Virus record (IMG/VR): IMGVR_UViG_3300050821_013430
Span: 408,750-472,749 of that record
Reading direction: 5' to 3' (one strand)
DNA: 64,000 nt
Shown: piece after piece, positions 1 through 64,000 of the stretch
Layout of the letters: every line of letters starts with the position of its first letter
Position numbering within the stretch: position 1 is the stretch's first letter
The notes under the pieces: model-generated
Seen by the model: only the letters and a program-made list of their open reading frames with translations
What the model was told of the DNA's origin: nothing
Databases searched by the model: none
Position numbers and translations under genes: made by a program

Positions 1-273
1 CGCGAACTTCTCTTCCCCCATCTCCCTCAACAGAGAGTCGATATCGATATTGATGGTAGGCCTCATCAAACAAGGCTTGGTTGGCTCCTCTTCCGCGAAT
101 TGCATCACCAACTCACCGAAGTCGGTCAAGGTGCGCGTGGTCGGAGGCTCCTCCGGAATCAGAGTGTCTCGGTCTTGGCTGGTGAGCCAACAGGTCTCGG
201 AGCAGTAGCCCGTTAGGCCCACCATATCTCCGGTCGCCTCACAGTCGATGTTCTTGCACACTTGTCGTCCCAT
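1..273 (-). CDS. hypothetical early protein, truncated by window edge
   Basis: ATG at 273 with GGAGGAG SD; open to position 1 (MGRQVCKNIDCEATG...). Confidence 0.7.
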   Translation of the reverse strand, partial: MGRQVCKNIDCEATGDMVGLTGYCSETCWLTSQDRDTLIPEEPPTTRTLTDFGELVMQFAEEEPTKPCLMRPTINIDIDSLLREMGEEKFA

Positions 274-288
274 TGTCTTCTCCTCCTT

Positions 289-393
289 TCAATGCAACAG
301 ATAGCCAACACCCCATCCCAGGTCATACCCCAGGAGAATCAGTCCTGCCCCAATCAACGCATAGAGAACCCAATTCGGAACCATCTTGTTCAT
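289..393 (-). CDS. 34-aa hydrophobic peptide
   Basis: AAGGAGG SD; MNKMVPNWVLYALIGAGLILLGYDLGWGVGYLLH. Confidence 0.5.
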   Translation of the reverse strand: MNKMVPNWVLYALIGAGLILLGYDLGWGVGYLLH

Positions 394-473
394 GCCATCC
401 TCCTTCATTGTTCGAGTCTACGCCGCTGCCCCCATGCACATACGCACATGAGGGCAGAAACGGAGAAGCGAAC

Positions 474-653
474 CTACTTCTTGCCGTGAACCACTTTCAG
501 GCTCACCAGAGCAAGGCCGGTGAAAAGGCAGAAGTACCAGGGAACTGCCATCTGATTGACGTGGAAGGCGGGCGAGGCGAGCGTGGACTGCCAGTAATGA
601 AAGGCGATGGCAGTCAGAGCAGCCGAAGCGACAAGTGCGAAGATCTTCTTCAT
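474..653 (-). CDS. 59-aa two-TM membrane protein, paralog of 9376..9558
   Basis: Hand translation MKKIFALVASAALTAIAFHYWQSTLASPAFHVNQMAVPWYFCLFTGLALVSLKVVHGKK; aligns with 9376..9558. Confidence 0.7.
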   Translation of the reverse strand: MKKIFALVASAALTAIAFHYWQSTLASPAFHVNQMAVPWYFCLFTGLALVSLKVVHGKK

Positions 654-736
654 TGGGCTATCCGTCTCTTTCTTTGGGTTGTGTTGAGTTGTTGATCCCT
701 AAGCGAGTTGAGTCCTAATCCCCCATAAGCAAGTCC

Positions 737-1090
737 CTACTTCCTCAATGCCCTTTCCGGCAAGGGAGGTGGTGAAGCCGCTTTCTTGTGCGATGCGCTG
801 CTCTTGCGCTTCGGCGGTTCCGTAGGAGCCGGAATCCGAATCACTTCCGGCTGAGGGTCTTTCCCAGCATCCCTCACTGGGACGTTGCCTACCATAGCCT
901 TGACCACCGTCCCACCATCGCCTACCCACGCCAGTTTCGCACCGTACAAGTGAAGGGCAAAGTTCGCCGAAGCGCGCTCCCACACTTGAACGACGGTATT
1001 GTCCACCAAAGTGAAGTCAATTCGGACTTGGTACTGATTGCCCCCTTTCGGGGGAACGCTGAATCCACGCGGAAGCGTGCTGATGTTCAT
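737..1090 (-). CDS. hypothetical protein
   Basis: AAGGAGAG SD, operon orientation. Confidence 0.65.
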   Translation of the reverse strand: MNISTLPRGFSVPPKGGNQYQVRIDFTLVDNTVVQVWERASANFALHLYGAKLAWVGDGGTVVKAMVGNVPVRDAGKDPQPEVIRIPAPTEPPKRKSSASHKKAASPPPLPERALRK

Positions 1091-1104
1091 GTCTCGACTC
1101 TCCT

Positions 1105-1310
1105 TTCAGGTTGATTGCCGTAAGTCTGGCCACATCGACGGGGCGAGAGCGCGGATGTGTGGGGAGGGGATCCACGCTTCCTGCGACGACCGGATGTAGC
1201 CAGGCTTACGAGAGCCAAACCCAAACCCGTAGAAACGCCGATACCCGGCTATCCGACAATCCAACGAAGGATCGGGATAGCCGGGTATGAACCGGCCCGT
1301 ATTCGGCGAA
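1105..1310 (-). ncRNA. structured intergenic RNA / 5' leader
   Basis: Stem 1120-1130/1199-1209 and perfect 14-bp stem 1241-1254/1275-1288. Confidence 0.5.
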
Positions 1311-1317
1311 TGTTCGG

Positions 1318-1773
1318 TTAGAACAGCCGCTTTTCGGCGTGGGCATCGAGGTCTCCCATCGCCTTTTCCGCGGAAGTACGCCTGGGGAAAGGCCCCCACG
1401 CGCGCTCACACGAACCGAGGTTGTCCGACGTCGGAGCCTTGTCCGTCTGAACGATTCCGTAATCACTTCCGTCGTACACGACGTAAGACGGGCCCTTCGG
1501 CAGAATGGGGTGCACTCGCGTCCCGTCCTCATTCAGAGCGGGCTTTCGACCGCGCGGCTTGTATTCGCCGGAATCCTCCGACGTCTCCTCACCATTCTCG
1601 ATCTTCTCCTTCATCGCCTCGAACTCCGAAACGAGATATCCGAGAACGCTGGCAACTGCCGGATCATTGGAATCCTCATTGGCTTCCGTGATCTTGGCAA
1701 TCACCATGTTCAGGACGTTCACCCGAGGACTCGTGCGCGTCTTGCGCTCACCAAACGACATCAGCTCTTCCAT
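1318..1773 (-). CDS. hypothetical protein with KPRGRKP (AT-hook-like) motif
   Basis: Start reassigned to ATG 1773 (GGAG SD). Confidence 0.65.
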   Translation of the reverse strand: MEELMSFGERKTRTSPRVNVLNMVIAKITEANEDSNDPAVASVLGYLVSEFEAMKEKIENGEETSEDSGEYKPRGRKPALNEDGTRVHPILPKGPSYVVYDGSDYGIVQTDKAPTSDNLGSCERAWGPFPRRTSAEKAMGDLDAHAEKRLF

Positions 1774-1784
1774 CGTACTTCTCC

Positions 1785-1975
1785 GTATGTTGGCTCCCAA
1801 TGTGGGAGCGGTTTCGACCAACGGCTGAGGCAACATGCCTTGACCGTCGCACCCATAACCTAAGCATTCCTTCGACATTGACAAGCCCAATGCTGACGAT
1901 TATGCCGATGGCACGATCTTTGCCGAACAATGAGCCTCCGATACTCCCGAAGGCTCAGGCTCAGCCGTAGGCCTA
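1785..1975 (-). ncRNA. structured intergenic RNA / 5' leader
   Basis: Closing stem 1821-1829/1960-1968; hairpins 1793-1809 and 1931-1957. Confidence 0.45.
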
Positions 1976-1992
1976 TGTCATCCTACCTTGCC

Positions 1993-2385
1993 TCACTCTT
2001 TCCCCTGCACCGCGTCAACCAGCACCTGCGTTCGCTTGGCACGCTTCTTGGCATCCCATTCCTTCCGGGCGACCAATGAGCAGGCATAGCACGCAGGTAC
2101 CTTGTAGAGACCTCGGAAAGGGACAAGGTGATAAGCGGAGCGATTAGGGCTCCCACACACTTTGCAGCATTGGGCAGGACAAGGCTCACACGGCATTGCC
2201 TCCGCTCGTGCCACCTTTTCCGCCTTGTCGCATTCCTGCCGATACAGCAGGATAGTCTGACTCAGTGTTGCCTGAGCCACCAGGTGCGCGTTCCTTTCCT
2301 CCGATGACCGCGACTTGTTCCCCAATTCCTTGTGCTGCTCGCGCAGGGCGCGGAGCCAATCGATCACTTGCTGGTCGTATCTCAC
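1993..2385 (-). CDS. hypothetical protein with CxxC motifs
   Basis: GTG start after AAGGAGG; CKVC...CYAC. Confidence 0.65.
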   Translation of the reverse strand: MRYDQQVIDWLRALREQHKELGNKSRSSEERNAHLVAQATLSQTILLYRQECDKAEKVARAEAMPCEPCPAQCCKVCGSPNRSAYHLVPFRGLYKVPACYACSLVARKEWDAKKRAKRTQVLVDAVQGKE

Positions 2386-2450
2386 CTTTGACCTCCTTTG
2401 CCTACACTGTGGTTTGACCGCTACGACCTCATCCCCTCACCTTGTCCTAC
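2383..2450 (-). repeat. repeated intergenic element, copy 1 (copy 2 at 11105-11172)
   Basis: tcctttgcctaca(c/g)tgtggttt 21/22 identical, plus flanking cacctttg and cacctt(g/a)tcctac. Confidence 0.75.
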
Positions 2451-2477
2451 ACTCACTTCATTCGTGAGGTCTTCGAC

Positions 2478-2960
2478 CTACACCTTCACCCATTCCACCG
2501 TGCTCTTCCAGAACGGCGGAAGTCTTCTCTCCTTCAATCGTCGGTGCATAGCATACACCGCGGCGGGAGGACACCCGTGGATATTCCGCTGGGCGCACTT
2601 CGCCACCTCCTCCATCGTCCCACATCGGAGGGTAATGATCTCCGGCTCCCACCCGAAGGCCAGTGAGGCTTGATAGTAAGGAGCGATCTCCCATGCCTCC
2701 GTATTGGTATTGCAGACCACGATCAAGGGAGGAGGAATATCCTTCCATGGACACGCCACCTGCTCGATGAACCTACGGAAGCAATCAGCGTGCGCCTGTT
2801 CCAACTTGGACGGATCGAACTTGTAGTAGCCATCCGACATGGTGAAGAACTGATCGGCGCTGATTAGCGCCTTATGTCCGCTCGGCATAGGGAGACTATG
2901 TGCGTAGGTATCCTTCCCACTCCCAGGAATACCACTCATGATCACCACTCGCTTGCTCAT
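2478..2960 (-). CDS. AAA_33 P-loop protein (polynucleotide kinase / N4BP2-like)
   Basis: Walker A GIPGSGKD; SADQFF, LEQAHADC and NTNTEAWEIAPY motifs. Confidence 0.85.
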   Translation of the reverse strand: MSKRVVIMSGIPGSGKDTYAHSLPMPSGHKALISADQFFTMSDGYYKFDPSKLEQAHADCFRRFIEQVACPWKDIPPPLIVVCNTNTEAWEIAPYYQASLAFGWEPEIITLRCGTMEEVAKCAQRNIHGCPPAAVYAMHRRLKERRLPPFWKSTVEWVKV

Positions 2961-3199
2961 TGTTTCACCTCCACCAACCGATACAACTTCTTGGTATCCG
3001 TGTCGTAGAGCAGCACCTCTCCGCCCACATCCTCTGCATCCGCATACACCACATTGGGGCCATGTAGGTATTGGGCTAAGTAGGCGGAATCATACTTCCA
3101 GGCAGAGGAAAGCGGGCCCCATTGAAGATCGCTATTCAGAAACTGATTCAGATGTTTGGGATGCCGAATCACCAGAGCCAGATCGTCGATGTATCTCAT
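2957..3199 (-). CDS. hypothetical protein containing a 32-bp repeat
   Basis: Overlapping stop/start coupling with both neighbours. Confidence 0.6.
   Translation of the reverse strand: MRYIDDLALVIRHPKHLNQFLNSDLQWGPLSSAWKYDSAYLAQYLHGPNVVYADAEDVGGEVLLYDTDTKKLYRLVEVKQ
3062..3093 (+). repeat. 32-bp exact direct repeat, copy 1 (copy 2 at 14821-14852)
   Basis: atgtaggtattgggctaagtaggcggaatcat at both sites. Confidence 0.95.
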
Positions 3200-3507
3200 A
3201 CCCCCACCCTCTTCCTGTCCATCGCCACCGTGTGCATCACTCGCACCGTCTCGTACATCGAGGCTCCGGTGCGCTTGCTGTATGCCTTATAGGCATCCAA
3301 CTTGCTCTTGCCCGCAAACCAGGCACGAAACTCCTCGGGGAGAGGGGTCGCGAATTGACCCTTGGCCACCTTGGTATCCACCCTCAGGTGAATCTCATCC
3401 TCCACCATCCCTTTCAGGGAAACCAATTCCTCGTCGCTGAGACTCTTGACCACTTTCAGGGCCTTGTCTTCCTTCATCCCACTCTTCGGAGATTCCTTGG
3501 TAGTCAT
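3196..3507 (-). CDS. hypothetical protein
   Basis: AAGGAGG SD before MTTKES. Confidence 0.65.
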   Translation of the reverse strand: MTTKESPKSGMKEDKALKVVKSLSDEELVSLKGMVEDEIHLRVDTKVAKGQFATPLPEEFRAWFAGKSKLDAYKAYSKRTGASMYETVRVMHTVAMDRKRVGV

Positions 3508-3689
3508 CACATATCCTCCTTTGAGGGCAGTCGATACACTTTGGGCGTATCGTGATAGCAGCCTTCGCACACATCCCCAACGTACATGATCTTGTGGCCA
3601 GAAGTGGGCTGTTGGCAAGCGACAAGACCATCGACCCCGCCCTTGTTATGGTCTTGTTTGCAATGCAGACTCTCACAGTAGCAGGTCAT
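3507..3689 (-). CDS. small Cys-rich protein
   Basis: GGAGG SD, coupled to next gene. Confidence 0.55.
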   Translation of the reverse strand: MTCYCESLHCKQDHNKGGVDGLVACQQPTSGHKIMYVGDVCEGCYHDTPKVYRLPSKEDM

Positions 3690-3690
3690 C

Positions 3691-3993
3691 TCACACCTCC
3701 CATTCCGGGATCGTCCCGCCTGACATCACCGCCACACACCAGGAGTAGGCCTTGCTGAAAACTCCGTGTCCCTCGCACAAGGTGAGAGAGGCGATCTTGC
3801 TTGCCCACATCACGGAGATCGGATGACGGTTGAGGGCGGTGGTATTGAACTTGTCCCCCATCGACTCTTCCAACAGGGCTCGCAGGCGCGTAATATCCCG
3901 GGAAAAGGAATGCACCACTCCACTCAAATTGCAGGCGTTCTGAGAGGTGAACACATCCTCCGCCAAATCCTTCATGGTACGATTGTCGTCCAT
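3691..3993 (-). CDS. hypothetical protein
   Basis: GGGAG SD, operon tiling. Confidence 0.65.
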   Translation of the reverse strand: MDDNRTMKDLAEDVFTSQNACNLSGVVHSFSRDITRLRALLEESMGDKFNTTALNRHPISVMWASKIASLTLCEGHGVFSKAYSWCVAVMSGGTIPEWEV

Positions 3994-4114
3994 TGTCGTT
4001 CTCCCTTACTGTCGCTTGTCGAAGTAATCGGCAATCTCCGGGAGCAGGGCCATCGCCAATGCGAAACCCGACGCCACGCCCACAACGATGAGAGCAACTA
4101 CATGAGCAGCCATA

Positions 4115-4369
4115 TCACACCTCCTCGAATTGAACGGGGTTTTGACGGTCTTGGAGTTTCCAAGCCTTGACGCAGAGAGCCACGGCAGCGCCCAAGAAAG
4201 AGAACGCGGTGATGAACAAGACCACAGCCAGGGAGAAGTGCGCAGGGAAGGTCATATAGCCCACACCCAGCGCAACGCATCCGGTCAGTTTGCCCATTAC
4301 CAAGGCGCCGATAGCGAACCGATTGGTACGGATCACCTCGGGAGAAGGGGGAACTACTTGGTAGTACAT
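4115..4369 (-). CDS. small membrane protein
   Basis: Start at MYYQVV; two hydrophobic segments. Confidence 0.55.
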   Translation of the reverse strand: MYYQVVPPSPEVIRTNRFAIGALVMGKLTGCVALGVGYMTFPAHFSLAVVLFITAFSFLGAAVALCVKAWKLQDRQNPVQFEEV

Positions 4370-4522
4370 GGTGAGACTTCCTTTCCTCAGGAACACAGCC
4401 AGGAAACCAGGCCCAATACCCCGGAACCGATCACCAGTCCAATCCCAATCAGGATCAGAATCCAGGCACCGAAGTAGGCGAGGCGGAACCAACTCACATG
4501 ATGCTTATACACGCCCACCATC

Positions 4523-4786
4523 CTACTTCCCCTTACTCTCGAAGACGATAGGGGCCGGGATGCAATACTGAATCGCCCCATCGCACACCCACCCGTCCTT
4601 ACAAACGGAATCATTGGCGCAGGCGGTAGGAGGAGGCTCCGCCATCGCTTCCACCAGAACCTGAGAAATGGCCAGGTCATGCCGAAGGCGCAGGTCATCC
4701 AACACCACCAGCCCCAAACTCAGAGAGCCGAGGAAGGAGGCGAGGATCACCCACTTGTACTCATACATACGCTGATAGAGGTTCAT
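4523..4786 (-). CDS. membrane-anchored Cys-rich protein
   Basis: GGAGAGG SD; N-terminal TM; CANDSVCKDGWVC. Confidence 0.55.
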   Translation of the reverse strand: MNLYQRMYEYKWVILASFLGSLSLGLVVLDDLRLRHDLAISQVLVEAMAEPPPTACANDSVCKDGWVCDGAIQYCIPAPIVFESKGK

Positions 4787-4787
4787 G

Positions 4788-5075
4788 TCAGACCTCTCCC
4801 AAGATGTCGAAGATGTTGGCCGTAGGAACCACCGGAGCGGCGGGGGTGGGATGCTTGGCGTTGAGAGACTCCCAGCGGTTGAACTGCCCACGCACGATGA
4901 CATTGCCGTTCTGATGCTTCAAAGTCTGCGCATTCCCCATCTCGGAGAACTTGGGCGGGGAAGCGGCACGATCCTGCGACACCGTGCCACGATTGTTGGA
5001 TCGATTGTGGCGACGGAATCCCGACTTGCTCGCCTTGTTTTCCGACTTGTCCGCACTCTTGTTCTGCTTGGCCAT
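4788..5075 (-). CDS. basic low-complexity protein
   Basis: GGGAG SD before ATG 5075. Confidence 0.6.
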   Translation of the reverse strand: MAKQNKSADKSENKASKSGFRRHNRSNNRGTVSQDRAASPPKFSEMGNAQTLKHQNGNVIVRGQFNRWESLNAKHPTPAAPVVPTANIFDILGEV

Positions 5076-5204
5076 GGTAGTATCTCCCTATGCGTTGATT
5101 GGTTGAATTACCTGCGATTGACTGCGAACGATTTCGCTCGGAATCAAACGCAGAGAATTAGAACCCAGGACGGAGCGGATATAGGTGTAGGTAAGGAGTT
5201 CAAC

Positions 5205-5885
5205 ATGAAGAGTATCGAACGAGAAAAGGCACGGGTTATGCGACAAGAAGGACAGAGTGTTAGGGACATTGCTAAGGCGTTAGGGGTCGCCAGAAGTAGT
5301 GTCTCTGTATGGGTGAGGGATGTTGTACTTACTCAGGCGCAGATAGATGCGCTAACGACGCGCAATCCTATCTACGATAGGCAGCACAAGGGCGCGAAAG
5401 GAAGACAGCGATTAGCCAGGGAAGCACGCATTGAAGCCAGAAAAAACGGACACGAGGTAGCAAAACGAAAGGAATATCTGCACGCATTGGGATGTGGTCT
5501 GTACTGGGGCGAAGGAGCAAAGGATAGGGTAAGCTGTCAATTAGCCAACAGCGACCCATACTTACTGAAAGTATGGCTTCAATTCCTACATCAGTATTTC
5601 CCTGATGTGAAAACGACCCTGATCATCCATTGCTACACTGGCAACGGTCTATCAGTTGAGGAGATAGAGAATTACTGGTCTGACACCCTCGGTATTCCTA
5701 AGGGCGATTTCAGGAAGACAAGAGTGAATCCAATAAGTAGAGCGAGCCTACACAAGAAGCCACAGAACACGCTTCTCTACGGTACAGCACATATCACTGC
5801 TAAGAAAGGGATGCGAATAGTTCAACACATCTTCGGGGCCATTGAGGAATATGGTGGCTTCTCTACTGAGTTTGGGTTGGACTAA
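5205..5885 (+). CDS. HTH + LAGLIDADG-like putative homing endonuclease
   Basis: AAGGAG SD then ATG 5205; HTH (SVRDIAKALGVARSSVSVWV); GLYWGEG and NSDP...YWS motifs; opposite strand to neighbours. Confidence 0.7.
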   Translation: MKSIEREKARVMRQEGQSVRDIAKALGVARSSVSVWVRDVVLTQAQIDALTTRNPIYDRQHKGAKGRQRLAREARIEARKNGHEVAKRKEYLHALGCGLYWGEGAKDRVSCQLANSDPYLLKVWLQFLHQYFPDVKTTLIIHCYTGNGLSVEEIENYWSDTLGIPKGDFRKTRVNPISRASLHKKPQNTLLYGTAHITAKKGMRIVQHIFGAIEEYGGFSTEFGLD

Positions 5886-5891
5886 CTACAC

Positions 5892-5969
5892 TGGCGTCCC
5901 CATCCGGGCTCGAACCGGAACCAACAGATTGAAAGTCTGTCCGCCTAACCAGTTAGCAGATATGGGGAC
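5892..5969 (-). tRNA. tRNA-Glu (TTC) with encoded CCA
   Basis: Acceptor GTCCCCA/TGGGGAC+GCCA; anticodon arm ACAGA-CTTTCAA-TCTGT; T-loop GGTTCGAGCC. Confidence 0.93.
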
Positions 5970-5979
5970 ATACACTACT

Positions 5980-6360
5980 CTACTGCGGCACCAACTTCTT
6001 GATCATGTACTTGACCAAATCCCGATCAAAAGGCCACTCCTGTGTGGGAATCTTGGCAGCAGTCAGCCATGACCGAATGATGGCCGCGCCTTTCCCACCC
6101 CAACTATGGCTCACTGCTTGTGCGGGATAGTAGGATGGATCGAGTTCATTCACGATGAACTTCGCCACATCCTCCCCACTCCCATCTACGCCCAGGTCGT
6201 GATCCAACATCAGCAGACCGATCCGAACCGTCCCGGCTTGCAGAATCTCCTTCCCCTCATCGCAGGAGAAGGCATGCAAGACCACATGCCCCGCCGCGGT
6301 AAAGAGGTCTTCCGCCATGTCGTGCCGTGTCTGGTCATCATCCACGATCAGGATGTTCAT
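5980..6360 (-). CDS. cyclic-phosphate-processing receiver (cREC)-like domain protein
   Basis: ILIVDDD..R, LDHDLG and HSW..G motifs; start ATG 6360. Confidence 0.75.
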   Translation of the reverse strand: MNILIVDDDQTRHDMAEDLFTAAGHVVLHAFSCDEGKEILQAGTVRIGLLMLDHDLGVDGSGEDVAKFIVNELDPSYYPAQAVSHSWGGKGAAIIRSWLTAAKIPTQEWPFDRDLVKYMIKKLVPQ

Positions 6361-6361
6361 C

Positions 6362-6556
6362 TCACACCTCCTTCCCTTCCGGTTCCAGAAAGAACGCGTT
6401 GATGCGGCTCTCCTCCGTTTCCCCATCCCAGACCACATAGACCAACATGCCCCAAGTACGCTTACACACGCCCACCTTGACGTGCCACTCAGACTTGTTC
6501 TGAGCGGCGGAATGTCCCTGCACCCGATCTCCTGCCTTGACTGCGAAGAACGCCAT
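6362..6556 (-). CDS. small SH3/KOW-like protein
   Basis: KAGDRV...VYVVWDG pattern. Confidence 0.55.
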   Translation of the reverse strand: MAFFAVKAGDRVQGHSAAQNKSEWHVKVGVCKRTWGMLVYVVWDGETEESRINAFFLEPEGKEV

Positions 6557-6801
6557 TACCCCACCTCTCCTTTCAAGTCCTTCTCCATGTAGAAGTCCAG
6601 ATACCCATTGTCGAAGAGTACGACATAGGGGTACTTGTCCGCCCGGTACAGCCCCTCCCGATTCTCATTCAGGCGAATCACCTCGCCCGGCCCATGTCCG
6701 TCCGGATAGACTCCGAAGACATGCGCCACCCGATCCCCCACCTTGAACTTCAATTCCGCCGTTTTGGGCACATTGCCTCTCGGCATCTGATATTGACTCA
6801 T
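6556..6801 (-). CDS. small SH3-like protein
   Basis: KFKVGDRVAH...GEV...PYVVLFD. Confidence 0.6.
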   Translation of the reverse strand: MSQYQMPRGNVPKTAELKFKVGDRVAHVFGVYPDGHGPGEVIRLNENREGLYRADKYPYVVLFDNGYLDFYMEKDLKGEVG

Positions 6802-6942
6802 CTCATCCTCCCAGCAGTGCATACACTGCGGTGAAACTGGCTACACAGATGTACATCGCCCGAAGAAGAGTGTCGGTAATGTCAATGTCATCCATTGTCC
6901 TACCTCTTCTTGGGTTGGGGTTCGTCGAAGTGTAATCCTTGC

Positions 6943-7137
6943 TCATGACTTCTCCCTCATCGGAGGCGCACTCCGGTAGATGTATGTAGTTGAGGCCAGG
7001 ATGGCCCGTTCTCGTTCCTTCTGCCACCGGCCCCTCAGTGTCCGGTAATAGGCCCTCCCATCGAGGAACATACTTCGGCCCATGTAAAGCGACAGAACCG
7101 ACCAGATGGCAGCAGCAATGCATGAGATGATGTACAT
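6943..7137 (-). CDS. small membrane protein
   Basis: GGAGG SD; hydrophobic N-terminus. Confidence 0.5.
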   Translation of the reverse strand: MYIISCIAAAIWSVLSLYMGRSMFLDGRAYYRTLRGRWQKERERAILASTTYIYRSAPPMREKS

Positions 7138-7139
7138 GC

Positions 7140-7511
7140 TCACACCACCTCCCATCCCTGAGGATGCGTGGGATGGTAGTTGCAGGGGGTAGGAGCCCCA
7201 CACTTGTCGCAGGTGTGGGATTGGCAGGAAGCACGGAAGAACTCCATCTCTCGCTCCCTATCCGAGGTCTGCCCCTTGGTGGGCTGAGGTGGGAGACTGG
7301 GCACTTTCCGCTCCAAGTGTCGGGGGAGGGAGGGTTGGGTGTCGGGACAGGCCTCGTCGACTTCCACGAAACGGTCTGCGGAGTAGGGCGCATATTCGCC
7401 ACGATTGTCCTCCACTTCCAGCCATCCGGGCGAATAGGTGATAGCCCGATACTCTCTCCCCACCGTTAGCGCCCCTTCCTGCTTGGCGTTATTGACGCAC
7501 TTGACCTTCAT
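7140..7511 (-). CDS. hypothetical protein
   Basis: GAGG SD; MKVKCVNN...LTVGREY; C-terminal CDKC. Confidence 0.6.
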   Translation of the reverse strand: MKVKCVNNAKQEGALTVGREYRAITYSPGWLEVEDNRGEYAPYSADRFVEVDEACPDTQPSLPRHLERKVPSLPPQPTKGQTSDREREMEFFRASCQSHTCDKCGAPTPCNYHPTHPQGWEVV

Positions 7512-7527
7512 TGTCCCACCTCTCCCT

Positions 7528-8118
7528 TCAATCGTCTTTGCAGAAGCCGTTGTTCTCATGGCGCAGGTTGGCATACTGCACCACATCCACGCACATGACA
7601 TGAGGGGCTGCCTTCTGGTATTCAGGGAACATCAATGACACACCCGGTACGAAGGTGTGTTGAAGGCCTAACCCATGTCCCACTTCGTGCTGAGTGATGC
7701 CACTGAAACCTACAGCATCAATCCCATTCGCCTCCTCATCCGCCTCATCCCCAGGGACGAACACCCTCGCCCATTCGTGCCCCATGTGATCTGTCCAGTG
7801 ATAGGTGGTACCCACTGCGTTAGGGTCTCCGGAGAGGCGCCGAATCTCCTCCACGCTCTCACTGGTAATGGAGAAGGCGTTGTCGCAGGACTCATCGCAC
7901 ATCCGCTCCTCAATCACCACATCGAAGGACAGCCCCACATTGGCAGCCTTGGACTCCCACTCATCCAGACTTTCGAGCACCATCTGCATGTGGGGTGGGT
8001 CGAAGTGGGGGCTGATGTAGACGGTGTAGTGCGAAGGAGGATTGGCGCAGGCGGTGCCGAAGACGGATGCGGCGAACATCCCCAGCAAACCACCCACACC
8101 TAATTCCAGGGTTTTCAT
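7528..8118 (-). CDS. matrixin-like zinc metalloprotease, putative lipoprotein
   Basis: HEVGHGLGLQH plus Met-turn (SLMFP); signal peptide ending GTAC. Confidence 0.85.
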   Translation of the reverse strand: MKTLELGVGGLLGMFAASVFGTACANPPSHYTVYISPHFDPPHMQMVLESLDEWESKAANVGLSFDVVIEERMCDESCDNAFSITSESVEEIRRLSGDPNAVGTTYHWTDHMGHEWARVFVPGDEADEEANGIDAVGFSGITQHEVGHGLGLQHTFVPGVSLMFPEYQKAAPHVMCVDVVQYANLRHENNGFCKDD

Positions 8119-8480
8119 CGACCTACCTCCTGGTACAGACCCACACTCAGTCTCCCAAACTCCCCCACCGCGCACATCTGGTGATAAAGGGCGAGGGCGT
8201 CATCCACTGTTGGGCACTTCTCCAAGACACCTTTGGTGCCTGTAAGGAGATCAATGCCTCGAACGCACCACCGACCTTCTGGTAAGTGTCTGTATGCCCA
8301 CTTGCGCGGACAGAGGAACCGTAGGCTCTCCTTCACCTTTCCGTTCAACTCCTCCGATGTCTCACCCTCTACCACTTGGAACAACTGTATCCAACGGTAG
8401 TCGTTGTGGGATTGCAGGGCTTCCACACTCTCGTATGGGAGACTTACCTGCTTGTCCCTGAAAACAGCCACGAATCTCAC
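8115..8480 (-). CDS. hypothetical protein
   Basis: Coupled overlaps at both ends. Confidence 0.55.
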   Translation of the reverse strand: MRFVAVFRDKQVSLPYESVEALQSHNDYRWIQLFQVVEGETSEELNGKVKESLRFLCPRKWAYRHLPEGRWCVRGIDLLTGTKGVLEKCPTVDDALALYHQMCAVGEFGRLSVGLYQEVGR

Positions 8481-8725
8481 GGACTGCTCTTCTGGTCATA
8501 GGCCAGTTGCAGATTGAGCCAGAAGGCGACAGTAGAGCCTAACACCTTACTCAGGCGCTCGGCGATGTCGGGTGTGATGCTTGCTCGCTCATCCAGTAGC
8601 GCAACGATGGTGTAGGGAGGGATACCCGTTTGCCCCGCCAATTCCATTGCGCTCATGGTGAGAGGTTTGAGGTACTCCTCACGGATGACCTCACCAGGAT
8701 GGATTCGTCGCATACCGTTCTTCAT
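8477..8725 (-). CDS. higA: HigA-family antitoxin (XRE HTH), orphan
   Basis: IHPGEVIREEYL...SITPDIAERLSKVLG...FWLNLQ..YD signature. Confidence 0.88.
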   Translation of the reverse strand: MKNGMRRIHPGEVIREEYLKPLTMSAMELAGQTGIPPYTIVALLDERASITPDIAERLSKVLGSTVAFWLNLQLAYDQKSSP

Positions 8726-8928
8726 TGTCCTACCTTCAATTCCTTTTCGATCTCTCCGAAGTCCCTGTCGTACTCTTCCCACGCCAGTACGATACCGTGG
8801 GAGGTGTTAGTCCAGCGCTTACCATTGAAGTCCAGGTAGGTGCCGGTGTTCTGATAATCGACCACCATTCGCGCCAACATCCGCTTGGAACGCAGCATGG
8901 TGGGGATGGGATCACATCCGGTGTACAT
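8722..8928 (-). CDS. hypothetical protein
   Basis: Coupled to higA; no HigB/RelE motif seen. Confidence 0.55.
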   Translation of the reverse strand: MYTGCDPIPTMLRSKRMLARMVVDYQNTGTYLDFNGKRWTNTSHGIVLAWEEYDRDFGEIEKELKVGQ

Positions 8929-9160
8929 GTGCTTACCCCTTCCTTCTCTTTCGGGGGAAATTGGCTCGAATCAGTCGGAGGCATTCCTGCCAGGTGAGAA
9001 CACCTGCGCCACCATCGTCCAAAACGACCCAGATGGGATCACACGCTGGGGGAGTGTTGAAGTATCCCCTGATGTATCCGTAAGTAGCCGTGGTATCGAA
9101 GTCTTGCCGCGGCTTGCTTACGGGTAGGGATGGCGAGCAGGCGAAGTAAGATGACTGCCT

Positions 9161-9370
9161 TCATTTCCCCTCCTCATACCACCTCAGGATGGCTTTGAGG
9201 GTTTCGGGGGAGAGGATGACACTTTGCATTCCCGCACCCTCACCCTGGGTGATCTTGAAGGTGGATTCCCCATCATGTAGGGAAAGGTAGTCGATCCACT
9301 TGACCACCTCGACCTTGGGCGTCTCTTCCGCCCCACCACTGAAACACATCTTGTCGCCGATCTTGCGCAT
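9161..9370 (-). CDS. hypothetical protein
   Basis: GGAGG SD before MRKIGDK. Confidence 0.6.
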   Translation of the reverse strand: MRKIGDKMCFSGGAEETPKVEVVKWIDYLSLHDGESTFKITQGEGAGMQSVILSPETLKAILRWYEEGK

Positions 9371-9375
9371 GTTCC

Positions 9376-9558
9376 TTACCTCCCCTTCTTGGAATACACC
9401 GCCCGCAGCGAGACGATGGCCAGGGCTACGAACAGACAGGTGCTCCAGGCCACTTCGAGGGTATTCAAGTTGAAGGCGGTGTGGGAGAGTGCGGGGAAGA
9501 AGAAGTACAGCATCCAGGTGGTGGCGATGGCAAACCCGATGGCAACGAACGCTTTCAT
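9376..9558 (-). CDS. 60-aa two-TM membrane protein, paralog of 474..653
   Basis: GGAGG SD; MKAFVAIG...AFNLNTLEVAWSTCLFVALAIVSLRAVYSKK. Confidence 0.7.
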   Translation of the reverse strand: MKAFVAIGFAIATTWMLYFFFPALSHTAFNLNTLEVAWSTCLFVALAIVSLRAVYSKKGR

Positions 9559-9650
9559 GACATCCTCCGAGGTTGTGGGTGGTTGAACGCAAGTGAAACC
9601 TGCCAGCGAAGCGCCGCTTGAACAAGCGACAAGGTAAGATGACTGCGACC

Positions 9651-9947
9651 TCAGGCTGTCTTCGCCTCCTTGGCGAGCTCCCGACACACTCTGCACGGCT
9701 CCTTGTGGATGCAGGTGCCGGTCTCCTTCAATTCAGACGATTGGGCGGTGATCTCGTACACCGTCTCCGCCTTGGGGAGCAGACCGTACTCCGAACTCGC
9801 GATGTAGGTCTTGGCAGTCGGGCCGGTGCCCAGGGTGAGAGTGGCGATCCCAGTGTAAGTAGACCAGTCCCCTTCCTTCCGATTGCCTGCCACCCCCGCC
9901 ACGATTCGGAACCGTCCGTGATTGTCGTACTCGATGGTGAATTGCAT
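9651..9947 (-). CDS. hypothetical protein
   Basis: AAGGAG SD. Confidence 0.65.
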   Translation of the reverse strand: MQFTIEYDNHGRFRIVAGVAGNRKEGDWSTYTGIATLTLGTGPTAKTYIASSEYGLLPKAETVYEITAQSSELKETGTCIHKEPCRVCRELAKEAKTA

Positions 9948-9971
9948 GTGAGTATCTCCTTGTGTGGGTGG

Positions 9972-10247
9972 TTAGCGGCCGAGGTAGTCCAGCAGGTTCT
10001 CGTCTCCCCCGCCGAAGTCCTCTTCCCCACCTTGTGCGCTGCCTCGGTTGGCCTTGGGGATGATTGAGAACACGTTCATCGAAACGCGTACCTGTCCGTG
10101 CTCTCCGTCCTTTCCGCACACCCGCTGAGGGCCGCGGCTGCTGTAGATGATCTGGCTCTTGCCGGTCTTGCTCTGTCCCACCTTCTGGCTCAAATCGAGC
10201 CGAATGGTGAGAATGTCTCCGTCCAGGCTCATATCGATCTCTTGCAT
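9972..10247 (-). CDS. conserved small beta-rich protein (possible nucleic-acid binding)
   Basis: AAGGAG SD; LTIRLDLSQKVGQSKTGKSQII resembles a widespread uncharacterised family. Confidence 0.65.
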   Translation of the reverse strand: MQEIDMSLDGDILTIRLDLSQKVGQSKTGKSQIIYSSRGPQRVCGKDGEHGQVRVSMNVFSIIPKANRGSAQGGEEDFGGGDENLLDYLGR

Positions 10248-10291
10248 GACACTTGTTCTCCTTGTCGGTTGTTGTGGGTTGGATGTAGGGG

Positions 10292-10588
10292 TTAGGCGGA
10301 CTTGAGCCACGCTGACATGTCCATGCTCTCCTCTCCCGTCTTGTAGACGGTCGAGGTGTTCTCCGGGTCGACGTTTCCGCCGTTCTGCTCCAATTCGTTC
10401 ACCGTGTCGCCGAGGAGGAGGTTCAGCAGGGCGAAGCCGGAAGCATACTCCAAGACTACACGTCGGGCCTCATGGTAGTTGCCTTCCTCACCTCGGGTCT
10501 CGATCTCCGCCCGAACAGCCTTGCGGCTCAGGGCGCGAATGGGGGCGTTGCCGCAGTTGCTCTCAGCAATCCAATATGCCAGTTGCAT
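10292..10588 (-). CDS. hypothetical protein
   Basis: GGAG SD. Confidence 0.65.
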   Translation of the reverse strand: MQLAYWIAESNCGNAPIRALSRKAVRAEIETRGEEGNYHEARRVVLEYASGFALLNLLLGDTVNELEQNGGNVDPENTSTVYKTGEESMDMSAWLKSA

Positions 10589-10604
10589 GATGATCTCCGT
10601 TGTT

Positions 10605-10845
10605 GAGCCCCCTTGGGGGCGGTTGTCGTTTCGTATCCCAAGTTATCCCAGCAGTCAGCCCACATGAACGCAGAATGTGGCGGGGTATCGACGAGGCCCA
10701 TTCCAGCCCCTCATCCCGTCTGACATTCCCACAATTACCCCCGTTGAAGGTAAAGCGGGGCTTTCATGTAGGCTGACTGCTGAGGGGCTCCCAACCGGAG
10801 CCCGCAGACCGAAACCCCCTAAGGGATACCCTTGGAGGCTTCAAT
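10605..10845 (-). ncRNA. multibranch structured RNA
   Basis: 22-bp stem 10647-10668/10763-10784 whose mismatches are G-U on the minus strand; hairpins 10811-10842 and 10607-10620. Confidence 0.6.
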
Positions 10846-10853
10846 CCGACATC

Positions 10854-11099
10854 TCAGTCCAAGTGCCCACCCGTTCGGGGCGTAGGCACACCGTTGCTAC
10901 CTCCGCCTACTTCCTGCCACGGCATTCCCGCATCATCCCAGGTTGGCGCCCCGCAAGGGATGCCTTGTTGATGCGCCGTGTAGCAGAAGTCAGGATACTG
11001 TTGCCCACCGTCATCCGCGGTGGGGGTGTAGTCTACCGGGCCCGCACCATAGGCGCAGCCGCTCAACATCACGCACGCTGCCATCAGGTATCGAGCCAT
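10854..11099 (-). CDS. small lipoprotein
   Basis: Lipobox LSGC after a hydrophobic stretch. Confidence 0.6.
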   Translation of the reverse strand: MARYLMAACVMLSGCAYGAGPVDYTPTADDGGQQYPDFCYTAHQQGIPCGAPTWDDAGMPWQEVGGGSNGVPTPRTGGHLD

Positions 11100-11104
11100 T
11101 GTTG

Positions 11105-11172
11105 CACCTTTGCTTCCTTTGCCTACAGTGTGGTTTTTGACGCCTTCGCACTCTTCCGCACCTTATCCTACC
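11105..11172 (-). repeat. repeated intergenic element, copy 2
   Basis: See 2383-2450. Confidence 0.75.
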
Positions 11173-11375
11173 TTTGCCTTCTCGAACTCCGCCAGGATCA
11201 CATCCACCGATGCGATGGCTTCCTGCACCAATTCGGTCTCGATGCTGGCTTGCTCGATGTAGTCATCCGCACACATCAGCACCTTTTCCTTTCCCAGCCG
11301 GTGGATGGCAGGTAGATTGACTTCCTCCAAGGTGAGAATGCGACCGCAGAAGAAACAGCCGTAGATGTGGGCCAT
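11163..11375 (-). CDS. hypothetical protein
   Basis: Operon tiling; CFFC. Confidence 0.55.
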   Translation of the reverse strand: MAHIYGCFFCGRILTLEEVNLPAIHRLGKEKVLMCADDYIEQASIETELVQEAIASVDVILAEFEKAKVG

Positions 11376-11377
11376 TG

Positions 11378-11656
11378 TCAGTACCCCATCTCGATTACTT
11401 CGTTCTCGGCCGCAATGTCAGCCTGCCTCCGACAGAAGGCGCAAGTGGGCTCACACATCCCATCGCATCCCACCTCCTCGGCTTCGGCGCTCAGGTCGAG
11501 CACCCCCGGCTCCTCCGCCATCGGCACCAGTTTCAGCACCTTGTCGTACATCGTGTTCAGGGTGCCGTGCAGCTCCTTGTCCCCACACTCCGACATGTGG
11601 GCTCGGATGAGACGACGAAGCAGGCTCAGCTCCATCGCGGTGAATTGAGAGTCCAT
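11378..11656 (-). CDS. hypothetical protein
   Basis: AGGAGG SD before MDSQF. Confidence 0.65.
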   Translation of the reverse strand: MDSQFTAMELSLLRRLIRAHMSECGDKELHGTLNTMYDKVLKLVPMAEEPGVLDLSAEAEEVGCDGMCEPTCAFCRRQADIAAENEVIEMGY

Positions 11657-11690
11657 GTAGTCCTCCTGGGGTGGATGTGGTTGAATGTGC

Positions 11691-11878
11691 GCCAAAGTCT
11701 GCCCCGGGCTCCCTATCTGTCCGCTTCTCTCCGGTGCGTGGGGGTCTATGGGTGGAGAGAGGCTAACAGGAGACCGAGGCAGACTTTGACGGGGGATGTG
11801 GCTAAATACCTACATCCCCCTACATGCGCCAGAAACACTTGTAGCCAGGAGCAGAACCGAAGTCCCACTCCCAGCTAC
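11691..11878 (-). ncRNA. three-hairpin structured RNA
   Basis: 100-nt rod 11691-11790; hairpin 11791-11820; 17-bp G-U-rich stem with C(UUCG)G loop 11841-11878 on the minus strand. Confidence 0.65.
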
Positions 11879-11881
11879 TTG

Positions 11882-12109
11882 TCAGGGGAAGGAGAGCAAA
11901 TGCTCACACTTCCGCCCATTGTCAGACAGACGGAGGAAGATGCGTACCACCTCCCCCGAGATGCCCCACTCCTCTCCCACATCGTAGGCCCAGGTAGAGA
12001 AGACGCAGCTATCGCCGATACGCACCTTGCGCTGAAAGGTAGGATGCCACATCAGGGCCAGGCTGAACTGTACGGCGAGGTACTCCAAGGCACGGAGATG
12101 TAGGGTCAT
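11882..12109 (-). CDS. hypothetical protein
   Basis: Operon tiling. Confidence 0.45.
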   Translation of the reverse strand: MTLHLRALEYLAVQFSLALMWHPTFQRKVRIGDSCVFSTWAYDVGEEWGISGEVVRIFLRLSDNGRKCEHLLSFP

Positions 12110-12110
12110 C

Positions 12111-12335
12111 TCAGTACCCCACCGGCATGAAACCTACACTCTTGCACTTGGGGCACTTGGGTGAGTCCTTGGTGATTCCCAGCCCGCGGTAGAAGGCCAC
12201 ACGATCGGCGGGCATAGGCTTCTTGTGATCCTTGTGCCCACATTCCTCACACCGCCAGAACGGCTTGGGAGGTGTGATCTCACCTACGGGCATGTCGTCG
12301 CCGGACACGAAATCGTCATCGAAGTCGTTCATCAT
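12111..12335 (-). CDS. small Zn-ribbon protein
   Basis: CEEC...CPKC; GGAGG SD. Confidence 0.65.
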   Translation of the reverse strand: MMNDFDDDFVSGDDMPVGEITPPKPFWRCEECGHKDHKKPMPADRVAFYRGLGITKDSPKCPKCKSVGFMPVGY

Positions 12336-12529
12336 CCCACCTCCGTGTAGTGAAAAGCGTACAGGTACGGGGGGCCATCCACCCGCACGTTCGTCCGTCG
12401 ACGCACCCTCTTACCTTTGACCAACTCCTCGTACACGGGGAGCGGCTCCTGGGAGAAGATGCCATCTCGGCGCTGATGTAGGGAAGCAAGCGCCAATGCG
12501 ACTACCTCGGCAGAAAAGACACCCATCAT
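12332..12529 (-). CDS. hypothetical protein
   Basis: GGAGG SD before MMGVFS. Confidence 0.55.
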   Translation of the reverse strand: MMGVFSAEVVALALASLHQRRDGIFSQEPLPVYEELVKGKRVRRRTNVRVDGPPYLYAFHYTEVG

Positions 12530-12542
12530 CCCACCTCCTCGT

Positions 12543-12953
12543 TCAATCCGTTGGACAACCCGACTCGTACCACATGGTACGAGCATCGTCTGCTCTGTCT
12601 TGCGCCACCTGACGTTGGTACTTGAGGTACGCAGCCAGGTGCTCCTTCTGCTCCGGTGTGGTACAAGCGTCCCCATCCACCACCAGAACCACGTTCTTGC
12701 CCCCACACACCTCACAGGGGACGTCGTACATCCCACCTCGTGAGAAGTAGGCTTCCCTTTCCTCACTGCCGGGCTCGAACGCCTCGTCGAACTCCTCTTG
12801 TGAGTAGGCGTGGTTGCCGATGCTCGGTGTCAGGTGAGTGCCGTGTCCATCGCACTTGGAGCACACTTCGTGCTTGTGTGGGAGGAGTGCGACCACCTCG
12901 TCCCCGGTTTCGACGTCGTGGTAGGTGACTTCCCGACTTTGGGGCCGCATCAT
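12543..12953 (-). CDS. protein with DnaJ-type CxxCxGxG Zn motifs
   Basis: CSKCDGHG, CEVCGGK; GGAGG SD. Confidence 0.65.
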   Translation of the reverse strand: MMRPQSREVTYHDVETGDEVVALLPHKHEVCSKCDGHGTHLTPSIGNHAYSQEEFDEAFEPGSEEREAYFSRGGMYDVPCEVCGGKNVVLVVDGDACTTPEQKEHLAAYLKYQRQVAQDRADDARTMWYESGCPTD

Positions 12954-13229
12954 CCCACCTCCTCCTCTTCCTCCTCACACTCGTCTTTGTCCTCTGCCAT
13001 CATGCCCGACATATAGGCGACCGTGCGCCTGTCCTCGCACTCCGCCCACACTTCCGCCATTTCCCGACGTTGATCCCTGGGAGCCTTCATTGTCATACCT
13101 CCTCACAACCTGCCATACCATATGATAGGCTGTGAGGAACTATCCCACATGCTGCCCCAAACGCAGAAAACACGAATCCCCAGAAAGGAGCCTTGTGGCC
13201 CCTTTCCAGGGTGAATGTAGGTGGATGCC

Positions 13230-13430
13230 CTACTTGACTCGTTCCGCCTCACCTTGTGGGATGTCCTGCACCCCGAAGCGCTGCTGTAGGGTCATTGTCC
13301 CCATAGCGCCCAGGTTGTAGTCAAAGGTGACCACGGTGTGGGTTCCTTCCCGCTTGACTACGGTAACCTCCCACACTTGGCCATACTTGACCGAAAGGTG
13401 GGCGCGGATGGTAGGCGAGATGTCGTTCAT
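13230..13430 (-). CDS. hypothetical protein
   Basis: Start at MNDISPT. Confidence 0.5.
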   Translation of the reverse strand: MNDISPTIRAHLSVKYGQVWEVTVVKREGTHTVVTFDYNLGAMGTMTLQQRFGVQDIPQGEAERVK

Positions 13431-13620
13431 TGTCCTACCTACCACGCCACCGCGACCAGACAAGCCACCACGTAGGCCAGTGCCGCACCATAGGCGATGA
13501 TGTTGTTCATTGTGTGTCTTCTCCCTTCGTGTCGGTTGGGAAACTACAACGGCCCCAAACCTCCCGTGTATGGGAAGTTAGGGGCCGGAGGGTAGTTCTC
13601 CTACCTTGTAGGCTGGGAAC

Positions 13621-14136
13621 CTACTTCGCCGCGGGGGGAGTCACCTTGACGCAAAGCGTCTTGGATGCGTCCGCAAGGCGCGTCACGACGAAACCGAGTT
13701 CCTTACAGCGGATCGCGACTTGCTCGATCGCCATTCCGCTCTCGAATGCCTCGGAAAGCGCCGAACACGGCACGTTGTACGACCCGGGGAAACCGCCGAG
13801 CGAGGCACGCAAGCCAGCGGAAAGCCCGTTGTACTCGGCGCGGCGCGTCTCGTACTCTTCCGCATACGGCCCCATGAGATTCGCCAGATCCGCGCGAATC
13901 TGTTTCTCGGCCTCGCGCTTCCGCTCGGTCGCCATGAACGAAAGCGACTTGATCACGCGATCGTTGACGGTACGGATCGTGTCGGGAGTCAGCACCTTGT
14001 CGCCGAGAGCCTTGCCGTTGGGCCAGGCATTGGCGAAGATTGCGTGCAAGGTCGACAGTGCCTCGGTCGCCGCGCTCTCTTCCGTCTCGGAAAGGACCAG
14101 AACCTTGTTACTCGTGTCGCTGGGAATCATGGCCAT
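13621..14136 (-). CDS. first gene of the leftward early array, unknown function
   Basis: AGGAG SD before ATG 14136; very GC-rich codons. Confidence 0.75.
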   Translation of the reverse strand: MAMIPSDTSNKVLVLSETEESAATEALSTLHAIFANAWPNGKALGDKVLTPDTIRTVNDRVIKSLSFMATERKREAEKQIRADLANLMGPYAEEYETRRAEYNGLSAGLRASLGGFPGSYNVPCSALSEAFESGMAIEQVAIRCKELGFVVTRLADASKTLCVKVTPPAAK

Positions 14137-14149
14137 GATGACGTATCTC

Positions 14150-14707
14150 CTGTTATGTCCCATGTGGGACGGTTGGGTTACTACTGAACGCTACTGCTAC
14201 GTAGCGGTTAGAACCTAAGGCGCCGCGAAGCACCGCGCAACGTGGCATACTACTTGCCTTAGATGCTAACCGCTACGGGAAACGATGTAGGGGGAACCTA
14301 TACAGTGTGGCTCGACTCCTTACATCGTTTCCGTATCCTGGTAGGATGCTATCTCTACCTGATAGTCCAGTGTCGTTTTCTCCCTATGTTTTCGGGGGGT
14401 TAGGAAGGACGGGACACGTAACGAGTATCCGACCTAACACTAGACAGGATGACCTGGCCCTACTCTAGCCTACCTTGTGGCAGACCACGCACCCACTATG
14501 TGGGACATCTTCCGCCTCCGCTTTCATCGCCCCACCTTGCACCCCTTACGGGGTATGCATGTAAGACGCTAGGACGTTTGGCGCCGATGTAGGACTATTA
14601 GGTTGTCAGGGAGCAGAGGTCATCCAACATCCTACCTTGTCCCACGTTGCGACCACGGATGTAGCGCGCGGTGCGGGAGGGTAGGTTGCGGGAGAGGACC
14701 ACGATAC
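14150..14707 (-). ncRNA. large (~560 nt) structured leader / ncRNA
   Basis: 12-bp stems 14200-14211/14266-14277 and 14278-14289/14321-14332; long-range stem 14447-14455/14617-14625; GUAA tetraloop hairpin 14541-14554. Confidence 0.6.
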
Positions 14708-14717
14708 AGACATAGAT

Positions 14718-14734
14718 AGCACGTGCTATGCCAA
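14718..14734 (-). promoter_or_regulatory. sigma54-type promoter (predicted TSS ~14707)
   Basis: TTGGCATAGCACGTGCT = GG-N10-GC; overlaps palindrome ATAGCACGTGCTAT; directly upstream of the structured leader. Confidence 0.55.
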
Positions 14735-14820
14735 GAGAGGGTAGAGGCTAACTATGCGGAATCATTGGAGAGGCACCTGATGTAGGGCAAGGTGGGATGG
14801 GGGCGGGAGCCCAGGGTACG

Positions 14821-14852
14821 ATGTAGGTATTGGGCTAAGTAGGCGGAATCAT
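14821..14852 (+). repeat. 32-bp exact direct repeat, copy 2
   Basis: Identical to 3062-3093; partial variant ggctaactatgcggaatcatt at 14746-14766. Confidence 0.95.
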
Positions 14853-14929
14853 TGGGGATAGGGTTGGGGTATGGGGCCCCCAGGGTGGGGGAGCCTACCC
14901 TCACCCCCAGGGTAGGGGTCTTGCCTACC

Positions 14930-15300
14930 TGGTACAGTTGTTGTATGGGATAGAAGCATGCCAAGCCTAGAGGGTAGGGGGAGGTAGGACAGGGCGGGGA
15001 TGGCCGGTATCTTGCACCGGATAAACTCATGCCAAGGGTGCCGTGTAGTACAAGGTGGGAGATGTAGGGCAAGGTCGGGCGGTGCAAAACCCATGCCAAG
15101 TGGTAGGATAAGGTGGTTTGGGGCCGGTTGGCATTGAAACTGCAAGGGAAAGGAACATGCCAAGGGCTTTTGGTAGGAAGTTGTAGGAGATGGTAGGTTT
15201 CTCGAGGAATGGCATAGGTATTGCAGGGGAAAGAAGGATACCAGCAGAAAGGTGGGATATTGTAGTTGGTATGGGGATTGCAAGGACAAGAAGCATGCCA
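14930..15300. repeat. array of five 34-bp dyad elements made of inverted sigma54-like boxes
   Basis: Units at 14930, 15001, 15129, 15210 and 15267, each TGG-N10-G(C/T)-N4-NN-N10-CCA; half unit ending 15098. Confidence 0.8.
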
Positions 15301-15691
15301 TAGGGGGCTGGAGCCCCCGTTTCCTGGGAGGTAGGCCAGGGTGGGGCGGTGTGGGCCTCCCAAACAGGGGTAAAACACTCTTCCGCCCGCCTTCAACACT
15401 AATCCCTCCCATTCAATCAAACCCTGCTCGACACTAATCTGACTATCCTATCCGCCCCACCAATCCTACCATTCCTAAACACCCCTCAATCTATTCCACC
15501 TTACCTTACTGCCCGAAACTACTCCTCCTATAAGGCCCTAGGAAGCGTCGCACCTTAGAACGTAGGGGGATGTCAATCTCAGTCGAAAGCGTCCTATAAC
15601 TAAGCCTAGCCCCACTAATAGGCCATCTACCCACCACCGCCACTTCAAATCAGACCCCCTCAACCCTCAAAACCTGGATAATTCGCCGAAC

Positions 15692-15733
15692 TGCAAAATT
15701 GACGCCGGAAACCGAATGCAAGAATCGTGCCAA
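15692..15733 (-). promoter_or_regulatory. tandem sigma54-type boxes
   Basis: TTGGCACGATTCTTGCA (15717-15733, consensus match) and CGGCGTCAATTTTGCA (15692-15707). Confidence 0.65.
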
Positions 15734-15751
15734 AATGTAAGCGTCAAATGA

Positions 15752-16000
15752 ATGGAATTAGATACTTCAACTCTTGGAGGTGCCATTCTTTGCGGTAAGG
15801 ACAGCCCGACATCGGTATTGGCTGCTGCCGCGGGACTCCTGAACAAGAGGAAGACGACAGATGGGACAGCCTTTGGATTGAAAATCGTGCCAGGAGATCA
15901 TGAGCGAGAGGATCCGCGTAAAATGGAGAGTGGGGCGAGAGCCCTAAACCTTATTAGGAGGAATAAGACGCTCGGAAAGGATCGTAATATCATCATCTGA
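15752..16000 (+). CDS. hypothetical protein
   Basis: ORF only. Confidence 0.4.
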   Translation: MELDTSTLGGAILCGKDSPTSVLAAAAGLLNKRKTTDGTAFGLKIVPGDHEREDPRKMESGARALNLIRRNKTLGKDRNIII

Positions 16001-16174
16001 AAACTCCTCATCACCCACAAACCAACTATATTCTCTCTCACGACCAACATAAACACCGTTCTCCCACCTATTACCTTCAATATAGGTATAAGAAGCGATG
16101 CGGGGCTCATATTTCTTATCCTTATCTTGAATCCAATAGTATCCTAATTCTCTAAGTGGCGTCTTGCTTCCCAT
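15944..16174 (-). CDS. hypothetical protein
   Basis: AAGGA SD before MGSKTPLRELGYYWIQ. Confidence 0.5.
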   Translation of the reverse strand: MGSKTPLRELGYYWIQDKDKKYEPRIASYTYIEGNRWENGVYVGREREYSWFVGDEEFSDDDITILSERLIPPNKV

Positions 16175-16249
16175 ATGGTGTCCTTTGTTATTGACATGGT
16201 AAATCCAAGAGAATAAGAAGTCAAGAGGATAAAATGACATTGGGAAGAG

Positions 16250-17155
16250 ATGCTGAAAACTGGAATCATTACCGCCCCACCCGCTATGGTGAGAGACATC
16301 AGCGACTTCGTGGTAGGAGCTTATGCTACACGGATCCTGGAAAACTTTGAGGAGAAGAGATTCCCACGGAACAAAGAAAGTATGGCGATACGAACCGTGC
16401 TGGAAGCGTTGGCCGAACGAAGCGGCAAGAAAATGATCATCCACCAGATAGACTTCGCCTACTACTTTGCGAAATTGAATTTTGATGATTGGGATGGGCC
16501 GGTGGGACCTGGGGAGAAGATAAAAGAAGTGCTAGGAGAGCACGGAGTAGTAGGAGTAAAGTGCTATGAAGTCTTCTACCCTACAATGGACAAACATCCA
16601 CGACCGGGAGCTAATGCTCAATGGAGCTATAACTTCCAAATCACCACCTATGCAGAATTGCCAATGGCTCAGAATCTGCAAGACTTTCGTCAATTGACCT
16701 TGGATTTGCAAGGGAAACAGAATGAGCTGAAGGTAACGGTGGCCCATGAACTCATTCATATGGTCCAGTATATCATTCAGATAATGCGAGGATTGAAAGA
16801 GATAGGAGGACTACCTGCTGAGAAAGTCAGGCATTCGGCCCCTCCCTTGGTTGATCCGAGCATCCCTTATCACTTACGGGATGAAGAGTTTTACACCAGT
16901 TTGGCGGATACCATTGAAACCTTTATGGAGCATGTTCGGAATGTGCCGGTGGAATACCGGGAAATAGCACTGCGGAGCTTTTTGAACCTACCATTCGCGG
17001 CGAGCAGAGATGCTCGGAAGAATTTGGTTGTTAGCACTTTCTTCGAGAAGATGCATAAGGATGATCCGAAAAGATGGGCGGAGTATGCCAAGAAGTTTGT
17101 GAAGCATTTGAGTCAGCATCCGGAAATCATGGGAATGGAAAGCGCTGCGGAATAA
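16250..17155 (+). CDS. HExxH metallopeptidase-like protein
   Basis: TVAHELIHMVQ with downstream EEF. Confidence 0.65.
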   Translation: MLKTGIITAPPAMVRDISDFVVGAYATRILENFEEKRFPRNKESMAIRTVLEALAERSGKKMIIHQIDFAYYFAKLNFDDWDGPVGPGEKIKEVLGEHGVVGVKCYEVFYPTMDKHPRPGANAQWSYNFQITTYAELPMAQNLQDFRQLTLDLQGKQNELKVTVAHELIHMVQYIIQIMRGLKEIGGLPAEKVRHSAPPLVDPSIPYHLRDEEFYTSLADTIETFMEHVRNVPVEYREIALRSFLNLPFAASRDARKNLVVSTFFEKMHKDDPKRWAEYAKKFVKHLSQHPEIMGMESAAE

Positions 17156-17238
17156 AGCATTACGCGCTGCATAAAAAGGCATCTCTTGTTTGAGGTCCTT
17201 AGAAACATCCCTCAAAATCTTCCAAAAAGGCTGCACAT

Positions 17239-17961
17239 ATGAATTTGTTGAAGGCTCTGTTGATTGCTTGTTTGTCGATTTTCAGTTTCGGTTGTGGTAC
17301 CAGTATGCACGTCAGTGGGCAAGTTAGTGTGCCAAACTTGATGAGTAAGACGGTAGTACTAACTACTTATGTGATGAATGAAGATGATGGTACCGCCTCA
17401 GTAAAACCATATTGCAGCGGAGTCTTTATTTCGGAACGGGAGATTTTGACAGCAAGACATTGCGCGGCAGCGATAGCAGAAAAGGATAACGTGGAAGAGT
17501 TGGATAAGCTTCCAATGCACTACACCTTAGCCTCCGAAGCGGTAGGCGTTGGCAAGGAGCCTGCTGCGATGCATTTGGCCTTCGTGGTCAAAGAAGATAA
17601 GGACAAAGATTTGGCACTACTGCTATTGCCGAAACAAGGGATTCCGGCTCATGGAATTGCGCGAATCGCGGACGAGATGCCCGCACTGGGCGAAGCGGTG
17701 GAAGTTATTGGAACGCCCACGGGAAATTATTTTACTTTGAGCCACGGCTATGTTGCGGCAGTCAGAGAAGACTATCATGATCGAAAAGGTACCTTTTTGC
17801 AAGTGAGTGGTAATGGCATCTACTTCGGCAACAGTGGCGGACCTGCTTACAATGAAAAAGGTGAGCTGGTCGGGATTGCAGACTTTTTGAGTATGAGATT
17901 GCCCGGCAGCGTTTTCTTTGTGGCAGTACCGGAACTGAAAGAGTTTATCGAAGAAGTCTAA
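17239..17961 (+). CDS. trypsin-like serine protease, putative lipoprotein
   Basis: LTARHC, DLALL and GNSGGP triad motifs; lipobox SFGC. Confidence 0.9.
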   Translation: MNLLKALLIACLSIFSFGCGTSMHVSGQVSVPNLMSKTVVLTTYVMNEDDGTASVKPYCSGVFISEREILTARHCAAAIAEKDNVEELDKLPMHYTLASEAVGVGKEPAAMHLAFVVKEDKDKDLALLLLPKQGIPAHGIARIADEMPALGEAVEVIGTPTGNYFTLSHGYVAAVREDYHDRKGTFLQVSGNGIYFGNSGGPAYNEKGELVGIADFLSMRLPGSVFFVAVPELKEFIEEV

Positions 17962-17977
17962 CGACTGCTTGTAAGCC

Positions 17978-18589
17978 ATGAAATTTTGGTTGTTGATAGA
18001 CTTGTGCTTAGCCCTTCTTTGTGTGGGGTGCTATCATAACTTCTACCAATACACCCGAGTTGCCCCAACAGAGATAAGTTGGCGGATTATTTCGGTCTAT
18101 GTCGATCGTGGTTTTACGGAACAAGAAAAGATAGAAGTCGTCAATGCTATCATGCAGTGGAATTATGTTCTCAATAACTACATCCAATTACGAATAGAAT
18201 CCTTTGATGCAACCTTCGATGAGGATAGTGTTGCGGGAATACAAGAGAAGCGGGGATACATGTTCCGGAAAATTTCTGAGTCGGAAGCCTGCGCCTTGAA
18301 AGAATGCTCCGATGAAACCTTAGCCTTTGTTAATGGAATAGGAAGCAGAGGCGATACCGTTTATGTCATTGGCGGAAGAGAACGGGAAGAAAAACTAAGA
18401 GGCGTAGTAATGCATGAAATCGGGCACCTGATGGGCGTCAGACATATTGAAGGTACCTTGATGGACGAAAACTACGACCCCATTACCTTTCAATGCGTGG
18501 ATCGAATTACCGAAAGGTGGGCAGCGTATCGACAAGGACTGGACCCCAATAAATTGAACTATTGTATCATTGGAGATGATCCGAACTAA
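17978..18589 (+). CDS. matrixin-like zinc metalloprotease, putative lipoprotein
   Basis: HEIGHLMGVRH plus TLMD Met-turn; lipobox CVGC. Confidence 0.85.
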   Translation: MKFWLLIDLCLALLCVGCYHNFYQYTRVAPTEISWRIISVYVDRGFTEQEKIEVVNAIMQWNYVLNNYIQLRIESFDATFDEDSVAGIQEKRGYMFRKISESEACALKECSDETLAFVNGIGSRGDTVYVIGGREREEKLRGVVMHEIGHLMGVRHIEGTLMDENYDPITFQCVDRITERWAAYRQGLDPNKLNYCIIGDDPN

Positions 18590-19233
18590 GTAGAACTGGA
18601 ATCCGAATCATCGTAATAGGTGTCATAGATTTCTCTGGTTAGACCCATATCTAAAACTACCGGATGTTTTCCATTAGTTCCATAACTGGAAATCCGTGCC
18701 AAATCCCCCGGCAAAACCCTAAATGTCTTGCTGAGTCTTACAAGGTCTTGATAGAGTTCAGTCTTAGCAATTCGCTCAAAATTGTTGGGTTTCTCGTGCT
18801 CGCCATTGGAAAGGTCTCTCAAACCATATCGAAGAGCGTCTCCGAACTGCTTGAAATCAATGCCGGTCATTTGCTCAAAATCCTTCTCATTGATCTTCTC
18901 TAAAAAAGGAGCCACCCGCCAGTAGCCCTGCTTGTCAGCAAAAATGGTAGGATTGATATATTTGGATTTCATTCCAGGATCGGATTCCACCTTATTTTGG
19001 GCTAGGCCTTTTTTGTTCTTGGCCAGTTTTAGCACTTGACCGTCGGGAAGTTTATAGATGATACGGGCTGATCCAGAAGAGAGGTGCTCCGTATGCTTCT
19101 CAGCATATTCAATACGATCCTTGAAATGCTCTAACTGAGACAGTTGAGAAAGAATGGTTTTGGTATCTTCGACACTAACCTTGACCAATTGTTGGTAAAA
19201 AGTGGCTAACCGGGCAAGGGAGTTATAGTTCAT
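18586..19233 (-). CDS. protein-kinase-like fold protein
   Basis: SSGSARIIY, VLKLA...QN..E, GDL...SYG, VLDMGL. Confidence 0.6.
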   Translation of the reverse strand: MNYNSLARLATFYQQLVKVSVEDTKTILSQLSQLEHFKDRIEYAEKHTEHLSSGSARIIYKLPDGQVLKLAKNKKGLAQNKVESDPGMKSKYINPTIFADKQGYWRVAPFLEKINEKDFEQMTGIDFKQFGDALRYGLRDLSNGEHEKPNNFERIAKTELYQDLVRLSKTFRVLPGDLARISSYGTNGKHPVVLDMGLTREIYDTYYDDSDSSST

Positions 19234-19245
19234 GATCTTTTGGAC

Positions 19246-20490
19246 AAGAAAGTTATTCTGCTGCTAGCATTGTTACGACAGAAATTTGATATCCATTTGA
19301 TATATCGAATTATTGCCCTTGATCTAGGCATGATCCATCATTCTCATATATGCAGCGAACAGTTTCCGTCCCAGTCAATGTCCCAACAGGCTTTCTTGAT
19401 TACTTGAAGACCTGCTCGGTCATCTTCAATAGGCATATCGATTGGGCCTTCGAGAACTATACCTACAACAAGATCAAGGCCCACCAAGCCCTCTACTACC
19501 CTATTCGGGCAGAGTTCCCAGAGATACCTTCCTCGGTCTTGCAGGCTATCCGAGATACTGCTGTGGAGGCTGTAAAAGCCATCGACTTCAAGTTCAAGCC
19601 CACCAAGAAGCCCCATTCAGCAGTTAGATACAATGCTCGAACCATATCTCTTCGTGGCAATTTGCTCTCGTTCTCTTGGTCGGGCGATAGGATCAAGCAG
19701 TTAATCAAACTGCCTACTTTCTTCACCAATCGCTATAAGGACTGGAAGTTCCAATCAGCCACCATCGGCTATGACAAGCGGAAAGCCCAAGTCAGAGCCA
19801 ACCTTACTTTTACTTACCCCACTCCTCCTATCGTTCAGACTGACAACTCTGATCGAATAGTTGGGGCAGATCGAGGCTTGCACAACATCATCTCGCTGTC
19901 GGATGGTACTCTGTTCAATGCCTCTCGTGTTCGAGCCCAGAAACGCAAGTTCCTGTATGTAAAACGACAGCTCCAAGCAAAAGGCACTCGATCATCAAAG
20001 CGTCTCCTCAAAAAGAGATCAGGTCGAGAAATGCGGTTCAGCTCGGATGTCAATCATTGTCTATCCAAGAAGTTGGTCAATCTTCCGTATGATGTGTTCG
20101 TCCTCGAAAACCTTGCGGGTATCCGTAAACGAAACAAGGGTCGAAAACTCAACGGCTGGCTGTCTAACTGGACATTCTTTCAGTTAGAGCAGTTCATCGG
20201 GTACAAGACAGAAGCACTTGGCAAGCAAGTAGTCAAGGTGGATGCCCGCTATACCAGTCAGAAATGCTCAGACTGTGGGAATACAGACAAAGCAAGTAGG
20301 AAGGGCTCTCGATACTTATGCGTTGAATGTGGGCATGCGGAGCATGCCGATATCAACGCCGCTAAGAATATCAAGGCCAACTACACTCTCTCCTTGGCTG
20401 CAAAGAACAAGGAGCAGGCTCTCGTCAATGAGCCAAATGCCTCGGTCGCAAGATCAGAGGCAAGTTATTAGTTTTCTGATAACGCTTGAC
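19246..20490 (+). mobile_element. IS200/IS605-family (IS1341-like, tnpB only) element; left end approximate
   Basis: tnpB followed by hairpin GTTATTAG-TTTT-CTGATAAC and TTGAC at 20490; no tnpA in window. Confidence 0.6.
19350..20471 (+). CDS. tnpB: RNA-guided endonuclease TnpB
   Basis: RuvC-I GADRG, RuvC-II VLENL, Zn finger CSDC/CVEC, RuvC-III HADINAAKNI. Confidence 0.95.
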   Translation: MQRTVSVPVNVPTGFLDYLKTCSVIFNRHIDWAFENYTYNKIKAHQALYYPIRAEFPEIPSSVLQAIRDTAVEAVKAIDFKFKPTKKPHSAVRYNARTISLRGNLLSFSWSGDRIKQLIKLPTFFTNRYKDWKFQSATIGYDKRKAQVRANLTFTYPTPPIVQTDNSDRIVGADRGLHNIISLSDGTLFNASRVRAQKRKFLYVKRQLQAKGTRSSKRLLKKRSGREMRFSSDVNHCLSKKLVNLPYDVFVLENLAGIRKRNKGRKLNGWLSNWTFFQLEQFIGYKTEALGKQVVKVDARYTSQKCSDCGNTDKASRKGSRYLCVECGHAEHADINAAKNIKANYTLSLAAKNKEQALVNEPNASVARSEASY

Positions 20491-20517
20491 ACACCAAAAT
20501 GCGGAATAAGGCAGGGG

Positions 20518-21162
20518 TTAGGCGAAGAGAGAGCAAGTATCAAAATCATCCAATTGATTAGGAAGTTGTTCGACATCTAAGAGTCGTTGAAATCGAAGAG
20601 GACAATCCAATGGATCATAACTGAAATTACGACTCCGTATTCCTCTTTGCATTTTACGAGGAGTGATCTCGATAACCGACTCTTTTCGCGATACAAAATT
20701 GATAGCCCTATACTCTTTCTTTTCTTTCACCAGAATGGCATTCTCATAGAAAACTGGTATCTCAGAGTATTGGGCTTTTTTCAGATCGAGATCAAAAGAT
20801 TTGGAACTATAACGATATGCGACGCAACTACCGCAGGTACGATGAAAATTGATGGCATTGATGGCTTGACTTTTCTTACGAAAGGATTGAAACTTCTCTA
20901 AATCAACGCTACTTTGCGACTCGGAGAAATAAGGAGACAAGTAAAAGTCATTCGAGGTCAAATCGTAATGTACTTCTATTTGGAAATCAGTTCGACGAGA
21001 ACTCATCGGATAACCGGTAATAGAAAATGTTCCAATGGCACGCTCGGCCTCAAGAGCCACTAGTTGAGGTGTCCAAGTATTGAGAGTCAATTCTAACACC
21101 AATGTCCCACTACAAAGGGGACAGTTAGTTCGATAATCGAGAAAGTTTTGTAGAGTAGTCAT
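20518..21162 (-). CDS. hypothetical protein
   Basis: 214-aa ORF; CPLC...CGSC. Confidence 0.65.
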   Translation of the reverse strand: MTTLQNFLDYRTNCPLCSGTLVLELTLNTWTPQLVALEAERAIGTFSITGYPMSSRRTDFQIEVHYDLTSNDFYLSPYFSESQSSVDLEKFQSFRKKSQAINAINFHRTCGSCVAYRYSSKSFDLDLKKAQYSEIPVFYENAILVKEKKEYRAINFVSRKESVIEITPRKMQRGIRSRNFSYDPLDCPLRFQRLLDVEQLPNQLDDFDTCSLFA

Positions 21163-21202
21163 CTATCCCAGTCTAAATGCCGGGAGAAGAGATGTCAATG
21201 CC

Positions 21203-21679
21203 TTAGCCTAATTGATCGACTACTTGCTTGATTAGGCCGTGCTCATTCTGCCAATTTTGCACATCTTCGGGAGTATGTTCCTGAGGGGTATGAAGCATTT
21301 TTTCGAGCCAATTCATTCTGCCCTTGAAAGCCGGAGAATTTGCATACCAAACGCCCATCTCATCGAGAGTGGGTTTTTGACCGCTCCTAATTTTATTGGA
21401 GAGGGTTTGGAAGAAGGAAAAAAGTGCCCTGCCTGTAAGATGTTGCTGGGGAACTGGGACCGTGGTAGGGGTGGCAGGCTTTGGCGCAGGAATACTTGGC
21501 GCTGCTTTAGGGGCTTCTGGCACCTGTACATTCGAGGGATCGAACTGTACATACTGGCCAGGGCCGGTCATTTGCTTCAATTCCTGAGAATATCTCTTGA
21601 GATAGCTCTCGGGGGTTCCGAATCGAGCCAATTTCTCGAATAGTTCAATTTTCTTCTTCAGATCGTCAAAGTTTTGCAT
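21203..21679 (-). CDS. hypothetical protein
   Basis: ORF preceded by ATA-N5-ACAT motif. Confidence 0.65.
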   Translation of the reverse strand: MQNFDDLKKKIELFEKLARFGTPESYLKRYSQELKQMTGPGQYVQFDPSNVQVPEAPKAAPSIPAPKPATPTTVPVPQQHLTGRALFSFFQTLSNKIRSGQKPTLDEMGVWYANSPAFKGRMNWLEKMLHTPQEHTPEDVQNWQNEHGLIKQVVDQLG

Positions 21680-21714
21680 AGGGATTCCTCTTAGCTTATC
21701 GTAATGTCAGAATA

Positions 21715-22662
21715 TTAGTCGCCTTCGGTGCCTTGGTCAATGGAATTGTCCTCTGCTTCCAATTCACTTACGGTCAGGTCATCTTCATCAATATCTTCCG
21801 CAAGACCCCCAAACATATCGTCTCCAATTTGATGAACGTCATGATCTTCATCGTCGTCGTCATGATGATGGTGGTGGTGATGATGGTGCTCGGATTCTTC
21901 AGAATTATCAACATCAGTATCAGTATCAGTATCAACTTCATCATCCTCGTCGGGAGTGGCTTCCACTTCTTCTAGAAGATTGGGGCCGTGATGTCGTCGG
22001 TGTTCGTCTCCCTCAAATTCAACCTCGCCCCTAAACTTACCCTCGGCCTCGAAGTCGTCATCATCCCCAAACATATCAGCATCCCCATGATCATGCTCCT
22101 CGAATTCTTCTTCTATGGTATGACATCCATGATGATGCTCCCGAACCTCAAATCTACCGTATTTATCCTTGTCATCAACATCCAAAATGTATTCATCATT
22201 AGGATTATCTCTATCACGAGGAGGATCATCTAGATCTTGATGGTGGTAATGGGCCCGATCCGTTAGCTCATCGCTAATGGTTGGAGGGGGACGATGACGA
22301 TGCTCGAAATGGATCCTATCTCCCGCAATCAATCCCTGGAGATACATCTTGTCGATAGAGGTGGTGAAACGAGTAGGCCCTACTTTATTATGGAGAATAT
22401 AGGCCAAACCGGCTTTCAGGAATAAAACGATATCAGCCAGGTGTCGGTTAGTACAATCTGAAAGGTCCCTCAATACCAAAACTCGAAGATGATTGAGATG
22501 GATATTCAGAGGATAGTTAGGATCGGCAACGACTCGGGCATCAAACTCTGCGGCAGTAATAATCTCGGTAAGATAGAGTTGTCGGGTAAGAACATCTTGG
22601 ATCTGTTGTACAACATCTGTGTTGGTAAAAATGATAGCGGGAGGAAAGCAATGATGGCGCAT
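21715..22662 (-). CDS. protein with long His/Asp/Glu-rich tail (His9 run)
   Basis: SEHHHHHHHHHDDDDEDH. Confidence 0.75.
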   Translation of the reverse strand: MRHHCFPPAIIFTNTDVVQQIQDVLTRQLYLTEIITAAEFDARVVADPNYPLNIHLNHLRVLVLRDLSDCTNRHLADIVLFLKAGLAYILHNKVGPTRFTTSIDKMYLQGLIAGDRIHFEHRHRPPPTISDELTDRAHYHHQDLDDPPRDRDNPNDEYILDVDDKDKYGRFEVREHHHGCHTIEEEFEEHDHGDADMFGDDDDFEAEGKFRGEVEFEGDEHRRHHGPNLLEEVEATPDEDDEVDTDTDTDVDNSEESEHHHHHHHHHDDDDEDHDVHQIGDDMFGGLAEDIDEDDLTVSELEAEDNSIDQGTEGD

Positions 22663-23036
22663 TATTTCCTCGCCGCGAGTCGATAAAACTCTTGGGCCAT
22701 GGCTACCACGTTAGTTCCGGCAGAAGATTGACCCTCAGTAGAATGCTTGATCTTTTCCTGCATAAGAAGGTCATCAACCTCCATTTTGACGACCAACATC
22801 ATTTCGGAAAGATCGCTGTTGCCCTTGACTCCGTAGCTGATAGCCATATCCTTAGCGTGGTCGAGAGATTGTTCTAATTCCTGAGCATTAGCATATTCTG
22901 GGCGTTCTAAAAACATCGAAAGCCGATTAATAACCCTATCGAGACGTGGATCATGAGCGCTGAGCTGGTACAAGGTTTCTATGATCCGTTTCAATACAGG
23001 CAGGATGACCTTAGATTTGAGCAAATTCACCAACAT
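22662..23036 (-). CDS. hypothetical protein
   Basis: Start reassigned to ATG 23036 after the ATAATTTCGTAT motif. Confidence 0.6.
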   Translation of the reverse strand: MLVNLLKSKVILPVLKRIIETLYQLSAHDPRLDRVINRLSMFLERPEYANAQELEQSLDHAKDMAISYGVKGNSDLSEMMLVVKMEVDDLLMQEKIKHSTEGQSSAGTNVVAMAQEFYRLAARK

Positions 23037-23094
23037 AGAAAGATACGAAATTATAGCCCTTGACACGGAAAGTAGAGATGAATAAAATAGGGGC

Positions 23095-23661
23095 ATGGAA
23101 ACACCAACATATAAATTTGCTCTCAGAAAAGATTTAGAAGGGGAGGAAAAGATCGAATTTTTACCTACCCGTGCCGAACCAAAGGCCAGCGGCTGGGATG
23201 TGAGAGCCGCTCAGGAAGATCGAAAACCAGTCATATTGAAACCATTCGAGCATACTAAAATCCAATTAGGATTTCGTGCTTTTTGCCCAGAAAATTATTG
23301 GTATGAATTGAAACCACGCTCCTCTTCTTTCGCTAAAAAGAATTTGCACTGTTTATATGGTACAATTGATGAGACCTATGAAAATGAATTAGTACTAGCG
23401 GTACAATACATTCCTTTCTTCGAGTTGGAATCCGATGTCGATGTTGAGTATGGTTATTACGGCGATAGTCGTACAACTGTTGGAATTAGAGTGGTTGCTC
23501 CCGATTTGGTAATCAATTTCGGCGATGCCATCGGACAAATCGTACCGGTCAAACGACAGGAAATGCAGGCGGAACAAATCACCAATGCAGATTATGATGC
23601 GCTGTGCAAGGAGCGGGGTGGAGTACGTGGGGAAGGCGGATTCGGGAGCACCGGAAAATGA
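23095..23661 (+). CDS. dut: trimeric dUTPase
   Basis: ASGWDV, PRSS, GTIDETY, IGQ, RGEGGFGSTG. Confidence 0.93.
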   Translation: METPTYKFALRKDLEGEEKIEFLPTRAEPKASGWDVRAAQEDRKPVILKPFEHTKIQLGFRAFCPENYWYELKPRSSSFAKKNLHCLYGTIDETYENELVLAVQYIPFFELESDVDVEYGYYGDSRTTVGIRVVAPDLVINFGDAIGQIVPVKRQEMQAEQITNADYDALCKERGGVRGEGGFGSTGK

Positions 23662-24236
23662 TATTCGATAAGACCCAGCTACCCTCTTGCGATGGGCTGA
23701 CAGAAAAACCCAATGTTTGGATACAAACCTATACCGGGAAGAAATTCTATCCCCTTAACCCAAAGATTGAAGATATTTCAATCGAAGATGCTGCCCATTC
23801 ACTTTCGATGTTGTGCAGATTTACCGGGCACTCCCGCGTTTTTTATAGTGTGGCGGATCATTCCATCAGGGTTTCTTATCTGTGTAAACCAGAAAATCAA
23901 TTATACGGACTATTGCATGATTTAAGTGAGTACATTCTCAACGACGTAAGCTCTCCGTTAAAACGATCCGGACACTTCGATGATTACCGAAAGATCGAAA
24001 AGAATTTGCAAACGCTGATTTGTCGAAAGTTTGGACTCGCAGAAGAAGAGCCGCTAGAAGTCAAAGTGGCTGATTTGACTATGTTGGCGACCGAAGCACG
24101 CGATCTACTTCCCGGCGGACCCCACCCGGACTTTCGTTTGGAATATGTGCCCCTGCCAACAGTTATTATTCCCCTGTCGCCAGCAGAGGCGGAACGACAA
24201 TTTTTGGCTCGATATAGAGAATTGACGGGAGTATAG
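23658..24236 (+). CDS. HD-domain phosphohydrolase (YfdR/YfbR-like)
   Basis: CRFTGH...YSVADHS...LLHD; start ATG 23658. Confidence 0.85.
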   Translation: MIFDKTQLPSCDGLTEKPNVWIQTYTGKKFYPLNPKIEDISIEDAAHSLSMLCRFTGHSRVFYSVADHSIRVSYLCKPENQLYGLLHDLSEYILNDVSSPLKRSGHFDDYRKIEKNLQTLICRKFGLAEEEPLEVKVADLTMLATEARDLLPGGPHPDFRLEYVPLPTVIIPLSPAEAERQFLARYRELTGV

Positions 24237-24237
24237 T

Positions 24238-24975
24238 ATGAGTGAATGGAATTGCGAAGAATGCGGACAGGATGTCAGAGAGCCCAGTAAGGGCTGCAAA
24301 AGTTGTAATCCCGGCTGTTTCCCAGAGCCACTAACTTATGAGGAAGAACAACATCTTCGTTATGTTCTAGTCCACGAAAATGACCCCCGTAAGGTGGCTC
24401 AGATAAATCGTGAGGATTTTACCGATCCCAAAGCAACGATAGAAGAAGCTATGCGATTACAAAAGGAAGAGGGCTACCATTCAATAGTCATATTTGAGAA
24501 TGGAACACGACACGCCACTATATCTAATGGCGGGCCAGAACGGGTCTATTGGGAAGAGGAGGGGCCGCGACTATTGGCCACTTTGGATCAGGCACAATCA
24601 AAAATCGTAGAATTACTCGATGGGCATTTGAATATACTACATCGTCGGATAGATGAACTTCGTGCAGATAGCCTGCGCGGCGATAATGAAACTATTGCTG
24701 CCCAGAACGAAGAGATTACATTGATGCGTCATCAGATCAAAAAATTAGAGGGAAAAACTATGACAGAGAAGAAGTTTGTTTATGTGGTGAGTGCAAAATC
24801 AGAAGGATGTGATGATTATGGTCCTTGGGTCTTTGCTAAAAAACCTTCGATGAAACAGTTAGAGAAGTTTCTGCGAGAAAAGTGCGAGGAGGATTTTACC
24901 GAGGAAAATGATGGGCCCGGTGAATGGGGTAGTTATTTGTATATTACTGGGCCAAACGAAGCAGAAGTGCTATGA
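24238..24975 (+). CDS. hypothetical protein
   Basis: 245-aa ORF in operon. Confidence 0.6.
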   Translation: MSEWNCEECGQDVREPSKGCKSCNPGCFPEPLTYEEEQHLRYVLVHENDPRKVAQINREDFTDPKATIEEAMRLQKEEGYHSIVIFENGTRHATISNGGPERVYWEEEGPRLLATLDQAQSKIVELLDGHLNILHRRIDELRADSLRGDNETIAAQNEEITLMRHQIKKLEGKTMTEKKFVYVVSAKSEGCDDYGPWVFAKKPSMKQLEKFLREKCEEDFTEENDGPGEWGSYLYITGPNEAEVL

Positions 24976-24993
24976 GTAAGGTAGTATAGTAGT

Positions 24994-25422
24994 ATGCAGA
25001 TCAACGAAGCGGGCAAAACTTATACCATTAGCGTCAAAGAGAACGGCGACAAGTTTTGGTATTACAAGGGGAAATTGCATCGAGAACAAGGCCCCAGCAT
25101 AGAACTAGCCAACGGGTCAAATGCTTACTATTGGGAAGGAGAGAAAATCAAATGCTCTTCCCAACAAGAGTTTGACAAGGCCATTGCTATCAAAAAACAA
25201 GCGGCCACAAAGAAATATTGGGATGTGCGTGTTGAGTGTACCCTCCCAGCCACGCTTAGTTATCGCATCTTCGCTGCTTCACCAGAAGAAGCGATAGCAC
25301 TCATCAACAGTTCTCAACCCACTCAGGTCAAATACAAACTGATTGGCAAGAAAAGCCTCAAGGCAACCGTTTATGACGCGGGCTGTTCGGTCATCAAACT
25401 CGTTAAAAACCTACTCAAATAA
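24994..25422 (+). CDS. protein with LHRExGP (MORN-like) repeat unit
   Basis: NGDKFWYYKGKLHREQGPSIE. Confidence 0.65.
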   Translation: MQINEAGKTYTISVKENGDKFWYYKGKLHREQGPSIELANGSNAYYWEGEKIKCSSQQEFDKAIAIKKQAATKKYWDVRVECTLPATLSYRIFAASPEEAIALINSSQPTQVKYKLIGKKSLKATVYDAGCSVIKLVKNLLK

Positions 25423-25423
25423 T

Positions 25424-25900
25424 ATGGAAGCCCTGAACAATAACTTCATTGTCAAAGATACTGCCAGAGGCAAGGGAGTTTTTGCTAAGGTCGATCTCAC
25501 TGCAAATCAGACTGTAATGGAATTTACGGGGCCGCTGCTAAACGCTACGCAAGTAAATAAAATGCCTACCGCCAATTACTTACAGATTGGGCCAAATACC
25601 TTTATAGGAATGTCGGGCAAAAATGATGATATGGTGAGTCATTCTTGTTCTCCAAATTGTGCTGTTGTGATTGGTGCTGAAAGGGCCTTCCTCAAAACCT
25701 TGTATGTTATCAAAGTAGATACTGAGATTACTTTCGACTATTCAATTACATCTACTGGCATTCCTGCTTGGTCGATGGTCTGCCGGTGTGGTACCTACGG
25801 ATGTCGTAAGAAAATCAGCGGATACGATTCCCTTGACAGTAAAACCAAAGAGTATTACAAATCGTTAGGCGTTGTGCCTAAGTATGTGGAGAATGAATAA
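25424..25900 (+). CDS. SET domain protein with post-SET cysteines
   Basis: GKGVFA, SHSCSPN, EITFDY, CRCG..GCR; start ATG 25424. Confidence 0.88.
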   Translation: MEALNNNFIVKDTARGKGVFAKVDLTANQTVMEFTGPLLNATQVNKMPTANYLQIGPNTFIGMSGKNDDMVSHSCSPNCAVVIGAERAFLKTLYVIKVDTEITFDYSITSTGIPAWSMVCRCGTYGCRKKISGYDSLDSKTKEYYKSLGVVPKYVENE

Positions 25901-26565
25901 TGGGACTGAAATACTATGTGATGGATTTGGAGACGACTGGATTAAATTCAGCGTATCACGAAATTACTGAGATTAGCATTATTCGGGCTGATGACAGAAT
26001 GCAACTAACTCGTATGGTGCGTTGCGACTATCCTGAGAGGGCTAATTTAGACGCTCTGCTCATTACCAAAAAGACATTGGCTGATTTAGCGATAGGAGAT
26101 GAGAAGGGTGCGGTGGTAGAAAGAATTGACCGCTTTCTGAACGAAGATGGTTTAGAGCCCAATGGGCGTTGCTTTATTGGCCACAATGTGATTTCCTTTG
26201 ACAAGAAGTTTATTCACGCCCTTTATGAAGGACTGGGTAGGGAGTGTCCTGTTTCTTTTTGGTTGGACACTATTCATCTAACTCAAAGTTTCCTCAAAAC
26301 CGCCGATCTCTCAACTCTTCAAATCAAGAAAACGGCAACGGGAAAACCATCCAAGAAATTGCAAGACGCTTGTGATATGTTGGGAATCGAAAAGATTGCC
26401 GAAGCTCACGCATCCAAAGCAGACACTCGTAATACCTATTTACTTTGGAGAAAACTAATGGATATTGGAATTGATCATCTTCCTCATATCAAATCATTCC
26501 CGCACTGCCTCAAAGAAGACGAAGACCTGATTGATTTTGATCAGACCGATCTCGAAAGCACATGA
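25900..26565 (+). CDS. DEDDh 3'-5' exonuclease (DnaQ-like)
   Basis: DLETTG, GHNVISFD, AHASKAD. Confidence 0.9.
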   Translation: MGLKYYVMDLETTGLNSAYHEITEISIIRADDRMQLTRMVRCDYPERANLDALLITKKTLADLAIGDEKGAVVERIDRFLNEDGLEPNGRCFIGHNVISFDKKFIHALYEGLGRECPVSFWLDTIHLTQSFLKTADLSTLQIKKTATGKPSKKLQDACDMLGIEKIAEAHASKADTRNTYLLWRKLMDIGIDHLPHIKSFPHCLKEDEDLIDFDQTDLEST

Positions 26566-27212
26566 CGGTCAAGACTCTTGCCAACATCTATTTGGAAATG
26601 GAACCCCATATCAAATTGGCTGGCTCCTATACACATCAACGAAAACGGCTCCCTCTCGTTATTCGTGCTTGTAGGCTTAAGCCTTATGATTGGGTATTTG
26701 GAAAATGGAAGAGCAAATTAGCTCTACATCGACACTGGGTCGATGAATGGGGGAATAGTCTTTTATTAGTTGGTTCTCGTCTTACCAAAATCATTCCCTA
26801 TGATTTAGAATTGGATACCACTAAAATTGTAGGCACCGACCTATACGAATATCTTCCTCCTTCCAAACTCCTCAAAATCAGCAAGAACATTTTTATCTTG
26901 GCTGGCAAGGATGAAGATCAGTATTCCGATCATTTCATCGTAGCATTCTACGGGATTGACGGGTTTCTAAGAGTTCGCAGTTGTTTGCACGATCAATGGA
27001 ACATCTGCCCACCAGTGCTACTCGGAATAAAGACACTATACTCTATCGTTGATCATATTGGCGAAGAAGGTTGCAAGGAAGTACCTGCGCAGGAAACAAT
27101 TCTGTATTCCTGTGCTAAACAACAAACTTGGATTAGCGACTGCGAGTTTGGTGGGGAATTTGTCGCTACAATGAAACAGTATGCTCCAACAGTTTTGGAG
27201 TACTTATCCTAA
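26562..27212 (+). CDS. hypothetical protein
   Basis: Coupled ORF. Confidence 0.6.
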   Translation: MTVKTLANIYLEMEPHIKLAGSYTHQRKRLPLVIRACRLKPYDWVFGKWKSKLALHRHWVDEWGNSLLLVGSRLTKIIPYDLELDTTKIVGTDLYEYLPPSKLLKISKNIFILAGKDEDQYSDHFIVAFYGIDGFLRVRSCLHDQWNICPPVLLGIKTLYSIVDHIGEEGCKEVPAQETILYSCAKQQTWISDCEFGGEFVATMKQYAPTVLEYLS

Positions 27213-27221
27213 GGAGAAACG

Positions 27222-27437
27222 ATGGTTAGCAGCGAGTTAGAGTTCGATGGTGTTGTAATCAGTGATTGTAAGGGAAAATTTACTATCCAAGTGAGTGATA
27301 AATACATTGTGTTATGTACATTAAGCGGAAAAATAAGACAAAATGGTGTTCGTATCCTACCACATGATCGTGTAAAAATATCCGTCTCGGAGTATAATCC
27401 TCAAATGGGAAGAATAATTTATAGATATAAGGACTAA
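27222..27437 (+). CDS. infA: translation initiation factor IF-1
   Basis: LCTLSGKIRQNGVRILPHDRVKI..S.Y...GRIIYR; AAGGAG SD. Confidence 0.92.
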   Translation: MVSSELEFDGVVISDCKGKFTIQVSDKYIVLCTLSGKIRQNGVRILPHDRVKISVSEYNPQMGRIIYRYKD

Positions 27438-27826
27438 ACTTCCTTCTCTAAGGATTGAAGAAAAGTCATCAGCCTCTGAAAAAATTGCTCCCTACCCGAA
27501 GCAGTAGGACCCGAGGGTGTCTGGTCGATGGATTTAAATACGGATGTTCCCTCGTGCCATCCGGTTGGCCCCCACCCTTTTCGCTCACCTTTGAATCCTG
27601 GAGCGTGATAGTGCTGCTCTTTCCTGGCAATATACTTTTGCCCATCTACTTCAAATTCTTTCATCGCGCCATAAGGCTCATTATGAAGTTCTTTCCATAG
27701 TCTCATCGCATTTTGCTGCACTCCCTCGGTATTTTCCGAGCCGGAAAGGGGTCGATATCCTGCAGGAGGAACTCCTGGTTGGTAGCCTGGTAAATGTGGA
27801 ACGGATGGGGGCGGAGGGGTTGTCAT
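27434..27826 (-). CDS. hypothetical protein
   Basis: ORF preceded by ATATTCCAGCAT. Confidence 0.65.
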   Translation of the reverse strand: MTTPPPPSVPHLPGYQPGVPPAGYRPLSGSENTEGVQQNAMRLWKELHNEPYGAMKEFEVDGQKYIARKEQHYHAPGFKGERKGWGPTGWHEGTSVFKSIDQTPSGPTASGREQFFQRLMTFLQSLEKEV

Positions 27827-27869
27827 TGGGGACGAGAGTGGATATATTGATGCTGGAATATTGAGGTGA

Positions 27870-28889
27870 ATGATAATGATTACAAATGGTTTATGCTTCG
27901 ACGATGTGCTACTTATTCCCCGTTATTCGGAAATCAAATCTCGTGCTGATGTCAGCACTATAGTCAAGTTATGCAAAGGATTTAGTTTCAGTTCTCCGGT
28001 AGTGCCAAGTAATATGCGCACCATTACTGGGCTGGAAATGGCTTACCAGATCTACGCTCAGGAAGGCCTTGGCATTGTTCATCGGTTTATGCCAATCACC
28101 GACCAACTCAGAATAGCCAGGGAACTGAGTCACGCTCTCAAATTCATCGGCTTCTCGGTTGGGGTCAAGGAAGATGATTATGAATGCGTGGATCGGTTTG
28201 TCGGAGCCGGAGTCCAAATCCTATGTGTTGATGTGGCCCACGGTCATTCACTAATGTGCGGCGAGATTGTCAAGTACATCGCCAGTAAATATCCTGATGT
28301 CTTATTGATTGCTGGCAACGTTGCCACTGGAGATGGGGCGGGCTTCTTGTGGCGAGCGGGGGCTGACATAGTAAAGGCTGGAATTGGAAATGGTTCAATT
28401 TGTACCACTCGTATCGCTACCGGCAATGGCGTACCACTGCTCTCTACCCTAATGGAAATCAAAAGTGAGAAAGGCTTCTTCGAGAAAGAGTTGGATCGCT
28501 CACTCTACATTATGGCCGATGGTGGGGCTAAAAACTCTGGTGATTTGGTCAAAGGACTTTGTTTTGCGGATATGGTGATGAGCGGCAATCTATTCGCCGG
28601 ATGCGAAGAAACTCCTGGTGATACCATTGAACTTGGTGGCAAACTCTACAAGAAGTACGAAGGCAGTTCTACCCACAAAACTAACCACATCGAAGGGGTA
28701 AAGTCTGTTATGCCTCTTCGACCTAAGGTTGGAGAAGTGATGGGCACGCTCTTAGAAGGAATTAGAAGCGGATGTTCCTATCAAAGCGTTGATAGTGTAA
28801 AGAAACTGCAAGACAATCCTAAGTTTGTTCGCCAAACCGGATTAGGTTTCAGGGAAAGCGGGGCACACGACGTGCAGGTGATTGACTGA
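27870..28889 (+). CDS. IMP dehydrogenase / GMP reductase family, no CBS domains
   Basis: [36 protein letters not shown]. Confidence 0.9.
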
Positions 28890-29746
28890 TGATGCAAAAC
28901 AAAGAAGAACATAATTATCTCGATATGCTTCGGCATATTTTAGAGCAGGGAGAAAAACGCCAAGATCGGACTGGTATTGGAACGCTAAGTGTCTTCGGAA
29001 CACAACTTCGTTTCTCGTTGGAGGACAATGTTGTACCAATGCTGACTACCAAGAAGATGTTTGCTCGTGGCGTTATTGAGGAATTACTCTTCTTCCTTCG
29101 CGGTGATACGGATACCAAAAAGTTGGAAGCCAAAGGAGTCAATATTTGGAAAGGCAATACTAGTCGGGAATTTCAGGAAAAACAAGGCTTGGTTTGGCTA
29201 AGAGAAGGGGAAATGGGAAAGGGCTACGGATGGGAATGGAGACGCTTCGGTACTGAGTTGCATTCAGTAGATCAGGTGAAAGAAGTTTTGATCTCGCTGA
29301 AAGAAAATCCATATGGCCGAAGACACATCATTACTGCCTGGAATCCTTGTGATTTGCGAGCAACAGTTCTGCCCCCTTGCCATACATTCTATCAGTTCTA
29401 TGTTAGCGATGGCAAATTGAGTTGCCAATTCTATATGCGCAGCGTTGATACTTTCCTCGGCTTACCATTCAATATCCTAAGTTATGCTTGCCTGACTCGA
29501 ATCATAGCTCAAACCGTTGGACTAGGAACAAAAGAATTGGTATTCACCGGAGGCGATACTCACCTCTATTTCAATCATATTGAACAGGTGAAAGAGCAAT
29601 TAGGGCGAGAGCCATATGAGTTCCCAAAGATGACGATTGGTAGGGCCACATCTTCGATAGAAGACATCGAAGCCTTGCAGTTCGAGGATTTTGAGATTAC
29701 AGGATACAAGAGTCATCCGACAATCAAGGCGGAGATGGCAATATAG
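28889..29746 (+). CDS. thyA: thymidylate synthase
   Basis: DRTGIGT, LPPCH, YMRSVD..LGLPFN, GDTHLY. Confidence 0.97.
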   Translation: MMQNKEEHNYLDMLRHILEQGEKRQDRTGIGTLSVFGTQLRFSLEDNVVPMLTTKKMFARGVIEELLFFLRGDTDTKKLEAKGVNIWKGNTSREFQEKQGLVWLREGEMGKGYGWEWRRFGTELHSVDQVKEVLISLKENPYGRRHIITAWNPCDLRATVLPPCHTFYQFYVSDGKLSCQFYMRSVDTFLGLPFNILSYACLTRIIAQTVGLGTKELVFTGGDTHLYFNHIEQVKEQLGREPYEFPKMTIGRATSSIEDIEALQFEDFEITGYKSHPTIKAEMAI

Positions 29747-29754
29747 GAAAGACA

Positions 29755-30276
29755 ATGAACAATATCAAGATGATTGCTGCAGTAAGTAGCAACGGAGTTA
29801 TTGGCAAGAACAACTCCCTTCCTTTTCATTACACCGCCGATATGAAACACTTTCGGAAAATGACCGCCAACTCAACGGTAATTATGGGTAAGAATACTTT
29901 TCAGAGTATGGGAAGCAAGCCGCTCCCTGGTCGTCGTAATATCATCGTTTCAACCACACTTGATCTGGTAAAAGGGATTGAAATTTTTCCCACCACACCA
30001 ACTGCTATCTATGCCGCAAACTATCCTTACGGAGAATCTTTGGTAGCACCTTGCTACACTTATGCAGAAGATAAATGGTTCATCGGAGGCGCCTCCATTT
30101 ATGCTGACGGAATGTCAGTGGCAGATGAAATCTATCTCACCATCACACCTGATATTATTGAAGGGAAAGATTTGGTTCGATTTCCCTGGATCAATCCTCA
30201 GATATTCTCCGTCGCAAGCACCGAAAAGTTTCCCGATGATGATCGATTAACGCTGGTGAGATATGTTCGTCAATAG
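29755..30276 (+). CDS. folA: dihydrofolate reductase
   Basis: GVIG..NSLP, DMKHFR, IMGKNT, PLPGRRN, IGGASIY. Confidence 0.95.
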   Translation: MNNIKMIAAVSSNGVIGKNNSLPFHYTADMKHFRKMTANSTVIMGKNTFQSMGSKPLPGRRNIIVSTTLDLVKGIEIFPTTPTAIYAANYPYGESLVAPCYTYAEDKWFIGGASIYADGMSVADEIYLTITPDIIEGKDLVRFPWINPQIFSVASTEKFPDDDRLTLVRYVRQ

Positions 30277-30975
30277 TTGATAGGCTAAGCAAGCCTTGTT
30301 GAGAATGCGTGCCTTGGTTGCCGCAGTGCGCTTGGCCAAGTGCTCCTGCATACTCCATTGTTCCGCCTTCTCCTTTGCGCCAGGAAGCCACATCTTGGCG
30401 TCCTTACCAGGAGTAGTATAGGCTGGGACTGGGATGAAACGAGCCGGATCAACCCACCCACCATTGACCATCACACCGAAGTGTAGATGAGGCCAGGTAA
30501 CATTAGCGTCGCCCGTGTTGCCCACGGTGCCAATAACTGTATTGGTATCCACCGGCTGTCCCTTCTGGACTGCCACGGAACCTAAATGAGCGTAATATGC
30601 TTTGATGCCACCGGGGTGTTGGGTGAAAACCACGTTACCACCCTTTGGGTCTGTTCCAACGGAGCTAACAACACCAGAACCAAATCCATAGACCAATGAG
30701 CCACCTGCCACACGCAAATCCGCCCCAATATGACCATGAGGGTGCCTAGGATCAGTGGCGGTAGTCGAGAAACCGCCGCTGGACTCATAGGAACCGTGGA
30801 TAGGGCTCTGGAACCTTGTTTGCTGCTCCGTCTTTGAGCCAGGAACGCCTGGTGAAGGGGTCTCTGGGGCAGAGGGTAGGGCATCGTCCAAAGCCTTTGT
30901 AGCACCTCCTGGGCCGAAGAGTTGTTTCAATTCTGAGAATAGGCTTTCTACTTCCTTGAAATCGATATCATCCAT
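30247..30975 (-). CDS. M23 family metalloendopeptidase
   Basis: HIGAD, YYAHL, GTVGNTG, PHLHF. Confidence 0.9.
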   Translation of the reverse strand: MDDIDFKEVESLFSELKQLFGPGGATKALDDALPSAPETPSPGVPGSKTEQQTRFQSPIHGSYESSGGFSTTATDPRHPHGHIGADLRVAGGSLVYGFGSGVVSSVGTDPKGGNVVFTQHPGGIKAYYAHLGSVAVQKGQPVDTNTVIGTVGNTGDANVTWPHLHFGVMVNGGWVDPARFIPVPAYTTPGKDAKMWLPGAKEKAEQWSMQEHLAKRTAATKARILNKACLAYQLLTNISHQR

Positions 30976-31009
30976 CGGTGAAATGCAAAAGTATCGATAG
31001 AGAGCGCGC

Positions 31010-31528
31010 TTATTCTACTTGTGTAGGCTTAGGTTCGTTGTAGAAATATACCGAAGTTCCCGTCTCTACGAATTGGGTCTTCAATACTTCCGTCAATTGA
31101 GGCATAGCCTCTACTACCATCGCACTGACATGAACGGATGCTTTCTCTGCCTTGGCGAGATCGGCCACCTTCTTGAGACAAGAGGTAAATGCCTTCTCAT
31201 CCAAAGTTCCGTCCGCATTATACATCAAGCAGTGCACCAACCAAGTATCACTCTGTACTAGGGTGGTTTTGATATTACCTAACTTGAAACCAACACCCTC
31301 GGCTCTCCAGCCTTTGGCTTCGGAGCGGCTCTGTTTCCATTTTCGTTCCAGTGTCTTATAGAGCGGAAATTGAGCCAGATCATACTTGACATCCTTTTGA
31401 GGCTCGCCCATTGGCACCATAATCAATCGTAGTCCTGATAGTTCAGGCTGCAAAATCGAACCCTCTACCACCTTGGTCTTACCGTACTGCACAAAGGGGT
31501 TCTTCTTCATTTCGTTAGTCTTATCCAT
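31010..31528 (-). CDS. divergent macro-domain-like protein
   Basis: KVVEGSILQP, FKLGNI..TLV, CLKKVA..AK...ASVH pattern. Confidence 0.5.
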   Translation of the reverse strand: MDKTNEMKKNPFVQYGKTKVVEGSILQPELSGLRLIMVPMGEPQKDVKYDLAQFPLYKTLERKWKQSRSEAKGWRAEGVGFKLGNIKTTLVQSDTWLVHCLMYNADGTLDEKAFTSCLKKVADLAKAEKASVHVSAMVVEAMPQLTEVLKTQFVETGTSVYFYNEPKPTQVE

Positions 31529-31568
31529 AATATTTGGCCTTTCTTATTTGGTTGCCATACTTCTTATA

Positions 31569-32186
31569 TCAGTCCATCAAACGATTTTTGATCCAATCGA
31601 CATGGGCTTGTAGTTTTTTCTCGCTATCCATTTTATTCAACTCAAATTGAAAGGTCTCAAAACCGTGATAGACGCCTGCAGCCACATTCTCCGGCAAATC
31701 ATCAAAATATAAACTGCCCTTGAACTCAGGGTGATCCCAGAGAAAAGACTGGTAATACAAATGATTTGGCTTACGGGCTCCCACGAAACAGGAAAAATGT
31801 TTGATACCCCACTGATAAAACTTTTCTTCTTGCCACTGAATATCAATTAGTTTGGCATGTTCCAATCCAATGTTAGACAATAGCGCAACTTGTACGCCCT
31901 GTGCGGAAAGGTCTCGCAGCAACTGCATCATTATTGGCTCAGATTTAACAGCCTGATCCCATTCATACATTACTTCATCAATTAGTGCCTCAGAATGTAT
32001 CTTGAAATGATCTCGAAGTTCATCGGCAAGGCTGGTCATCCCGAGGTCATGTAGTTTTTGATTTCGATTGATGAAAGCATTAGCCTCTTTAACGGTGATA
32101 TTCAATTGTTTAGAAAGTAGATAGGCCAATGGCTCAAAACTACAATGGCATAGCACATTTCCAATATCGAAACAAACCTTGTTCAT
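31569..32186 (-). CDS. HAD-family phosphatase (YihX-like)
   Basis: FDIGNVL, LLSN, RKP, FDDLPENV. Confidence 0.88.
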   Translation of the reverse strand: MNKVCFDIGNVLCHCSFEPLAYLLSKQLNITVKEANAFINRNQKLHDLGMTSLADELRDHFKIHSEALIDEVMYEWDQAVKSEPIMMQLLRDLSAQGVQVALLSNIGLEHAKLIDIQWQEEKFYQWGIKHFSCFVGARKPNHLYYQSFLWDHPEFKGSLYFDDLPENVAAGVYHGFETFQFELNKMDSEKKLQAHVDWIKNRLMD

Positions 32187-33151
32187 AGTAATCCCTCGTG
32201 TAAGTATCCTACTTTGTAGTTATGAACGGGCGACCCCATCTTCGGTAATTTGATAGGTCGGGTCGGATCATAAACCACCTTACCCAAGTTATTCTTTTCA
32301 GTTAGAATGCCATTGAAAATGGAATTAGCGCTCGTAAAGTTGGGGAAAATCAAAGAGGGCTTACCGTTGTAAAATGCATCGGCAAGTAAATCTTCTTCTC
32401 CTTGACTTACCATCGCTTGACAATTGGCCACGTTGCAGGCATATTCAATAGTGTTATCTAAATCTTTCATAGTAGGAGCAGAGAGTTGTTCCGAAGATTG
32501 GATGCCAAAAAATACCGAGTCGCCAGCCCGTTTCAGATAGTGCAGTAATTTCTTGTTGTTATTCAGACTTGCCCCAACCAAATTATGTTGGCAGGGTACC
32601 GCTATACTTCCTTTATAGTGATAGGGACGAATCCAGTCACATTTACTTCTAAGAGGGAATGGGCTAGCAGTATCACAAAAATGAGAATAGACAAGACCAC
32701 GGTCAGCATTATTTATCGCGTTGAGGATCAATTGGTTTTCATCACGAGAGAATAATTTCCTGTACCTACCCACATAGGATTGTATCGGATGTTCTTGACT
32801 ATGACTTGTTTCAACCGCGTGATAGAGGAGAAAAGAACCAATAAACCAAAAGGGAATATTGAGAGCACTAGCGACGTGGGCAGTAAAAATTTCCATATCA
32901 CTGATGATTAGATCGGGGGCAAAGTATTTGATTTGATCAGCGTAAATGCTTAGATTTTCACTATCGAAAGGACGCTTCGGGAGCCCTGTTGGATCGAGTA
33001 AGGCGTCCAATGTCCAATCTAAGGAAATGTAGGGAATTGATTTTCTATACCCGGCAATTTTGATGATATGCTTTTGATCTATCGCTCCCAAAAAACGCAG
33101 TAATCTAATGGCCGAATCAGATGAGTTATTGGCTGCGTAGATGATTTTCAT
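32183..33151 (-). CDS. GT-B glycosyltransferase-like (MJ1255-type), divergent
   Basis: MKIIYA, FAPDLIISDME, GKPSLIFP. Confidence 0.6.
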   Translation of the reverse strand: MKIIYAANNSSDSAIRLLRFLGAIDQKHIIKIAGYRKSIPYISLDWTLDALLDPTGLPKRPFDSENLSIYADQIKYFAPDLIISDMEIFTAHVASALNIPFWFIGSFLLYHAVETSHSQEHPIQSYVGRYRKLFSRDENQLILNAINNADRGLVYSHFCDTASPFPLRSKCDWIRPYHYKGSIAVPCQHNLVGASLNNNKKLLHYLKRAGDSVFFGIQSSEQLSAPTMKDLDNTIEYACNVANCQAMVSQGEEDLLADAFYNGKPSLIFPNFTSANSIFNGILTEKNNLGKVVYDPTRPIKLPKMGSPVHNYKVGYLHEGLL

Positions 33152-33745
33152 TTAGCCAGTTTTGAGAAGTGATTGGAAAGTAGAGATCTGCTTACGAAAC
33201 ACTTGCATCGTAACTTTGGTATCTGCTTCGGCACTATGGGCCTTTTCATTTTTGAGTGCATATTTTTTGACCAAATTACGAAGGCTATATCCTTCGCTTT
33301 CCTGCTCTCTTACAAGATCAAGAAACAATTCTATGCCCATCGTATCAAGGCTATACTTCCTGCTAAATGGGAAAGTTTCAAGCGTGCCGCATTTTTCCCA
33401 AAGAGCCTCCAGCATTCCCTTGTCGAATGGAACGTTCTGACCCACCAACATTCTTAGATCGGAAGGACATCCGTCGTTCATAATCCAATTTTCAATCTCT
33501 ACCAATACTTGGGATGGATCTCGATATTTTTCGCGGCCTTCCTTGGTTAGGCCTTTCAAATCCTCAATTTTCAACCCATTGACCCGGAGCGCGTCGGTAG
33601 AAATGGCCGCAAAATTGAGAGGTCTAAGAAACCAAGTTCGCTGCTCATCAGTAGAGAGGCGATAGATAGAAATTTCTACTGGGGAATGTACAGGGGCAAG
33701 GAGGCCCGTGGTCTCGCAATCGCAAACATATAATTCGTATTTCAT
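33152..33745 (-). CDS. DEDDh 3'-5' exonuclease
   Basis: DCETTG, GQNVPFD, AHSAEAD. Confidence 0.9.
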   Translation of the reverse strand: MKYELYVCDCETTGLLAPVHSPVEISIYRLSTDEQRTWFLRPLNFAAISTDALRVNGLKIEDLKGLTKEGREKYRDPSQVLVEIENWIMNDGCPSDLRMLVGQNVPFDKGMLEALWEKCGTLETFPFSRKYSLDTMGIELFLDLVREQESEGYSLRNLVKKYALKNEKAHSAEADTKVTMQVFRKQISTFQSLLKTG

Positions 33746-34071
33746 TCTGTTTCTTCCTTATCATCAAATCTAATAGCATACATACAAAATCCATCCGCCC
33801 TGTAAATATGATGAAATTCATCAGCATCGGGCAGTGCTTTCAGTAACGCATCCTTGGCAGATGCCGCTGCTTTGGGAGCCAGAAAGCCTGGAATGATGCG
33901 CGTATTCTTGTTCTTACGCACATCAAATGAATACACAACAATTTGACCACTCACGTTGCTGTAAGCAATTGTGGGTCCTTTATCGTGAGATTTGTAGGGG
34001 CCGAGGACGACCATAGCACCAACGGGTAATTCTTCTTTGATTTCGAGCAGAGGTTCTTTTTTCATCCTCAA
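33742..34071 (-). CDS. hypothetical protein
   Basis: Coupled ORF. Confidence 0.55.
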   Translation of the reverse strand: MRMKKEPLLEIKEELPVGAMVVLGPYKSHDKGPTIAYSNVSGQIVVYSFDVRKNKNTRIIPGFLAPKAAASAKDALLKALPDADEFHHIYRADGFCMYAIRFDDKEETE

Positions 34072-34096
34072 AAGGATAATTACGAGACGAACACTG

Positions 34097-34441
34097 TCAA
34101 GTGATGGCTTTCAATTTCTTTTTGACTGACAATTTCAGTGAATTGAATGATTTGTCACCGGCCTTGTATTGTTTGATCAGAAAATTGACACCCTCCACCG
34201 AACGAAGAAACTCTCGCTCCTTCTTATTCAATTTGCTTCCTTCAATTGTTAGCATTAGTTTAGTATTCTCGAAGATTTTCCATCGATCTCCTTTACCCGG
34301 TAAATTGATATGTTTTACCCTAACGACTGGCAGCACAATATCATCATCTTCGTGGTACAGATCGTACTCGTATTTACTGAATGTATGACGTACGCTTTGT
34401 TCTTTACCGTCTTGACCTAAATAATCCTTTTCATTCGCCAT
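34097..34441 (-). CDS. hypothetical protein
   Basis: AAGGA SD. Confidence 0.65.
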   Translation of the reverse strand: MANEKDYLGQDGKEQSVRHTFSKYEYDLYHEDDDIVLPVVRVKHINLPGKGDRWKIFENTKLMLTIEGSKLNKKEREFLRSVEGVNFLIKQYKAGDKSFNSLKLSVKKKLKAIT

Positions 34442-34454
34442 TTTGTTCCTTCAT

Positions 34455-35672
34455 TTATTTGCATACCGCATCACCAACAATCGCTCCCGAAATTGCAGCC
34501 GCAAGTATTCCGATCACGCCCATACTCTCTCCCGCCACATACAGCCCTTCCACCTCAGTGCAGAGATTATTGTCCAAATTTATTTTGGAAGGTAATGGAA
34601 CTAAGGTGGGAACGTGAAAATACGCTTTATTCAGCAGGTCTGGAATAACATTAGATAAATCCTGCATATCTTGTCCTAACCAGTTATACTCCGGTATGAT
34701 GGAAATTCTACTTTTACCATTGACTAAAGTTGAAACTCTTTCTTTTACGATACGATCATTGGATAGGATAAAGGTTAGTTTCCCAATCCTGTCTGTTTGC
34801 TCAAATCCGCAGTCTGCCGTTGGAATATCTCGGATGAAAGAAAAGGAAACCTTATCCGTCTTCCATCGCCCCTCATTAGAGCGGAAGGCTGAAATTGCCA
34901 TATCCACATGGTCTTCAGGAATAATTGTTCCATTCCAACATAATGGGCCCACCTCTATATTCTCCTTAGATAGGGTACAATTAGACTTATTGAAATCCTT
35001 GAGAGTAGTGGCGGGCATCTCTATTCTTACTCCAAACTTAGCGAATCGATTATCCTCAACAATCCCAAAATTGGTAAACAATTGATGCGCCCATCGCCAG
35101 CCACTGCGACCTACCGCTATTACCACTTTCTTAGCCTTATACTCACCTTCCTGAGTTTGGATGAGAAAGTTGTTTTTAGTTTTAGTAACGGCAAAAACCT
35201 CATTGTCAAAACTAAAAGTCAGGTTCTTATTAGTCTCTAATTTATTAGAGATAAACTTGGAAAGTGCGTGAATTTCTTTTGGGTATAACTGCACGTAATT
35301 ATTGAGTTGTATTTTTAGACCATTCTTCTTAGCTCTTTTTTCAGCGGCGGGGGCTGGGGAACGATCTTTGGTCGTCTCAAAATCAGAGACATTCCTGAAA
35401 ACTTCGGTAACCCAATTATTGGAAGTTTTGGCTTTTTTACTTCCTACTAACTGATCAACTTTTTTCGTATCGGTCAGATAGATTTTACCGTCTCCATTGA
35501 TAAGACAGCCTAGCCACCCAGAAATTTGCGACCTTCGTTTTTGCGGCGGTCTCCCTAACTCAAATCCTATAACTTTTGCATCCTTGTATTTTTCAGTAAT
35601 CTTGTGCAGAGCAAAAGCCCCGGCAATTCCTAAACCAAGTACGGCAATATCGTGACAACCATTTTTACTCAT
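34455..35672 (-). CDS. FAD-dependent oxidoreductase
   Basis: GLGIAG Rossmann motif, AVGRSG, GLYVAGE..G..GI..AA.SG. Confidence 0.85.
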   Translation of the reverse strand: MSKNGCHDIAVLGLGIAGAFALHKITEKYKDAKVIGFELGRPPQKRRSQISGWLGCLINGDGKIYLTDTKKVDQLVGSKKAKTSNNWVTEVFRNVSDFETTKDRSPAPAAEKRAKKNGLKIQLNNYVQLYPKEIHALSKFISNKLETNKNLTFSFDNEVFAVTKTKNNFLIQTQEGEYKAKKVVIAVGRSGWRWAHQLFTNFGIVEDNRFAKFGVRIEMPATTLKDFNKSNCTLSKENIEVGPLCWNGTIIPEDHVDMAISAFRSNEGRWKTDKVSFSFIRDIPTADCGFEQTDRIGKLTFILSNDRIVKERVSTLVNGKSRISIIPEYNWLGQDMQDLSNVIPDLLNKAYFHVPTLVPLPSKINLDNNLCTEVEGLYVAGESMGVIGILAAAISGAIVGDAVCK

Positions 35673-35787
35673 TTATGTCCTTGAAAAGATGAACTGTCTC
35701 TGCTATATCGGTAGTTATGAAAGAATTTGATGTCAACATGAAAATGTTGAGAGACGGTGATATAGAGAGGCGAAACAGGAGAAAACA

Positions 35788-36135
35788 ATGCCTACGATTA
35801 AAGTACCCCAAAACGTTCAACTACTCGATCTTTCCGATCAACCAGTTCTAAACCAGGATGGCGTTCCCGTGCAGATTGATTTCGCCAAGTCTTTCCTACT
35901 GAATACAGTGTTAAATGACGCCAAATTCGGTTCCAACCTGAAATCCCTCTATGTTGCTATCGATCTAGCCAAGGCTTTCGAGAAATCAGAGCCTGGTAGT
36001 GAGGTTCTAATTAGCCAAGATGGCTGGGAAAAACTGAAGGAAGTAGTGAGCGAGCCCTCCGCAGCGTACAACGTCACTGTTATGAGGCAGGCGAAATCGT
36101 TTTTTGATGCTATTATGAACCCTGAGAAGAAGTAA
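35788..36135 (+). CDS. hypothetical protein at the start of the fibre cluster
   Basis: AGGAG SD. Confidence 0.65.
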   Translation: MPTIKVPQNVQLLDLSDQPVLNQDGVPVQIDFAKSFLLNTVLNDAKFGSNLKSLYVAIDLAKAFEKSEPGSEVLISQDGWEKLKEVVSEPSAAYNVTVMRQAKSFFDAIMNPEKK

Positions 36136-36176
36136 GATCCTTATTTAGGGGTGGGTAGTATTCCCGCATATTCAAT

Positions 36177-36920
36177 GTGCAGTTCCCTTACGATTCCAAT
36201 TCCATACTTGCCTATTTAGATCCCATTGATCAGTATATGATCAGAAAAGGATCGACCGTTCAGACGATCTATAATCGTGTGAATAACCAAGCGATGATAC
36301 AGCCCACTGTCGCCGCTCAGCCAACTTATTCCCTCACCGCCATGAACGGTTTGCCTGGATGGGTTTTCGACGGTACCTCTCAGAGAATTACTTTATCCTT
36401 GCCAAAAGTCGCTATCAGTAAGCCTAAGCCACTGACGCTCGCCTATGCATTGGCAAATGGTAGCAATTTCAATTTTGGATTCAATATAGGAAGCGCTACA
36501 TTACCCAACCCCCAAATCTTTTTGGGATTTGTGCCAACTAGTCTCGATGCTGTCGATAACGTGGATGTCGTTATCCAAGATGATACTGGAGCCAATGATG
36601 CAGCCTATGCTACCATTGCTGTGGATTCTAATACCCATATCGTTTCCGCCATCATTGATACTACTCAACTGACCCTGCGATTTGACGGAAAAGTAGTTGC
36701 TACTGCGCCCATTTCTTCCACGGCGGGTAATTCGATCACTTTGGATCAATTAGCTTTGGGTGATGTTTCGGATGGATCGGTAGGCGGAACTGGACACTTC
36801 TACTTCGCTGGATCAATAGGAAAGGTGATTATTGAGCAGGGTGATGTAGCCAATTTAGCCGGAGAGAAGTACCTTCTCGACTATTACAGTATTCCAGTGA
36901 ATTACGACGTACAGTTCTAA
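36177..36920 (+). CDS. LamG/ConA-like virion-associated protein
   Basis: QPTY....NGLPGWVFDG, LRFDG, FAGSIG. Confidence 0.6.
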   Translation: MQFPYDSNSILAYLDPIDQYMIRKGSTVQTIYNRVNNQAMIQPTVAAQPTYSLTAMNGLPGWVFDGTSQRITLSLPKVAISKPKPLTLAYALANGSNFNFGFNIGSATLPNPQIFLGFVPTSLDAVDNVDVVIQDDTGANDAAYATIAVDSNTHIVSAIIDTTQLTLRFDGKVVATAPISSTAGNSITLDQLALGDVSDGSVGGTGHFYFAGSIGKVIIEQGDVANLAGEKYLLDYYSIPVNYDVQF

Positions 36921-36960
36921 CGAGCGTAGGGCCTGCTAAACTTTTGGCATACTCTATAGT

Positions 36961-39900
36961 ATGACGACTCAGTTCATTATGAGGGCAAATAACCACGTGC
37001 TCAGTAAACACGTGTATTGGGCCGTTCTTGGCGCTCCTGACCCCACCGCCGCACAATCCGGTTTCAATCCAGCAGATTTGGATCTACCTGCCGTTGTAGA
37101 CTACCAGGTTCAAGTTCCAATCATTGGGACTGGTGGTGTGCTACCAGATGGCATCGCAGGCGGAGACTTAGGAGGAACTTTTCCTGATCCCAGTATTGCT
37201 GAACTACAAGGCAACCCTATTAGCGCAGCTCACCCAACTACTAACTACGTTCTAACCTGGAACGGCAGCGCCTGGGTACCATTGGCATCAGGCACTAGTG
37301 AGGCTGTTAGTGGAGATTTAGCTGGTAATCTGCCTAGCCCTTCTGTCACGGGTCTACAAGGTAGGCCAGTTAGTTCTACTGCGCCAACTACTAACTATGT
37401 TCTAACCTGGAATGGGAGCGCGTGGATACCAGAAGCCGCATCAGGTGGTGCCGGGCCGGTAGGTGGAGATTTATCTGGTAGCCTTCCTAATCCAAATGTT
37501 ATCAAAATACGAGGAACAGCAGTTTCTGGTACGGCTCCAACCGAAGGTCAAGTATTGGTGGATGTTGGTGGAACCTATACACCTACTGGCTTCCTATTCA
37601 ACATCAAAAACTATGGTGCGGCAGGCAATGGAATAGCCGATGACAAACCCTCATTTACGGCTGCGGCTGCTGCGATTGGAAGCAGCGGCACCCTTCATCT
37701 TCCTACAGGAACTTATCGCATAGGCTCGAATCTTACGATTGCCAACACTATTCGCATCAAGTTCGAAGAAGGCGCCATTATCAAACCAGACAATGGGATA
37801 ACGGTTTCATTGACCGCTATCGATGCCCGTCCCAGCCAACAAATCTTCGACGTTTCGGCGGGCGGGGCATTTCAGCTCATAGCTCCTTCATACAGCGCGG
37901 TCTCTGCTGCCGGTTTGCCCACGACCAACATCCTCTATGTCACCTGGTTCGGCGCGATAGGTAATGATTCGCACGATGATACGGCTGCGTTTCAAGCAGC
38001 AATCAACGCAGCGGGAATAGGCACTACCATCTTTATTCCTAATAGCGTCTATCCATATCTCATCTCCTCAACTCTGCGCGCATATTCGGATGCCAACGGC
38101 AGATTTGGTGGAATGTGTTTTATGGGAGAAGGCGGACCGTCAAAAGGCAGTTCGATTAGCAGCTCTGTATGGTGGAACGGTAATACAGTTACCGGGTGCA
38201 ATGCCACCATTACTCACAAGTTCGCTGGGGCCGCGCACGGAGTTCTGATTGATGGACTCTCTAATATGGCCGCGATCAATGTTGGTGATATTATCGAGTT
38301 CTGGGGCGCTCTAAATGCCGGTAACAACGGACGCTTCGTCGTATTACAAGTAAATAGCGCTACGCAAGTAGTAATCAATAATGCCGCGGCAGTACAAGGA
38401 GATACCAACGTCTCTTGGCTGCTTGAACAGAGTATGTTCGATATTCGCGCCACTGAAATACGATATAGCAACCTGATCTTTGCCGAAGCTCCCAGCAAAC
38501 GATTGACGACCCATATCAACTGGAACGTCACACCAGTAACATCGGCATTTGCAACTGGATTGGTGATTGACAAGTGTGATTTTAGTGATCAAGGAACGGT
38601 CACAACGTCTTCTACTACCATCGCCGCTGGTTCTAATGGAGCGTCACTTCCACAGGCCACCATCAATGTTGCCGCTACGGCTTCTTTTCCTAGTGCTGGA
38701 GTTTTGCTTATAGCGACGAGTACTGGTACACAATCGATTACCTATACCGGTACGAGCGGTGGCAATCAGTTCACGGGATGCACCGGCGGTACCGGCACAA
38801 TGAGTACTGGCGGAGCCGTAAATATTGGTCTTGTAGCACACGCAAAATGGGGCGTCAAGATAGGATCTTTGGTTGTTCCTCAGGTTGGATGGGGTGGCAG
38901 TCATATCATCGATACTGATGGCTATGTCGAAGTGTTTTCTCCCAGCAATTTGGAAAACTCTCACATCGTCGATTGTACCTTCACTGGCTTAGAAATGGCT
39001 AGCGTGATCATCGATAATACCAATGGCAATAGCTATCTTCATATGATGGAGAAGTGCGGTTTTGAGACAATGCCATTGGGCTTTCAAATCTCTAGTCCCG
39101 CCGGTGGACAGTTCAACTTTTATGAGTGCAGCTCTGGAACAATCTTTGATGCCGTGTATCAGTTTGGTGCTGGCAGTCAAAAACCAATGATCATCGGCGG
39201 ACATCACGAAGTTATCGGGACTTTTATCCGAGACGAAGGGTCTGGCGGATCAACCGGCTTCTCCGTAAAAGGCAACACCTTCTTCTTGGACGTGGTGAAT
39301 AACGGACAGAGCTATTACTTCATTCCAACATTCGGGGTGCCACTGGAATATATTCCATTCGGCCTCAATCCTAGCGGTTCTTTGATCACGAGCCCGGGAA
39401 GCAATATCACTGTATCGGATTGCTGGTTCGACGCGGTGCCACAAGACTACTTTATTTCGGCGGGGTTCGGTGGTAATGCCGAGAGTAATCTGATCGTTGA
39501 GAACTGCACTTTTGGCGGGCAAACATTTGCTGCGGGGATCGATCCTAATGCGGGCATCAGGCCATTCAATAGCAATACCTCTCGCAAGGGACCATATAAA
39601 CTGCGAGATGGCGATACACTAATATTCACCATCACCAGTGGGCTTACCAGTACAACTACGGCACCAGCAACGGTCACCTTCCACGCCTCCGATACGCCCA
39701 ATATCGGACGATGCTGGGGATATAATGTGGCCTATATGTTTCAGAAGGATGGATATTCAGCCGGGATCGTACCGTATGCGAGTGGTGACTCGGGTAATAT
39801 CTCCTTCATCAAAACTGGGCAACCATATACCAGTGATACGATTACCTGGTTAGGTACGACTACCATAGCAATAGGTTCTAACGGGGCCTCACTCCCCCAA

Positions 39901-41784
39901 GCGGTTATCAATGTAGCGTCTGTTACCGGCTTCCATAGCTCAGGAACGCTTGTCATTTCAACCAGCGCTGGATTACAAACGGTGTATTACACGGGAACGT
40001 CAGGAGCCACCTTTACTGGCTGCTCTGGCGGAACTGGAACAATGAGCACTGGTGGCAGTGTGACCAATGCAGCCCTACACGAACTGGGCCTTGATACGGC
40101 CAACAACTCCTTCGTTCAAGCTAACAACCCCAGCGCAGCTCATATGGCTTCTGGTGGCATAGTAGAGCTCTTTGCTGGCGAGAACCTGCACTTGGTAACA
40201 CGCAACAATGTGGCCACTTTGGACTTCACCAACTTCAATCCGCTCAATGATGTAGATATGCACTTCGGCACTCCGATTGCTGTTAGGAGCGTGGAGCAAC
40301 GAAACACCTCTACGGGCCCGAGCCTCAATGGTCTAACCTGTGCTAATCTAGGTGGAACGGTTACCTTCACCAACAATCAAGCGCAGGCATTGATTGTTTT
40401 TGACAACGTGGAGCCTGACAATGCTTACCAAATCCTAGTCAAGGACAACATAACGAATGGTTTGGTTGCGGCAGGCGCTCTTAATGCACATCCTAGTGTC
40501 TACTCTACCCGTGGCTTCTTGCTCACATTGGATCAGGCACCAGGATCAGGGACTTCTGTTTCTCACTCGTGGCAAATTCAACGAGCACCAACGACTTCCA
40601 GCGTTGATCCAGTTGATCCGACTATCATCACAGCGGCCCCATTGACTTGGTGGATCGATCCAATGTGGAACCATACTCTACAATCGACGACCATCACTTC
40701 TGGTTCTAACGGAGTGTCACTGCCAACAGGCACTATCAATGTGGTGGCTTCTTGGACTAATCCCAGCAATACCATCTATGTAACGACTAGTAATGGACCA
40801 CAACTGGTAACCTATACCGGACAATCAGGAACATCCTTTACGGGCTGCACTGGTGGAACTGGCGTGATGGCTACTGGCAATGGAGTGGTGGCAGCGGATG
40901 GATCATTGGCTACCATCGTAGATCGTTCTGCTAGTGCGGCCAATCTAACTAGCGTTCAAGTTTCCACTACCTGGCCAATCTGGGTTACTAGTCCCACACT
41001 CAATGCCTATTCTCTACAACTGGGACCCAACAACTTCCCATACTTGCGCTTCTTCGATTGCAAGGCTACCAACGGATCTTCTACACAGCATATCATTACC
41101 GGCAGTGCTTGGTATGTCTTCGTGTTGTATCGGGCAATCTTTCCGCCGAATTATCCATATTTCGGGTTCCCCAACTCGGCCGGTGGCTCCGGTGATATTG
41201 TCGCTATCAATGGAATGGACTATGGCTCCTATAACTACAGAACTGGGTTTGGTGCCAGCGCAAGGCAGGTAACCTATGCTGGCTTTACTGACTGGGTAGA
41301 TGCTGGGACAGAAGTTGCGGCGCCATCTATCGGACAATCTTTGCCACAAGCAGTTATCAATGTGGTTTCTACTACTGGTTTTGCCAGCTCGGGAACTATC
41401 TACGTGGTCACCAGCCAAGGCGCTCAAACAGTGGCCTATACTGGGAAGTCAAGCACTTCCTTTACAGGATGCACTGGTGGACTAGGTATTATGCAAACTG
41501 AAAATAGCGTTTCTACTATCTCCGGCAATACCAACTGGGAGCTGGCCGAAATCTACACTACCACCGGTGCCACCGCCCCAACTCTCAAAATCAATGGTAC
41601 CGCCGATCCATTTGTTGGCCCACCGTCTTTCGTATGGCCGGGCGCATCTAATGGGATTGGCCTCTGCATTGATGAAAACTCCTGTGATATTGGATTAGTG
41701 CTCGTCTATAACGGAGACATTACGGGGGATGCACAACTAGCTAATTTGAGAACTGCCATTAGAAACAAGTACAAGGTCTATTAA
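36961..41784 (+). CDS. large tail fibre/tailspike with pectate-lyase-3-type beta-helix and repeated modules
   Basis: GGDL.G..PNP repeats; NIKNYGAAGNG..DD and FGAIGN..DDTAAFQAAI; four ~70-aa repeats; LamG-like C-terminus. Confidence 0.75.
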   Translation: MTTQFIMRANNHVLSKHVYWAVLGAPDPTAAQSGFNPADLDLPAVVDYQVQVPIIGTGGVLPDGIAGGDLGGTFPDPSIAELQGNPISAAHPTTNYVLTWNGSAWVPLASGTSEAVSGDLAGNLPSPSVTGLQGRPVSSTAPTTNYVLTWNGSAWIPEAASGGAGPVGGDLSGSLPNPNVIKIRGTAVSGTAPTEGQVLVDVGGTYTPTGFLFNIKNYGAAGNGIADDKPSFTAAAAAIGSSGTLHLPTGTYRIGSNLTIANTIRIKFEEGAIIKPDNGITVSLTAIDARPSQQIFDVSAGGAFQLIAPSYSAVSAAGLPTTNILYVTWFGAIGNDSHDDTAAFQAAINAAGIGTTIFIPNSVYPYLISSTLRAYSDANGRFGGMCFMGEGGPSKGSSISSSVWWNGNTVTGCNATITHKFAGAAHGVLIDGLSNMAAINVGDIIEFWGALNAGNNGRFVVLQVNSATQVVINNAAAVQGDTNVSWLLEQSMFDIRATEIRYSNLIFAEAPSKRLTTHINWNVTPVTSAFATGLVIDKCDFSDQGTVTTSSTTIAAGSNGASLPQATINVAATASFPSAGVLLIATSTGTQSITYTGTSGGNQFTGCTGGTGTMSTGGAVNIGLVAHAKWGVKIGSLVVPQVGWGGSHIIDTDGYVEVFSPSNLENSHIVDCTFTGLEMASVIIDNTNGNSYLHMMEKCGFETMPLGFQISSPAGGQFNFYECSSGTIFDAVYQFGAGSQKPMIIGGHHEVIGTFIRDEGSGGSTGFSVKGNTFFLDVVNNGQSYYFIPTFGVPLEYIPFGLNPSGSLITSPGSNITVSDCWFDAVPQDYFISAGFGGNAESNLIVENCTFGGQTFAAGIDPNAGIRPFNSNTSRKGPYKLRDGDTLIFTITSGLTSTTTAPATVTFHASDTPNIGRCWGYNVAYMFQKDGYSAGIVPYASGDSGNISFIKTGQPYTSDTITWLGTTTIAIGSNGASLPQAVINVASVTGFHSSGTLVISTSAGLQTVYYTGTSGATFTGCSGGTGTMSTGGSVTNAALHELGLDTANNSFVQANNPSAAHMASGGIVELFAGENLHLVTRNNVATLDFTNFNPLNDVDMHFGTPIAVRSVEQRNTSTGPSLNGLTCANLGGTVTFTNNQAQALIVFDNVEPDNAYQILVKDNITNGLVAAGALNAHPSVYSTRGFLLTLDQAPGSGTSVSHSWQIQRAPTTSSVDPVDPTIITAAPLTWWIDPMWNHTLQSTTITSGSNGVSLPTGTINVVASWTNPSNTIYVTTSNGPQLVTYTGQSGTSFTGCTGGTGVMATGNGVVAADGSLATIVDRSASAANLTSVQVSTTWPIWVTSPTLNAYSLQLGPNNFPYLRFFDCKATNGSSTQHIITGSAWYVFVLYRAIFPPNYPYFGFPNSAGGSGDIVAINGMDYGSYNYRTGFGASARQVTYAGFTDWVDAGTEVAAPSIGQSLPQAVINVVSTTGFASSGTIYVVTSQGAQTVAYTGKSSTSFTGCTGGLGIMQTENSVSTISGNTNWELAEIYTTTGATAPTLKINGTADPFVGPPSFVWPGASNGIGLCIDENSCDIGLVLVYNGDITGDAQLANLRTAIRNKYKVY

Positions 41785-41785
41785 A

Positions 41786-43534
41786 ATGAGTATCATCTAC
41801 GATCCAATAAATATCAAAGAGTACCCATACAATGCGGTGGGCGACGGTGTGCATGACGATACCGCTGCTATTCAGGCTGCACTCAATTTTTTCAGCGGCA
41901 CCTCCAGCACGCGAAGTGGCACAATATTTTTCCCGTTTGGCATTTATAAAATCACCAGCACACTCACTTTTACTGGAAATCAAGGGGCTTCTATTAGGTT
42001 TCAGGGCGATGGAACGGGAGCGACTGCTGGCGTAACACTGCTATGGGATGGGTCATCTGGTAGCACCATGTGGAATTTTTATGGTCTGAACCAGGCTGAA
42101 TTTGATAACATCATTTTTAATGGTAATCACCTTGCTTCAACAGGACTTTGGTTTCACTATGACGCCACCAATGCCGTTGGCTCCGGTCAGGTCTTTTTCC
42201 ATAAGTGTTTTGGATATTATTGTGTGGGCACCGGCGCATCGGCAAGCAATGGATCGGCAATAATCAAATTAGGAGATAGCGCGAGCTCATTTGAGGTTGC
42301 GGGATATGTTTTCGATAAATGCACTTTTTACGGTGGAACTTACGAAAACAATGGCACGCAGGCTTGTGTAATGGCACTACAGTCTGGTCCGGGTAATACG
42401 GAGCAGTTTGCCTTCCGCGATTGCAACTTCGGATATGCTTATTACGGTTTTGAATTTGACAACGGAAACAATGAACTGATATTTGACAATTGTCAGTATG
42501 CCGCTGTTTTTGCTCCTGTGCATGCGGCCGGACCCATACATATCAAAATGCACGAATGCGCTACAGAAATAGTGAATACTGGCACTTACGCGCACCAAGG
42601 ATATTTCTTACATGGTGGATCACAATCGGCAAAAGCAATCATAGATTCCTGTGAGATAGTGATTGATGGATACAATAACGCTCAAAACGCTATTATATCT
42701 TGGGCGGGTGGGCATCTTGAACTCATAAATTGTCTTGTGGATGGTACTGGTGGTGGCAGTGGCGCGTCTAATAACACTATCGCTTCTCTCAGCGTTGCCT
42801 CAATGGGAATTAGCGGTTCCTGTTCCGTGAGCGTCAAAAAATGTGTTTGGGTCAATGTCGGAACTGGAACTACAATTCCGCAAATTCCTGTGTATGTGGG
42901 CGGGACTAATAAAACTGACTATGTAGCAGGTGATTCCGAGACTAATCGAGCGGCCATTGATCTGCATCAAAATATGGGGGCGCCATATGGCAGCAGTTCA
43001 TCATTGCTTCCAGAGTTTCAAGCATGGCCACTATCTTTTTGGACTATCGCCCCTTGGAGCAATATTACTTTCGGCGCCGCAGGACTGTCAGAGGTATATC
43101 GTGGCGAAACCAGGCAATTAACAACTTGTTATGAGATCGATTACACGGCGCTTACCGCCGCAAGCACCCAACAACAAATTACTTTGGGCACAATTCGTAC
43201 GCATCAGGGAGTTGTTCGCGTTATTATGGAAGTCGTTACTCCATTCAAGGGTGGTGCAATTTCAGCGATGCTAACCGAAGCTGGATATACTGGCGGAACC
43301 AATGCAGAATGGATTGTGAATAAGGATACTTGGACAGCTGCTGCTGTCTATGGGCTGGCAAGCGGCGATCTGGGTACGGCTCTTACTGGTACGGTACAAG
43401 GCATTGATGTTAGTGCTTGGACTACTGCAAAGGCTTTCGGATTATATTTTACAGCGACTAGCGGAAATTTGAATACTCTTACGCAGGGCAAAATAAAACT
43501 ATATGTCACTACTGAATTTGTGGATTACCTGTAG
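41786..43534 (+). CDS. tailspike-like beta-helix protein
   Basis: YNAVGDGVHDDTAAIQAA...FPFGIYKIT. Confidence 0.75.
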   Translation: MSIIYDPINIKEYPYNAVGDGVHDDTAAIQAALNFFSGTSSTRSGTIFFPFGIYKITSTLTFTGNQGASIRFQGDGTGATAGVTLLWDGSSGSTMWNFYGLNQAEFDNIIFNGNHLASTGLWFHYDATNAVGSGQVFFHKCFGYYCVGTGASASNGSAIIKLGDSASSFEVAGYVFDKCTFYGGTYENNGTQACVMALQSGPGNTEQFAFRDCNFGYAYYGFEFDNGNNELIFDNCQYAAVFAPVHAAGPIHIKMHECATEIVNTGTYAHQGYFLHGGSQSAKAIIDSCEIVIDGYNNAQNAIISWAGGHLELINCLVDGTGGGSGASNNTIASLSVASMGISGSCSVSVKKCVWVNVGTGTTIPQIPVYVGGTNKTDYVAGDSETNRAAIDLHQNMGAPYGSSSSLLPEFQAWPLSFWTIAPWSNITFGAAGLSEVYRGETRQLTTCYEIDYTALTAASTQQQITLGTIRTHQGVVRVIMEVVTPFKGGAISAMLTEAGYTGGTNAEWIVNKDTWTAAAVYGLASGDLGTALTGTVQGIDVSAWTTAKAFGLYFTATSGNLNTLTQGKIKLYVTTEFVDYL

Positions 43535-43996
43535 TTATACGTTTTTGGCTGGATAAATTTCCAAATAGACTAGAGCATCTGCGCTAGAAGTGACATAGTT
43601 ATTAGTTATGGTAAGAATCGCATTCGTGGTACTACGAGTCCAAACTGCGGTAGGTGGAGATGCGCTGCCTCCTATGCCATTAAGATCGCTACCTTGAGCA
43701 TCAGCTCCAAGTAAACCAGCGGTGCTACTATTAGCTGGGTTTACTCCTCCGCTCAAAGCTCCTGGCGTAGCGCCACTTCCCCCATAGTTAGCGACAACAA
43801 ATTCAGCTTGTAATCCCGCAGCTGCAGTTAAACCTGACGTGCCAGTATTACACATTAGAATTGTCGCCTTTAATAATACCACATAGTTTGCAGGTATCGC
43901 ATAAGTAACTGTACCTGTACCACCGCTAGCGGCAATACCAGTTAAACTGCCACCGCTGAATACCTGAAAATCTTTTCCTTGGAATGTAATGGCCAT
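43535..43996 (-). CDS. putative virion structural protein
   Basis: G/S/T/A-rich; AAGGAG SD; cluster context. Confidence 0.55.
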   Translation of the reverse strand: MAITFQGKDFQVFSGGSLTGIAASGGTGTVTYAIPANYVVLLKATILMCNTGTSGLTAAAGLQAEFVVANYGGSGATPGALSGGVNPANSSTAGLLGADAQGSDLNGIGGSASPPTAVWTRSTTNAILTITNNYVTSSADALVYLEIYPAKNV

Positions 43997-44012
43997 TTAT
44001 ATCTCCTTAATT

Positions 44013-45578
44013 TCAGACAGGAGCAATTGTGGTGATCGTTCCTGAACTTGAACGCCAATACAATGCCCCACCGCTTGCGTATAAAACACCGCCTCCCGAT
44101 GGATTGGTAGTTGGAGCGGTAGTAGCATTTGAGATACCCAATACATTCGCGCCACTGCCAAATGAAGCCGTTGTACCAATTTGTAATCCATTTGCTGTCA
44201 TTTGCATTATCGTTGCTACTGCAATCTCAAAATCCATCAATGTACCAGGAGTGTTAATTGATAGGAAAGATCCGGCAGCCTGCATAGTAAAATTACTTCC
44301 ACTAGGTGCCAAACCAGCTGCGCCTAGCCATAGCCCACCTTGTGCTCCAGCTTGTCCGGGAATAGACCCTACTGCAAATTGAAGAGAGCCATTTCGTTCC
44401 ATCCCGAAATATCCTTCAGAACCACTACCGCTCAAAGGTGGTATATTCGCAAGAACATTACCAGGGGTGCCGTTAGTGGTTGCGCCGGAACCAGCCTGCA
44501 GAATGAGATTACCGCCGGTAAGATGGGTAGATGCGGTGGCTTCCGCAGATTGTGCTTGAATAGTCATATTGATAGCGGCTACATCAGACCCCGGAGTTAC
44601 TTGGGTGATGGTGGGTGAAGCTACGGCTACACCAAATTCTACCGTACTGCCTAATAACTGAAGTGATGATTGAAGCGTCCAAAAATTAGCCAAAGTGGAG
44701 TTATAGTCAGCCACATTAGCATTGCCAGTACGTAAAATGAGCTGACCGCTAGTAGGCGCATTTAGGATTGTATATGTTGTACCATCACTGGTAAGTGTAT
44801 AGGTAGAAGAAGTTGGTGAAATAGAAGCGCCCATCCATAGGGCGGTAAACAACGATCCTGTTGTAAGAAGTCCGATTTGTGCAATTTCAGCGACACCGCG
44901 ATTGATTTTGAAATTTGCTTCAGCTCCAGCTCCACCAGGGACCTGAAGGGCGATAATAAGATTACCACCACCAAAGTCCGTAGCGTGGGCAGATTGTTGG
45001 GGCTGGATGGTGAGATCTTGTCCCTTGGTAACAGTGGATTCATTGGCTTGAGCAAGAACAGGGCCAGAAACAGTAGATGACCACTGCAATATTTGGATGC
45101 TTGTAGTTACTGATGCCGCACCTATTACAACCGCCCCTGTAGTGCCATTGGCAAGTCCTAGTTGAATAGACCCGGAACCTGATGGGGCATTCAAATAAGT
45201 ATTGCTGCCATCGCAAATCAAAGTGTAGTTAGTGCTTGTTTGAGAGGTGGCGTTGGCGCCTACAAACAAACCTGCATAGGAAGATGAGAAGCCCCATTGC
45301 CCCATCAATATTTGGGTGGTTTGTCCAGTGGAAGCCCAAATGCCACTTAAGTCCACCTTTCCATACTCTACACCACCATTTTGTAGAGAAATTTTACCAG
45401 CAGTTCCTGCACCTACGGGCGCAGGAACATTTAGTATGATATTACCGGGGGTTCCTGTTGAAGCCTGTGAAGTAATAGTTAAACTGGTCGCAGAAACAGA
45501 TGAAGTAGAAGCCTGATCAACCGTTGCGGTTACAGTACTACTCCATTGTATTTCATGATCTGTTAGTTGTATTGTCAT
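44013..45578 (-). CDS. tail-fibre-like protein
   Basis: Repeated QWSST...I..Q...GGNLIL units; C-terminal PSGGGVLYA..GALYWR. Confidence 0.65.
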   Translation of the reverse strand: MTIQLTDHEIQWSSTVTATVDQASTSSVSATSLTITSQASTGTPGNIILNVPAPVGAGTAGKISLQNGGVEYGKVDLSGIWASTGQTTQILMGQWGFSSSYAGLFVGANATSQTSTNYTLICDGSNTYLNAPSGSGSIQLGLANGTTGAVVIGAASVTTSIQILQWSSTVSGPVLAQANESTVTKGQDLTIQPQQSAHATDFGGGNLIIALQVPGGAGAEANFKINRGVAEIAQIGLLTTGSLFTALWMGASISPTSSTYTLTSDGTTYTILNAPTSGQLILRTGNANVADYNSTLANFWTLQSSLQLLGSTVEFGVAVASPTITQVTPGSDVAAINMTIQAQSAEATASTHLTGGNLILQAGSGATTNGTPGNVLANIPPLSGSGSEGYFGMERNGSLQFAVGSIPGQAGAQGGLWLGAAGLAPSGSNFTMQAAGSFLSINTPGTLMDFEIAVATIMQMTANGLQIGTTASFGSGANVLGISNATTAPTTNPSGGGVLYASGGALYWRSSSGTITTIAPV

Positions 45579-45579
45579 T

Positions 45580-46365
45580 TTATTCTACATAGATTACGTA
45601 AAGATATCCGGAACCGCCCGTCCCACCAGAACCAGCAGCAGTACTTGCAGCAGCCTGAGCTCCGCCTCCTCCAGCCCCCGCTCCGGTATTAGCAGAAGCA
45701 TTGGTACCATTATTAGCGGTCCCGGAGCTTACGCCAGCACCACCATTACCTCCTGGGCCAGCGGCTCCAGCACCTCCGCCCCCACCTCCTCCGGCGTTAT
45801 TACTTGGTCCGGTGCCATTTCCCGGTGTTCCACCTGCAAATCCTCCAACAGGATTGGAAGCGCCATAACCACGGCCGGTACCGGAAATATCTGCCCAGCC
45901 CCCTCCAGCAGGATGAATTGTTATAGCGAAAGTGGTGAAACCATTTGTATCAGTATGGGCATTCCCGCCAGCCGTACAGCCTCCGCCTTGAGCAACTGAA
46001 AATGCCTGTCCAGGACCGCCTTGACCGCCACTAGCGCCACCAAAAGTAGCCAAGCTTCCAAAAGTAGTGCTTGCTCCGTCGTTACCTACACCCCCACCTT
46101 GTGGAGGACCAGAAGCGCCTCCATTGGCGCCTCCGGCACCACCACCACCAATTGTGATAGTATAAGTAGTGTTAGATACAACTGAAACATGGGCCGTTGA
46201 TTGGAGCGCACCGCCACCACCCGCGCCACCAGGTAGACTTGTGCCGTTACACGCGCCCGCACCGCCACCTCCGCCTCCGCCGCACCCAATTAATAAAACT
46301 TCCGTTATTCCTGGTGGAACTTTCCAGGTAGTAGTGGTGGTAAAATATAATTTTGTTAGAGGCAT
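45580..46365 (-). CDS. glycine-rich tail-associated protein
   Basis: WKVPPGIT.V...GGGGGG...YTITIGGGG; start ATG 46365. Confidence 0.7.
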   Translation of the reverse strand: MPLTKLYFTTTTTWKVPPGITEVLLIGCGGGGGGGAGACNGTSLPGGAGGGGALQSTAHVSVVSNTTYTITIGGGGAGGANGGASGPPQGGGVGNDGASTTFGSLATFGGASGGQGGPGQAFSVAQGGGCTAGGNAHTDTNGFTTFAITIHPAGGGWADISGTGRGYGASNPVGGFAGGTPGNGTGPSNNAGGGGGGGAGAAGPGGNGGAGVSSGTANNGTNASANTGAGAGGGGAQAAASTAAGSGGTGGSGYLYVIYVE

Positions 46366-46376
46366 TTCATTTCTCC

Positions 46377-48083
46377 TTATATGATAAACCAATCAGTTCC
46401 ATTGCTGACCAATCGCAAACATCCGAAATTGACTTGATAGACCAAACTGGCTGCTACCGTATCAATTTTTTCGCTTCCATGTCGCACGATGGTAATATTG
46501 TTGGTTTCTGCTGCCCCTGAAATATCTTTAATGAACAGATAACGTCCTGCGGTTGGTGCTGGTAAGGTAAGATTGAAGGCAGCAGAATGGTTACATAGAA
46601 TGATTAGATCTGATATATTATAACCGGAACCACCGTTACCGTTATCAATGGTATATGTTCCGGTTATAGTAGTAATATCATTCAATGCTAATCCAGATTG
46701 AATGGCTACCACTCCACCTTTTCCAGAATTATATCCCGTTCCACCATAAAGTCCCAGAATACCACCATTGGTATTTCCACTGGTTTTACTAGCTTGAGAG
46801 AATACATCAAGTTCTTGTCCGTCGCCCGTGTTAGAAATTGCTTGACCAATTTGTGGATTCACAGATGCAGCGTCGAATTTTAAAGTTCCAGCATTTACAC
46901 CATCTCCAGATAATGTTATCGTTGATGAGGACCCAATAATAATCTTAGCTCCAGCCCCATGTATGGTTAAAGCAGATCCGCCAGTGGAAGCGTCGATGGT
47001 GGGGTTAGAGATACTACTATTCCATTGTAAGGAAGTAGCATTGAAAGGAATAGTGCCTCCGGCGCCACCATTACCGCTAATGGCCGCTACATATTGATTA
47101 GTACTAGTACTTCCTGTCAAATCATTAGCCCACGTAACTCCGCTTGCGCCCCAGCTATAAGCCCCAGAATTGTAAGTTAAAACCGTGTTAGTTCCAGATG
47201 GAGATGGAACCGCAATATTCTGTAATCCCGTGACAGTTACAGTACCTGTATTACCAATACTGGCGTCACCACCTACCGTAGTCCAAGTTGGAGATGGTGC
47301 TGCGTTATTAAGCAAAATTTGTGCAACAGAACCGGCAACCAATTTGTTGACTGCGATGGCAGCTGAGGATGAGACATCTGCATTAACTATTGTCGAAGAG
47401 GTAAAGTTGCCCGAACTATCAGAATGAACAATACCCGTTCCCAATCCTGTATCCTGCATGGAAGTAACCGTAGCTCCACCAGTAGATAATGTGCCGGTTG
47501 TGCTAACATTCTGTGATCCAAAAACGGGACTAATTTTGGTTCCTGCAATTGCGGCAGATGCATTGATATCTGTATTGACAATACTACCAGTCAAATTTAG
47601 TTTGCTATAGATAATAGCCGCTGAAGATGATACTTGTGCGTTAGAAATTTGTTCCCAAATAGAAGCGGTACCACTAGTGGCCACTAAAACTTGATTAACA
47701 GAAGGGGATGTGTTAACTGAAGTTCCATTGATTTTAGCAACAGTATTACTACCTAGAGCACCAGTAACATCACCGACAAGTGTATCAATATCAATAATAG
47801 ATTTAGGTTCCCATTCACTATCGGCCATAACCCAAGTAAGCACTTGTCCATCAATGGGCGCTGAAGTACTAATAGCATTACCTTGAATTTTGGCTACCGT
47901 TGGATTTGGATATGTTCCCGATAAATCTCCACCAGCATATCCATCCGGTGGGAGGCTACTTGGAAGATTTGTGGGAATCCATTCCATGCCATTCCACTCT
48001 AGTACTTGATCTATAGTTGGATCGACCTTGGAAACTGGATTACCTTGAATCGCTGTTACTCTTTTAGATATGTCCGATGGCAT
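46377..48083 (-). CDS. tail-fibre-like protein
   Basis: GGDLSGTYPNPTV repeats; C-terminal LTLPAP..GR...KD..G. Confidence 0.7.
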   Translation of the reverse strand: MPSDISKRVTAIQGNPVSKVDPTIDQVLEWNGMEWIPTNLPSSLPPDGYAGGDLSGTYPNPTVAKIQGNAISTSAPIDGQVLTWVMADSEWEPKSIIDIDTLVGDVTGALGSNTVAKINGTSVNTSPSVNQVLVATSGTASIWEQISNAQVSSSAAIIYSKLNLTGSIVNTDINASAAIAGTKISPVFGSQNVSTTGTLSTGGATVTSMQDTGLGTGIVHSDSSGNFTSSTIVNADVSSSAAIAVNKLVAGSVAQILLNNAAPSPTWTTVGGDASIGNTGTVTVTGLQNIAVPSPSGTNTVLTYNSGAYSWGASGVTWANDLTGSTSTNQYVAAISGNGGAGGTIPFNATSLQWNSSISNPTIDASTGGSALTIHGAGAKIIIGSSSTITLSGDGVNAGTLKFDAASVNPQIGQAISNTGDGQELDVFSQASKTSGNTNGGILGLYGGTGYNSGKGGVVAIQSGLALNDITTITGTYTIDNGNGGSGYNISDLIILCNHSAAFNLTLPAPTAGRYLFIKDISGAAETNNITIVRHGSEKIDTVAASLVYQVNFGCLRLVSNGTDWFII

Positions 48084-48114
48084 TTAGGTCTCCTGAAATG
48101 ATGCAACAATATTG

Positions 48115-51100
48115 TCATTTCTGGCTTCGCGCATAAATAGGATCATTGACTACTAATTCCGCCTCATCCTCGGCAGTGAGTTCCTGCATTGAGAGTTTCA
48201 TTCGTTTGCCGGTCATTTGATTGATAGCCAATACGAATGTCTGTTGTTCGCGGAATTTCCAATCGGCTCCACGAGCCTCGTCGGTGAGGTTCAAGTCGCC
48301 GGAGGTAATGGTAACCCCACGGATTAGGCTCCAACGGAAGCCGTTGACGCCAATGCTGCCGGTATTATCCGTAACAGGTTGGAAAGTAGTTGCGCCACCA
48401 GCATTGAGCATAACCGAAGAGGCGTTGGGAGATACCATATTATCTCTAATATGCACAGTGGTAGCATCAAAAAATACATCCGGAGCGCTCAGTTGAGTAA
48501 AACTTGATACTAGAGCCTGGAAAAGACTTGCGGAAATCTGACCATAGGTGGTAACGGTATTGAGCGTTCTAAAATGCGTTACATTTGCATCCGAATAGTT
48601 ATCGAGGGCAAGTAACTGGTTATACGAAGATGGCTGTGATAGGAAGCTAGTGGCACTAGCTATGAGCGTTGATGATCCTCCCGCAGGCGTATAGGTCAAG
48701 GCAGTTGGACTGAACTGAAACTGCGTTGTTCCACCAGTTTGGATGTACACACTACCAACAGTAGATAATCCGCTATTGCCAGCTCCCAAAATGAGATTGC
48801 CACCGCTATGTCCCGCACCAGTTGCACTCTGTGCCGTAATAAGCATCTGTTGTCCGCTTCCCGATGAAGTAGAAACTTGTGTTAGCGTAGGATTTACCGT
48901 TCCAGTGGTCCATTGCAGGGTCGCGGGCGTAATATTGATGGGAGTGCTACCGCTAATGGCCGCGACTAACGGATTGGGATAGGTGCCGGAGAGATCGCCA
49001 CCCGCCGCGCCCCCCGGAGTACCGCCCGCATTGCTAATAAGTTGAAAGGTTCCAGGAGAACCACCAACAGTACAAATCCATCCGTATGGACTTCCAAGAG
49101 TGGGCGTAGTATTGAGAACTACATCTCCTTGCTTATATGTGCCGGATACGGGAATAGCTGTGGCATAGTAAGTTGATACTATATCATCTTGGGCAGTTGG
49201 GTTTCCGGGATATGTCCAATCCTTGACTTTCCTTCCCTTCTGCAAAGCAAACAATCCAAACCAGAACTCATCACCTGATCGAAGATTGTAGAAACTGAAT
49301 GCGATCTGCCGATTGACATAGCCATCATAGTAGAAGCTGGTGGATATTCGTTGCCAGATGGCGTAACCATCCGAGGGTGTTGATCCAGAATAGTCCAGCG
49401 TGTCAATGATGAAGTTGTTTGCTGCTACGATTGGATCATAGAACGATAAGCCTACTTGTCCATTGGCGGTAGCCTTGATGGCCATAGAGAAGGTGTATTC
49501 TCCTGCTGGCATTGAGGTTGTTAGAAAGGCTGTTGGTGAGGCTGCTATGTATAGTCCTGGGGTGGCGGTGCATAGAATGCCTCCGATGTTATAGCCCGTT
49601 GTTGTATCAGTTGACCCACCAGCGACATTAGTTGATCCGAGGCCAGTTAGTGTCGTATAGTCAATATTTCCAGTAGACCAGTAGTTCTGGGATACGCCAA
49701 TGTTCGCTTCGGTTCCCTTGAACTCGCGAAGTCTATAGCGTTTCAATTCGCCAGTGACGTCCTCTCCAAACGGGAAGGTGTGTAGTACGTTGTTGCTGGT
49801 GGTGAATCGAAAGTCAGGATACAAATCGATGAAGTTGTCGATGTTGATAACGATGGTTGATCGCTGACGATACAAGTAGCTGGTTTTTGGACACGATACG
49901 GAGTCAATCCAAATACCATTAGATTCCATCAACACGTTGCCGTATGGTAATCCGCTTGGGATACCTTGATGTAACATTCGAACGTCGATCTTGGCGGGGA
50001 AGTAATCGTAGATTTCCATCCAGTATAAGCCTGCGCAAGATGATAGAACCGAGGAATCGAACTTGATCAGACATTGATAGGAACCTGGGTCGGTAATGGC
50101 AGCAAGGCTCTGACCATAGTAAGAGAAATTGTTGGCTTTGATTCGTAGAATTGGGGCGCCGGATTCACCACCGAACCGACAACTATCAGCAGTGAAGGCT
50201 CCCAGCCCACCTAGCCAAGCACTATGGGTGGTTGCTACCGTTTGATCTCCGAACTGTGGAGCCATTACGCAGTTCTGCAAAATCAGGTTGTCATAGCTGA
50301 CCATAAACGGAAGGATATACCCATCATCATCATAAACCAAAACAGCATTAGCATCGTCAAGAGTACTCTGTGAAGGTATCATATAGCAGTCGGATACCTG
50401 AGCTCCGTCGAAACCAGCGTGCCAAGCGCAAGAAGTCTCGAAGTGGCAGTCTCGAACGAACATTGTCGCTGCGCTGCTACGATTTTCAATGGTGGTATCC
50501 AAGAAGATACTGGGGCCAGCGTTGTGCCAAAAGCTGCACCGAGTAATGCTATTGGGGCCACCAGCCTCCACCGTTCCAAGGCTTCCACCATAATGATGAG
50601 AAGGACCATTTAGAACAACAGCGCTCTTGCCATTGAGGAAGGTAATACCTTCGATATAGTCAAAGTAGTTGCCCGAGCGAAGGATATGCTGATTGGGGCT
50701 GGCGCAGTTGAGGATGCTGTTCTCGCCGAGAAAGGTAATGGCATCCGTCATTTCCAAGCAAGCGATATTGGTGCCAGCAGAAGATACAACATAGGAGCCG
50801 TGGGGCAAAAAGACTGTGCTATGGGGCCAGATGGCACCAATCGTAGGAGGTTGTGGGGCTGTATCGATGATATTAGTGCCAGCATCCAAAGCCGCTTGAA
50901 TAGCAGCGGTGTCATCGGTGCTATTGTCTCCCTTGGCTCCCCACCATTTGACGGAAAGTTTTTCACTGGGAGTTGATGCGGGATAGGCAAAAGTTACCTT
51001 GCCACCAGCACTGATATCAAAGATTTGTTGAGCGATTCCGGCGATTATACTGGCCAAAGTAATAGTAACGGCACCAGAAGATGGTTTTAGAATGGCTCCT

Positions 51101-51300
51101 TGATCAAATTTGACCGTTGTGCTGGTGCCGAAAGTTAGGTTAGAGGCAACCTTATACACACCAGGTGGAATGAAAATAGTTCCAGTATTAGCAATCTTGC
51201 TAATGGCACTATTGAACGCAGCGGTATCGTCGGTCGCACCATCGCCTTGGGCGTGAAATGGGCTCTCTTTTATGTTGATGAAGTTGAATTCGATACTCAT
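48115..51300 (-). CDS. tailspike with beta-helix, carbohydrate-binding-like region and fibre C-terminus
   Basis: Two GD...DDTAA motifs; GTYKQGDVV...GWIC; SGDLNL...W...E...N..TGK. Confidence 0.75.
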   Translation of the reverse strand: MSIEFNFINIKESPFHAQGDGATDDTAAFNSAISKIANTGTIFIPPGVYKVASNLTFGTSTTVKFDQGAILKPSSGAVTITLASIIAGIAQQIFDISAGGKVTFAYPASTPSEKLSVKWWGAKGDNSTDDTAAIQAALDAGTNIIDTAPQPPTIGAIWPHSTVFLPHGSYVVSSAGTNIACLEMTDAITFLGENSILNCASPNQHILRSGNYFDYIEGITFLNGKSAVVLNGPSHHYGGSLGTVEAGGPNSITRCSFWHNAGPSIFLDTTIENRSSAATMFVRDCHFETSCAWHAGFDGAQVSDCYMIPSQSTLDDANAVLVYDDDGYILPFMVSYDNLILQNCVMAPQFGDQTVATTHSAWLGGLGAFTADSCRFGGESGAPILRIKANNFSYYGQSLAAITDPGSYQCLIKFDSSVLSSCAGLYWMEIYDYFPAKIDVRMLHQGIPSGLPYGNVLMESNGIWIDSVSCPKTSYLYRQRSTIVINIDNFIDLYPDFRFTTSNNVLHTFPFGEDVTGELKRYRLREFKGTEANIGVSQNYWSTGNIDYTTLTGLGSTNVAGGSTDTTTGYNIGGILCTATPGLYIAASPTAFLTTSMPAGEYTFSMAIKATANGQVGLSFYDPIVAANNFIIDTLDYSGSTPSDGYAIWQRISTSFYYDGYVNRQIAFSFYNLRSGDEFWFGLFALQKGRKVKDWTYPGNPTAQDDIVSTYYATAIPVSGTYKQGDVVLNTTPTLGSPYGWICTVGGSPGTFQLISNAGGTPGGAAGGDLSGTYPNPLVAAISGSTPINITPATLQWTTGTVNPTLTQVSTSSGSGQQMLITAQSATGAGHSGGNLILGAGNSGLSTVGSVYIQTGGTTQFQFSPTALTYTPAGGSSTLIASATSFLSQPSSYNQLLALDNYSDANVTHFRTLNTVTTYGQISASLFQALVSSFTQLSAPDVFFDATTVHIRDNMVSPNASSVMLNAGGATTFQPVTDNTGSIGVNGFRWSLIRGVTITSGDLNLTDEARGADWKFREQQTFVLAINQMTGKRMKLSMQELTAEDEAELVVNDPIYARSQK

Positions 51301-51308
51301 TGGTTATC

Positions 51309-53147
51309 CTATCCGCTCACCATCTGTTCGGTCGTAAGGTAAATAGTAAGCGAACCACCCGTTAGATCGGCAGGCGTCCCGACTGTCATAGCGAGTTGCA
51401 TAAACCCACCACTAAATGATGCCATTCCACCGCCCTGAACAAGTGTTGCTCGCGCAAGCTCTACTCCCAAATCCCCATCAACAAGTCCCCAGGTTGCCGT
51501 ACTAGTTGCCAAAAATGCTTGGAGGTATGAATTCGCTCCAACAGAGCTGATACCTACTGCAAATTGAGGAGCAGACCCAGCCGATACCGTAAATGCCGTA
51601 GTAACCTTCGCCACAACACTATGCACTTTTGTACCAGCCTGAAACTGACAGAGAGAGACTGTTCCAGCATTGGCCGTTATTGTTGCTGCACTGATGGTGA
51701 ACTCTTGGGTGGATACTCGTAATTCGCCTTTCCGTCGCACCACGACACCTGATGAAGTACTTGACACACCGGTCGTCGGTACAATTCCTCCAACAGGTAG
51801 CGGGAACCCAAACAGTGGCCGCAGTAATTCACCGCTTCCTCCAATATAATCACCGCCCATATCACCGAACGAAAAGACTTCAAGCCGATTGACATCTGCG
51901 TAATCACTCTTGGTAAGCGCATTATGTGAACCATCAAAGGCATCGAGAGCGCTAACAGTAAATCGGTAACAGTTGTTTAGTGATAGAAGCCCACTTCCAG
52001 GACCGATATCTGGAATGGTATCGCTAACTCCAATCGATGCTGCATTGCTTCCACCGCCGCTGCCATCAATGATATTGCCAATCAATGATAGTTTGCCACC
52101 GTACTGAATGATCATTGCATTGCCCAAGATGATGACTGCTTGTCCGCCATAATGAACAGTTGCCCCGCTAACAAGATTGGTGGTGCTACAAGTCAAGTTG
52201 TTGTTTTGTACTAGGGCATGTCCAACAGCGTGGGCGACACCAATATCCGCCAAGAACTGCGTGTCGAACTCTGGGAAACTCGAATTAGAGCTCTGACCGC
52301 TCTCGACCGCACAATCCGTTACGGTGAGGTTTTGCCCGCCTGTTAGAATACAAACGCCCGGCAAAAGCGTTACTGGAGGAGTAAGTGATGCTGCGCCAAC
52401 ATGCATCGAACCGAACCCGCACCACCGAACAACGGTATTGTCACCGCCGCTATTGAAAATACCCACTTCCATACTGACGAACTGGCATCCCTCAATCAGA
52501 TAGTCTTTTGCGTTGGCGCCGCTGACATTGTTGAACCCATAGCCGGTGGTAAAGCCCGGATTGTCAGAGCATCCTTGGAAGAAACAATCGCGCACGGCGA
52601 GTGTATCCGTTTGATATTGGGGCCCGCTCGTTTCACCTACCAGCAACAATGAGGAGCCGTGATTGGTCGATGCAATCGTATCGCAACATGCAGTGAAAGT
52701 ACAGCGTTCGATACGCACTCCGCTTGATCCAGCCCCACCAATCCCAGTAGCAGAATGTACCCAAAGGCCAGTTGTCGCAAGGAAGTTTCCGTCGAAGGTG
52801 ATATTGGAAATCCGTGAGTTAGTTAGACCACGGCACTCCATGATTGTACCACCAACAGAACCGTGCCATTGAAGCCACGCACCAGACGGTGTTAGACCAA
52901 TACCAGGCCCCACTATATCAATACCGGCACCACGACTGGCAACTAACAATAGCGTACTGGTGATCTTGTAGAAAGACGTAGCGGCCGGGATGAAAAGTGT
53001 AACCGCGTTGTTGTTAGCCAAAGTGCTAACTGCGGTAATAGCGGCCTGAATAGCGGCGGTATCATCCGTCACTCCGTCTCCCCTAGCGTTATATGGGAAG
53101 TCCTGGACATTGATGGTGACTATCGGATGTGTGAGGTTTATGGTCAT
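51309..53147 (-). CDS. tailspike-like beta-helix protein, paralog of 41786..43534
   Basis: YNARGDGVTDDTAAIQAA; shared C-terminal GE.R...GL..GDLG..L....VQG. Confidence 0.75.
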   Translation of the reverse strand: MTINLTHPIVTINVQDFPYNARGDGVTDDTAAIQAAITAVSTLANNNAVTLFIPAATSFYKITSTLLLVASRGAGIDIVGPGIGLTPSGAWLQWHGSVGGTIMECRGLTNSRISNITFDGNFLATTGLWVHSATGIGGAGSSGVRIERCTFTACCDTIASTNHGSSLLLVGETSGPQYQTDTLAVRDCFFQGCSDNPGFTTGYGFNNVSGANAKDYLIEGCQFVSMEVGIFNSGGDNTVVRWCGFGSMHVGAASLTPPVTLLPGVCILTGGQNLTVTDCAVESGQSSNSSFPEFDTQFLADIGVAHAVGHALVQNNNLTCSTTNLVSGATVHYGGQAVIILGNAMIIQYGGKLSLIGNIIDGSGGGSNAASIGVSDTIPDIGPGSGLLSLNNCYRFTVSALDAFDGSHNALTKSDYADVNRLEVFSFGDMGGDYIGGSGELLRPLFGFPLPVGGIVPTTGVSSTSSGVVVRRKGELRVSTQEFTISAATITANAGTVSLCQFQAGTKVHSVVAKVTTAFTVSAGSAPQFAVGISSVGANSYLQAFLATSTATWGLVDGDLGVELARATLVQGGGMASFSGGFMQLAMTVGTPADLTGGSLTIYLTTEQMVSG

Positions 53148-54034
53148 TACACGATACTCCAAAATCCTGAACTGCCATACACCAATTGAACACCTTCATA
53201 GTTGACATTCATTATGTAGTTGGCGTTCCCATCGATGGTATTTCCGTTGCCAGCAATGGTGATGAAATGGGCTTGCGCCGAACTTTTTTGATCCTTGATG
53301 AAGAGGGTTTGTCCAACGGTTGGGCTGGCGGGCAGCGTGATGGTGATGTTCGAGGAAAGAGTGCCCACCATAATTATCCGATCAGAGCTCACTACTGGAT
53401 AGTTAGTAGTAACTGGAGTGATGGTTTCGATATTGTCGCCAATCAGTGGGACATAGGCTCCTCCATTTTGGGAGACCAAGAACTGATTTTGAGTAGCATC
53501 GTAGTAGATAATGCCCTGACTAGGGTCAGATACAGCAGGAGAACCAGAGATACTATTGACAATAAACTTGCCATTTAGAGTGAAGAGTCCGGTCGTTTCA
53601 GAAGTGGAAAGCATCGGCCCGGAAGTGATTTGACCGGTAGTGGTGATATTCTGATTGTAGAAGTTGGTACCGGGAACATAGGAAATGCCCTCAAAAATCA
53701 AAGTTTGACCCAAAGTTGGTGCGGTAGTAGAGATAGGAACGCCCTGCAAACCAACAACCAAAGGAGCGTTATTGGTGCCTCCTAAATCTTGACCAATTCT
53801 AACTCCACCGCTGGGACCTCCACCTGAATTGATTTCGGCCTGCATTGCGTCTAAACGGGCTCTGACGGTGGAATAGGTACCGGATGGCTTGACCCCTAGC
53901 TCGGTCTCAACGGCAATTATAGCGGCTTTTAGGCGGTTGAGTACCTCAGCATTATACAGGGTAATATTATCGAAAACAGTTGGCAGACTAATACTGTTGT
54001 CGATTTGTGCCGGATATAGGATGTTGATGACCAT
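53147..54034 (-). CDS. tail-fibre-like protein
   Basis: AIIAVETELG; DLGGT...P.V.GLQG; ITLPASPT.G....KD. Confidence 0.65.
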   Translation of the reverse strand: MVINILYPAQIDNSISLPTVFDNITLYNAEVLNRLKAAIIAVETELGVKPSGTYSTVRARLDAMQAEINSGGGPSGGVRIGQDLGGTNNAPLVVGLQGVPISTTAPTLGQTLIFEGISYVPGTNFYNQNITTTGQITSGPMLSTSETTGLFTLNGKFIVNSISGSPAVSDPSQGIIYYDATQNQFLVSQNGGAYVPLIGDNIETITPVTTNYPVVSSDRIIMVGTLSSNITITLPASPTVGQTLFIKDQKSSAQAHFITIAGNGNTIDGNANYIMNVNYEGVQLVYGSSGFWSIV

Positions 54035-54075
54035 AATCTACAAGATATGCTGAATTATCGATACATCATTTAGTA

Positions 54076-54864
54076 TTAGAGATCGTTGAAAAGAGCGTCT
54101 AGTCTGATACGCTGATAATTGAAACTAAAAGCAGTTCCACTTCCATCTCGTTGTCCACCTAAGAGAATTCCCATACTACCAGGATTTGTTAGAGTTGTAC
54201 CACCAATATTAACCATGCTGGCTGCCTTAGTGGTGCCCATAAAAGTTACCGTGGTTGGTTGAAAAATACTCAATGGGGGAAATGGGGTGCCAGCTGAAAT
54301 AGATCCGGCTCGATAGGAACTGATCTTATGCAACTGTGGTGAAGACGCTTCTATTACATAAGTTTTAGAAGTACTACTAAGAGTGTATAAATCAAGGCTA
54401 ATTGTGGTATTCCCGCCACTGATACTAAGTTGGCTTCCGCCCCCGGTACCCGAAGGATCGACAAATCCACGATAATTTATTCCGGTAAGTGCATCGCTAT
54501 TACTATCAAATCCAAAAATTTCTAAATCAAAATTGGCCGCTGGGTTATCACTTCCAATAGAAACCCATAATCGTATTCCGGTATTCCATCCAAAACGTCC
54601 CCCATAATTCTGAAATACTTGCGAAAATGAAAGCCATAAGTATGGCAGTGTTCTTGTACCCCCGTCATAAAAACTAGTGCTAGCTGGTTGAAAATTCAAT
54701 CCAGTACCATTGATAATAGAAGAGTGAGTGGCTTCATTTGCACTATTTCCCTTAGTCCAAGTCAATCCGGCGATAGTGTAAGTACCATCAGTAATAAAAG
54801 TCTGATTTGGTTGCTGACTAAAATCAACTTCTAAAACTGTCTTCCAACCTCTACGATATGTCAT
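54076..54864 (-). CDS. putative structural protein, tandem paralog of 54851..55690
   Basis: MTYRR.W.TV.E.DF.QQPNQTF.TDG shared. Confidence 0.7.
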   Translation of the reverse strand: MTYRRGWKTVLEVDFSQQPNQTFITDGTYTIAGLTWTKGNSANEATHSSIINGTGLNFQPASTSFYDGGTRTLPYLWLSFSQVFQNYGGRFGWNTGIRLWVSIGSDNPAANFDLEIFGFDSNSDALTGINYRGFVDPSGTGGGSQLSISGGNTTISLDLYTLSSTSKTYVIEASSPQLHKISSYRAGSISAGTPFPPLSIFQPTTVTFMGTTKAASMVNIGGTTLTNPGSMGILLGGQRDGSGTAFSFNYQRIRLDALFNDL

Positions 54865-55690
54865 CGTACCCTCCAAAACAAGCATCTAGTCTAACACGCT
54901 GAAAGAAAATACTTAGAGAAGTGCCGCTCTGTGCTCTTTTAGCGCCTAAAATTATACCCATTAATTGAGGGTAAAAACTAGTTATTCCCGTACCGGCGCC
55001 TACAATTAATCCAAGATTGACAGTACTAGCAACAGAGGTACCACCCATAAAAGTTACTTGTTCCGGTAAAAAAGTACTTAGCGGTGGAAATGGGGTATTG
55101 ACTGCTAATGATGCTGTGCGATAAAGATTTATTTTATGTAATTGGACACTAGATATTTCTAGACAAAGAGTTTTATTACCATTACCAAGCGTAAAAACAT
55201 CTTCTTGAAAAGAGGCAGTACCCAAACTTGTATTAGGAGTAATGGCAACTGATGTTGCAGTACCGGTTGTTGTTGAGGCGGGCAAAATATAGCCCCTATT
55301 AACTACACCTTCTAACGCCGCGCCATTATTATCAAATCCAAATACTTCGCAATCGAAATCAGCTGTTAGATTGTCCGATCCAATAGAAACAAATAGCCTA
55401 AGAGCAGTATTCCATCCGAACTTATTTCCATAGTTAGCGAATATATTAGCACAAGAAAGCCATAAATATGGCAGATCGTGAATATTACCATTGTAGTCAG
55501 CGTTTGTTCCCGGTTGAAAATTTAATCCCGTCCCGTTGATAATAGACGCCGCAACGGCGTCATTGGTAGAATTATGTTTCACCCAAGTAAATCCACCAAC
55601 CGTGTAATTACCATCAGTAGCAAATGTTTGATTAGGCTGTTGAGTGAAATCAATTTCCATCACCGTCGACCAGTCCCTGCGATAAGTCAT
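54851..55690 (-). CDS. putative structural protein, tandem paralog of 54076..54864
   Basis: End-to-end similarity with 54076..54864. Confidence 0.7.
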   Translation of the reverse strand: MTYRRDWSTVMEIDFTQQPNQTFATDGNYTVGGFTWVKHNSTNDAVAASIINGTGLNFQPGTNADYNGNIHDLPYLWLSCANIFANYGNKFGWNTALRLFVSIGSDNLTADFDCEVFGFDNNGAALEGVVNRGYILPASTTTGTATSVAITPNTSLGTASFQEDVFTLGNGNKTLCLEISSVQLHKINLYRTASLAVNTPFPPLSTFLPEQVTFMGGTSVASTVNLGLIVGAGTGITSFYPQLMGIILGAKRAQSGTSLSIFFQRVRLDACFGGYDDIS

Positions 55691-55700
55691 CTATTCTCCA

Positions 55701-58121
55701 TTATACGATTGACCAGTAAAGAGAGTTATATGCCAAGGTAATAGCCGTATAGTTTTCATTGATGATCACGGTACCTGTGGCAGAGCCATAAATACCAGTG
55801 GGCTGGCCATTGAACTGCTCAATAACATTACCGTTACCAATAAGGGTGAGATTGTTATTGGATGAGTTTCCCACGATATCCTTGAAGGTATGCTTTTCTC
55901 CCAGAGTAGGACCGGATGGTAAAGTAATGGTGAAGGGACCGGTGGCCAAATTGACAAAGACATCTCCGTCAGTGGGTTGTAAATTGTAGCTGCCAGTTCC
56001 ATTTTTCACCAAGGAATTAAAACCTAGGACTGGACCAGTTACTCCGGCTACTCCGCCTGGCGAAATCATACCAGTAGCTATGGCGCTACCAACCGGAATA
56101 TTTACTCCCGAGTAACCAAGATTTTGCAACGAGAAAGTTGGAACGGCACCAGAAGCTACTTGATAATAGCCTCCGCTTCCAATGAAAACGAACTGCCCAA
56201 TTTGGATCCAATAGCCGGAAGGTATTTGGACAGCAATATCAGAGCCTACCGCGGGCTGAGTGAAACCGTATGATGTCGAATAAGCATTGATACCAATGGG
56301 ACCAGTAACTCCAGGACTACCTTGCGCTCCCTGCGGACCTGTCGGTCCGGTTACACCGGTAACGCCTGGTGATCCTTGATTGCCTTGCGGACCTGTCGGG
56401 CCAGTCACGCCCGTCACACCAGGAGAACCTTGTGCTCCTTGCGGGCCAGTAGGACCTGTTACACCAGTAACTCCTGGGGAACCCTGATTACCCTGCGGAC
56501 CGGTAGGCCCCGTAACTCCTGTTACACCAGGAGAGCCTTGCGCCCCCTGAGGTCCTGTTGGGCCCGCTACTCCGGTAGTCCCAGCAATCCCACCAGGTGA
56601 AACAAAGGCAGCGGCAACTGCGCTGCCAACAGGAATATTCACCCCCGAGTAGCCAAGATTTTGCAATGAGAATGTTGGAACGGCACCAGAGGCTACTGTA
56701 TAATAACCGCCACTTGGAATGAAAACATACTGTCCTACTTGTAGCCAATAACCGGAAGGAATCTGAATAGCAATATCTGAACCGATGGCTGGTTGAGTAA
56801 ATCCTTCGGTAGTAGAGTAAGCATTGATACCGGGAGCACCAGTTACGCCGGGAGAGCCTTGATTACCCTGAGGTCCGGTTGCTCCTGTGACGCCTGGACT
56901 TCCTTGCGGACCCTGTGGACCTGTCGCACCAGTCACTCCAGGACTTCCTTGAGGCCCTTGTGGGCCTGTAGCCCCAGTCACTCCAGGACTACCCTGAGAG
57001 CCTTGCGGCCCAGTAGCACCAGTTACCCCATCATTTCCCTGTGGTCCGGTTGGACCGGTAACTCCGGTTACTCCAGGGCTACCTTGAGAGCCTTGTGGTC
57101 CTGTGGCTCCAGTTACCCCAGGACTGCCTTGTGGTCCTTGAGAACCCGTTACTCCGGGCGAACCCTGCGGACCTTGTGGTCCGGTTGCTCCGGTTACTCC
57201 AGGGCTTCCTTGGGGGCCTTGAGGGCCAATAGGTCCAGTAGCGCCTGTTACGCCCGGAGACCCTTGTGGTCCTTGGGGACCTATTGACCCTGTCGCACCA
57301 GTCACTCCAGGAGATCCCTGAGGGCCTTGAGGTCCGACCGTGCCAGTCGGTCCTGGACTTCCCTGAGGTCCTTGTGGCCCAGTAGCACCTGTTGCACCGG
57401 GGCTGCCTGGTGGCCCCTGTGGGCCTGTAGCGCCCGTCACGCCTGGGCTTCCTTGAGGCCCCTGAGGGCCCGTAGAGCCGGAACCTGATCCACCACCGGC
57501 TGGACCGGTTGGTCCCGGAGGACCTGCCGGACCTTGCGGCCCAGCGGGACCAGTTGGACCAGGAGGACCTACACCGCTACCTCCACCACCAGGAGTAATG
57601 ATGATTGGAATAGCCGCTACGATGTAAGAGACATAAGTCCTACCATCAAAAAGGAAATGGACAATTCGATTAACAACAGAGGTCGAAGTTGCGAAAACCT
57701 TAACTACCAACCTATCAGTATTATTGATGGTAGTGGCGGTGGTTGTAGTATAACTAATTGATTCGTAAGTAGGAGTGGTATCCTGAATATTGATAGAGGA
57801 AACACTGAATAGAAGCGTTTCGTTACCAGAGATAGTACGAATATAGACGTTGAAAATTAGTTGATTGACACCGACTGGTGCATCAACATATCGAAAGACA
57901 TTGAATGCCCAGGTACTGGGCGGAAGCTGCTTCAGACCAGGATCAGTATCTGCGGTGACGAAGAAACCAATCTGAGCTTGACCCCTGCCAGTATTAACTA
58001 CAACGGCGATATCCTGTGTATTACGAGGATCAGGCGCAAAAGTGAGTTGCGAGTAGGAATTGATATCCGAACTCGCGATAGTAAAGAACTCAACCTTTTG
58101 GGCAGGAACGATTAGTGCCAT
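55701..58121 (-). CDS. collagen-like fibre protein
   Basis: Long Gly-X-Y runs ([12 protein letters not shown]); duplicated ~80-aa globular domain 537 bp apart. Confidence 0.9.
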
Positions 58122-58166
58122 CCTACACTATATGCAGGATTTATGGTATGGGCTAAGTACTGGGTT

Positions 58167-58718
58167 TTACTTGGCTAATGAAAGGACGCTATTGATCAAT
58201 GAACAACGCTCCTGCATACTGTCAGTATTAATCTGGAAGTATTTTAGCCCGTGTAACTCTAATAGACACTTGATAATAGCATCGATCTGCAAAACACCCT
58301 CGTAAGTAGGCGTCTCTCGAACCCCATCTTCTTTGAGAGTGGCCTTAGAAGGACGGACAAAGAAAAGTCGAACATCTGACTGTTTCAGCGTTTCGATATA
58401 CGGTTTGAGTAAAGGCGACTGCATCGTCTGGTAGAAGTTGCTCGAATGTTGCGCAATATAGGCAAGCGCATCGATAGCACTACGATCAGAAACGAATGCT
58501 TCTAACCTCTTCTCTTCGGCGATCTGACGAGTGAAAACTTCCTGTTGATAACTATCTACAATGCCTAGATCAGCTCGAAGAGTATCGATGTTGAGCTCTC
58601 GTTCGGACAAGACCTGCCTTGCAACTTCCGGGAGTAAAGGCAATTCGTATCGCAAAGATACATAGCGAGCAAGGGTCGTCTTGCCGCAACTATGCCCGGC
58701 GCAGAAATAAACACGCAC
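58167..58718 (-). CDS. AAA_28 / NadR-type P-loop kinase
   Basis: AGHSCGKTT, PEVAR, SDRSAID..AY. Confidence 0.8.
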   Translation of the reverse strand: MRVYFCAGHSCGKTTLARYVSLRYELPLLPEVARQVLSERELNIDTLRADLGIVDSYQQEVFTRQIAEEKRLEAFVSDRSAIDALAYIAQHSSNFYQTMQSPLLKPYIETLKQSDVRLFFVRPSKATLKEDGVRETPTYEGVLQIDAIIKCLLELHGLKYFQINTDSMQERCSLINSVLSLAK

Positions 58719-58903
58719 TACGAAACCTGAATATCAGCAATCAACTGCTTGAATTCGTCAGTAGTAATTTCTACCGCATTGATTACTCTCTTCAATGCGT
58801 TGGACTGATCCTTGGCGTGAATAATGAGAACAATTTTATTGCTCTCGGTAGAGGATTTTTTAATTTCGATGTAGGATTTATCTTCAAAAATTAATTTTGA
58901 CAT
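58718..58903 (-). CDS. hypothetical protein
   Basis: Coupled ORF. Confidence 0.55.
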   Translation of the reverse strand: MSKLIFEDKSYIEIKKSSTESNKIVLIIHAKDQSNALKRVINAVEITTDEFKQLIADIQVS

Positions 58904-58904
58904 A

Positions 58905-60029
58905 TTATTTTTCCTTGCATATTTCTGGCATTACAACATTTATAATATAATCTTCTAATTTTAAATTAGTATATTTTCTACCATCGATCCATATTATTCT
59001 AATATTATTAGAAAGGCAAAAATTATTTAAATAAATATCGCGCTCTTGTTGTTTTTCAAAATTGGAATTGGCGATTTCCAAATTTAATCCACCAAAACAA
59101 ATGGGCTTATAATGCTGGGCGCCGTTATATTCTATAATAGTGTTTGTTTCTACAAAATAAAAATCAACAAAAATTCTTCGTTTCTCGCCATTAATAATTT
59201 TATCAATACGCTTATGTCTTTCAAAACTCACGTTGTTATTTTCAAACACGGTACCAATTAATTTTTCATTTTTACCTAAACTACAAACTGGGCAACCAGA
59301 TTCGTTATCTATAATGCTATTAGGGGTGGATGCCCAGATACGATTACAATTTAAACACTGAAAATCAATTTTGGTTAACTTATTTATGTAATTACCTATT
59401 CTTTTAACGCTTCTGTATTGTAGTTTTTGATCCACTATATCATTAGTAAATTTCAATTTTCCTGCGCACTTGGGGCACCCCCTTTTCCCATTCACTATAT
59501 TATCTGGCGACGCTGACCAAATAAATCTGCAATCTTCAACTAAACATTGAAATTTAATATTTGTTTTTGCTGTTAAATAATTTTCTAATCTTTTTATATT
59601 TCTACTTTCTAACCGATCATCAATAATTTCATTTGATAGTTTTTCATGTCCTGCACATTTAGGACAACCAGATTTTTGACTAAAAATCTTATTAGGAGTA
59701 GCGACCCAAACATTACCACAATTTTCTACTAAGCATTGAAAAGTAATCTTTATAGTGGCAGTGATATAATCACCTATTCTTTTAATTTTTCTATTATTTA
59801 ATTTTTGATCTATATCTTCATTGGAAAGTCTCAGTACACCGGCACATTTTGGACATCCTTTGCCGCTAAATATATTAGCCGGTCGTGCCAGCCAAATGTA
59901 GCCGCATTCTTCTCTCAAACATTGAAACTTTATTGCAATATTACTATAAGAATAGTTATCTATTCTTTCAATTGGAATGTTTCTATCTAATAATCTTTTA
60001 TCTACAATCTCATTTGTAAGTTTAGTCAC
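58905..60029 (-). CDS. Zn-ribbon repeat + PD-(D/E)XK/Vsr-like putative homing endonuclease
   Basis: Four FQC...W.A.P..I....GCP.C repeats; VDFY...IIEYNGAQHY...D; strongly AT-rich. Confidence 0.8.
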   Translation of the reverse strand: MTKLTNEIVDKRLLDRNIPIERIDNYSYSNIAIKFQCLREECGYIWLARPANIFSGKGCPKCAGVLRLSNEDIDQKLNNRKIKRIGDYITATIKITFQCLVENCGNVWVATPNKIFSQKSGCPKCAGHEKLSNEIIDDRLESRNIKRLENYLTAKTNIKFQCLVEDCRFIWSASPDNIVNGKRGCPKCAGKLKFTNDIVDQKLQYRSVKRIGNYINKLTKIDFQCLNCNRIWASTPNSIIDNESGCPVCSLGKNEKLIGTVFENNNVSFERHKRIDKIINGEKRRIFVDFYFVETNTIIEYNGAQHYKPICFGGLNLEIANSNFEKQQERDIYLNNFCLSNNIRIIWIDGRKYTNLKLEDYIINVVMPEICKEK

Positions 60030-60208
60030 TATTTTACCACTCGCATTGAAACAATCTCCCTGCCCTTTTGATCTACCATCACCGCCGAGATATAGTCTAA
60101 ATCCTTAGTCGATTTGAGGAGTGATTTGAACGCCTCGTCCCAAGAGGTATAGTTTTGAGATGAGAGCCAACCTGTCTTAGCGCCGCGAATCTGAATAGAA
60201 TAGAGCAT
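60029..60208 (-). CDS. 59-aa hypothetical protein
   Basis: Hand translation MLYSIQIRGAKTGW...; overlaps the map stop and the next start by 1 nt. Confidence 0.55.
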   Translation of the reverse strand: MLYSIQIRGAKTGWLSSQNYTSWDEAFKSLLKSTKDLDYISAVMVDQKGREIVSMRVVK

Positions 60209-61014
60209 TATGATCTCGCAGTAATAATTTCTACACGATCAGGATGTAAGAAGAGAGTGTGCTCAAAGTGAGCGCTCAACGATTCGCAATTGACTGTCCA
60301 GCCATCTTCGGCTACCCAGGTAGTAGTGCCACCCAAAGTCAATTGTGGTTCAATTGCAATTGATAGGCCGGACTGCATTACAACGCCTTCATTTGGACTC
60401 GCCTTATTGCAAACAAAAGGGGCTGCGTGGGGAGTGTTCTCCATTATTCCGTGACCCCCATAATTAGTAATAATGCCGTACCCTTTTCCCTGAGCAAACT
60501 TAGAAATAGCGTTTCCAATTACTCCAATTCGTTTTCCTACTGCAACTGCCGCGATAGCACGATCCAGAGACTCTTTGCAGTCATCCACTAATTGTTGGTG
60601 ACGTTTTTCCTTAGGCTCACCAAAGATACAAGTAACGGCTGCATCACCGATCGCACCCTCGAATGTTGCTCCGAGATCAAAACTCACTAAGTCTCCATCT
60701 TGCAGTTTATAGTCGGTGGCTACGCCGTGCACGAGTTGTTTATTCACTGAGATACATACTGAATTTGGAAATGGCTTGCTTCCGTTGCCCTGGTAGTTCT
60801 TGAACGTGGGTGTACAGTCATTTTGCAGAATAAACTCTTCGGCAATTTGATCCAATTCTAGGAGTGATTTGGCGGTCTTTTCCTTGACCAATGTTTCCAA
60901 TAGCCCTAACGTCTTAGCCACCACTTGTCCGGCCTTGCGCTGCCTATCTAACCAGTTTTGGTCGTGTAGTCTAACTAGACTTCCATTTTGTTGTGATTGA
61001 ATTTGTCCTCTCAT
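60208..61014 (-). CDS. map: methionine aminopeptidase type I
   Basis: CISVN...VHG, DLG......D, GHGI...PH, AIEP, SAHFEHT. Confidence 0.95.
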   Translation of the reverse strand: MRGQIQSQQNGSLVRLHDQNWLDRQRKAGQVVAKTLGLLETLVKEKTAKSLLELDQIAEEFILQNDCTPTFKNYQGNGSKPFPNSVCISVNKQLVHGVATDYKLQDGDLVSFDLGATFEGAIGDAAVTCIFGEPKEKRHQQLVDDCKESLDRAIAAVAVGKRIGVIGNAISKFAQGKGYGIITNYGGHGIMENTPHAAPFVCNKASPNEGVVMQSGLSIAIEPQLTLGGTTTWVAEDGWTVNCESLSAHFEHTLFLHPDRVEIITARS

Positions 61015-61292
61015 TTTATCTTGATTCCTGACTTGATATTGGTAATGGCCGCAACATCTTGAATTGCCTTGGCCCGATCCTCAAACTTGATGAATTGCTT
61101 GAACTCATCCCCCATCAATTGTTCTTGAATCATCTTGTCCAATAAGATAATCATCGCGTTGTACTCTGCCACTACTTTCTTACTCAGAGAATAATTATTG
61201 ATGGCACCACCGAGATAGTTACGAATTTCGATCAATTGAGTAATTGCTGCTAATTTACTTAGTTCCATTATCATCTCCTGGGGCTTCGACAT
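61011..61292 (-). CDS. hypothetical protein (start uncertain)
   Basis: ORF in operon. Confidence 0.55.
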   Translation of the reverse strand: MSKPQEMIMELSKLAAITQLIEIRNYLGGAINNYSLSKKVVAEYNAMIILLDKMIQEQLMGDEFKQFIKFEDRAKAIQDVAAITNIKSGIKIK

Positions 61293-61521
61293 AATTTCTC
61301 ATGATCTGTCCCTGTTCATTGAGTCCATCTGTATCTGCTAAGCCATACTTACGATACAGTTGTAAAACCTGGTAGCGAAATCCTAATTCAGCCAATTCGG
61401 ATTTGGCAAGTGCCAGTTCGGCATTAGTACTGGCTAATTTGCGGTTCATCTTGGCTAATTCTAAGGATAACCGTTCTGATTCGCTAATTACTTCAATAGT
61501 CTTTTCTATTGTGTCTGTCAT
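61255..61521 (-). CDS. coiled-coil hypothetical protein
   Basis: AAGGAG SD. Confidence 0.65.
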   Translation of the reverse strand: MTDTIEKTIEVISESERLSLELAKMNRKLASTNAELALAKSELAELGFRYQVLQLYRKYGLADTDGLNEQGQIMRNYVEAPGDDNGTK

Positions 61522-61564
61522 AGATAACTCCTTGCTGCCTATCTATAACCGACACTCTCAAAGT

Positions 61565-62854
61565 TTAGAGCAAATCAGCAGCCGCAGTGGCCAATTTGCT
61601 GCGCTCACCCTTAGTTAGAATAATATGTCCAGCCAATTCTGAGTTCTTAAACTTTTCAATAACATATACCAACCCATTGCTGGTGGCATCCAGATCATTA
61701 CGGTCGAGCTGTTCAATATCGCCAGTTAAAATAATTTTGCTGCCCTCTCCGGCACGGGTAAGGATGGTTTTGATTTCTTGCTTGTCCAAGTTTTGAGCCT
61801 CGTCAATCAAAATCAATGCATTAGGAATTGATCTGCCACGAATATAGGTAAGAGCTTCGAGTTGAATTTTTCCCTTCTTGGCATACATATCATAATTGGA
61901 CTGCCATCTATCACCATTTCTCATGGTAAAAAGTGTCTCAAAATTGTCCATAATGGCGGAGAACCAGGGGATCAGTTTTTCTTCAATCGTTCCGGGAACA
62001 TAGCCAATATCATTTCCCATCGGTTGAATAGGACGGTAAATGATCAGTTTTTGATAGATATTTTGGTTGATTACCAAGTCTAGAGCGGTGGCCAATGATA
62101 TTAAGGTTTTACCCCCTCCCGCCTTGCCAACCAGAGTTACTAATGGAACAGAGGGATCAGAAATCAAATCGGCAGCCAATATTTGTTCTTGATTACGAGG
62201 ATTCAATTTCCAAGGATAATATTTTTTGACCAGTTTGATTTTGTCGAAGGACATTTTGCGACCAGCACAAATCACTTTACCATCTTCATCTTTGAAAAGG
62301 ATGCACTGATTTGGAAAAACTTCTCCTTCCAGATCGGTAGGATCAAGATATCCAACACTCAACAATTCATTACCCAAATTGGTATCTTGAATTTCTTGCA
62401 TCCCGGAATACAAATCAGTAATTGATCTATTTTTCTCCTCTAAACTATCTGTTTCTATACCTAACGATTTGGCTCTAACTCGTAAGGATACATCATTGGA
62501 TACAAGTACTACTTCATTTATAGGATTTTGACTTAGACCATAAGCACAAGAAAGAATAAGATTGTCCCCATAAAGAGGATTAGAGCCCTTCAATGGATAG
62601 TCATTAGTATCCACGGACACCAGGGCATTTTTTTCAGTTAGTACACCAACGCTGATGTCTCCGGTTTCGGATAATTTATCCAACATTCTAATGGTTACAC
62701 GAGCATTTTTACCGACTTCGCCGGGCTGTTTCTTCAATTTGTCGAGTTCATCTAATACTGCAACATAAATAACAACTGAGCAGTCCGAATAATTTTCTAT
62801 GGAAAGTGGGTCAAATATAAGAACCGAGGTGTCTAAAACATAAACTCGTGTCAT
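61565..62854 (-). CDS. phoH: PIN-PhoH family protein
   Basis: PIN VLDTSV..ELD..D; GKAGGGKT, YIRGRSI, DEAQN, GD.EQ.D. Confidence 0.92.
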   Translation of the reverse strand: MTRVYVLDTSVLIFDPLSIENYSDCSVVIYVAVLDELDKLKKQPGEVGKNARVTIRMLDKLSETGDISVGVLTEKNALVSVDTNDYPLKGSNPLYGDNLILSCAYGLSQNPINEVVLVSNDVSLRVRAKSLGIETDSLEEKNRSITDLYSGMQEIQDTNLGNELLSVGYLDPTDLEGEVFPNQCILFKDEDGKVICAGRKMSFDKIKLVKKYYPWKLNPRNQEQILAADLISDPSVPLVTLVGKAGGGKTLISLATALDLVINQNIYQKLIIYRPIQPMGNDIGYVPGTIEEKLIPWFSAIMDNFETLFTMRNGDRWQSNYDMYAKKGKIQLEALTYIRGRSIPNALILIDEAQNLDKQEIKTILTRAGEGSKIILTGDIEQLDRNDLDATSNGLVYVIEKFKNSELAGHIILTKGERSKLATAAADLL

Positions 62855-63225
62855 TCGTTGTTGATTTCCTCAAATATTGTCCAATTTTTTACATGCATCT
62901 CCAAAAATAATTTGCGGGTGGGATCTAATTCTGATAAATCTTGTCGTAAGACATATTTTGGTTTTTCCCAAACAGCCACTAAATCTTTATCAGCATAAAT
63001 TTTGATCTCTCCGTCAGTATTGTCAATGACTTGCACACCATATTTGGATAATAGTCCACGCAATTTGATTTTACTATCGACAGTTAGATTGCCATCTTCA
63101 TCCCAAATATCTTCCAATGGTAATCCCATTGTTTCTAATATGAGGCGAACAAAACGAGTTTTCTCCTCGTCTTCTACTTGACGAGTGTTTTCATTTGAAT
63201 TTAGAAGTATAGTCGCTTCCATCAC
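62851..63225 (-). CDS. hypothetical protein
   Basis: ORF preceded by ATAATTCCGTAT. Confidence 0.65.
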   Translation of the reverse strand: MMEATILLNSNENTRQVEDEEKTRFVRLILETMGLPLEDIWDEDGNLTVDSKIKLRGLLSKYGVQVIDNTDGEIKIYADKDLVAVWEKPKYVLRQDLSELDPTRKLFLEMHVKNWTIFEEINNE

Positions 63226-63244
63226 TAATTAGTAATATACGGAA

Positions 63245-64000
63245 TTATTGACAACGGCTATAACCACAGGCAGTACAAAGCAAACAGCCCTCTTGATACA
63301 CAATCGAACCTTCTTTTTGGCAGGAAGAGCAAATTCTATCTGAGGCTTGAGTACCATCCTTGATATAGGATTTGAGAACACGGGCAATTACTTTTGAGAA
63401 AGAAGTCATATCACTATGTTTATCTTTTTGTAATTGTTCTACAATGTATTGAACTGGGGTGCCGTGGCGAAGAGCAAGAGAAATGGTTCGAGTTAGAGTC
63501 CCGAAATTGGGATTCTCGAAAACGCTTACAATATCTTTGATGATCATTTGATCATCAGCCTCTCCAACTACCAAATTATAGGTAGCAACGCCATTTACTT
63601 TTCCATTCTTGACAATTTTACCGTTCTTGTATTTATTGGGGATATCTACATACTTAGAAAGACCGCCGAACACTTCGTAAGGCTTATTGCCTAACATTCC
63701 TACAAAGATAGTCCAAGCCTCTCCTTGTACTTTGACTTTCTTGATCTCACAGAGTAGTTCTAGGAGTCGTTTGGGGGCGTGGGCTTGTTGAATTTCAACG
63801 GGTCGATCGCCCTCCTTGGGAGGAGTGTTACTAATAAGCACACCATCCTTACTTCCTTCTACATAGACGGTAACGCCTTTCAGACCTTGCTTCCAAGCGT
63901 TGATGTAGATGTTGCCAACCACATCAGAAGTGGTACCTCGTGGTAAATTGATGGTAGAACTAATTGAGTGATCAATATATTGTTGTTCGGTGCTTTGAAT
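63245..64000 (-). CDS. nrdJ: ribonucleotide reductase C-terminus, probably class II (NrdJ) with TSCPD-like tail; 5' truncated
   Basis: QQYIDHSISSTINLP, GLKGVTVY..GS, R.ISLALRHG, CxxC...EGC..C..CGYS.C. Confidence 0.85.
   Translation of the reverse strand: MQSTEQQYIDHSISSTINLPRGTTSDVVGNIYINAWKQGLKGVTVYVEGSKDGVLISNTPPKEGDRPVEIQQAHAPKRLLELLCEIKKVKVQGEAWTIFVGMLGNKPYEVFGGLSKYVDIPNKYKNGKIVKNGKVNGVATYNLVVGEADDQMIIKDIVSVFENPNFGTLTRTISLALRHGTPVQYIVEQLQKDKHSDMTSFSKVIARVLKSYIKDGTQASDRICSSCQKEGSIVYQEGCLLCTACGYSRCQ

What the first reader, a model, noticed from the sequence alone, without database searches (positions are those of the whole stretch)
1105..14150. Most long gaps in the early array are structured RNA modules
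Seen: long stems at 1120-1290, 1793-1968, 5091-5152, about 9575-9645, 10605-10845, 11691-11878, about 13180-13210 and 13543-13596. Their sequences are largely unrelated and none has a clear U-tract. Known: the T7 early polycistronic RNA is cut by host RNase III at intergenic hairpins. Inference: one long early transcript is processed into stabilised mRNAs and perhaps sRNAs or decoy RNAs.
Basis: partly seen in the sequence, partly recalled or inferred. Interest (0 to 1): 0.68.

Follow-up and report, generated by a model that had tools for sequence, protein, structure and literature searches.

The report
Structured RNA hairpins between giant-phage genes
Most long gaps between the small genes of this 473-kb soil phage fold into very stable RNA hairpins on the gene strand, and one keeps its pairing through compensating mutations in a second strain, so they are real RNA elements of a familiar general kind whose exact job is still untested.

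Summary
The window is the last 64 kb of a 472,749-bp virus record. Bases 1-14136 hold about 43 small genes, all on the minus strand. The one at 9575-9645 is not (z +0.35). A ninth structured gap lies at 394-473. All six gaps over 125 nt are structured.

The gaps score as non-coding, match no Rfam family and are single-copy. Folding is stronger on the gene strand (G.U 68 versus A.C 8).

A variant strain carries a diverged copy of module 11657-11881. All 53 predicted pairs are kept, nine through changes on both sides, and a 27-nt core is invariant. The same strain lacks a 150-nt hairpin of module 10589-10853, so modules are built from separable hairpin units.

Three hairpins just after stop codons are followed by a shared short U-rich box.

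RNase III cutting is plausible, since stems reach 15-22 uninterrupted pairs, but no data here bear on it. The phage encodes no RNase III or RNA polymerase that I could detect.

Verdict: real cis-acting intercistronic RNA structures, new members of a known kind.

The parts
394..473 (-). One-hairpin module: 26 pairs, longest uninterrupted run 14, ending about 15 nt before the next ribosome-binding site
   Evidence: z -5.03; hairpin table
1091..1317 (-). Two-hairpin module. Hairpin 1242-1287 has 19 pairs and is followed by the U-rich box. Long irregular hairpin 1094-1241 has 56 pairs and a C-rich apical loop.
   Evidence: z -5.35. A relative at 69% protein identity keeps a 236-nt gap at this place.
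1774..1992 (-). Module of five shorter hairpins; the weakest of the large modules
   Evidence: z -3.02. The 60-codon frame inside it scores as non-coding.
5076..5204 (-). Interrupted 26-pair hairpin (5101-5165) between a minus-strand gene and a diverging plus-strand HTH gene
   Evidence: z -2.99 on minus, about -0.9 on plus
10589..10853 (-). Four-hairpin module. Bases 10632-10797 (half of hairpin 2 plus the branched hairpin closed by a 22-pair stem) are missing in variant strain L003. Hairpins 1 and 4 are kept.
   Evidence: z -7.46; L003 gap is 111 nt against 265
11657..11881 (-). Three-hairpin module. Hairpin 1 (11841-11878) has 17 pairs, a C(UUCG)G loop, and is followed by the U-rich box. 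Hairpin 2 (11791-11820) is absent in L003. Hairpin 3 (11694-11787) has a sequence-invariant core and a C-rich 21-nt loop.
   Evidence: z -7.81. Against L003:549-747, 53 pairs are 100% kept, 9 changed on both sides; slid controls give 0-1. A covariance model finds only this copy in the genome.
13097..13229 (-). Two-hairpin module. Hairpin 13178-13211 has 15 pairs and is followed by the U-rich box. Hairpin 13097-13141 buries the ribosome-binding site of the next gene.
   Evidence: z -5.70. Of six substitutions in strain L002, three keep pairs as G.U, one turns an A.C mismatch into A-U, one is in a loop, and one breaks a weak helix. The ribosome-binding site is fully paired.
13511..13620 (-). One hairpin with lower stem, asymmetric internal loop and upper stem (core 13550-13587)
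   Evidence: z -5.41; identical in L002
14137..14400 (-). Structured leader upstream of the first gene of the array. It folds at least as well on the plus strand, so its strand is uncertain.
   Evidence: z -3.93 and -2.39 for its two halves; -102.6 kcal/mol on minus against -112.2 on plus
9559..9650 (-). It holds the junction of a gene present in the window but absent in strain L003.
   Evidence: z +0.35
2386..2477 (-). Unstructured gap sharing a conserved element of about 65 nt with gap 11100-11162. It could be a promoter or operator.
   Evidence: 22-nt blast match; z about 0
11100..11162 (-). Second copy of the conserved unstructured gap element

Best explanation
The modules are cis-acting structured RNA elements in the non-coding spacers of minus-strand polycistronic transcripts made by the host RNA polymerase. 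They are built from separable hairpin units.

I propose two jobs. Hairpins placed just after stop codons would form or protect the 3' ends of upstream messages. The long helices of 15-22 uninterrupted pairs would be double-stranded substrates that a host RNase III-type enzyme can cut. Together they would divide a long transcript into segments with their own stability and expression, as in the T7 early region.

Shown here: the structures exist, they are specific to the gene strand, they are non-coding, and selection preserves the pairing in at least one module.

Inferred: transcription across them, cleavage, and the effect on stability.
For: - Stability is far beyond shuffles in 8 gaps, and within the array every window with z below -5 overlaps a gap.
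- Genome-wide, 72% of windows with z below -5 lie outside a crude ORF map, against 31% of the remaining windows.
- No gap frame has coding-like codon usage. Array genes score about 0.3-0.6 bits per codon and gap frames 0.2 or less.
- Every module inside the array folds better on the gene strand than on the plus strand. Stems hold 68 G.U against 8 A.C appositions; the plus-strand fold gives 46 against 16.
- Module 11657-11881 against its diverged copy in L003: 105 of 105 cells pair on the gene strand but only 88 of 105 on the complement. There are 9 compensatory double changes and 8 one-sided changes, with slid controls at 0-1.
- The near-identical strain L002 changes module 13097-13229 mostly in structure-preserving ways.
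- A more distant lineage keeps long gaps at matching places: 236 nt, 174 nt and 430 nt.
- Many stems have 13-17 uninterrupted pairs, and one has 22.
- No RNase III and no phage RNA polymerase were detected, so host enzymes would act.
- Giant phages are known to carry many hairpin terminators and 5'UTR-derived small RNAs (PMC11512511).
Against: - No RNA 5' or 3' ends are available. The single RNA contig (13912-14189) says nothing about processing.
- Comparative support rests on two strains of one species-level lineage. It is strong for only one module. Modules 1091-1317, 1774-1992 and 394-473 have none.
- The invariant 27-nt core of hairpin 3 points to sequence-specific recognition, which simple punctuation or RNase III cutting does not need.
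- One large hairpin is dispensable in a sister strain.
- The host, and so its RNase set, is unknown.
Confidence: 0.5

Rival explanations
1. Boundaries of independent transcription units. The first hairpin after each stop codon is a weak, non-canonical terminator, and a promoter for the next gene follows it. The array would then be a string of separately transcribed moron-like cassettes rather than one transcript.
For: - Three strong hairpins lie 3-30 nt after stop codons and share a short U-rich box. This combination occurs nowhere else in the 473-kb genome.
- One strain has a C-to-U change that lengthens the U run.
- Strain differences are cassette-like, and several breakpoints lie in gaps.
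- Two unstructured gaps share a conserved element that could be a promoter or operator.
Against: - The U runs are only 3-4 long and start 5-8 nt from the stem.
- The generic terminator scan finds 9 sites against 12.5 expected from shuffles.
- In L003 the box is even less U-rich.
- No recurring promoter motif follows the hairpins.
- Only 20-30 nt separate hairpin 1 from the next hairpin.
- Most hairpins have no U tail at all.
Confidence: 0.2
2. Stand-alone small RNAs or decoys. Some long hairpins, such as 11694-11787 and 1094-1241 with their C-rich apical loops, would be released and act in trans on ribosome-binding sites or on a protein.
For: - Hairpin 3 has a 27-nt invariant core and conserved C runs in its loop, inside a patch where the flanking coding sequence is only about 60-70% identical.
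- The outer stem co-varies.
- The C-rich loops are compositional outliers on a G-rich strand.
- Giant phages do make 5'UTR-derived sRNAs.
Against: - No promoter or terminator of its own is evident.
- It is single-copy, with no relatives beyond the species.
- No Rfam match.
- No target was tested.
Confidence: 0.15
3. Gene-specific translational operators. Each module would control the gene just downstream, by occluding its ribosome-binding site or by binding that gene's own product.
For: - The ribosome-binding site of the gene starting at 13096 is fully paired in hairpin 13097-13141.
- In module 11657-11881 and in its L003 copy, a closing helix pairs the U-rich box with the region of the ribosome-binding site.
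- The downstream protein has a Cys-rich C-terminus that is identical in both strains.
Against: Across the array, ribosome-binding sites after modules are no more paired than the others (0.65 against 0.65, Mann-Whitney p = 0.55).
Confidence: 0.1
4. DNA-level elements: cruciforms, recombination or cassette-junction sites of the integron attC or MITE type, or replication signals.
For: - One hairpin with 22-nt inverted ends is present in one strain and absent in the other.
- Mosaic breakpoints often fall in gaps.
- The array abuts a non-coding region where the GC skew switches sign.
Against: - G.U pairs are abundant and are kept or created by substitutions, while their DNA or opposite-strand equivalents would be mismatches.
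- The elements are single-copy.
- The inverted-end sequence has only a chance-level 22-mer hit in 596 Gb of genomes.
- No shared core sites are seen at hairpin bases.
Confidence: 0.05

Closest known systems
RNase III processing sites of the phage T7 early region (R0.3 to R1.3; established knowledge, Dunn and Studier)
   Same: Hairpins lie in spacers between co-oriented small genes that are presumably transcribed by host polymerase. Their sequences are unrelated to each other and they lack strong U-tracts. Some have the lower stem / internal loop / upper stem layout (for example 13538-13600).
   Different: The modules here are much larger (110-265 nt, with 2-5 hairpins) and only some gaps have them. 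Cleavage, the early timing and the host enzyme are all untested. One module has a sequence-invariant core that RNase III would not require.
Intercistronic C(UUCG)G and other stable hairpins of phage T4 (Tuerk et al. 1988; my own knowledge)
   Same: Very stable hairpins lie between genes. Hairpin 11841-11878 has exactly a C(UUCG)G loop.
   Different: T4 hairpins are short single stems. These are long composite modules.
Terminators and 5'UTR-derived sRNAs of giant phages 201phi2-1 and phiKZ (PMC11512511)
   Same: A giant phage genome punctuated by many hairpins. Many are not classed as intrinsic terminators, some have elongated stems, and small RNAs arise upstream of genes.
   Different: Those phages share terminator sequence motifs and have their own RNA polymerases. 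Here the sequences are unique and no phage polymerase was found.
REP/BIME-type extragenic palindromes that stabilise upstream mRNA
   Same: Stable hairpins after stop codons inside operons.
   Different: REP elements are multi-copy repeat families. These are single-copy.

Membership tests
T7-type RNase III processing site | Located in a spacer between co-oriented genes of a polycistronic unit | tested here: met
   All modules lie between minus-strand genes. That these genes form one transcript is not shown.
T7-type RNase III processing site | Helix of about two turns (around 20 pairs), often as two stems around an internal loop | tested here: met
   Hairpins of 15-56 pairs with uninterrupted runs of 11-17, and one of 22
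T7-type RNase III processing site | RNA ends inside the stem that depend on RNase III | not testable with these tools
   Only assembled contigs were available, with one RNA contig at 13912-14189
T7-type RNase III processing site | An RNase III is available during infection | tested here: inconclusive
   The phage encodes none; the host is unknown
Intrinsic (Rho-independent) terminator | G+C-rich hairpin | tested here: met
Intrinsic (Rho-independent) terminator | U-tract directly abutting the stem | tested here: not met
   At three hairpins a run of 3-4 U starts 5-8 nt after the stem; the others have none. The scan finds 9 sites against 12.5 expected.
Any described RNA family (ribozymes, riboswitches, sRNAs, leaders) in Rfam 15 | Match to a covariance model | tested here: not met
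   Only tRNA-Glu at the gathering threshold; nothing in the gaps at E up to 1
MITE / palindromic mobile element | Multiple copies in the phage or in host genomes | tested here: not met
   Single-copy in the genome. One chance-level 22-mer among 185,579 species genomes.
MITE / palindromic mobile element | Terminal inverted repeats and presence/absence polymorphism | tested here: met
   True only for 10647-10787 (22-nt arms, absent in L003). No target-site duplication was seen.
Integron attC cassette site | Conserved inverse-core and core sites at the hairpin base, after every cassette | tested here: not met
   By inspection of the hairpin bases there is no shared RYYYAAC / GTTRRRY. Only about 9 of 43 genes are followed by a hairpin.
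Structured RNA under selection | Pairs kept through compensatory change, above slid controls | tested here: met
   Module 11657-11881: 9 double changes, 100% paired, slid controls 0-1. Only two sequences were compared, and the other modules have little or no comparative data.

The most novel reading that the evidence does not exclude
Some of the long hairpins, above all 11694-11787 with its invariant 27-nt core and conserved C-rich loop, are not mere punctuation. They would be a new class of phage-encoded regulatory or decoy RNAs carried in a strain-variable accessory array of a soil megaphage. They would be recognised sequence-specifically by a protein or a target RNA, and gained and lost as hairpin units between strains.
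Probability: 0.15. Interest if true: 0.7.

Novelty: new member of a known kind. Interest (0 to 1): 0.45.

Why it matters
Almost nothing is known about how uncultured phages of 400-500 kb organise their transcripts. Here nearly the whole genome (1-424 kb) is one co-oriented gene block. Its first 14 kb carries 6 of the 14 most strongly structured regions in the genome. If these elements set message boundaries and stability, they are the main visible layer of post-transcriptional control in the phage's accessory-gene region. The module with covariation and an invariant core is a concrete, clonable candidate for a new phage RNA element.

Tried and rejected
- Hidden small genes in the gaps: rejected by codon-usage scores.
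- Known RNA families, including self-cleaving ribozymes and riboswitches: none.
- Repeat family within the genome: none. A covariance model of hairpin 3 finds only itself.
- General occlusion of ribosome-binding sites by modules: rejected.
- MITE from a host genome: only a chance 22-mer in a Zixibacteria MAG.
- Relatives in IMG/VR, by two proteins and one core DNA pattern: none.
- Relatives in cultured phages: none.
- The one metagenome scan returned only the same strain.
- Three contigs of a more distant lineage (JGI sample 3300050821) were seen, but their DNA could not be fetched.
- Sequencing runs gave identical short contigs and no RNA ends.
- A promoter family around the recurring CAAGGTRGG and GATGTAGG words: no extended conservation.
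- Phage-encoded RNase III, T7-like polymerase or multisubunit polymerase: not found. The control for the T7-like model rang nowhere, so that negative is weak.
- A protein-atlas look at the first gene of the array was uninformative.
Full report
**Context.** The window is bases 408750-472749 of a 472,749-bp IMG/VR virus record. Bases 1-14136 hold about 43 small genes (23-196 codons). All are on the minus strand, most with AGGAGG-like ribosome-binding sites and often overlapping by 1-4 nt. Public gene calls on identical contigs show the same gaps. G+C is 55-59% here against 40-47% in the rest of the window. Almost the whole genome from 1 to about 424 kb is one minus-strand block, and G+C climbs from 38% to 56% toward this end. 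The array starts at a 1.6-kb non-coding region (14137-15700), where gene orientation diverges and the cumulative GC skew turns. 'Early' is a reasonable guess from position and gene size, but it is not shown.

**The observation.** I folded each gap as minus-strand RNA against 200 dinucleotide shuffles.
- 1091-1317: z -5.35
- 1774-1992: z -3.02
- 10589-10853: z -7.46
- 11657-11881: z -7.81
- 13097-13229: z -5.70
- 13511-13620: z -5.41
- 5076-5204: z -2.99
- 9559-9650: z +0.35, so the stem claimed at about 9575-9645 is not above chance

Five gaps are unstructured. All six gaps longer than 125 nt are structured. In a sliding scan of the array (1-14136), every window below z -5 overlaps a gap. Genome-wide there are 14 such regions, six of them in window 1-15300. 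Windows that strongly structured lie mostly outside a crude ORF map (72% against 31%). No reading frame in a gap has the codon usage of the array genes. Each gap matches only itself in the genome, and none matches Rfam.

**Strand and level of selection.** Every module inside the array is more stable, and has a more negative z, on the gene strand than on the plus strand. In the minus-strand folds, stems contain 68 G.U pairs against 8 A.C appositions. The plus-strand folds give 46 against 16. The exception is the leader 14137-14400, which folds slightly better on the plus strand.

**Comparative evidence.** Two contigs from another sample (L002 and L003) are a variant strain. It is about 98% identical but mosaic.
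- L003:549-747 is a diverged copy of module 11657-11881. It lies inside a patch where the flanking genes are only about 60-70% identical or are replaced.
- It folds just as strongly (z -8.76).
- On the two-sequence alignment all 53 predicted pairs are kept: 9 with both sides changed and 8 with one side changed. Partner-slid controls give 0-1.
- Read as the complement strand, only 88 of 105 cells would pair.
- The outer stems vary, while a 27-nt stretch and two shorter blocks in the core of hairpin 3 are invariant. This suggests sequence-specific recognition on top of structure.
- Hairpin 2 of this module is absent in L003.
- In module 10589-10853, L003 lacks about 150 nt (within 10632-10797). 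This removes the branched hairpin closed by a 22-pair stem but keeps hairpins 1 and 4. One C-to-U change gives a G.U pair.
- In module 13097-13229, L002 has six substitutions. Three keep pairs as G.U, one converts an A.C mismatch to A-U, one changes a loop to GCAA, and one breaks a weak helix.
- Module 13511-13620 is identical in the two strains.
- A third, more distant lineage (58-90% protein identity) has gaps of 236, 174 and 430 nt at matching positions. Its DNA could not be retrieved.

**Anatomy.** Modules are composites of 1-5 hairpins. Three strong hairpins lie 3-30 nt after a stop codon (1242-1287, 11841-11878, 13178-13211). Each is followed 5-8 nt later by a shared box of the form G-Y-G-U3-4-C-U. 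That combination occurs nowhere else in the genome. They look like weak, non-canonical terminators or 3'-end protectors, so 'no U-tract' is only partly right. The U runs are too short and too far from the stems for a classical intrinsic terminator, and a generic terminator scan is not enriched. The second element of the larger modules is a long irregular hairpin. Two of these have C-rich apical loops. One hairpin (13097-13141) buries the next ribosome-binding site, but occlusion is not a general property of modules.

**Mechanism.** No RNase III, T7-like polymerase or multisubunit polymerase gene was detected in the phage, and there is one sigma-70-family gene at the far end. Transcription and RNA processing would therefore rely on the host. 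Helices with 15-22 uninterrupted pairs are adequate RNase III substrates, from established knowledge of the enzyme. The T7-like model is therefore plausible, but nothing here tests it. The runs that hold this DNA are assembled contigs, and the only RNA piece covers 13912-14189.

My best reading (about 0.5) is cis-acting punctuation of polycistronic RNA: 3'-end formation or protection after certain genes, plus double-stranded processing sites. The rivals are:
- independent transcription units with weak terminators (0.2)
- released small RNAs or decoys (0.15)
- gene-specific translational operators (0.1)
- DNA-level elements (0.05), disfavoured by the G.U evidence and the single-copy status

**Comparison with known systems.** The nearest analogues are:
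- the T7 early RNase III sites
- the T4 intercistronic tetraloop hairpins
- the many hairpin terminators and 5'UTR sRNAs mapped in giant phages 201phi2-1 and phiKZ
- REP-type stabilisers

Membership in the RNase III-site class cannot be decided, because cleavage is untested. Membership in the classes of intrinsic terminators, Rfam families, MITEs and attC sites fails at least one defining feature in each case.

**Verdict.** The specific RNase III interpretation is untested. The elements are new members of a known kind, with a modest chance that the conserved-core hairpin is something new.

Noticed in passing
window 14137-15732: A 1.6-kb non-coding hub where gene orientation diverges and the GC skew turns. 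It holds five 34-nt repeat units (14930-15300) and six of the window's eight matches to a sigma-54-type -24/-12 pattern. One is a perfect consensus on the minus strand at 15717-15732, pointing into the array. It could be a promoter hub, origin iterons or a long non-coding RNA. The phage has no clear sigma-54 activator; the one AAA+ hit is non-specific.
   Followed up: partly
genome 369,340-369,850 (L011:2843-3350): A second non-coding stretch inside the minus-strand block with two more sigma-54-like motifs and clustered ATGTAGG words. It resembles the hub at the head of the array.
   Followed up: partly
window 14821-14852 and 3062-3093: An exact 32-nt repeat shared by the non-coding hub and the inside of an 80-codon array gene, also conserved in strain L002. 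If the hub is transcribed on the plus strand, it would be perfectly antisense to that mRNA. If transcribed on the minus strand, it would mimic it.
   Followed up: no
whole genome (G000): G+C rises smoothly from about 38% near 200 kb to 56% at 420 kb along a single co-oriented gene block of about 424 kb, then drops to about 45%. A gradient like this within one phage genome is unusual and unexplained.
   Followed up: no
window 5205-5969: A lower-G+C insertion in the array: a plus-strand 226-residue protein with an N-terminal HTH domain, next to a minus-strand tRNA-Glu(UUC). It is possibly a mobile or homing-type gene.
   Followed up: partly
window 8990-9160, 9638-9971, 11478-12105 against L003: Strain-level mosaicism of the array. 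A 98-codon gene is present or absent, 171 nt are replaced by 920 nt carrying other small genes, and one patch is strongly diverged. Several breakpoints lie in intergenic gaps.
   Followed up: partly
window 2478-2960 and 5980-6360: The array encodes a polynucleotide-kinase-like AAA_33 ATPase and a cREC_REC (cyclic-phosphate processing receiver) domain protein, close to the tRNA gene. This hints at RNA repair or RNA conflict functions.
   Followed up: no
window 19350-20471: A TnpB / Cas12f-like (OrfB_IS605 plus TNB domain) gene just beyond the array. Its guide RNA region was not examined.
   Followed up: no
window 418550-423810 in genome coordinates (window 9801-15061): Nine of the genome's 18 plus-strand copies of GATGTAGG, and 8 of its 12 minus-strand copies of CAAGGTRGG, cluster in or beside the array. 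Some sit at the first bases of modules. No extended consensus was found.
   Followed up: partly
window 6803-7402: Public gene callers disagree here: one 199-codon gene against three small ones. My small-gene call 6943-7136 has a negative codon score, so the annotation of this stretch is uncertain.
   Followed up: no

What the first reader, a model, noticed from the sequence alone, without database searches (positions are those of the whole stretch)
3062..14852. Exact 32-bp repeat shared between a coding sequence and the control region
Seen: atgtaggtattgggctaagtaggcggaatcat at 3062-3093 (inside ORF 2957..3199, encoding DSAYLAQYLH) and at 14821-14852, same orientation, 11,759 bp apart. Partial variants lie at 14746-14766 and, weakly, near 58150. 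Inference: a protein-binding or site-specific recombination site. Recombination would loop out most early genes with their putative promoter. A plus-strand transcript of copy 2 would instead be antisense to the mRNA.
Basis: partly seen in the sequence, partly recalled or inferred. Interest (0 to 1): 0.6.

Follow-up and report, generated by a model that had tools for sequence, protein, structure and literature searches.

The report
Regulatory DNA word copied into gene
An exact 32-base word from the main control region of an uncultivated 473-kb phage also sits inside a small early gene 11.8 kb away; it is most likely a copied piece of regulatory DNA, not a recombination site, and is a modest curiosity.

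Summary
The repeat is real. The identical 32-mer lies at 3062-3093 and 14821-14852, in the same orientation. These are the only two copies in the 472,749-bp phage record, and other assemblies show the same layout.

Copy 2 belongs to its surroundings. It lies in a roughly 1.6-kb non-coding, motif-dense region between a leftward block of small early genes and the rest of the genome. It joins two boxes that recur there: ATGTAGG and a 21-bp box with a second copy 87 bp upstream. An otherwise unrelated 2.25-kb metagenome contig has the same tandem pair of 21-bp boxes, the same ATGTAGG enrichment and the same sigma-54-type -24/-12 look-alike sites.

Copy 1 is a truncated version of this word. It covers exactly ten codons (plus two bases) of an 80-aa orphan gene and uses the two rarest local Leu codons. 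Its flanks show no residual similarity to those of copy 2.

My best reading is that a short patch of regulatory DNA was copied into a coding sequence. It may act as an extra binding site, but this is unproven.

The genome has no tyrosine or serine recombinase, the word has no dyad symmetry, and no promoter or terminator signature frames a plus-strand RNA across copy 2. Read-level tests could not be run. Interest is modest.

The parts
3062..3093 (+). Copy 1 (W1) of the 32-mer, inside a coding sequence. On the minus strand it is two bases of a Tyr codon plus exactly ten codons (DSAYLAQYLH).
2957..3199 (-). P0002, an 80-aa orphan early gene that carries W1. It has a Shine-Dalgarno site and overlaps both neighbours by 4 bases, and its frame has a coding-type codon signature.
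14821..14852 (+). Copy 2 (W2) of the 32-mer: an ATGTAGG box plus the 21-bp box, in its native non-coding context.
14746..14768 (+). W3, a diverged second copy of the 21-bp box (21 of 23 bases), starting 87 bp before the box inside W2.
14718..14733 (-). Sigma-54-type -24/-12 look-alike pointing left, 12 nt from W3. Contig L004 has the same box-to-site arrangement.
15083..15098 (-). Sigma-54-type -24/-12 look-alike pointing left, toward W2.
15717..15732 (-). Full-consensus sigma-54-type site pointing left. It matches the site next to the box in L005 at 15 of 16 bases.
14930..15300 (+). Five 34-bp units (TGGYAY-N5-TTGCA ... CATGCCA) starting at 14930, 15001, 15129, 15210 and 15267. Two of them match the strict -24/-12 pattern on the + strand.
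14912..14932 (+). GGTAGG-loop-CCTACC hairpin word. It recurs at genome 369490-369510, and its core CTTGCCTACCT recurs in L005.
14164..15750 (.). The non-coding control region. It is enriched about 30-fold for ATGTAGG, about 7-fold for GTAGG, and holds all five -24/-12 pattern matches found in the window. The ORFs called inside it do not look like proteins.

Best explanation
The 32-mer is a composite regulatory word that belongs to the phage's main control region. It consists of an ATGTAGG box followed by a conserved 21-bp box (GGCTAA.TA.GCGGAATCATT). In the control region the 21-bp box occurs as a tandem pair (W3 and W2, 87 bp apart) among sigma-54-type -24/-12 look-alike sites. It most likely acts as a DNA site for a sequence-specific factor that organises those sites (inferred, not shown). 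The copy inside gene P0002 (W1) is a secondary, recent, non-reciprocal patch of this word. It amounts to ten in-frame codons written into an early orphan gene, by templated repair or template switching (inferred). W1 lacks the last conserved bases of the box. It is therefore at best a weaker extra site for the same factor, and it may have no function of its own. As a side effect, two 32-bp direct repeats could support rare homologous deletion of the 11.76 kb between them.
For: 1) W2 is native to its context. Both of its sub-boxes have further copies nearby. ATGTAGG occurs 5 times in 1.6 kb against 0.17 expected, and the 21-bp box has a second copy at 14746.
2) Contig L005 shares no other DNA or protein similarity with this genome. 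Yet it has two tandem 21-bp boxes 94 bp apart, 14 ATGTAGG words against 0.32 expected, the core of the CTTGCCTACC hairpin word, and a -24/-12 consensus 26 nt downstream of the second box.
3) All five matches to TGGCAY-N6-TGCW in the 64-kb window fall within 14718-15732, against 0.59 expected for the whole window. Of six strict matches in the 473-kb genome, four lie here.
4) W2 fits the shared consensus beyond the repeat. The CG before it is shared with L005 as a 10-mer, and the T that follows ATCAT is present in all five control-region-type copies. W1 breaks off inside the box, reading ATCAT then A.
5) The flanks of W1 and W2 show no residual similarity (p = 0.06-0.3), so only a short patch was copied.
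6) On the coding strand the repeat is exactly ten codons plus two bases. Both of its Leu codons, TTA and CTA, are the rarest of the six in the local gene set (5 and 9 of 218). The segment falls in the 9th percentile for synonymous codon usage.
7) P0002 looks like a real gene. Its frame has the best codon score in both halves, the Atlas model has pLDDT 0.69 and pTM 0.65, and JGI called it as a gene. The ORF over W2 does not look real, with pLDDT 0.28 and pTM 0.13.
8) A profile of the box finds only W2, W3 and W1 in the genome.
Against: No binding factor is known, and the host is unknown. The box is not palindromic and does not match the IHF consensus as I recall it (compared by eye). The phage encodes no sigma-54 and no enhancer-binding protein; its only PF00158 hit is a ClpB-type ATPase. 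The -24/-12 look-alikes occur on both strands, and some do not face genes, so they may be sites for another protein that recognises TTGGCATG. HMMER gives weak matches of P0002 to PD40-type propeller repeats in which DSAYLAQY aligns with the blade motif. That would make the peptide native to the gene. However, the other hits are heterogeneous repeat proteins, and Pfam gives nothing even at E up to 10. The whole argument for conservation rests on one good relative (L005) and one possible relative (L004). The number of database hits is itself within chance expectation, and only the extra shared features make L005 convincing. The copying mechanism is pure inference.
Confidence: 0.45

Rival explanations
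1. W1 is a working distal site. The factor that binds W2 and W3 also binds W1 inside the early operon. There it would act as an auxiliary operator, a roadblock to leftward transcription, or a remote enhancer-type site. In this reading the 32/32 identity is kept by selection.
For: W1 keeps both boxes intact over 32 bp. It carries rare codons, as expected if the DNA sequence is constrained independently of the protein. ATGTAGG boxes in the same orientation are scattered through the right part of the early block; 9 of the 18 genome-wide + strand GATGTAGG copies lie in window 9801-15061.
Against: W1 lacks the terminal T (and the G/A-G that follows it) conserved in all other copies. It lies 11.7 kb from the control region, and no -24/-12 site with a GC at -12 lies next to it (checked by eye). 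Identity at positions that vary among the other copies points to a recent copy rather than selection.
Confidence: 0.2
2. The word acts in the sense strand of leftward transcription, as RNA or as the non-template DNA strand. It would appear once in the long leader (W2, W3) and again 11.7 kb into the operon (W1), like nut/put or ops elements that load an antitermination factor.
For: All three copies have the same orientation relative to the leftward gene block. Leftward promoter-like sites lie to the right of W2, at 15083-15098 and 15717-15732. The leftward transcription unit is very long.
Against: In L005 the boxes lie upstream of, not downstream of, the co-oriented promoter-like site and genes. 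W2 shows no significant local RNA structure (z = 0.5 and -1.2). The word does not match the ops consensus as I recall it. Rfam gives nothing.
Confidence: 0.1
3. A + strand RNA made across copy 2 pairs with 32 nt of the P0002 mRNA and silences it or triggers its cleavage (a trans-acting antisense RNA).
For: Complementarity would be perfect over 32 nt if such an RNA exists. The sharp boundaries and exact identity fit an RNA-RNA target pair.
Against: No promoter-like site lies upstream of W2 on the + strand and no terminator lies downstream. The region has no structured or known RNA. The box is conserved in L005 and probably L004, whose sequenced stretches share nothing else with this genome, so an RNA targeting this orphan mRNA does not explain the conservation. 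No other control-region segment matches any gene.
Confidence: 0.08
4. The two copies are recombination partners. Exchange between them excises an 11.76-kb circle carrying about 35 early genes and tRNA-Glu, in the manner of T4-type PeSL mini-circles or an integrated element's attL and attR.
For: The copies are direct repeats of a length that phage or host homologous recombination can use. PeSL cassettes in T4-type phages do exactly this between repeated regulatory elements (PMC2839356). The repeat is read in the same frame in both places.
Against: The genome has no tyrosine or serine recombinase and none lies in the interval. The interval has the same GC content, gene style and strand as its left neighbour. 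Control-region motifs continue on both sides of W2, and the P0002 ORF is continuous across W1. The assemblies whose DNA could be compared show the unrearranged form. One copy is intragenic, unlike PeSLs.
Confidence: 0.1
5. It is an assembly artefact. A separate 11.76-kb circle sharing a 32-mer with the phage was threaded into the contig.
For: De Bruijn graphs branch at a 32-bp repeat. No further genes are listed beyond copy 2 on a 31.6-kb Logan contig, so that contig may stop there.
Against: Removing the interval would break P0002, whose two halves both score as coding in one frame. It would also split the control region. Composition is uniform across both junctions. Three or more assemblies agree.
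Confidence: 0.02

Closest known systems
Auxiliary operators inside coding sequences (for example lac O2 within lacZ, or the distal OD operator of phage TP901-1); from general knowledge
   Same: A copy of a control-region binding word lies inside a downstream coding sequence of the same transcription unit.
   Different: Those sites lie tens to hundreds of bp away, or a few kb at most, are similar rather than identical, and have a known repressor. Here the distance is 11.7 kb, the identity is 32 of 32 with a truncated box, and no factor is known.
PeSL promoter-early stem-loop cassettes of T4-type phages (PMC2839356, PMC4122927)
   Same: These are repeated regulatory words within blocks of small orphan early genes. 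Direct repeats of this kind can recombine and release mini-circles.
   Different: PeSLs are many, intergenic, sigma-70-type promoter-plus-terminator units. Here there are only two exact copies, one is inside an ORF, there is no terminator hairpin, and no recombinant form was seen.
Sigma-54 promoter regions with upstream activator or bending-protein sites
   Same: Several high-information matches to the -24 GG / -12 GC consensus are clustered. The 21-bp box lies 12-13 nt upstream of such a site in two contigs and 26 nt upstream in a third.
   Different: The box is not a dyad, which would be unusual for an activator site. No sigma-54 or activator is encoded by the phage, the host is unknown, and the sites occur on both strands.
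Lambda nut, HK022 put and RfaH ops elements
   Same: These are same-sense repeats of a short word, in the leader and far inside a long operon.
   Different: There is no boxA/boxB-like hairpin and no ops consensus. In L005 the box lies upstream of the promoter-like site.
Phage antisense immunity RNAs (P4 CI RNA with seqA/seqC; P1 c4 RNA)
   Same: A short word in a control region matches a word in early transcripts.
   Different: Those pairs are complementary within one transcript. Here the copies are direct, so pairing would need an unpredicted + strand RNA.
attL/attR cores flanking integrated elements
   Same: Exact direct repeats of a few tens of bp bracket an 11.8-kb segment that contains a tRNA gene.
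   Different: There is no integrase, no compositional island and no dyad core, and both repeat contexts are continuous functional units.

Membership tests
Sigma-54-dependent promoter/enhancer region | -24 GG and -12 GC elements with fixed spacing (TGGCAC-N5-TTGCW) | tested here: met
   There are five matches to TGGCAY-N6-TGCW, all within 14718-15732, against 0.59 expected in 64 kb. L005 has 3 against 0.01 expected and L004 has 1 against 0.01.
Sigma-54-dependent promoter/enhancer region | Sigma-54 and an AAA+ enhancer-binding activator are available | tested here: inconclusive
   The phage has no Sigma54_DBD domain. Its only PF00158 hit is a ClpB-type chaperone. The host is unknown, so host supply cannot be judged.
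Sigma-54-dependent promoter/enhancer region | Upstream activator sites with dyad symmetry about 80-150 bp upstream | tested here: not met
   The 21-bp box and the 32-mer have no dyad symmetry (inspection). L004 has a separate AAGTGCC dyad further upstream.
Site-specific recombination site (att, res or dif type) | A cognate tyrosine or serine recombinase is encoded | tested here: not met
   PF00589 and PF00239 give no match in the 472,749-bp genome, while the control genomes give matches.
Site-specific recombination site (att, res or dif type) | A core with inverted-repeat arms around a crossover spacer | tested here: not met
   The two halves of the 32-mer are not complementary beyond a terminal ATG/CAT (inspection).
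Integrated mobile element (attL/attR) | The bracketed segment differs in composition or gene content from its flanks | tested here: not met
   GC content, skew, strand and gene size are the same on both sides of 3062.
Trans-acting antisense RNA | A promoter and terminator frame the antisense copy on the right strand | tested here: not met
   No sigma-70-like or -24/-12 site lies upstream of 14821 on the + strand, and no intrinsic terminator was found.
Trans-acting antisense RNA | The RNA is expressed and affects its target | not testable with these tools
CRISPR spacer/protospacer pair | The spacer is flanked by direct repeats of about 23-37 bp within an array | tested here: not met
   Only an 8-mer (CCCAGGGT) recurs around W2. 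No array-like repeats exist in the genome.
PeSL-type mobile regulatory cassette | Many intergenic promoter-plus-stem-loop copies flanking orphan genes | tested here: not met
   The genome has only three copies of the box, and one is intragenic.
PD40/TolB-type beta-propeller repeat (for P0002) | A significant match to the family profile | tested here: inconclusive
   phmmer gives 1.6e-10 to a 1,063-aa PD40 protein, summed over seven weak stretches. Pfam gives no hit even at E up to 10.

The most novel reading that the evidence does not exclude
A 473-kb phage runs the switch region between its early block and the rest of its genome on host sigma-54-type promoters. These are organised by a conserved 21-bp box shared with at least one other uncultivated phage-like element. 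An intragenic copy of that box, 11.7 kb inside the early operon, would work as a remote enhancer, operator or roadblock.
Probability: 0.1. Interest if true: 0.7.

Novelty: new variant of a known kind. Interest (0 to 1): 0.35.

Why it matters
If the reading is right, this is a clean natural example of a short piece of regulatory DNA being written into a protein-coding gene as ten in-frame codons. That is one route by which phage orphan genes change, and by which regulatory sites spread into operons. The context matters more than the repeat itself. A conserved box sits next to clustered sigma-54-type sites in a very large phage. As far as I know, dependence of phage control regions on sigma-54 is hardly documented. 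The region therefore offers a concrete, testable entry point into how such phages time their gene expression.

Tried and rejected
The junction, coverage and transcription tests could therefore not be run, and I did not seek them by another route.
- Chance: rejected.
- Assembly artefact: rejected on ORF continuity, motif continuity and several concordant assemblies.
- Known RNA families: none found at the gathering threshold or at E up to 5.
- RNA structure around W2: not significant.
- CRISPR-like array: none.
- DGR-like extended similarity in the flanks: none.
- Conserved host gene fragment (tRNA- or tmRNA-type att core): rejected. The degenerate box gives only 8 hits in 185,579 species genomes, fewer than my rough estimate of chance hits, and their contexts are unrelated.
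- tRNA-Glu D-arm resemblance (shared 7- and 8-mers): judged to be chance.
- Mini-ORF (MIPxT) and shared-peptide readings of the box: rejected. There is no Shine-Dalgarno site, the differences among the copies change the encoded residues or create a stop (W3) rather than being silent, and the 215-aa ORF over W2 is not protein-like.
- Relatives of P0002: none found by pattern scan, word search, the 1.8-billion-protein HMMER search or a search of the phage's own genome. The 'do orthologues lack the peptide' test therefore has no material.
- AlphaFold on the single P0002 sequence: uninformative (pLDDT 42).
- L007-L015 hits: their number is at or below my rough chance estimate, so they were not used.
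- The over-represented word in the GC-rich block turned out to be a Cys-Pro-x-Cys-Gly codon motif of a family of small genes, not a regulatory signal.
- Phage-encoded enhancer-binding protein: the candidate is ClpB-like.
- Literature searches gave no report of sigma-54 phage promoters that bears on this case.

Full report
**Observation.** The 32-mer is present exactly as reported, at 3062-3093 and 14821-14852 on the + strand, 11,759 bp apart. Shuffles give no matches. The window is the last 64 kb of a 472,749-bp virus record, and these are the only two copies in it even at 3 mismatches. I listed all exact repeats in the genome and set aside the 353-bp terminal overlap, tandem and low-complexity repeats, and one family of paralogous genes. 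What remains makes this the longest exact dispersed repeat. Copy 1 (W1) lies in the minus-strand ORF 2957..3199 (P0002, 80 aa) and encodes DSAYLAQYLH. The partial copy at 14746 (W3) is real, matching 21 of 23 bases. The proposed weak copy near 58150 is only a shared 10-mer, and I discard it.

**Is the assembly sound?** A separately assembled 84-kb metagenome contig is 99.99% identical and carries both 32-mers and W3 in the same layout. Protein look-ups show further assemblies of 472,404 bp, 31,623 bp and 2,200 bp. No further genes are listed beyond copy 2 on the 31.6-kb Logan contig, so it may stop near there, as expected for a graph that branches at a 32-bp repeat. The alternative of a separate 11.76-kb circle threaded into the contig would break P0002. 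Both halves of that gene score as coding in one frame. It would also split a region whose motif families continue on both sides of copy 2. I consider the assembly sound.

**Context.**
- The genome has an unusual GC profile: 35-40% over the first 240 kb, rising to 50-57% between 245 and 424 kb, then dropping sharply at window position about 15.5 kb.
- Window 737-14163 is a tight array of small minus-strand genes with strong Shine-Dalgarno sites. Almost all of them are orphans.
- The exceptions are a + strand HTH protein (4785-5885) and tRNA-Glu (5892-5969, minus strand).
- Window 14164-15750 is not protein-like. Gene callers disagree on overlapping ORFs there. The 215-aa ORF has an Atlas model with pLDDT 0.28 and pTM 0.13, against 0.69 and 0.65 for P0002.

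**What the control region contains.**
- Two long hairpins lie at 14200-14332, and the minus strand of 14164-14480 folds with z = -5.0.
- GATGTAGG boxes lie at 14284, 14586, 14779, 14820 and 15061.
- W3 and W2 are the two copies of the 21-bp box.
- CCCAGGGT occurs three times.
- A GGTAGG/CCTACC hairpin lies at 14912-14932.
- Five 34-bp units lie between 14930 and 15300.
- All five window matches to the sigma-54-type pattern TGGCAY-N6-TGCW fall at 14718-15732, against 0.59 expected for the whole window. Three point left and two point right.
- A second, smaller region at genome 369.4-369.9 kb shares several of these words but has no 21-bp box.

**Copy 2 is native to this region.** W2 is an ATGTAGG box joined to the 21-bp box, and both have paralogues nearby. 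The pattern scan of metagenome contigs recovered a 2.25-kb contig, L005. L005 shares no other DNA or protein similarity with this genome. It nevertheless has several of the same features:
- two tandem 21-bp boxes 94 bp apart (87 bp here);
- 14 ATGTAGG words against 0.32 expected;
- the core of the same hairpin word;
- three -24/-12 pattern matches against 0.01 expected. One lies 26 nt downstream of the second box and matches the site at 15717-15732 at 15 of 16 bases.

A 1.1-kb contig, L004, has one box 13 nt from a -24/-12 consensus on the opposite strand. That is the same arrangement as W3 and the site at 14718-14733, where the gap is 12 nt. The raw number of database hits is within chance expectation. 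It is these extra shared features, not the hits themselves, that make L005 convincing and L004 plausible. The remaining hits (L007-L015) are treated as chance.

**Copy 1 is derived.**
- W2 fits the shared consensus beyond the repeat on both sides. It has CG before ATGTAGG, as in L005, and the T after ATCAT that all five control-region-type copies carry. W1 stops inside the box.
- The flanks of W1 and W2 have no residual similarity, so only a short patch is shared.
- On the coding strand the repeat is two bases of a Tyr codon plus exactly ten codons. That fits a 30-bp in-frame insertion plus two bases matching by chance.
- Both Leu codons in the repeat are the two rarest in the local gene set (5 and 9 of 218), and the segment is in the 9th percentile for synonymous usage.
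- The Atlas's nearest structural neighbours of P0002 are viral proteins of 70-73 aa that align over 63-64 residues. This is compatible with a ten-residue insertion, but I could not check which residues are unaligned.
- Against this, HMMER finds weak repeat-summed matches to PD40-type propeller proteins in which DSAYLAQY aligns with the blade motif. The other hits are unrelated repeat proteins, and Pfam finds nothing. I rate this as weak.
- No orthologue or paralogue of P0002 exists in any collection searched.

**Mechanism.** I commit to the following. The 21-bp box is a DNA site for a sequence-specific factor associated with the -24/-12 sites. W2 and W3 are its working copies. W1 is a copied patch that is tolerated in frame. 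This has two parts. The cis-regulatory nature of W2 and W3 is supported by recurrence and cross-contig conservation. The copy event and its direction are inferred from consensus fit, sharp boundaries and codon usage. Whether W1 does anything is open, and I give about 0.2 to a working distal site.

The sigma-54 label is a lead, not a finding. The pattern enrichment is very strong. However, the phage has no sigma-54 or activator, the host is unknown, the sites occur on both strands, and several share TTGGCATG, which could equally be a half-site for another protein.

**Rivals.**
- Site-specific recombination is not supported. The genome has no tyrosine or serine recombinase, the word has no dyad core, there is no compositional island, and no alternative junction was recovered.
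- Homologous exchange between two 32-bp direct repeats remains physically possible, and would resemble PeSL mini-circle formation in T4-type phages (PMC2839356). It is untested.
- The antisense model lacks a + strand promoter or terminator around W2 and does not explain conservation of the box in unrelated contigs.
- A same-sense leader/operon element of the nut, put or ops type fits the orientation here, but not the placement of the boxes upstream of the promoter-like site in L005.

**Verdict.** The finding is a new variant of a known kind, namely a regulatory word duplicated into a coding sequence. Interest is modest. The more interesting by-product is the conserved box among clustered sigma-54-type sites in the control region of a very large phage.

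Noticed in passing
whole record G000 (window 1-15500 is the high-GC end): GC content ramps along the genome. It is 35-40% over the first 240 kb and rises steadily to 50-57% at 245-424 kb, a stretch that in this window consists of small orphan genes on the minus strand. It then drops sharply to about 45% at window position about 15.5 kb.
   Followed up: partly
window 14718-15732: Sigma-54-type -24/-12 look-alikes are clustered here. All five window matches, and four of six strict genome-wide matches, fall within 1 kb, on both strands. Five 34-bp units ending in CATGCCA lie among them.
   Followed up: partly
window 14164-14480: The stretch just upstream of the first early gene is strongly structured. 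Two adjacent long hairpins have 22-bp and 12-bp arms, and the minus strand folds with z = -5.0. There is no Rfam match.
   Followed up: partly
genome 369400-369900 (outside the window): A second non-coding region shares the ATGTAGG word, the CTTGCCTACCTGG hairpin word and AGAAGCATGCCAAGCC with the control region, in the opposite orientation. It has two -24/-12 matches but no 21-bp box.
   Followed up: partly
window 19350-20471 (+): A TnpB-type gene (Cas12f1-like TNB plus OrfB_IS605 domains) lies 4.5 kb right of copy 2. No TnpA was seen among the neighbouring genes I scanned, and I found no link to the repeat.
   Followed up: partly
window 4785-6438: The only + strand gene in the early block is an HTH_38/HTH_23 protein at 4785-5885. 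It abuts tRNA-Glu(UUC) at 5892-5969 on the minus strand. A cREC_REC receiver-like protein lies at 5980-6438. A PNK-like AAA_33 kinase (2478-2960) lies directly downstream of P0002.
   Followed up: no
genome 216000-358000 (outside the window): At least 21 small minus-strand genes end in the same Cys-Pro-x-Cys-Gly-Glu codon motif. In most of them the motif's GGAG appears to serve as the ribosome-binding site of a start codon that follows closely. This points to a large family of small zinc-ribbon-like genes.
   Followed up: partly
genome 1-353 and 472397-472749: The ends of the record overlap by 353 bp with three mismatches. This suggests a circular or permuted genome of about 472.4 kb with some population variation, although the record is classed as 'linear'.
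   Followed up: no
window 9275-15062: ATGTAGG words are strongly biased to the + strand (13 against 3 in window 1-16000). Nine of the 18 genome-wide + strand GATGTAGG copies lie in window 9801-15061, and several are inside early genes.
   Followed up: partly
window 4606-4617: An isolated 12-mer, CGGAATCATTGG, matches the 3' end of the 21-bp box including the bases that W1 lacks. It lies inside an early gene. It is not significant on its own (E = 0.84).
   Followed up: no
window 36961-58121: A run of very large proteins has pectate-lyase-like N-terminal domains, and one protein is collagen-repeat-rich (806 aa). These are probably tail fibres or depolymerases.
   Followed up: no

What the first reader, a model, noticed from the sequence alone, without database searches (positions are those of the whole stretch)
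14150..14734. ~560-nt structured RNA starting just below a sigma54-type promoter and leading the early array
Seen: no credible ORF; adjacent perfect 12-bp stems (14200-14277, 14278-14332), a 9-bp long-range stem (14447/14625) enclosing several hairpins, a GUAA tetraloop, and several mismatches that are G-U on the minus strand (some favour the plus strand). The box at 14718-14734 predicts a start near 14707. GTCCCA/TGGGAC segments near 14157, 14165, 14501 and 14639 allow alternative pairings next to the RBS of the first gene. I did not see RNase P, tmRNA, SRP or hammerhead hallmarks. Inference: an unclassified large ncRNA, or a cis-acting leader (antiterminator or translational switch). A plus-strand box at 14243 could yield an antisense RNA.
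Basis: partly seen in the sequence, partly recalled or inferred. Interest (0 to 1): 0.75.

Follow-up and report, generated by a model that had tools for sequence, protein, structure and literature searches.

The report
Conserved structured leader RNA of huge phage
The largest gene-free gap of a 472-kb soil phage genome most likely encodes a ~570-nt, highly folded leader RNA that starts at a sigma-54-type promoter and precedes the first gene of the long leftward gene array; relatives keep this arrangement, it matches no Rfam family, and its function is untested.

Summary
Window 14137-14751 is the largest ORF-free gap of a 472,749-bp soil-metagenome phage. The minus strand folds far better than dinucleotide shuffles (z = -6.6) and better than the plus strand (z = -4.4). 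Nothing matches Rfam.

New evidence comes from distant relatives of the first gene (about 21-28% protein identity in the family alignment).
- Wherever the contig reaches far enough upstream, 0.9-2.3 kb of gene-free DNA lies upstream of that gene.
- Sigma-54-type boxes are confined to that DNA: 14 inside against 0 outside.
- Short collinear sequence blocks are shared with the window.
- In 9 of 9 leader segments the sense strand folds better than the antisense strand.
- The 78-nt hairpin at 14277-14200 keeps its 12-bp outer stem in four loci. Six of the 12 pairs changed on both sides, and the G-U pairs fit only the sense strand.
- Two soil metatranscriptomes hold pieces of the leader and of the gene start.

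Best reading: a cis-acting structured 5' leader of the leftward operon, probably processed or stabilised at its long hairpins and controlling the first gene. Antitermination, a trans-acting RNA and an origin primer are not excluded. The plus-strand antisense box is not conserved.

The parts
14746..14771 (-). Conserved element upstream of the promoter (AATGAT-N8-GTTAGC on the sense strand). A second copy lies at 14833-14858.
   Evidence: Direct repeat D6. The same element precedes the sigma-54-type box in L028, L029 and L011, and partly in L004 (alignment).
14718..14733 (-). Sigma-54-type -24/-12 box, TGGCAT-N5-GTGCT. The predicted transcript start is near 14707.
   Evidence: 10 of 11, correct GG-N10-GC spacing. 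Homologous last sense-strand boxes in L004, L011, L028 and L029 give the consensus TTGGCAY-N5-STGCATTAC. Boxes are restricted to the upstream noncoding DNA of relatives, 14 against 0, p = 1.5e-7. The RNA contig reaches 14675 and nothing lies at 14761-15942.
14627..14689 (-). Leader domain 1: a hairpin domain closed by CCUACC/GGUAGG and UCCCGC/GUGGGA. It contains the conserved GGUAGGAUG.
   Evidence: Pair probabilities 0.85-1.0. GGUAGGAUG is conserved in L028 and L029 just 5' of block B.
14447..14625 (-). Leader domain 2: a multibranch domain closed by the 9-bp stem 14625-14617/14455-14447. It holds conserved block B (14618-14594), the GNRA-capped hairpin (14568-14528, loop 14549-14546) and block A (14482-14460).
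   Evidence: Stem P about 0.9. Block B is shared with L004, L028 and L029; block A with L004 and L029, and partly with L011. The closing stem itself is not confirmed in relatives. The strain change 14563 turns a U-G pair into C-G in the 8-bp helix.
14334..14445 (-). Leader domain 3 (10-bp closing stem 14445-14436/14374-14365) and hairpin 14364-14334.
   Evidence: Centroid structure and pair probabilities 0.8-0.99. There is no comparative test.
14278..14332 (-). Hairpin HP2: a 12-bp perfect stem, an inner GAGCC/GGUUC stem, and a loop ending in UAUA.
   Evidence: It resembles the AUAUA-loop hairpin of the relatives, but their covariance model R2 does not match it.
14200..14277 (-). Hairpin HP1: a 12-bp outer stem plus a 9-bp second tier, about 22 bp of near-continuous helix. 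This is the conserved, covarying element.
   Evidence: Alignment A5 with L004, L028 and L029: 97.9% of cells paired, 6 of 12 pairs changed on both sides, covariation 0.708 against 0.326 in shuffles (0 of 500), and 29-42% paired when the register is slid. Model R1 finds a single copy in the genome.
14137..14199 (-). Linker, RBS-proximal hairpin GUCCC-ACAU-GGGAC (14170-14157), Shine-Dalgarno AGGAG (14151-14147) and the conserved AUCAUCAUG start context.
   Evidence: Block F is conserved with L028 (-39..+2), and the start context is conserved in five loci.
13621..14136 (-). First gene of the leftward array (171 aa, unknown function). It is the anchor that identified the homologous leaders.
   Evidence: The AlphaFold model has pLDDT 81 and no significant fold match.

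Best explanation
Window 14137 to about 14707 (minus strand) is the 5' leader of the mRNA for the leftward gene array of a huge soil phage. The likely sequence of events is as follows. Steps 1-3 are supported by sequence, comparative and metatranscriptome evidence, although no transcript start has been mapped. Steps 4-5 are inferred.

1. Host RNA polymerase carrying a sigma-54-type factor starts transcription at the box 14733-14718.
2. The RNA folds into several domains and ends in two long adjacent hairpins (HP2, HP1).
3. A 60-nt linker then carries the ribosome-binding site of the first gene.
4. The roughly 22-bp near-perfect helices of HP1 and HP2 serve as double-strand-specific processing and stability elements. 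RNase III-type cleavage would separate the upstream leader from the coding mRNA and leave a protective stem.
5. The conserved single-stranded blocks (GGUAGGAUG, block B, block A) bind a protein or form tertiary contacts that set translation or stability of the first gene.

The confidence of 0.5 is for the cis-acting leader reading as a whole. That the region is a transcribed, conserved, structured RNA I rate at about 0.75; the specific RNase III-type mechanism of steps 4-5 at about 0.3.
For: - Largest gene-free gap of the genome, with the RBS and start codon placed immediately after it.
- Fold z = -6.6 on the minus strand against -4.4 on the plus strand.
- The sense strand folds better than the antisense strand in 9 of 9 leader segments from 7 loci.
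- Relatives of the first gene, at only about 21-28% protein identity, keep 0.9-2.3 kb of gene-free DNA upstream. Four loci also keep the divergent trypsin-like peptidase.
- Sigma-54-type boxes: 14 in 9.5 kb of that DNA against 0 in 19.7 kb elsewhere in the same loci. In the window's own genome, 7 of 43 lie here.
- Collinear conserved blocks are shared with L004, L028 and L029.
- The HP1 outer stem shows covariation, and its G-U pairs would be A-C mismatches on the other strand.
- A second hairpin module covaries among the relatives.
- In a 98% identical strain variant, the leader differences lie in positions with low pairing probability or turn U-G into C-G. Only 2 differences fall in 14233-15016.
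- Metatranscriptome contigs cover 14348-14675 (depth 7.1) and 13912-14189. Nothing lies upstream of the box, and HP1 and HP2 are left uncovered.
- No U-tract follows HP1, so it is not an intrinsic terminator.
Against: - The function is wholly inferred. No cleavage, half-life or translation data exist.
- RNA evidence is thin: assembled contigs at depth 2-7, without strand information. DNA carry-over cannot be excluded, and the runs were found by searching for this stretch.
- Only HP1 is supported by covariation in the window, from 4 sequences of which two share the same outer stem. RNAalifold finds no consensus structure around block B, and the long-range closing stem is not reproduced in relatives.
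- Part of the predicted pairing involves GGUAGG/CCUACC motifs, which also abound as DNA motifs on both sides of the promoter. These could be protein-binding sites.
- One relative, L008, has a box only 111 nt from its gene, so a long leader is not universal.
- The phage encodes no sigma-54, enhancer-binding protein or RNase III, so every factor would have to come from an unknown host.
- Further sense-strand boxes at 15098 and 15732 could start longer transcripts.
Confidence: 0.5

Rival explanations
1. Processive antitermination RNA. The nascent leader, or its adjacent hairpin pair, binds the elongating polymerase and makes it resistant to terminators, as the put RNAs of phage HK022 do. One start could then serve a co-directional array of hundreds of kilobases.
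For: Nearly all genes from genome position 423 kb leftwards lie on the same strand. Two directly adjacent stem-loops lie in the leader. Long hairpins with weak U-tails occur inside the array at 13211-13178 and 11878-11841. The conserved sequence blocks suggest a specific binding partner.
Against: Terminator-like sites are no more frequent than in shuffled sequence (9 against 9.5). HP1 and HP2 lie 375-500 nt from the start, next to the gene, rather than just after the promoter. They are much longer than put stems. There is no similarity to any Rfam antitermination element. HP2 is not conserved as such.
Confidence: 0.15
2. A stable, trans-acting large non-coding RNA, released from the leader by cleavage at HP1 or HP2. 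It would act early in infection as a scaffold, sponge or decoy for host proteins.
For: The RNA contig inside the leader has higher depth (7.1) than the contigs on the gene (2.2-3.2) and is separated from them by the uncovered hairpins. Leader blocks are better conserved than the adjacent protein. The leaders are large (0.6-1.1 kb), multi-domain and carry conserved loops such as AUAUA.
Against: The depths are too low to compare. There is no terminator or other defined 3' end. The RNA is always tied to the same downstream gene, which fits a cis role. The leader of L008 may be only about 80 nt long.
Confidence: 0.15
3. A replication-origin region. The structured transcript, or the hairpins extruded in single-stranded DNA, primes or activates DNA replication, as ColE1 RNA II or the transcription-dependent origins of T4 and T7 do.
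For: The global minimum of cumulative GC skew of the whole genome lies at window 14549, inside the leader. The 2.1-kb noncoding region holds dense repeats (GTAGG, GATGTAGG and tandem 34-nt units), and the stretch from about 15400 to 16250 has lower G+C than the phage DNA to its left. HP1 and HP2 fold almost equally well as DNA on either strand. The RNA is close in size to RNA II.
Against: The skew minimum coincides with the switch in gene orientation, which explains it without an origin. There are no DnaA boxes. The G-U pairs and the consistent advantage of the sense strand point to RNA, or at least to one strand. The leader is always fused to the RBS of a conserved gene.
Confidence: 0.12
4. 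No RNA function. The fold signal would be a by-product of DNA motifs for regulatory proteins present in both orientations, together with two fortuitous palindromes.
For: GTAGG/CCTAC-type motifs are 8-fold enriched and occur in both orientations around the promoter. Several high-probability helices pair GGUAGG with CCUACC.
Against: The HP1 stem contains none of these motifs yet covaries across four loci. The sense-strand bias is found in all relatives. The strain variant spares the paired positions. RNA contigs are present.
Confidence: 0.05

Closest known systems
Leader of the phage lambda PL-N transcript and the RNase III sites of the T7 early region (R0.3 before gene 0.3). Comparison from general knowledge.
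   Same: A long untranslated leader lies between strong early promoters and the first early gene. Long, nearly perfect hairpins sit just upstream of that gene's ribosome-binding site, and further structured hairpins lie between the following small genes (window 13525-13674 and 13000-13224). There is an array of tandem promoters upstream.
   Different: The promoters here are of the sigma-54 type, not sigma-70. The leader is 2-5 times longer (0.57-1.1 kb) and has several domains. There is no sequence similarity. No boxA/boxB-like nut site was recognised, and cleavage is untested.
HK022 put RNAs (RNA-mediated processive antitermination). Comparison from general knowledge.
   Same: Two adjacent stem-loops in a nascent phage early transcript, in a genome that needs very long co-directional transcription.
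   Different: The hairpins are 55 and 78 nt with 12-bp perfect stems, much larger than put. They lie next to the gene, not next to the promoter. Only one of them is conserved in relatives.
Large structured bacterial and phage ncRNAs of unknown function (GOLLD, ROOL, OLE, raiA) in Rfam
   Same: Size class (about 0.5-1 kb), multi-domain predicted fold, association with a phage, and no known function.
   Different: No match to any of the 4,227 Rfam models at gathering score or at E up to 10. The RNA here is fused to a downstream ORF rather than being a free-standing gene.
ColE1 RNA II (origin primer of about 550 nt)
   Same: Similar length, strong secondary structure, and a location at the genome's GC-skew minimum.
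   Different: It runs into a translated gene. There is no evidence of an origin, and a conserved antisense partner is lacking.
Sigma-54-dependent promoters (for example nifH and glnAp2)
   Same: TGGCAY-N5-(C/G/T)TGCW with exact GG-N10-GC spacing, a CTGCA -12 element as in nifH, and a conserved sequence element upstream.
   Different: It sits in a lytic-type huge phage, in tandem arrays and in both orientations. No enhancer-binding protein or sigma-54 gene was found in the phage.

Membership tests
Any Rfam 15 family (including GOLLD, ROOL, tmRNA, RNase P, SRP, riboswitches, HEARO/omega RNA) | Covariance-model score at or above the family's gathering threshold | tested here: not met
   Whole window at gathering score: only one tRNA, at 5897-5967. 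For 13900-16400 at E up to 10: two chance-level hits, both outside the leader.
Sigma-54-dependent promoter | -24 GG and -12 GC separated by 10 nt within TGGCAC-N5-TTGCW | tested here: met
   14733-14718 scores 10 of 11. Homologous boxes in L004, L011, L028 and L029 score 10-11 of 11.
Sigma-54-dependent promoter | Enhancer-binding AAA+ activator and its upstream binding sites | tested here: inconclusive
   A conserved upstream element exists (AATGAT-N8-GTTAGC). The only PF00158 hit in the phage is a ClpB-like chaperone, and there is no PF04552 hit. The host is unknown.
Sigma-54-dependent promoter | Transcription start about 12 nt downstream of the GC, dependent on sigma-54 | not testable with these tools
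   The only data are strandless metatranscriptome contigs, which end at 14675.
RNase III processing site of phage early mRNA (T7 R sites, lambda N leader) | About two turns (20 bp or more) of near-continuous double-stranded RNA in an untranslated segment | tested here: met
   HP1 has 12 + 9 bp across a 1-nt mismatch. The homologues have 17-23 bp.
RNase III processing site of phage early mRNA (T7 R sites, lambda N leader) | Cleavage within the helix in vivo or in vitro | not testable with these tools
   The only hint is that RNA contigs stop at 14189 and resume at 14348, leaving HP1 and HP2 uncovered at depth 2-7.
HK022 put-type antitermination RNA | Two short stem-loops immediately downstream of the early promoter that act on RNA polymerase | tested here: not met
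   Two adjacent hairpins exist, but they lie 375-500 nt from the predicted start and are far larger. Only HP1 is conserved. Action on the polymerase is not testable.
Intrinsic terminator or attenuator | G+C-rich hairpin followed by a U-tract | tested here: not met
   No terminator-like site lies in 14137-14750, and no U-run follows HP1 or HP2.
Replication origin with DnaA boxes | Cluster of TTATCCACA-like boxes | tested here: not met
   There is no box with at most 1 mismatch between 11805 and 21905. The GC-skew minimum at 14549 is also explained by the strand switch.
Protein-coding region | A conserved ORF with an RBS | tested here: not met
   Only ORFs of 31-53 aa lie in 14150-14734. No gene was called in the homologous 0.9-2.3 kb of the relatives, apart from one 82-aa call in L029. 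The conserved blocks are short and separated by variable lengths.

The most novel reading that the evidence does not exclude
The leader would represent a new class of large (0.5-1.1 kb), multi-domain functional RNA specific to a lineage of huge soil phages. It would be made first from sigma-54-type promoters and released by cleavage at its terminal hairpins. It would then act beyond its own gene, for instance by reprogramming the host polymerase for very long processive transcription or by sequestering host factors. Its conserved blocks (GGUAGGAUG, block B, block A, and the AUAUA-loop hairpin of the relatives) would be the functional sites.
Probability: 0.25. Interest if true: 0.8.

Novelty: new variant of a known kind. 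Interest (0 to 1): 0.6.

Why it matters
Huge phages are known almost only from metagenomes, and how they start and sustain transcription over hundreds of kilobases is largely unknown. This locus gives a concrete and conserved handle on that question:
- a divergent control region with arrays of sigma-54-type promoters, an unusual choice for a phage because such promoters need an ATP-driven activator;
- a long structured RNA whose sequence blocks are kept better than the neighbouring protein.

If the RNA proves functional, it adds a new family to the few large structured RNAs known. It would also offer a testable model for early gene control, RNA processing or antitermination in huge phages. The covarying hairpin and the promoter consensus can serve at once as search tools for more members.

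Tried and rejected
Searches for relatives that found nothing:
- Nucleotide search of 13000-16000 against 50,697 phage records.
- tblastn of the first gene and of the 301-aa neighbour against the same records.
- IMG/VR scans with five single proteins.
- The metagenome scan returned only a contig identical to the window (L002).
- The exact-pattern scan for block A in IMG/VR gave 13 hits, all of them chance.

Relatives that could not be used:
- The closest relative of the first gene (58% identity, 986 nt of gene-free upstream DNA) and three others could not be read because their sample files are too large.
- P0004 has no close relatives.

Structure tests that gave nothing:
- RNAalifold on the block B region and on the gene-proximal 200 nt gave no useful consensus beyond the HP1 stem.
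- The long-range closing stem of domain 2 could not be traced in relatives.
- Model R2, built from the AUAUA-loop hairpin of the relatives, does not match HP2 in the window, so no homology is claimed.
- RBS-to-upstream duplex predictions were inconsistent between loci.

Other negatives:
- The fold of the first protein (pLDDT 81) has no significant match in the PDB or BFVD.
- No sigma-54, true enhancer-binding protein, RNase III, dsRNA-binding domain or RNA polymerase beta subunit was found in the phage.
- GGA (CsrA-type) motifs were counted by eye only, and their number looked close to chance.
- Two literature searches found no report of sigma-54-driven phage early operons with such a leader. 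Absence from that library is not proof.

Full report
CONTEXT. The window is the last 64 kb of a single 472,749-bp contig held as an IMG/VR virus record rated complete. Its two ends overlap by 353 bp. It comes from soil metagenomes. It carries phage-type genes: several pectate-lyase-like tail fibres, a collagen-repeat protein and PhoH. A greedy ORF map shows that almost all genes from genome position 423 kb leftwards lie on the minus strand. All six tRNAs lie there too. G+C rises from about 46% to 56% towards window 14 kb and drops to about 45% to the right of 16 kb. The finding lies exactly at this switch.

THE OBSERVATION. Window 14219-14751 is the largest gap in the ORF map of the whole genome. 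The first gene of the leftward array starts at ATG 14136, behind AGGAG at 14151-14147. The upstream ATG at 14163 is not the start, and both homologues found by the first protein search are 171 aa.

- The two adjacent 12-bp perfect stems: HP1 at 14277-14200 and HP2 at 14332-14278.
- The 9-bp long-range stem 14625-14617/14455-14447, with pair probability about 0.9.
- A GUAA-capped hairpin that is a GNRA loop only on the minus strand.
- The GUCCCAC and GUGGGAC words.

The minus strand of 14140-14710 folds to -236.8 kcal/mol (z = -6.6). The plus strand gives z = -4.4. In 150-nt windows the hairpin pair dominates, with z about -9 on both strands. The 14425-14724 part is structured only on the minus strand, with z about -2.3. 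No Rfam family matches.

THE PROMOTER. The minus-strand box at 14733-14718 (TGGCAT-N5-GTGCT) has the sigma-54 GG-N10-GC geometry. Boxes scoring at least 10 of 11 number 43 in the 472-kb genome, and seven of them lie in window 14243-15732. On the minus strand they are at 14733, 15098 and 15732. On the plus strand they are at 14243, 15129, 15210 and 15267. Three of the plus-strand boxes belong to five tandem 34-nt units at 14930-15300 that point towards the rightward genes.

RELATIVES. The first gene has no relatives in phage databases or IMG/VR. A profile search of 1.8 billion representative proteins found a sparse family of about 170-aa proteins (34 hits). In the alignment of 25 family members, all except one closer relative (58%) share 19-28% identity with the window's protein.

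Wherever the contig reaches far enough upstream, the homologous gene is the first of a co-directional array of small genes, and 0.9-2.3 kb without called genes lies upstream of it. Where the contig is shorter, every upstream base that is present is gene-free (501 nt for P0006).
- L004: 1278 nt.
- L006: 1604 nt.
- L011 and L013: more than 2.1 kb.
- L012, L028 and L029: about 2.1-2.3 kb up to a divergent trypsin-like peptidase. The window has the same arrangement, with its peptidase at 17239-17961.
- The unread contigs of P0003, P0010 and P0013: 986, 950 and 1371 nt.

Sigma-54-type boxes occur 14 times in the 9.5 kb of these upstream regions and never in the remaining 19.7 kb of the same loci (p = 1.5e-7). 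The last sense-strand box lies 600 nt before the start codon in the window. It lies 950 nt before it in L004, 1147 in L011, 1096 in L028, 933 in L029 and 111 in L008. The consensus is TTGGCAY-N5-STGCATTAC, and an AATGAT-N8-GTTAGC element precedes it. The promoter type and the long leader are therefore family traits, although the leader length varies.

RNA STRUCTURE, COMPARATIVE EVIDENCE.
1. In nine leader segments from seven independent loci, the sense strand always has the more negative z-score. Examples are -6.9 against -2.6 in L006 and -6.1 against -3.6 in L011.
2. The leaders share short collinear blocks although the adjacent proteins are barely alignable.
   - GGUAGGAUG plus block B (window 14618-14594) is shared with L004, L028 and L029.
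   - Block A (14482-14460) is shared with L004 and L029.
   - The RBS-proximal block is shared with L028.
   - L004 and L029 share about 100 nt next to the gene.
3. HP1 is homologous in the window, L004, L028 and L029. In MAFFT alignment A5 the 12 outer pairs are formed in 47 of 48 cells. Six pairs changed on both sides, and one of them shows three different Watson-Crick pairs. The covariation score is 0.708 against 0.326 in column shuffles (0 of 500 as high). Sliding the register leaves 29-42% paired. The U-G and G-U pairs in L004, L028 and L029 would be mismatches on the other strand. Model R1 finds this hairpin once in the whole genome.
4. A second module, a three-tier hairpin with an AUAUA loop, covaries among L004, L028, L029 and L011 (7 of 13 pairs). 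Its model does not match the window, so HP2 is not claimed as its homologue.
5. A 98% identical strain variant (L001) has only two differences in 14233-15016, against 2-3% in the flanks. One of them turns a U-G pair of an 8-bp helix into C-G. The others lie in positions with low pairing probability.

The limits of this evidence are as follows. RNAalifold gives no consensus around block B. The long-range closing stem is not reproduced in relatives. Some predicted helices pair GGUAGG with CCUACC. These motifs are also enriched as DNA words on both sides of the promoter, in this genome and in the relatives.

TRANSCRIPTION. Two soil metatranscriptome runs from different studies hold identical pieces: 14348-14675 (depth 7.1) and 13967-14168 in one run, and 13912-14189 in the other. 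Nothing lies between 14761 and 15942, upstream of the box. A search with the leader alone again finds the first run. This fits a start near 14707. The contigs stop at 14189 and 14348, within 11-16 nt of the outer edges of HP1 and HP2. That would fit excision or cleavage there, but at this depth it is only a hint. The contigs have no strand, DNA carry-over cannot be excluded, and the runs were selected by searching for this stretch.

MECHANISM. Supported by the evidence: a conserved, structured, untranslated RNA segment lies between a sigma-54-type promoter and the first gene. Inferred: its role.

I favour a cis-acting leader whose roughly 22-bp helices are double-strand-specific processing and stability elements, as in the T7 early region and the lambda N leader. 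Its conserved unpaired blocks would bind a factor that tunes the first gene.
- In favour: HP1 and its homologues all have 17-23 bp of near-perfect helix. No U-tract follows them. Strongly structured hairpins also lie between the next genes.
- Against: the phage has no RNase III of its own. A mere cleavage site also does not explain 0.5-1 kb of conserved blocks.

The rivals are processive antitermination (put-like), a released trans-acting RNA, and an origin primer. The origin idea rests on the genome-wide GC-skew minimum at window 14549. That minimum coincides with the strand switch, and no DnaA boxes are present. None of these can be excluded without experiments.

The sigma-54 reading also has an open point. 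No sigma-54 gene was found, the only PF00158 hit is a ClpB-like chaperone, and only a sigma-70-family ORF was found. The factors must therefore come from the unknown host.

COMPARISON AND NOVELTY. The locus works most like the leaders of classical phage early operons. It is not a member of any described RNA family: the Rfam test was not met, and the put and terminator features were not met either. It is a new, conserved variant of a known kind of element. It is notable for its size, its sigma-54-type promoters and its occurrence in huge soil phages. Two literature searches found no description of it.

Noticed in passing
window 14930-15300 (+ strand): Five tandem 34-nt units spaced 57-128 nt apart. 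Each has a sigma-54-type box (TGGCAT-N5-TTGCA) followed by GGGAAAGAAG-CATGCCAAG. The ends, TGGCAT and ATGCCA, form an inverted repeat. Read on the other strand, each unit gives TTGGCAY-N5-TTTCC, a motif that recurs in sense orientation in L006 and L008. It is unclear which strand is functional, or whether the unit is a dimer-binding site.
   Followed up: partly
whole genome; minimum at window 14549: G+C rises steadily from about 46% at genome position 240 kb to about 56% at 420 kb, towards the start of the leftward array. It falls to about 45% to the right of window 16000. The global minimum of cumulative GC skew lies inside the leader.
   Followed up: partly
window 14821-14852 and 3062-3093: An exact 32-nt copy of part of the promoter-upstream region, including the second AATGAT...TTAGCC element, lies 11.7 kb away inside the leftward array.
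   Followed up: no
genome 369,430-370,090 (outside the window): A second noncoding stretch with two 11-of-11 sigma-54-type boxes (genome 369,458 and 369,645, + strand) and many GTAGG/CCTAC motifs lies between minus-strand genes.
   Followed up: no
L004 869-912, L028 2545-2588, L029 2545-2588, L011 1628-1671: A conserved three-tier hairpin with an invariant AUAUA pentaloop and covarying stems occurs in the leaders of relatives (7 of 13 pairs with double changes). It was not detected in the window.
   Followed up: yes
window 13525-13674 and 13000-13224 (- strand): The intergenic segments after the first and later small genes are strongly structured on the sense strand (z = -7.8 and about -6). 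A 15-bp hairpin with a weak U-tail lies at 13211-13178.
   Followed up: no
window 17239-17961 (+); L012, L028, L029: A trypsin-like serine peptidase gene is conserved as the divergent neighbour across the roughly 2-kb control region. In the window a 301-aa ORF without relatives (16250-17155) lies between them.
   Followed up: partly
window 19350-20471 (+): A TnpB / Cas12f-like ORF (OrfB_IS605 and TNB domains) lies about 5 kb to the right of the finding.
   Followed up: no
window 5980-6438 (-) and 4785-5885 (+): One ORF has a cyclic-phosphate-processing receiver (cREC) domain. A divergent 366-aa ORF has a helix-turn-helix. They lie next to the tRNA at 5897-5967.
   Followed up: no
genome 353,968-356,187 and about 2,442-2,579 (outside the window): The phage encodes a ClpB/ClpA-like two-ring AAA+ chaperone (739 aa) and one sigma-70-family protein (212-aa frame). 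No RNA polymerase beta subunit was detected.
   Followed up: partly
contig ends (genome 1-353 and 472,397-472,749): The first and last 353 bp are 99% identical. This suggests a circular assembly or terminal redundancy, although the record is classed as linear.
   Followed up: no

Follow-up and report, generated by a model that had tools for sequence, protein, structure and literature searches.

Conserved arrays of head-to-head sigma-54-like promoter boxes in a gene-free region of a huge soil phage

A gene-free region of about 1.6 kb in a huge soil phage is packed with sequences that look exactly like sigma-54 (RpoN) promoters, and five of these are arranged in 34-bp head-to-head units. The region is conserved in relatives. 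The same head-to-head design is present in about 30 other viral contigs and in none of 185,579 bacterial and archaeal species genomes. The most likely reading, at a probability of about 0.5, is a cluster of sites for the host sigma-54 RNA polymerase that would act as promoters, six facing rightward and three facing leftward. In this reading the 34-bp units derive from a phage-specific bidirectional dyad.

Results

Genomic context of the control region

The window analysed here is a 64,000-nt stretch that forms the end of IMGVR_UViG_3300050821_013430, a 472,749-bp viral contig. It carries phage-type genes, including several pectate-lyase-like tailspike proteins, a collagen-repeat protein, a PIN-PhoH protein, thymidylate synthase, dUTPase and a GMP-reductase-like gene. 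Comparison with GenBank phages gives no DNA match and no match to the protease. A stand-alone cREC_REC receiver-like protein lies next to a tRNA-Glu gene, and an AAA_33 kinase-like gene lies nearby (window 5892-6438 and 2478-2960). Together these may hint at RNA-repair functions. A TnpB-like gene (Cas12f1-like TNB and OrfB_IS605 domains; window 19350-20471) sits where the relative L004 has a NUMOD3-domain gene instead (L004 11977-12747), which looks like a mobile-gene polymorphism at one site.

The control region separates a leftward module of small genes from a rightward protease and nucleotide-metabolism module. The rightward operon starts at 16250, or possibly with an ORF at 15752, and begins with a 301-aa HExxH protein, a trypsin-like protease and a matrixin-like peptidase (16250-18589). 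The leftward operon starts at 14136. The leftward module (window 1-15000) has 55-59% GC against about 45% for the rest (16000-64000). The same contrast is seen in L004 (56-58% at 1-7500 against 40-43% at 9648-20553). In the group of the distant relative L008, the contig L011, which mostly covers the left side, has 53% GC against 40% for L010, which covers the right.

The control region is not supported as coding sequence. Two long minus-strand ORFs cross the array, but they translate to low-complexity, proline-rich junk and indels against L004 break the frame. Stop-codon recoding is unlikely because the neighbouring genes read normally in the standard code. Mini-ORFs starting at the ATG of CATGCCA are 2-14 codons long and are not conserved, and this reading was set aside.

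Sequence boxes in the window

The initial annotation described five dyad units of exactly 34 bp built from head-to-head sigma-54-like boxes, and this observation is confirmed. All five units are present at the positions described (Table 1). The left halves have GG-N10-GC in four units and GT in U1. On the minus strand the right halves read TGG(C/T)AT with TC or GT at the -12 position, also as described. Of the solo boxes that had been listed, four are real and conserved in L004, whereas those at 14910(+) and 15692(-) are weak and not conserved. The statement that no gene follows the boxes is wrong, because operons follow in both directions.

Table 1. Features of the control region, in window coordinates (PWM, position matrix; L003 and L004, close relatives described below)
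Position	Strand	Feature	Evidence
14164..15750		ORF-free intergenic control region between the leftward module (first gene 13621-14136, minus strand) and the rightward module (16250 onward)	Long minus-strand ORFs low-complexity; indels against L004 not multiples of three; alignable with L004 7563-9130 in conserved blocks; no sigma-70-like promoter or intrinsic terminator found
14243..14258	+	Solo sigma-54-like box TGGCAT-N5-TTGCC	Conserved at L004 7657 with changes only outside TGG and TGC; PWM score 15.5
14718..14733	-	Solo sigma-54-like box TGGCAT-N5-GTGCT, pointing to the leftward operon	Conserved in L004 (TGG at 8156, minus strand) although 4 of 5 spacer bases differ
14746..14858	+	Two copies of a 26-nt direct repeat (GGCTAA.TA.GCGGAATCATTG), 87 nt apart, upstream of U1 and U2; candidate activator or regulator sites	Both copies conserved in L004 with 88-nt spacing
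14930..14963	+	Unit U1 (34 bp); left box has GT instead of GC	L004 orthologue at 8354 is 34 bp and has GC
15001..15034	+	Unit U2 (34 bp)	Left half identical in L004 (8425); in L003 the right half is converted to a near-identical, U3-like form and the unit is still 34 bp
15083..15098	-	Solo sigma-54-like box TGGCATG-N4-TTGCA, pointing leftward	PWM score 22.8, second best in the window; in a block (about 15061-15089) identical in L004; the box itself (L004 TGG at 8511, minus strand) keeps TGG and TGC while two spacer bases differ
15129..15162	+	Unit U3 (34 bp), the only perfect outer dyad	Absent from L004, so probably a recent duplication
15175..15390	+	Most conserved block of the region, spanning U4, U5 and about 90 nt downstream	About 90% identical to L004; no RNA covariation; folding z-score -0.09
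15210..15243	+	Unit U4 (34 bp), left box at full consensus	PWM score 19.8; left half identical in L004 (8614), where the unit is 35 bp
15267..15300	+	Unit U5 (34 bp)	L004 orthologue at 8672 keeps TGG, TGC and 34 bp while 5 other bases of the left box change
15370..15700	+	C-rich, G-poor stretch (GC skew down to -0.83) following the G-rich array (skew +0.3 to +0.64)	Same composition visible in L004
15717..15732	-	Solo sigma-54-like box TGGCACG-N4-TTGCA, best match in the window, pointing leftward	PWM score 24.0; conserved in L004 (TGG at 9107, minus strand) and in L003, each with one spacer change

The boxes are far more frequent than expected from local composition, a comparison that the initial annotation had proposed as a test. 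The pattern TGGYA-N24-TRCCA occurs four times in the 64-kb window, all in the array, and five of the eight CATGCCA words are located here. In 1000 dinucleotide-preserving shuffles of 14164-15750, no shuffle reached the observed totals for any of six related patterns. These include TGG-N9-TGC (8 observed, 0.9 expected), TGGYA-N7-TGC (7 observed, 0.1 expected), the dyad (4 per strand observed, 0.01 expected) and CATGCCA (5 observed, 0.2 expected). A position matrix finds eight boxes scoring 14.9 or more, all between 14243 and 15732, and none in the other 62 kb. The density is therefore not a by-product of the G-rich composition.

Additional repeats are present in and around the control region. 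A 32-nt exact repeat occurs at 14821-14852 and 3062-3093. The distant copy lies inside a small minus-strand ORF that was read by eye at about 2975-3199 and is absent from the computed ORF list, so a plus-strand transcript of the control region would be perfectly antisense to that mRNA. The word GATGTAGG occurs 12 times in the window, and 11 of these fall within 5585-15061 (9.5 kb). About two occurrences would be expected by chance in 64 kb. A palindrome around the 14243 box is not conserved in L004. The C-rich stretch of about 330 nt after the array has as few as 4 G per 100 nt and resembles a Rho-loading site for untranslated rightward RNA.

Conservation in close relatives

The flanking proteins have almost no homologues. 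A 58%-identical homologue (P0002) was also found, and its contig does not enter the comparisons below. The strict unit pattern finds only the source contig in IMG/VR and nothing in the genome_contigs collection, and a metagenome scan returned only a contig (L006) that is identical to the window. A second relative, L003, is 98% identical. The informative relative is L004, from a 286-kb ENA contig, whose genes are 73-81% identical in DNA and whose gene to the left of the control region is only 40% identical in protein. The best-conserved noncoding block is more similar to L004 than is the coding DNA around it.

Three of the four units in L004 keep the 34-bp length and one is 35 bp, so the fixed length is nearly conserved. 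Across eight orthologous boxes, TGG and TGC are kept in 47 of 48 cells, while the 5-nt spacers are kept in 27 of 40 (Fisher p = 1.7e-4). Core bases are thus conserved while spacers vary, as in sigma-54-dependent promoters. The four conserved solo boxes indicate that the recognition unit is the 16-bp bipartite box, as for a monomeric sigma-54. Outside the array, a 76-nt block (window 15864-15939; L004 9489-9564) is 91% conserved inside an otherwise variable stretch and holds AATCGTGCCA, the same word as in the 15717-15732 box.

The units are not supported as an RNA hairpin or a small RNA. Arm variants break pairing in the window and in L004, and the spacers are not complementary in any dyad. 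No intrinsic terminator was found, and there is no covariation in the conserved block just after U5. A search with Rfam 15 covariance models finds only a tRNA-Glu elsewhere in the window, and the two hits within the region have E above 1.

Dyads in distant phages

The trypsin-like protease has homologues about 40% identical on other huge-phage contigs. In the roughly 10 kb to the left of their protease operons, two of these contigs, L008 and L012, carry 11 and 6 dyads, respectively (at most four mismatches in the four pentamers). The dyads have the form TGGCAY-N5-TTGCA-N3-TGCAA-N5-RTGCCA, which is two complete -24/-12 boxes placed head-to-head in 35 bp. A third contig, L029, has six more next to the same protease trio. 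In all three contigs, dyads sit between the leftward module and the protease operon. No dyad lies to the right of the operon in L008 or L012. In L008, the dyads are in intergenic gaps of the leftward small-gene module, 44 to 490 nt upstream of the next leftward gene. Three lie between that module and the protease operon (L008 9383-11416), which is the position of the array in the window. The peptidase operon next to the control region is conserved in these phages, but it comprises C39, trypsin-like and roughly 200-aa proteins in the relatives. The related huge phages also encode a ribosomal protein L12 homologue (L009 and L011, about 6735-7127) and a class-1 peptide release factor (L008-L010; L008 19353-20447).

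The units in the window are a one-sided derivative of this element. The centre is 2 nt, and the right inner block is GGAAA in place of TGCAA. Among the dyads in the fetched loci, the centre is 3 nt in 47, 2 nt in 10 and 4 nt in 5, and a length of 34 bp is thus a normal variant. The N5 spacers are not complementary and one-sided changes are common, so the element is read as DNA sequence and not as a hairpin.

The exact 35-bp dyad is present in 30 IMG/VR contigs with 33 to 59% GC. Four of these are 210-481 kb and many are 5-50 kb. It is absent from one genome of each of 185,579 prokaryote species (596 Gb in all). The same four blocks placed back-to-back, with equal information content, give no viral hit. 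The dyad loci share no gene family. In L014-type contigs the dyad lies upstream of the small and large terminase genes. Gaps with dyads are divergent in 13 of 42 cases, against 54 of 361 (p = 0.014), a modest enrichment that rests on crude ORF maps. Cultured relatives of one dyad-bearing lineage, the Cobavirinae, lack the dyad (P12053L in full, and the genome-end regions of ICBM1 and CRP-5).

Similarity to RpoN promoters

Four of the five unit left halves and four solo boxes have GG and GC exactly 10 bp apart within the sigma-54 pattern TGGCAC-N5-TTGCW. In 135 distinct exact boxes from other phages, the positions that were not used for selection follow the RpoN consensus YTGGCACGr. T precedes TGG in 48%, C or T is at position 6 in 97%, G or A is at position 7 in 93%, and a purine is at position 8 in 75%. 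A matrix built only from boxes of phages outside the window ranks the Escherichia coli pspA sigma-54 promoter first in its 5-kb locus (14.6 against 8.7). It also ranks the window's boxes at the top, with one outlier at 1909-1924 (+; score 16.9). This outlier is the only good sigma-54-like box outside the control region, has no partner, and lies in a short gap between two minus-strand ORFs.

Co-oriented genes lie downstream of the boxes in both directions, but the leaders would be long, at 459-957 nt rightward and 571 nt or more leftward. The rightward and leftward boxes are interleaved, so transcripts would overlap. No GAFTGA, Walker A or RpoN-box signature of an activator (bEBP) or of RpoN was found in the window, which is 64 kb of the 473-kb genome, or in any dyad locus. 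A scan with the E. coli RpoN peptide, which only finds close relatives, found nothing. Relatives of the bEBP AAA+ domain are encoded on 75 IMG/VR contigs (L045-L119), and many of the matches cover only residues 32-169 of the 325-residue PspF query, at sites inside 10-59 kb contigs. None of these is on a dyad contig and none has a sigma-54-like box within 3 kb. The conserved repeats upstream of U1 and U2 could be enhancer sites. Dyad regions of unrelated phages also hold their own short repeat families, for example GTACTTAAGT and GGATCACTCAGG in L014 (2650-3300) and a palindromic CCACAAGCCGTTGTGG in L018 (600-900), and these may be sites for phage-specific regulators.

Discussion

The interpretation of the initial annotation is partly supported. 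The reading as head-to-head sigma-54 (-24/-12)-like boxes is well supported, whereas its proposals of a sponge or loading platform and of phage iterons are not favoured, though none of these is excluded in the absence of binding data. In the reading preferred here, the array is a cluster of sites for the host's sigma-54 RNA polymerase that would act as enhancer-dependent promoters in the main divergent control region of the phage. Six boxes (14243 and U1-U5) face the protease and nucleotide-metabolism operon, and three (14733, 15098 and 15732) face the small-gene module. The 34-bp units would be a lineage-specific, asymmetric derivative of two full boxes placed head-to-head with a 2-4 bp centre. 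In E. coli glnAp2, transcription starts 12 nt after the C of the GC, and with this geometry the full element would start transcripts in both directions 18 bp apart. In this lineage the right-hand -12 element would have become GGAAA, leaving a rightward promoter plus a retained inverted -24 element, but the right arm of the units is better conserved than a vestige should be. The analysis itself establishes the motif, its statistics, its conservation pattern, its match to the RpoN consensus and its phage-only distribution. That sigma-54 holoenzyme binds and reads the boxes, that the host carries rpoN, that transcription starts there, and that an unidentified activator, possibly binding the nearby phage-specific repeats, switches it on are inferences. 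The absence of a sigma-70-like promoter from the region is consistent with this reading, and Pseudomonas phage YuA offers a precedent. Arguing against it are the lack of an activator or RpoN signature in the window or in any dyad locus, the absence of a link between the motif and the bEBP-like genes on viral contigs, the long leaders, the interleaved opposing boxes, and the lack of the motif in cultured relatives of one dyad-bearing lineage.

An alternative, which is less likely, is that the units and dyads are operators for a symmetric, dimeric or tetrameric DNA-binding protein, encoded by the phage or a so far unrecognised host factor, that regulates the flanking operons. Such a protein would read four T(G/T)GCA pentamers spaced 11, 8 and 11 bp apart, and the resemblance to sigma-54 promoters would be coincidental or mimicry. 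The strict dyad symmetry and constrained centre (3 nt in 47 of 62), even where a gene lies on one side only, fit a symmetric dimeric binder more simply. The lack of back-to-back hits, the dense arrays in L018 (42-51 bp between dyad starts), the lack of a detected bEBP and the absence of the dyad from prokaryote genomes also favour this alternative. However, an identical motif in phages of 33-59% GC and unrelated gene content is unexpected for phage-specific regulators, and a factor shared by many hosts explains this distribution better. The outer (TGGCA) and inner (TTGCA) pentamers are consistently different, the flanking preferences match RpoN, and conserved solo half-elements exist.

It is also possible, but unlikely, that the sites would bind sigma-54 or its holoenzyme without productive transcription, either as a decoy that lowers host sigma-54-dependent responses or as closed-complex roadblocks that insulate transcription units. 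This is the sponge proposed in the initial annotation, and it has no specific support. Sigma-54 holoenzyme forms stable silent closed complexes, and many non-productive sigma-54 sites exist in E. coli (PMC4591121). Nine or more good sites lie in 1.5 kb with no activator gene detected in the window, and the second half of each unit keeps the -24 element but lacks the GC. However, overlapping head-to-head sites cannot both be occupied by holoenzyme, so a dyad adds no capacity. In L008, the dyads are where promoters are needed, in gaps between small leftward operons, including 44 and 59 nt upstream of two genes.

The least favoured reading is a replication origin or packaging site, with the repeats as iterons or recognition sites for an initiator or terminase. 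Transcription from the boxes might then activate the origin through the G-rich strand. The cumulative GC skew minimum lies near 14000 with divergent gene orientation, the G-rich plus strand switches sharply to C-rich at about 15360, and short repeats (GATGTAGG, GGTAGG) are numerous. The dyad position upstream of terminase genes in L014-type contigs and the iteron-like repeats next to dyads in L014 and L018 are also consistent with this reading. However, unit spacing is irregular (71, 128, 81 and 57 nt), there is no AT-rich unwinding element (lowest 100-nt GC is 0.44), and no initiator, helicase loader or terminase gene was recognised next to the region. In relatives the dyads are scattered over many intergenic gaps, and the same motif occurs in unrelated phages.

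A broader and more tentative possibility is that diverse phages carry a promoter architecture that cells do not use, in which two sigma-54 promoters are fused head-to-head into a 34-36 bp palindrome. It would serve as a compact bidirectional, enhancer-dependent switch, or as an orientation-blind trap for sigma-54 RNA polymerase. It would control whole gene modules and be driven by an activator of a kind not yet recognised, and the window would show a lineage in which the element became one-sided and was multiplied into an array. Sigma-54 transcription is regarded as a cellular stress and nitrogen circuit, and phage use of it is barely documented. A phage-only, head-to-head sigma-54 element would mean that many uncultured phages, including 200-480 kb ones, take over the enhancer-dependent polymerase, and it would raise the question of what activates it. 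The element gives a simple sequence marker for regulatory regions in genomes where almost no gene has a known function, and it could also supply a compact bidirectional inducible promoter for laboratory use.

Sigma-54 promoters such as E. coli pspA and glnAp2 share TGGCA(C/T)-N5-TTGC(A/T), the 10-bp separation of GG and GC, and the extended preferences. The phage boxes differ in that they are paired head-to-head with a 2-4 bp centre, occur in arrays and are found only in viral contigs, with no activator gene or recognised enhancer found and with binding inferred from sequence alone. Phage YuA relies partly on host sigma-54 for transcription (Ceyssens 2008, as cited in 10.1101/2023.10.13.562163), but it has a single conventional promoter, and no dyads or arrays are reported there. 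Iterons and operator arrays of plasmids and phages are also repeated protein-binding sites in gene-free regions, but they have regular helical spacing, an adjacent initiator or repressor gene and an element-specific sequence, none of which is seen here. The tandem early promoters of phages (T7 A1-A3) are likewise several strong host-polymerase promoters packed ahead of an operon, but they are of the sigma-70 type, point one way and need no activator. In symmetric bidirectional sigma-70 promoters, sequence symmetry reportedly gives divergent starts about 18 bp apart (Warman et al. 2021), and the geometry of the 35-bp dyad predicts 18 bp. Those promoters reportedly rest on overlapping -10 hexamers and are common in bacteria, whereas the sigma-54 dyad is absent from the prokaryote genomes searched. 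The intragenic or non-productive sigma-54 sites of E. coli (PMC4591121) are also good sites with no obvious gene to serve, but they are single and scattered, whereas those described here are clustered, paired and conserved in intergenic DNA.
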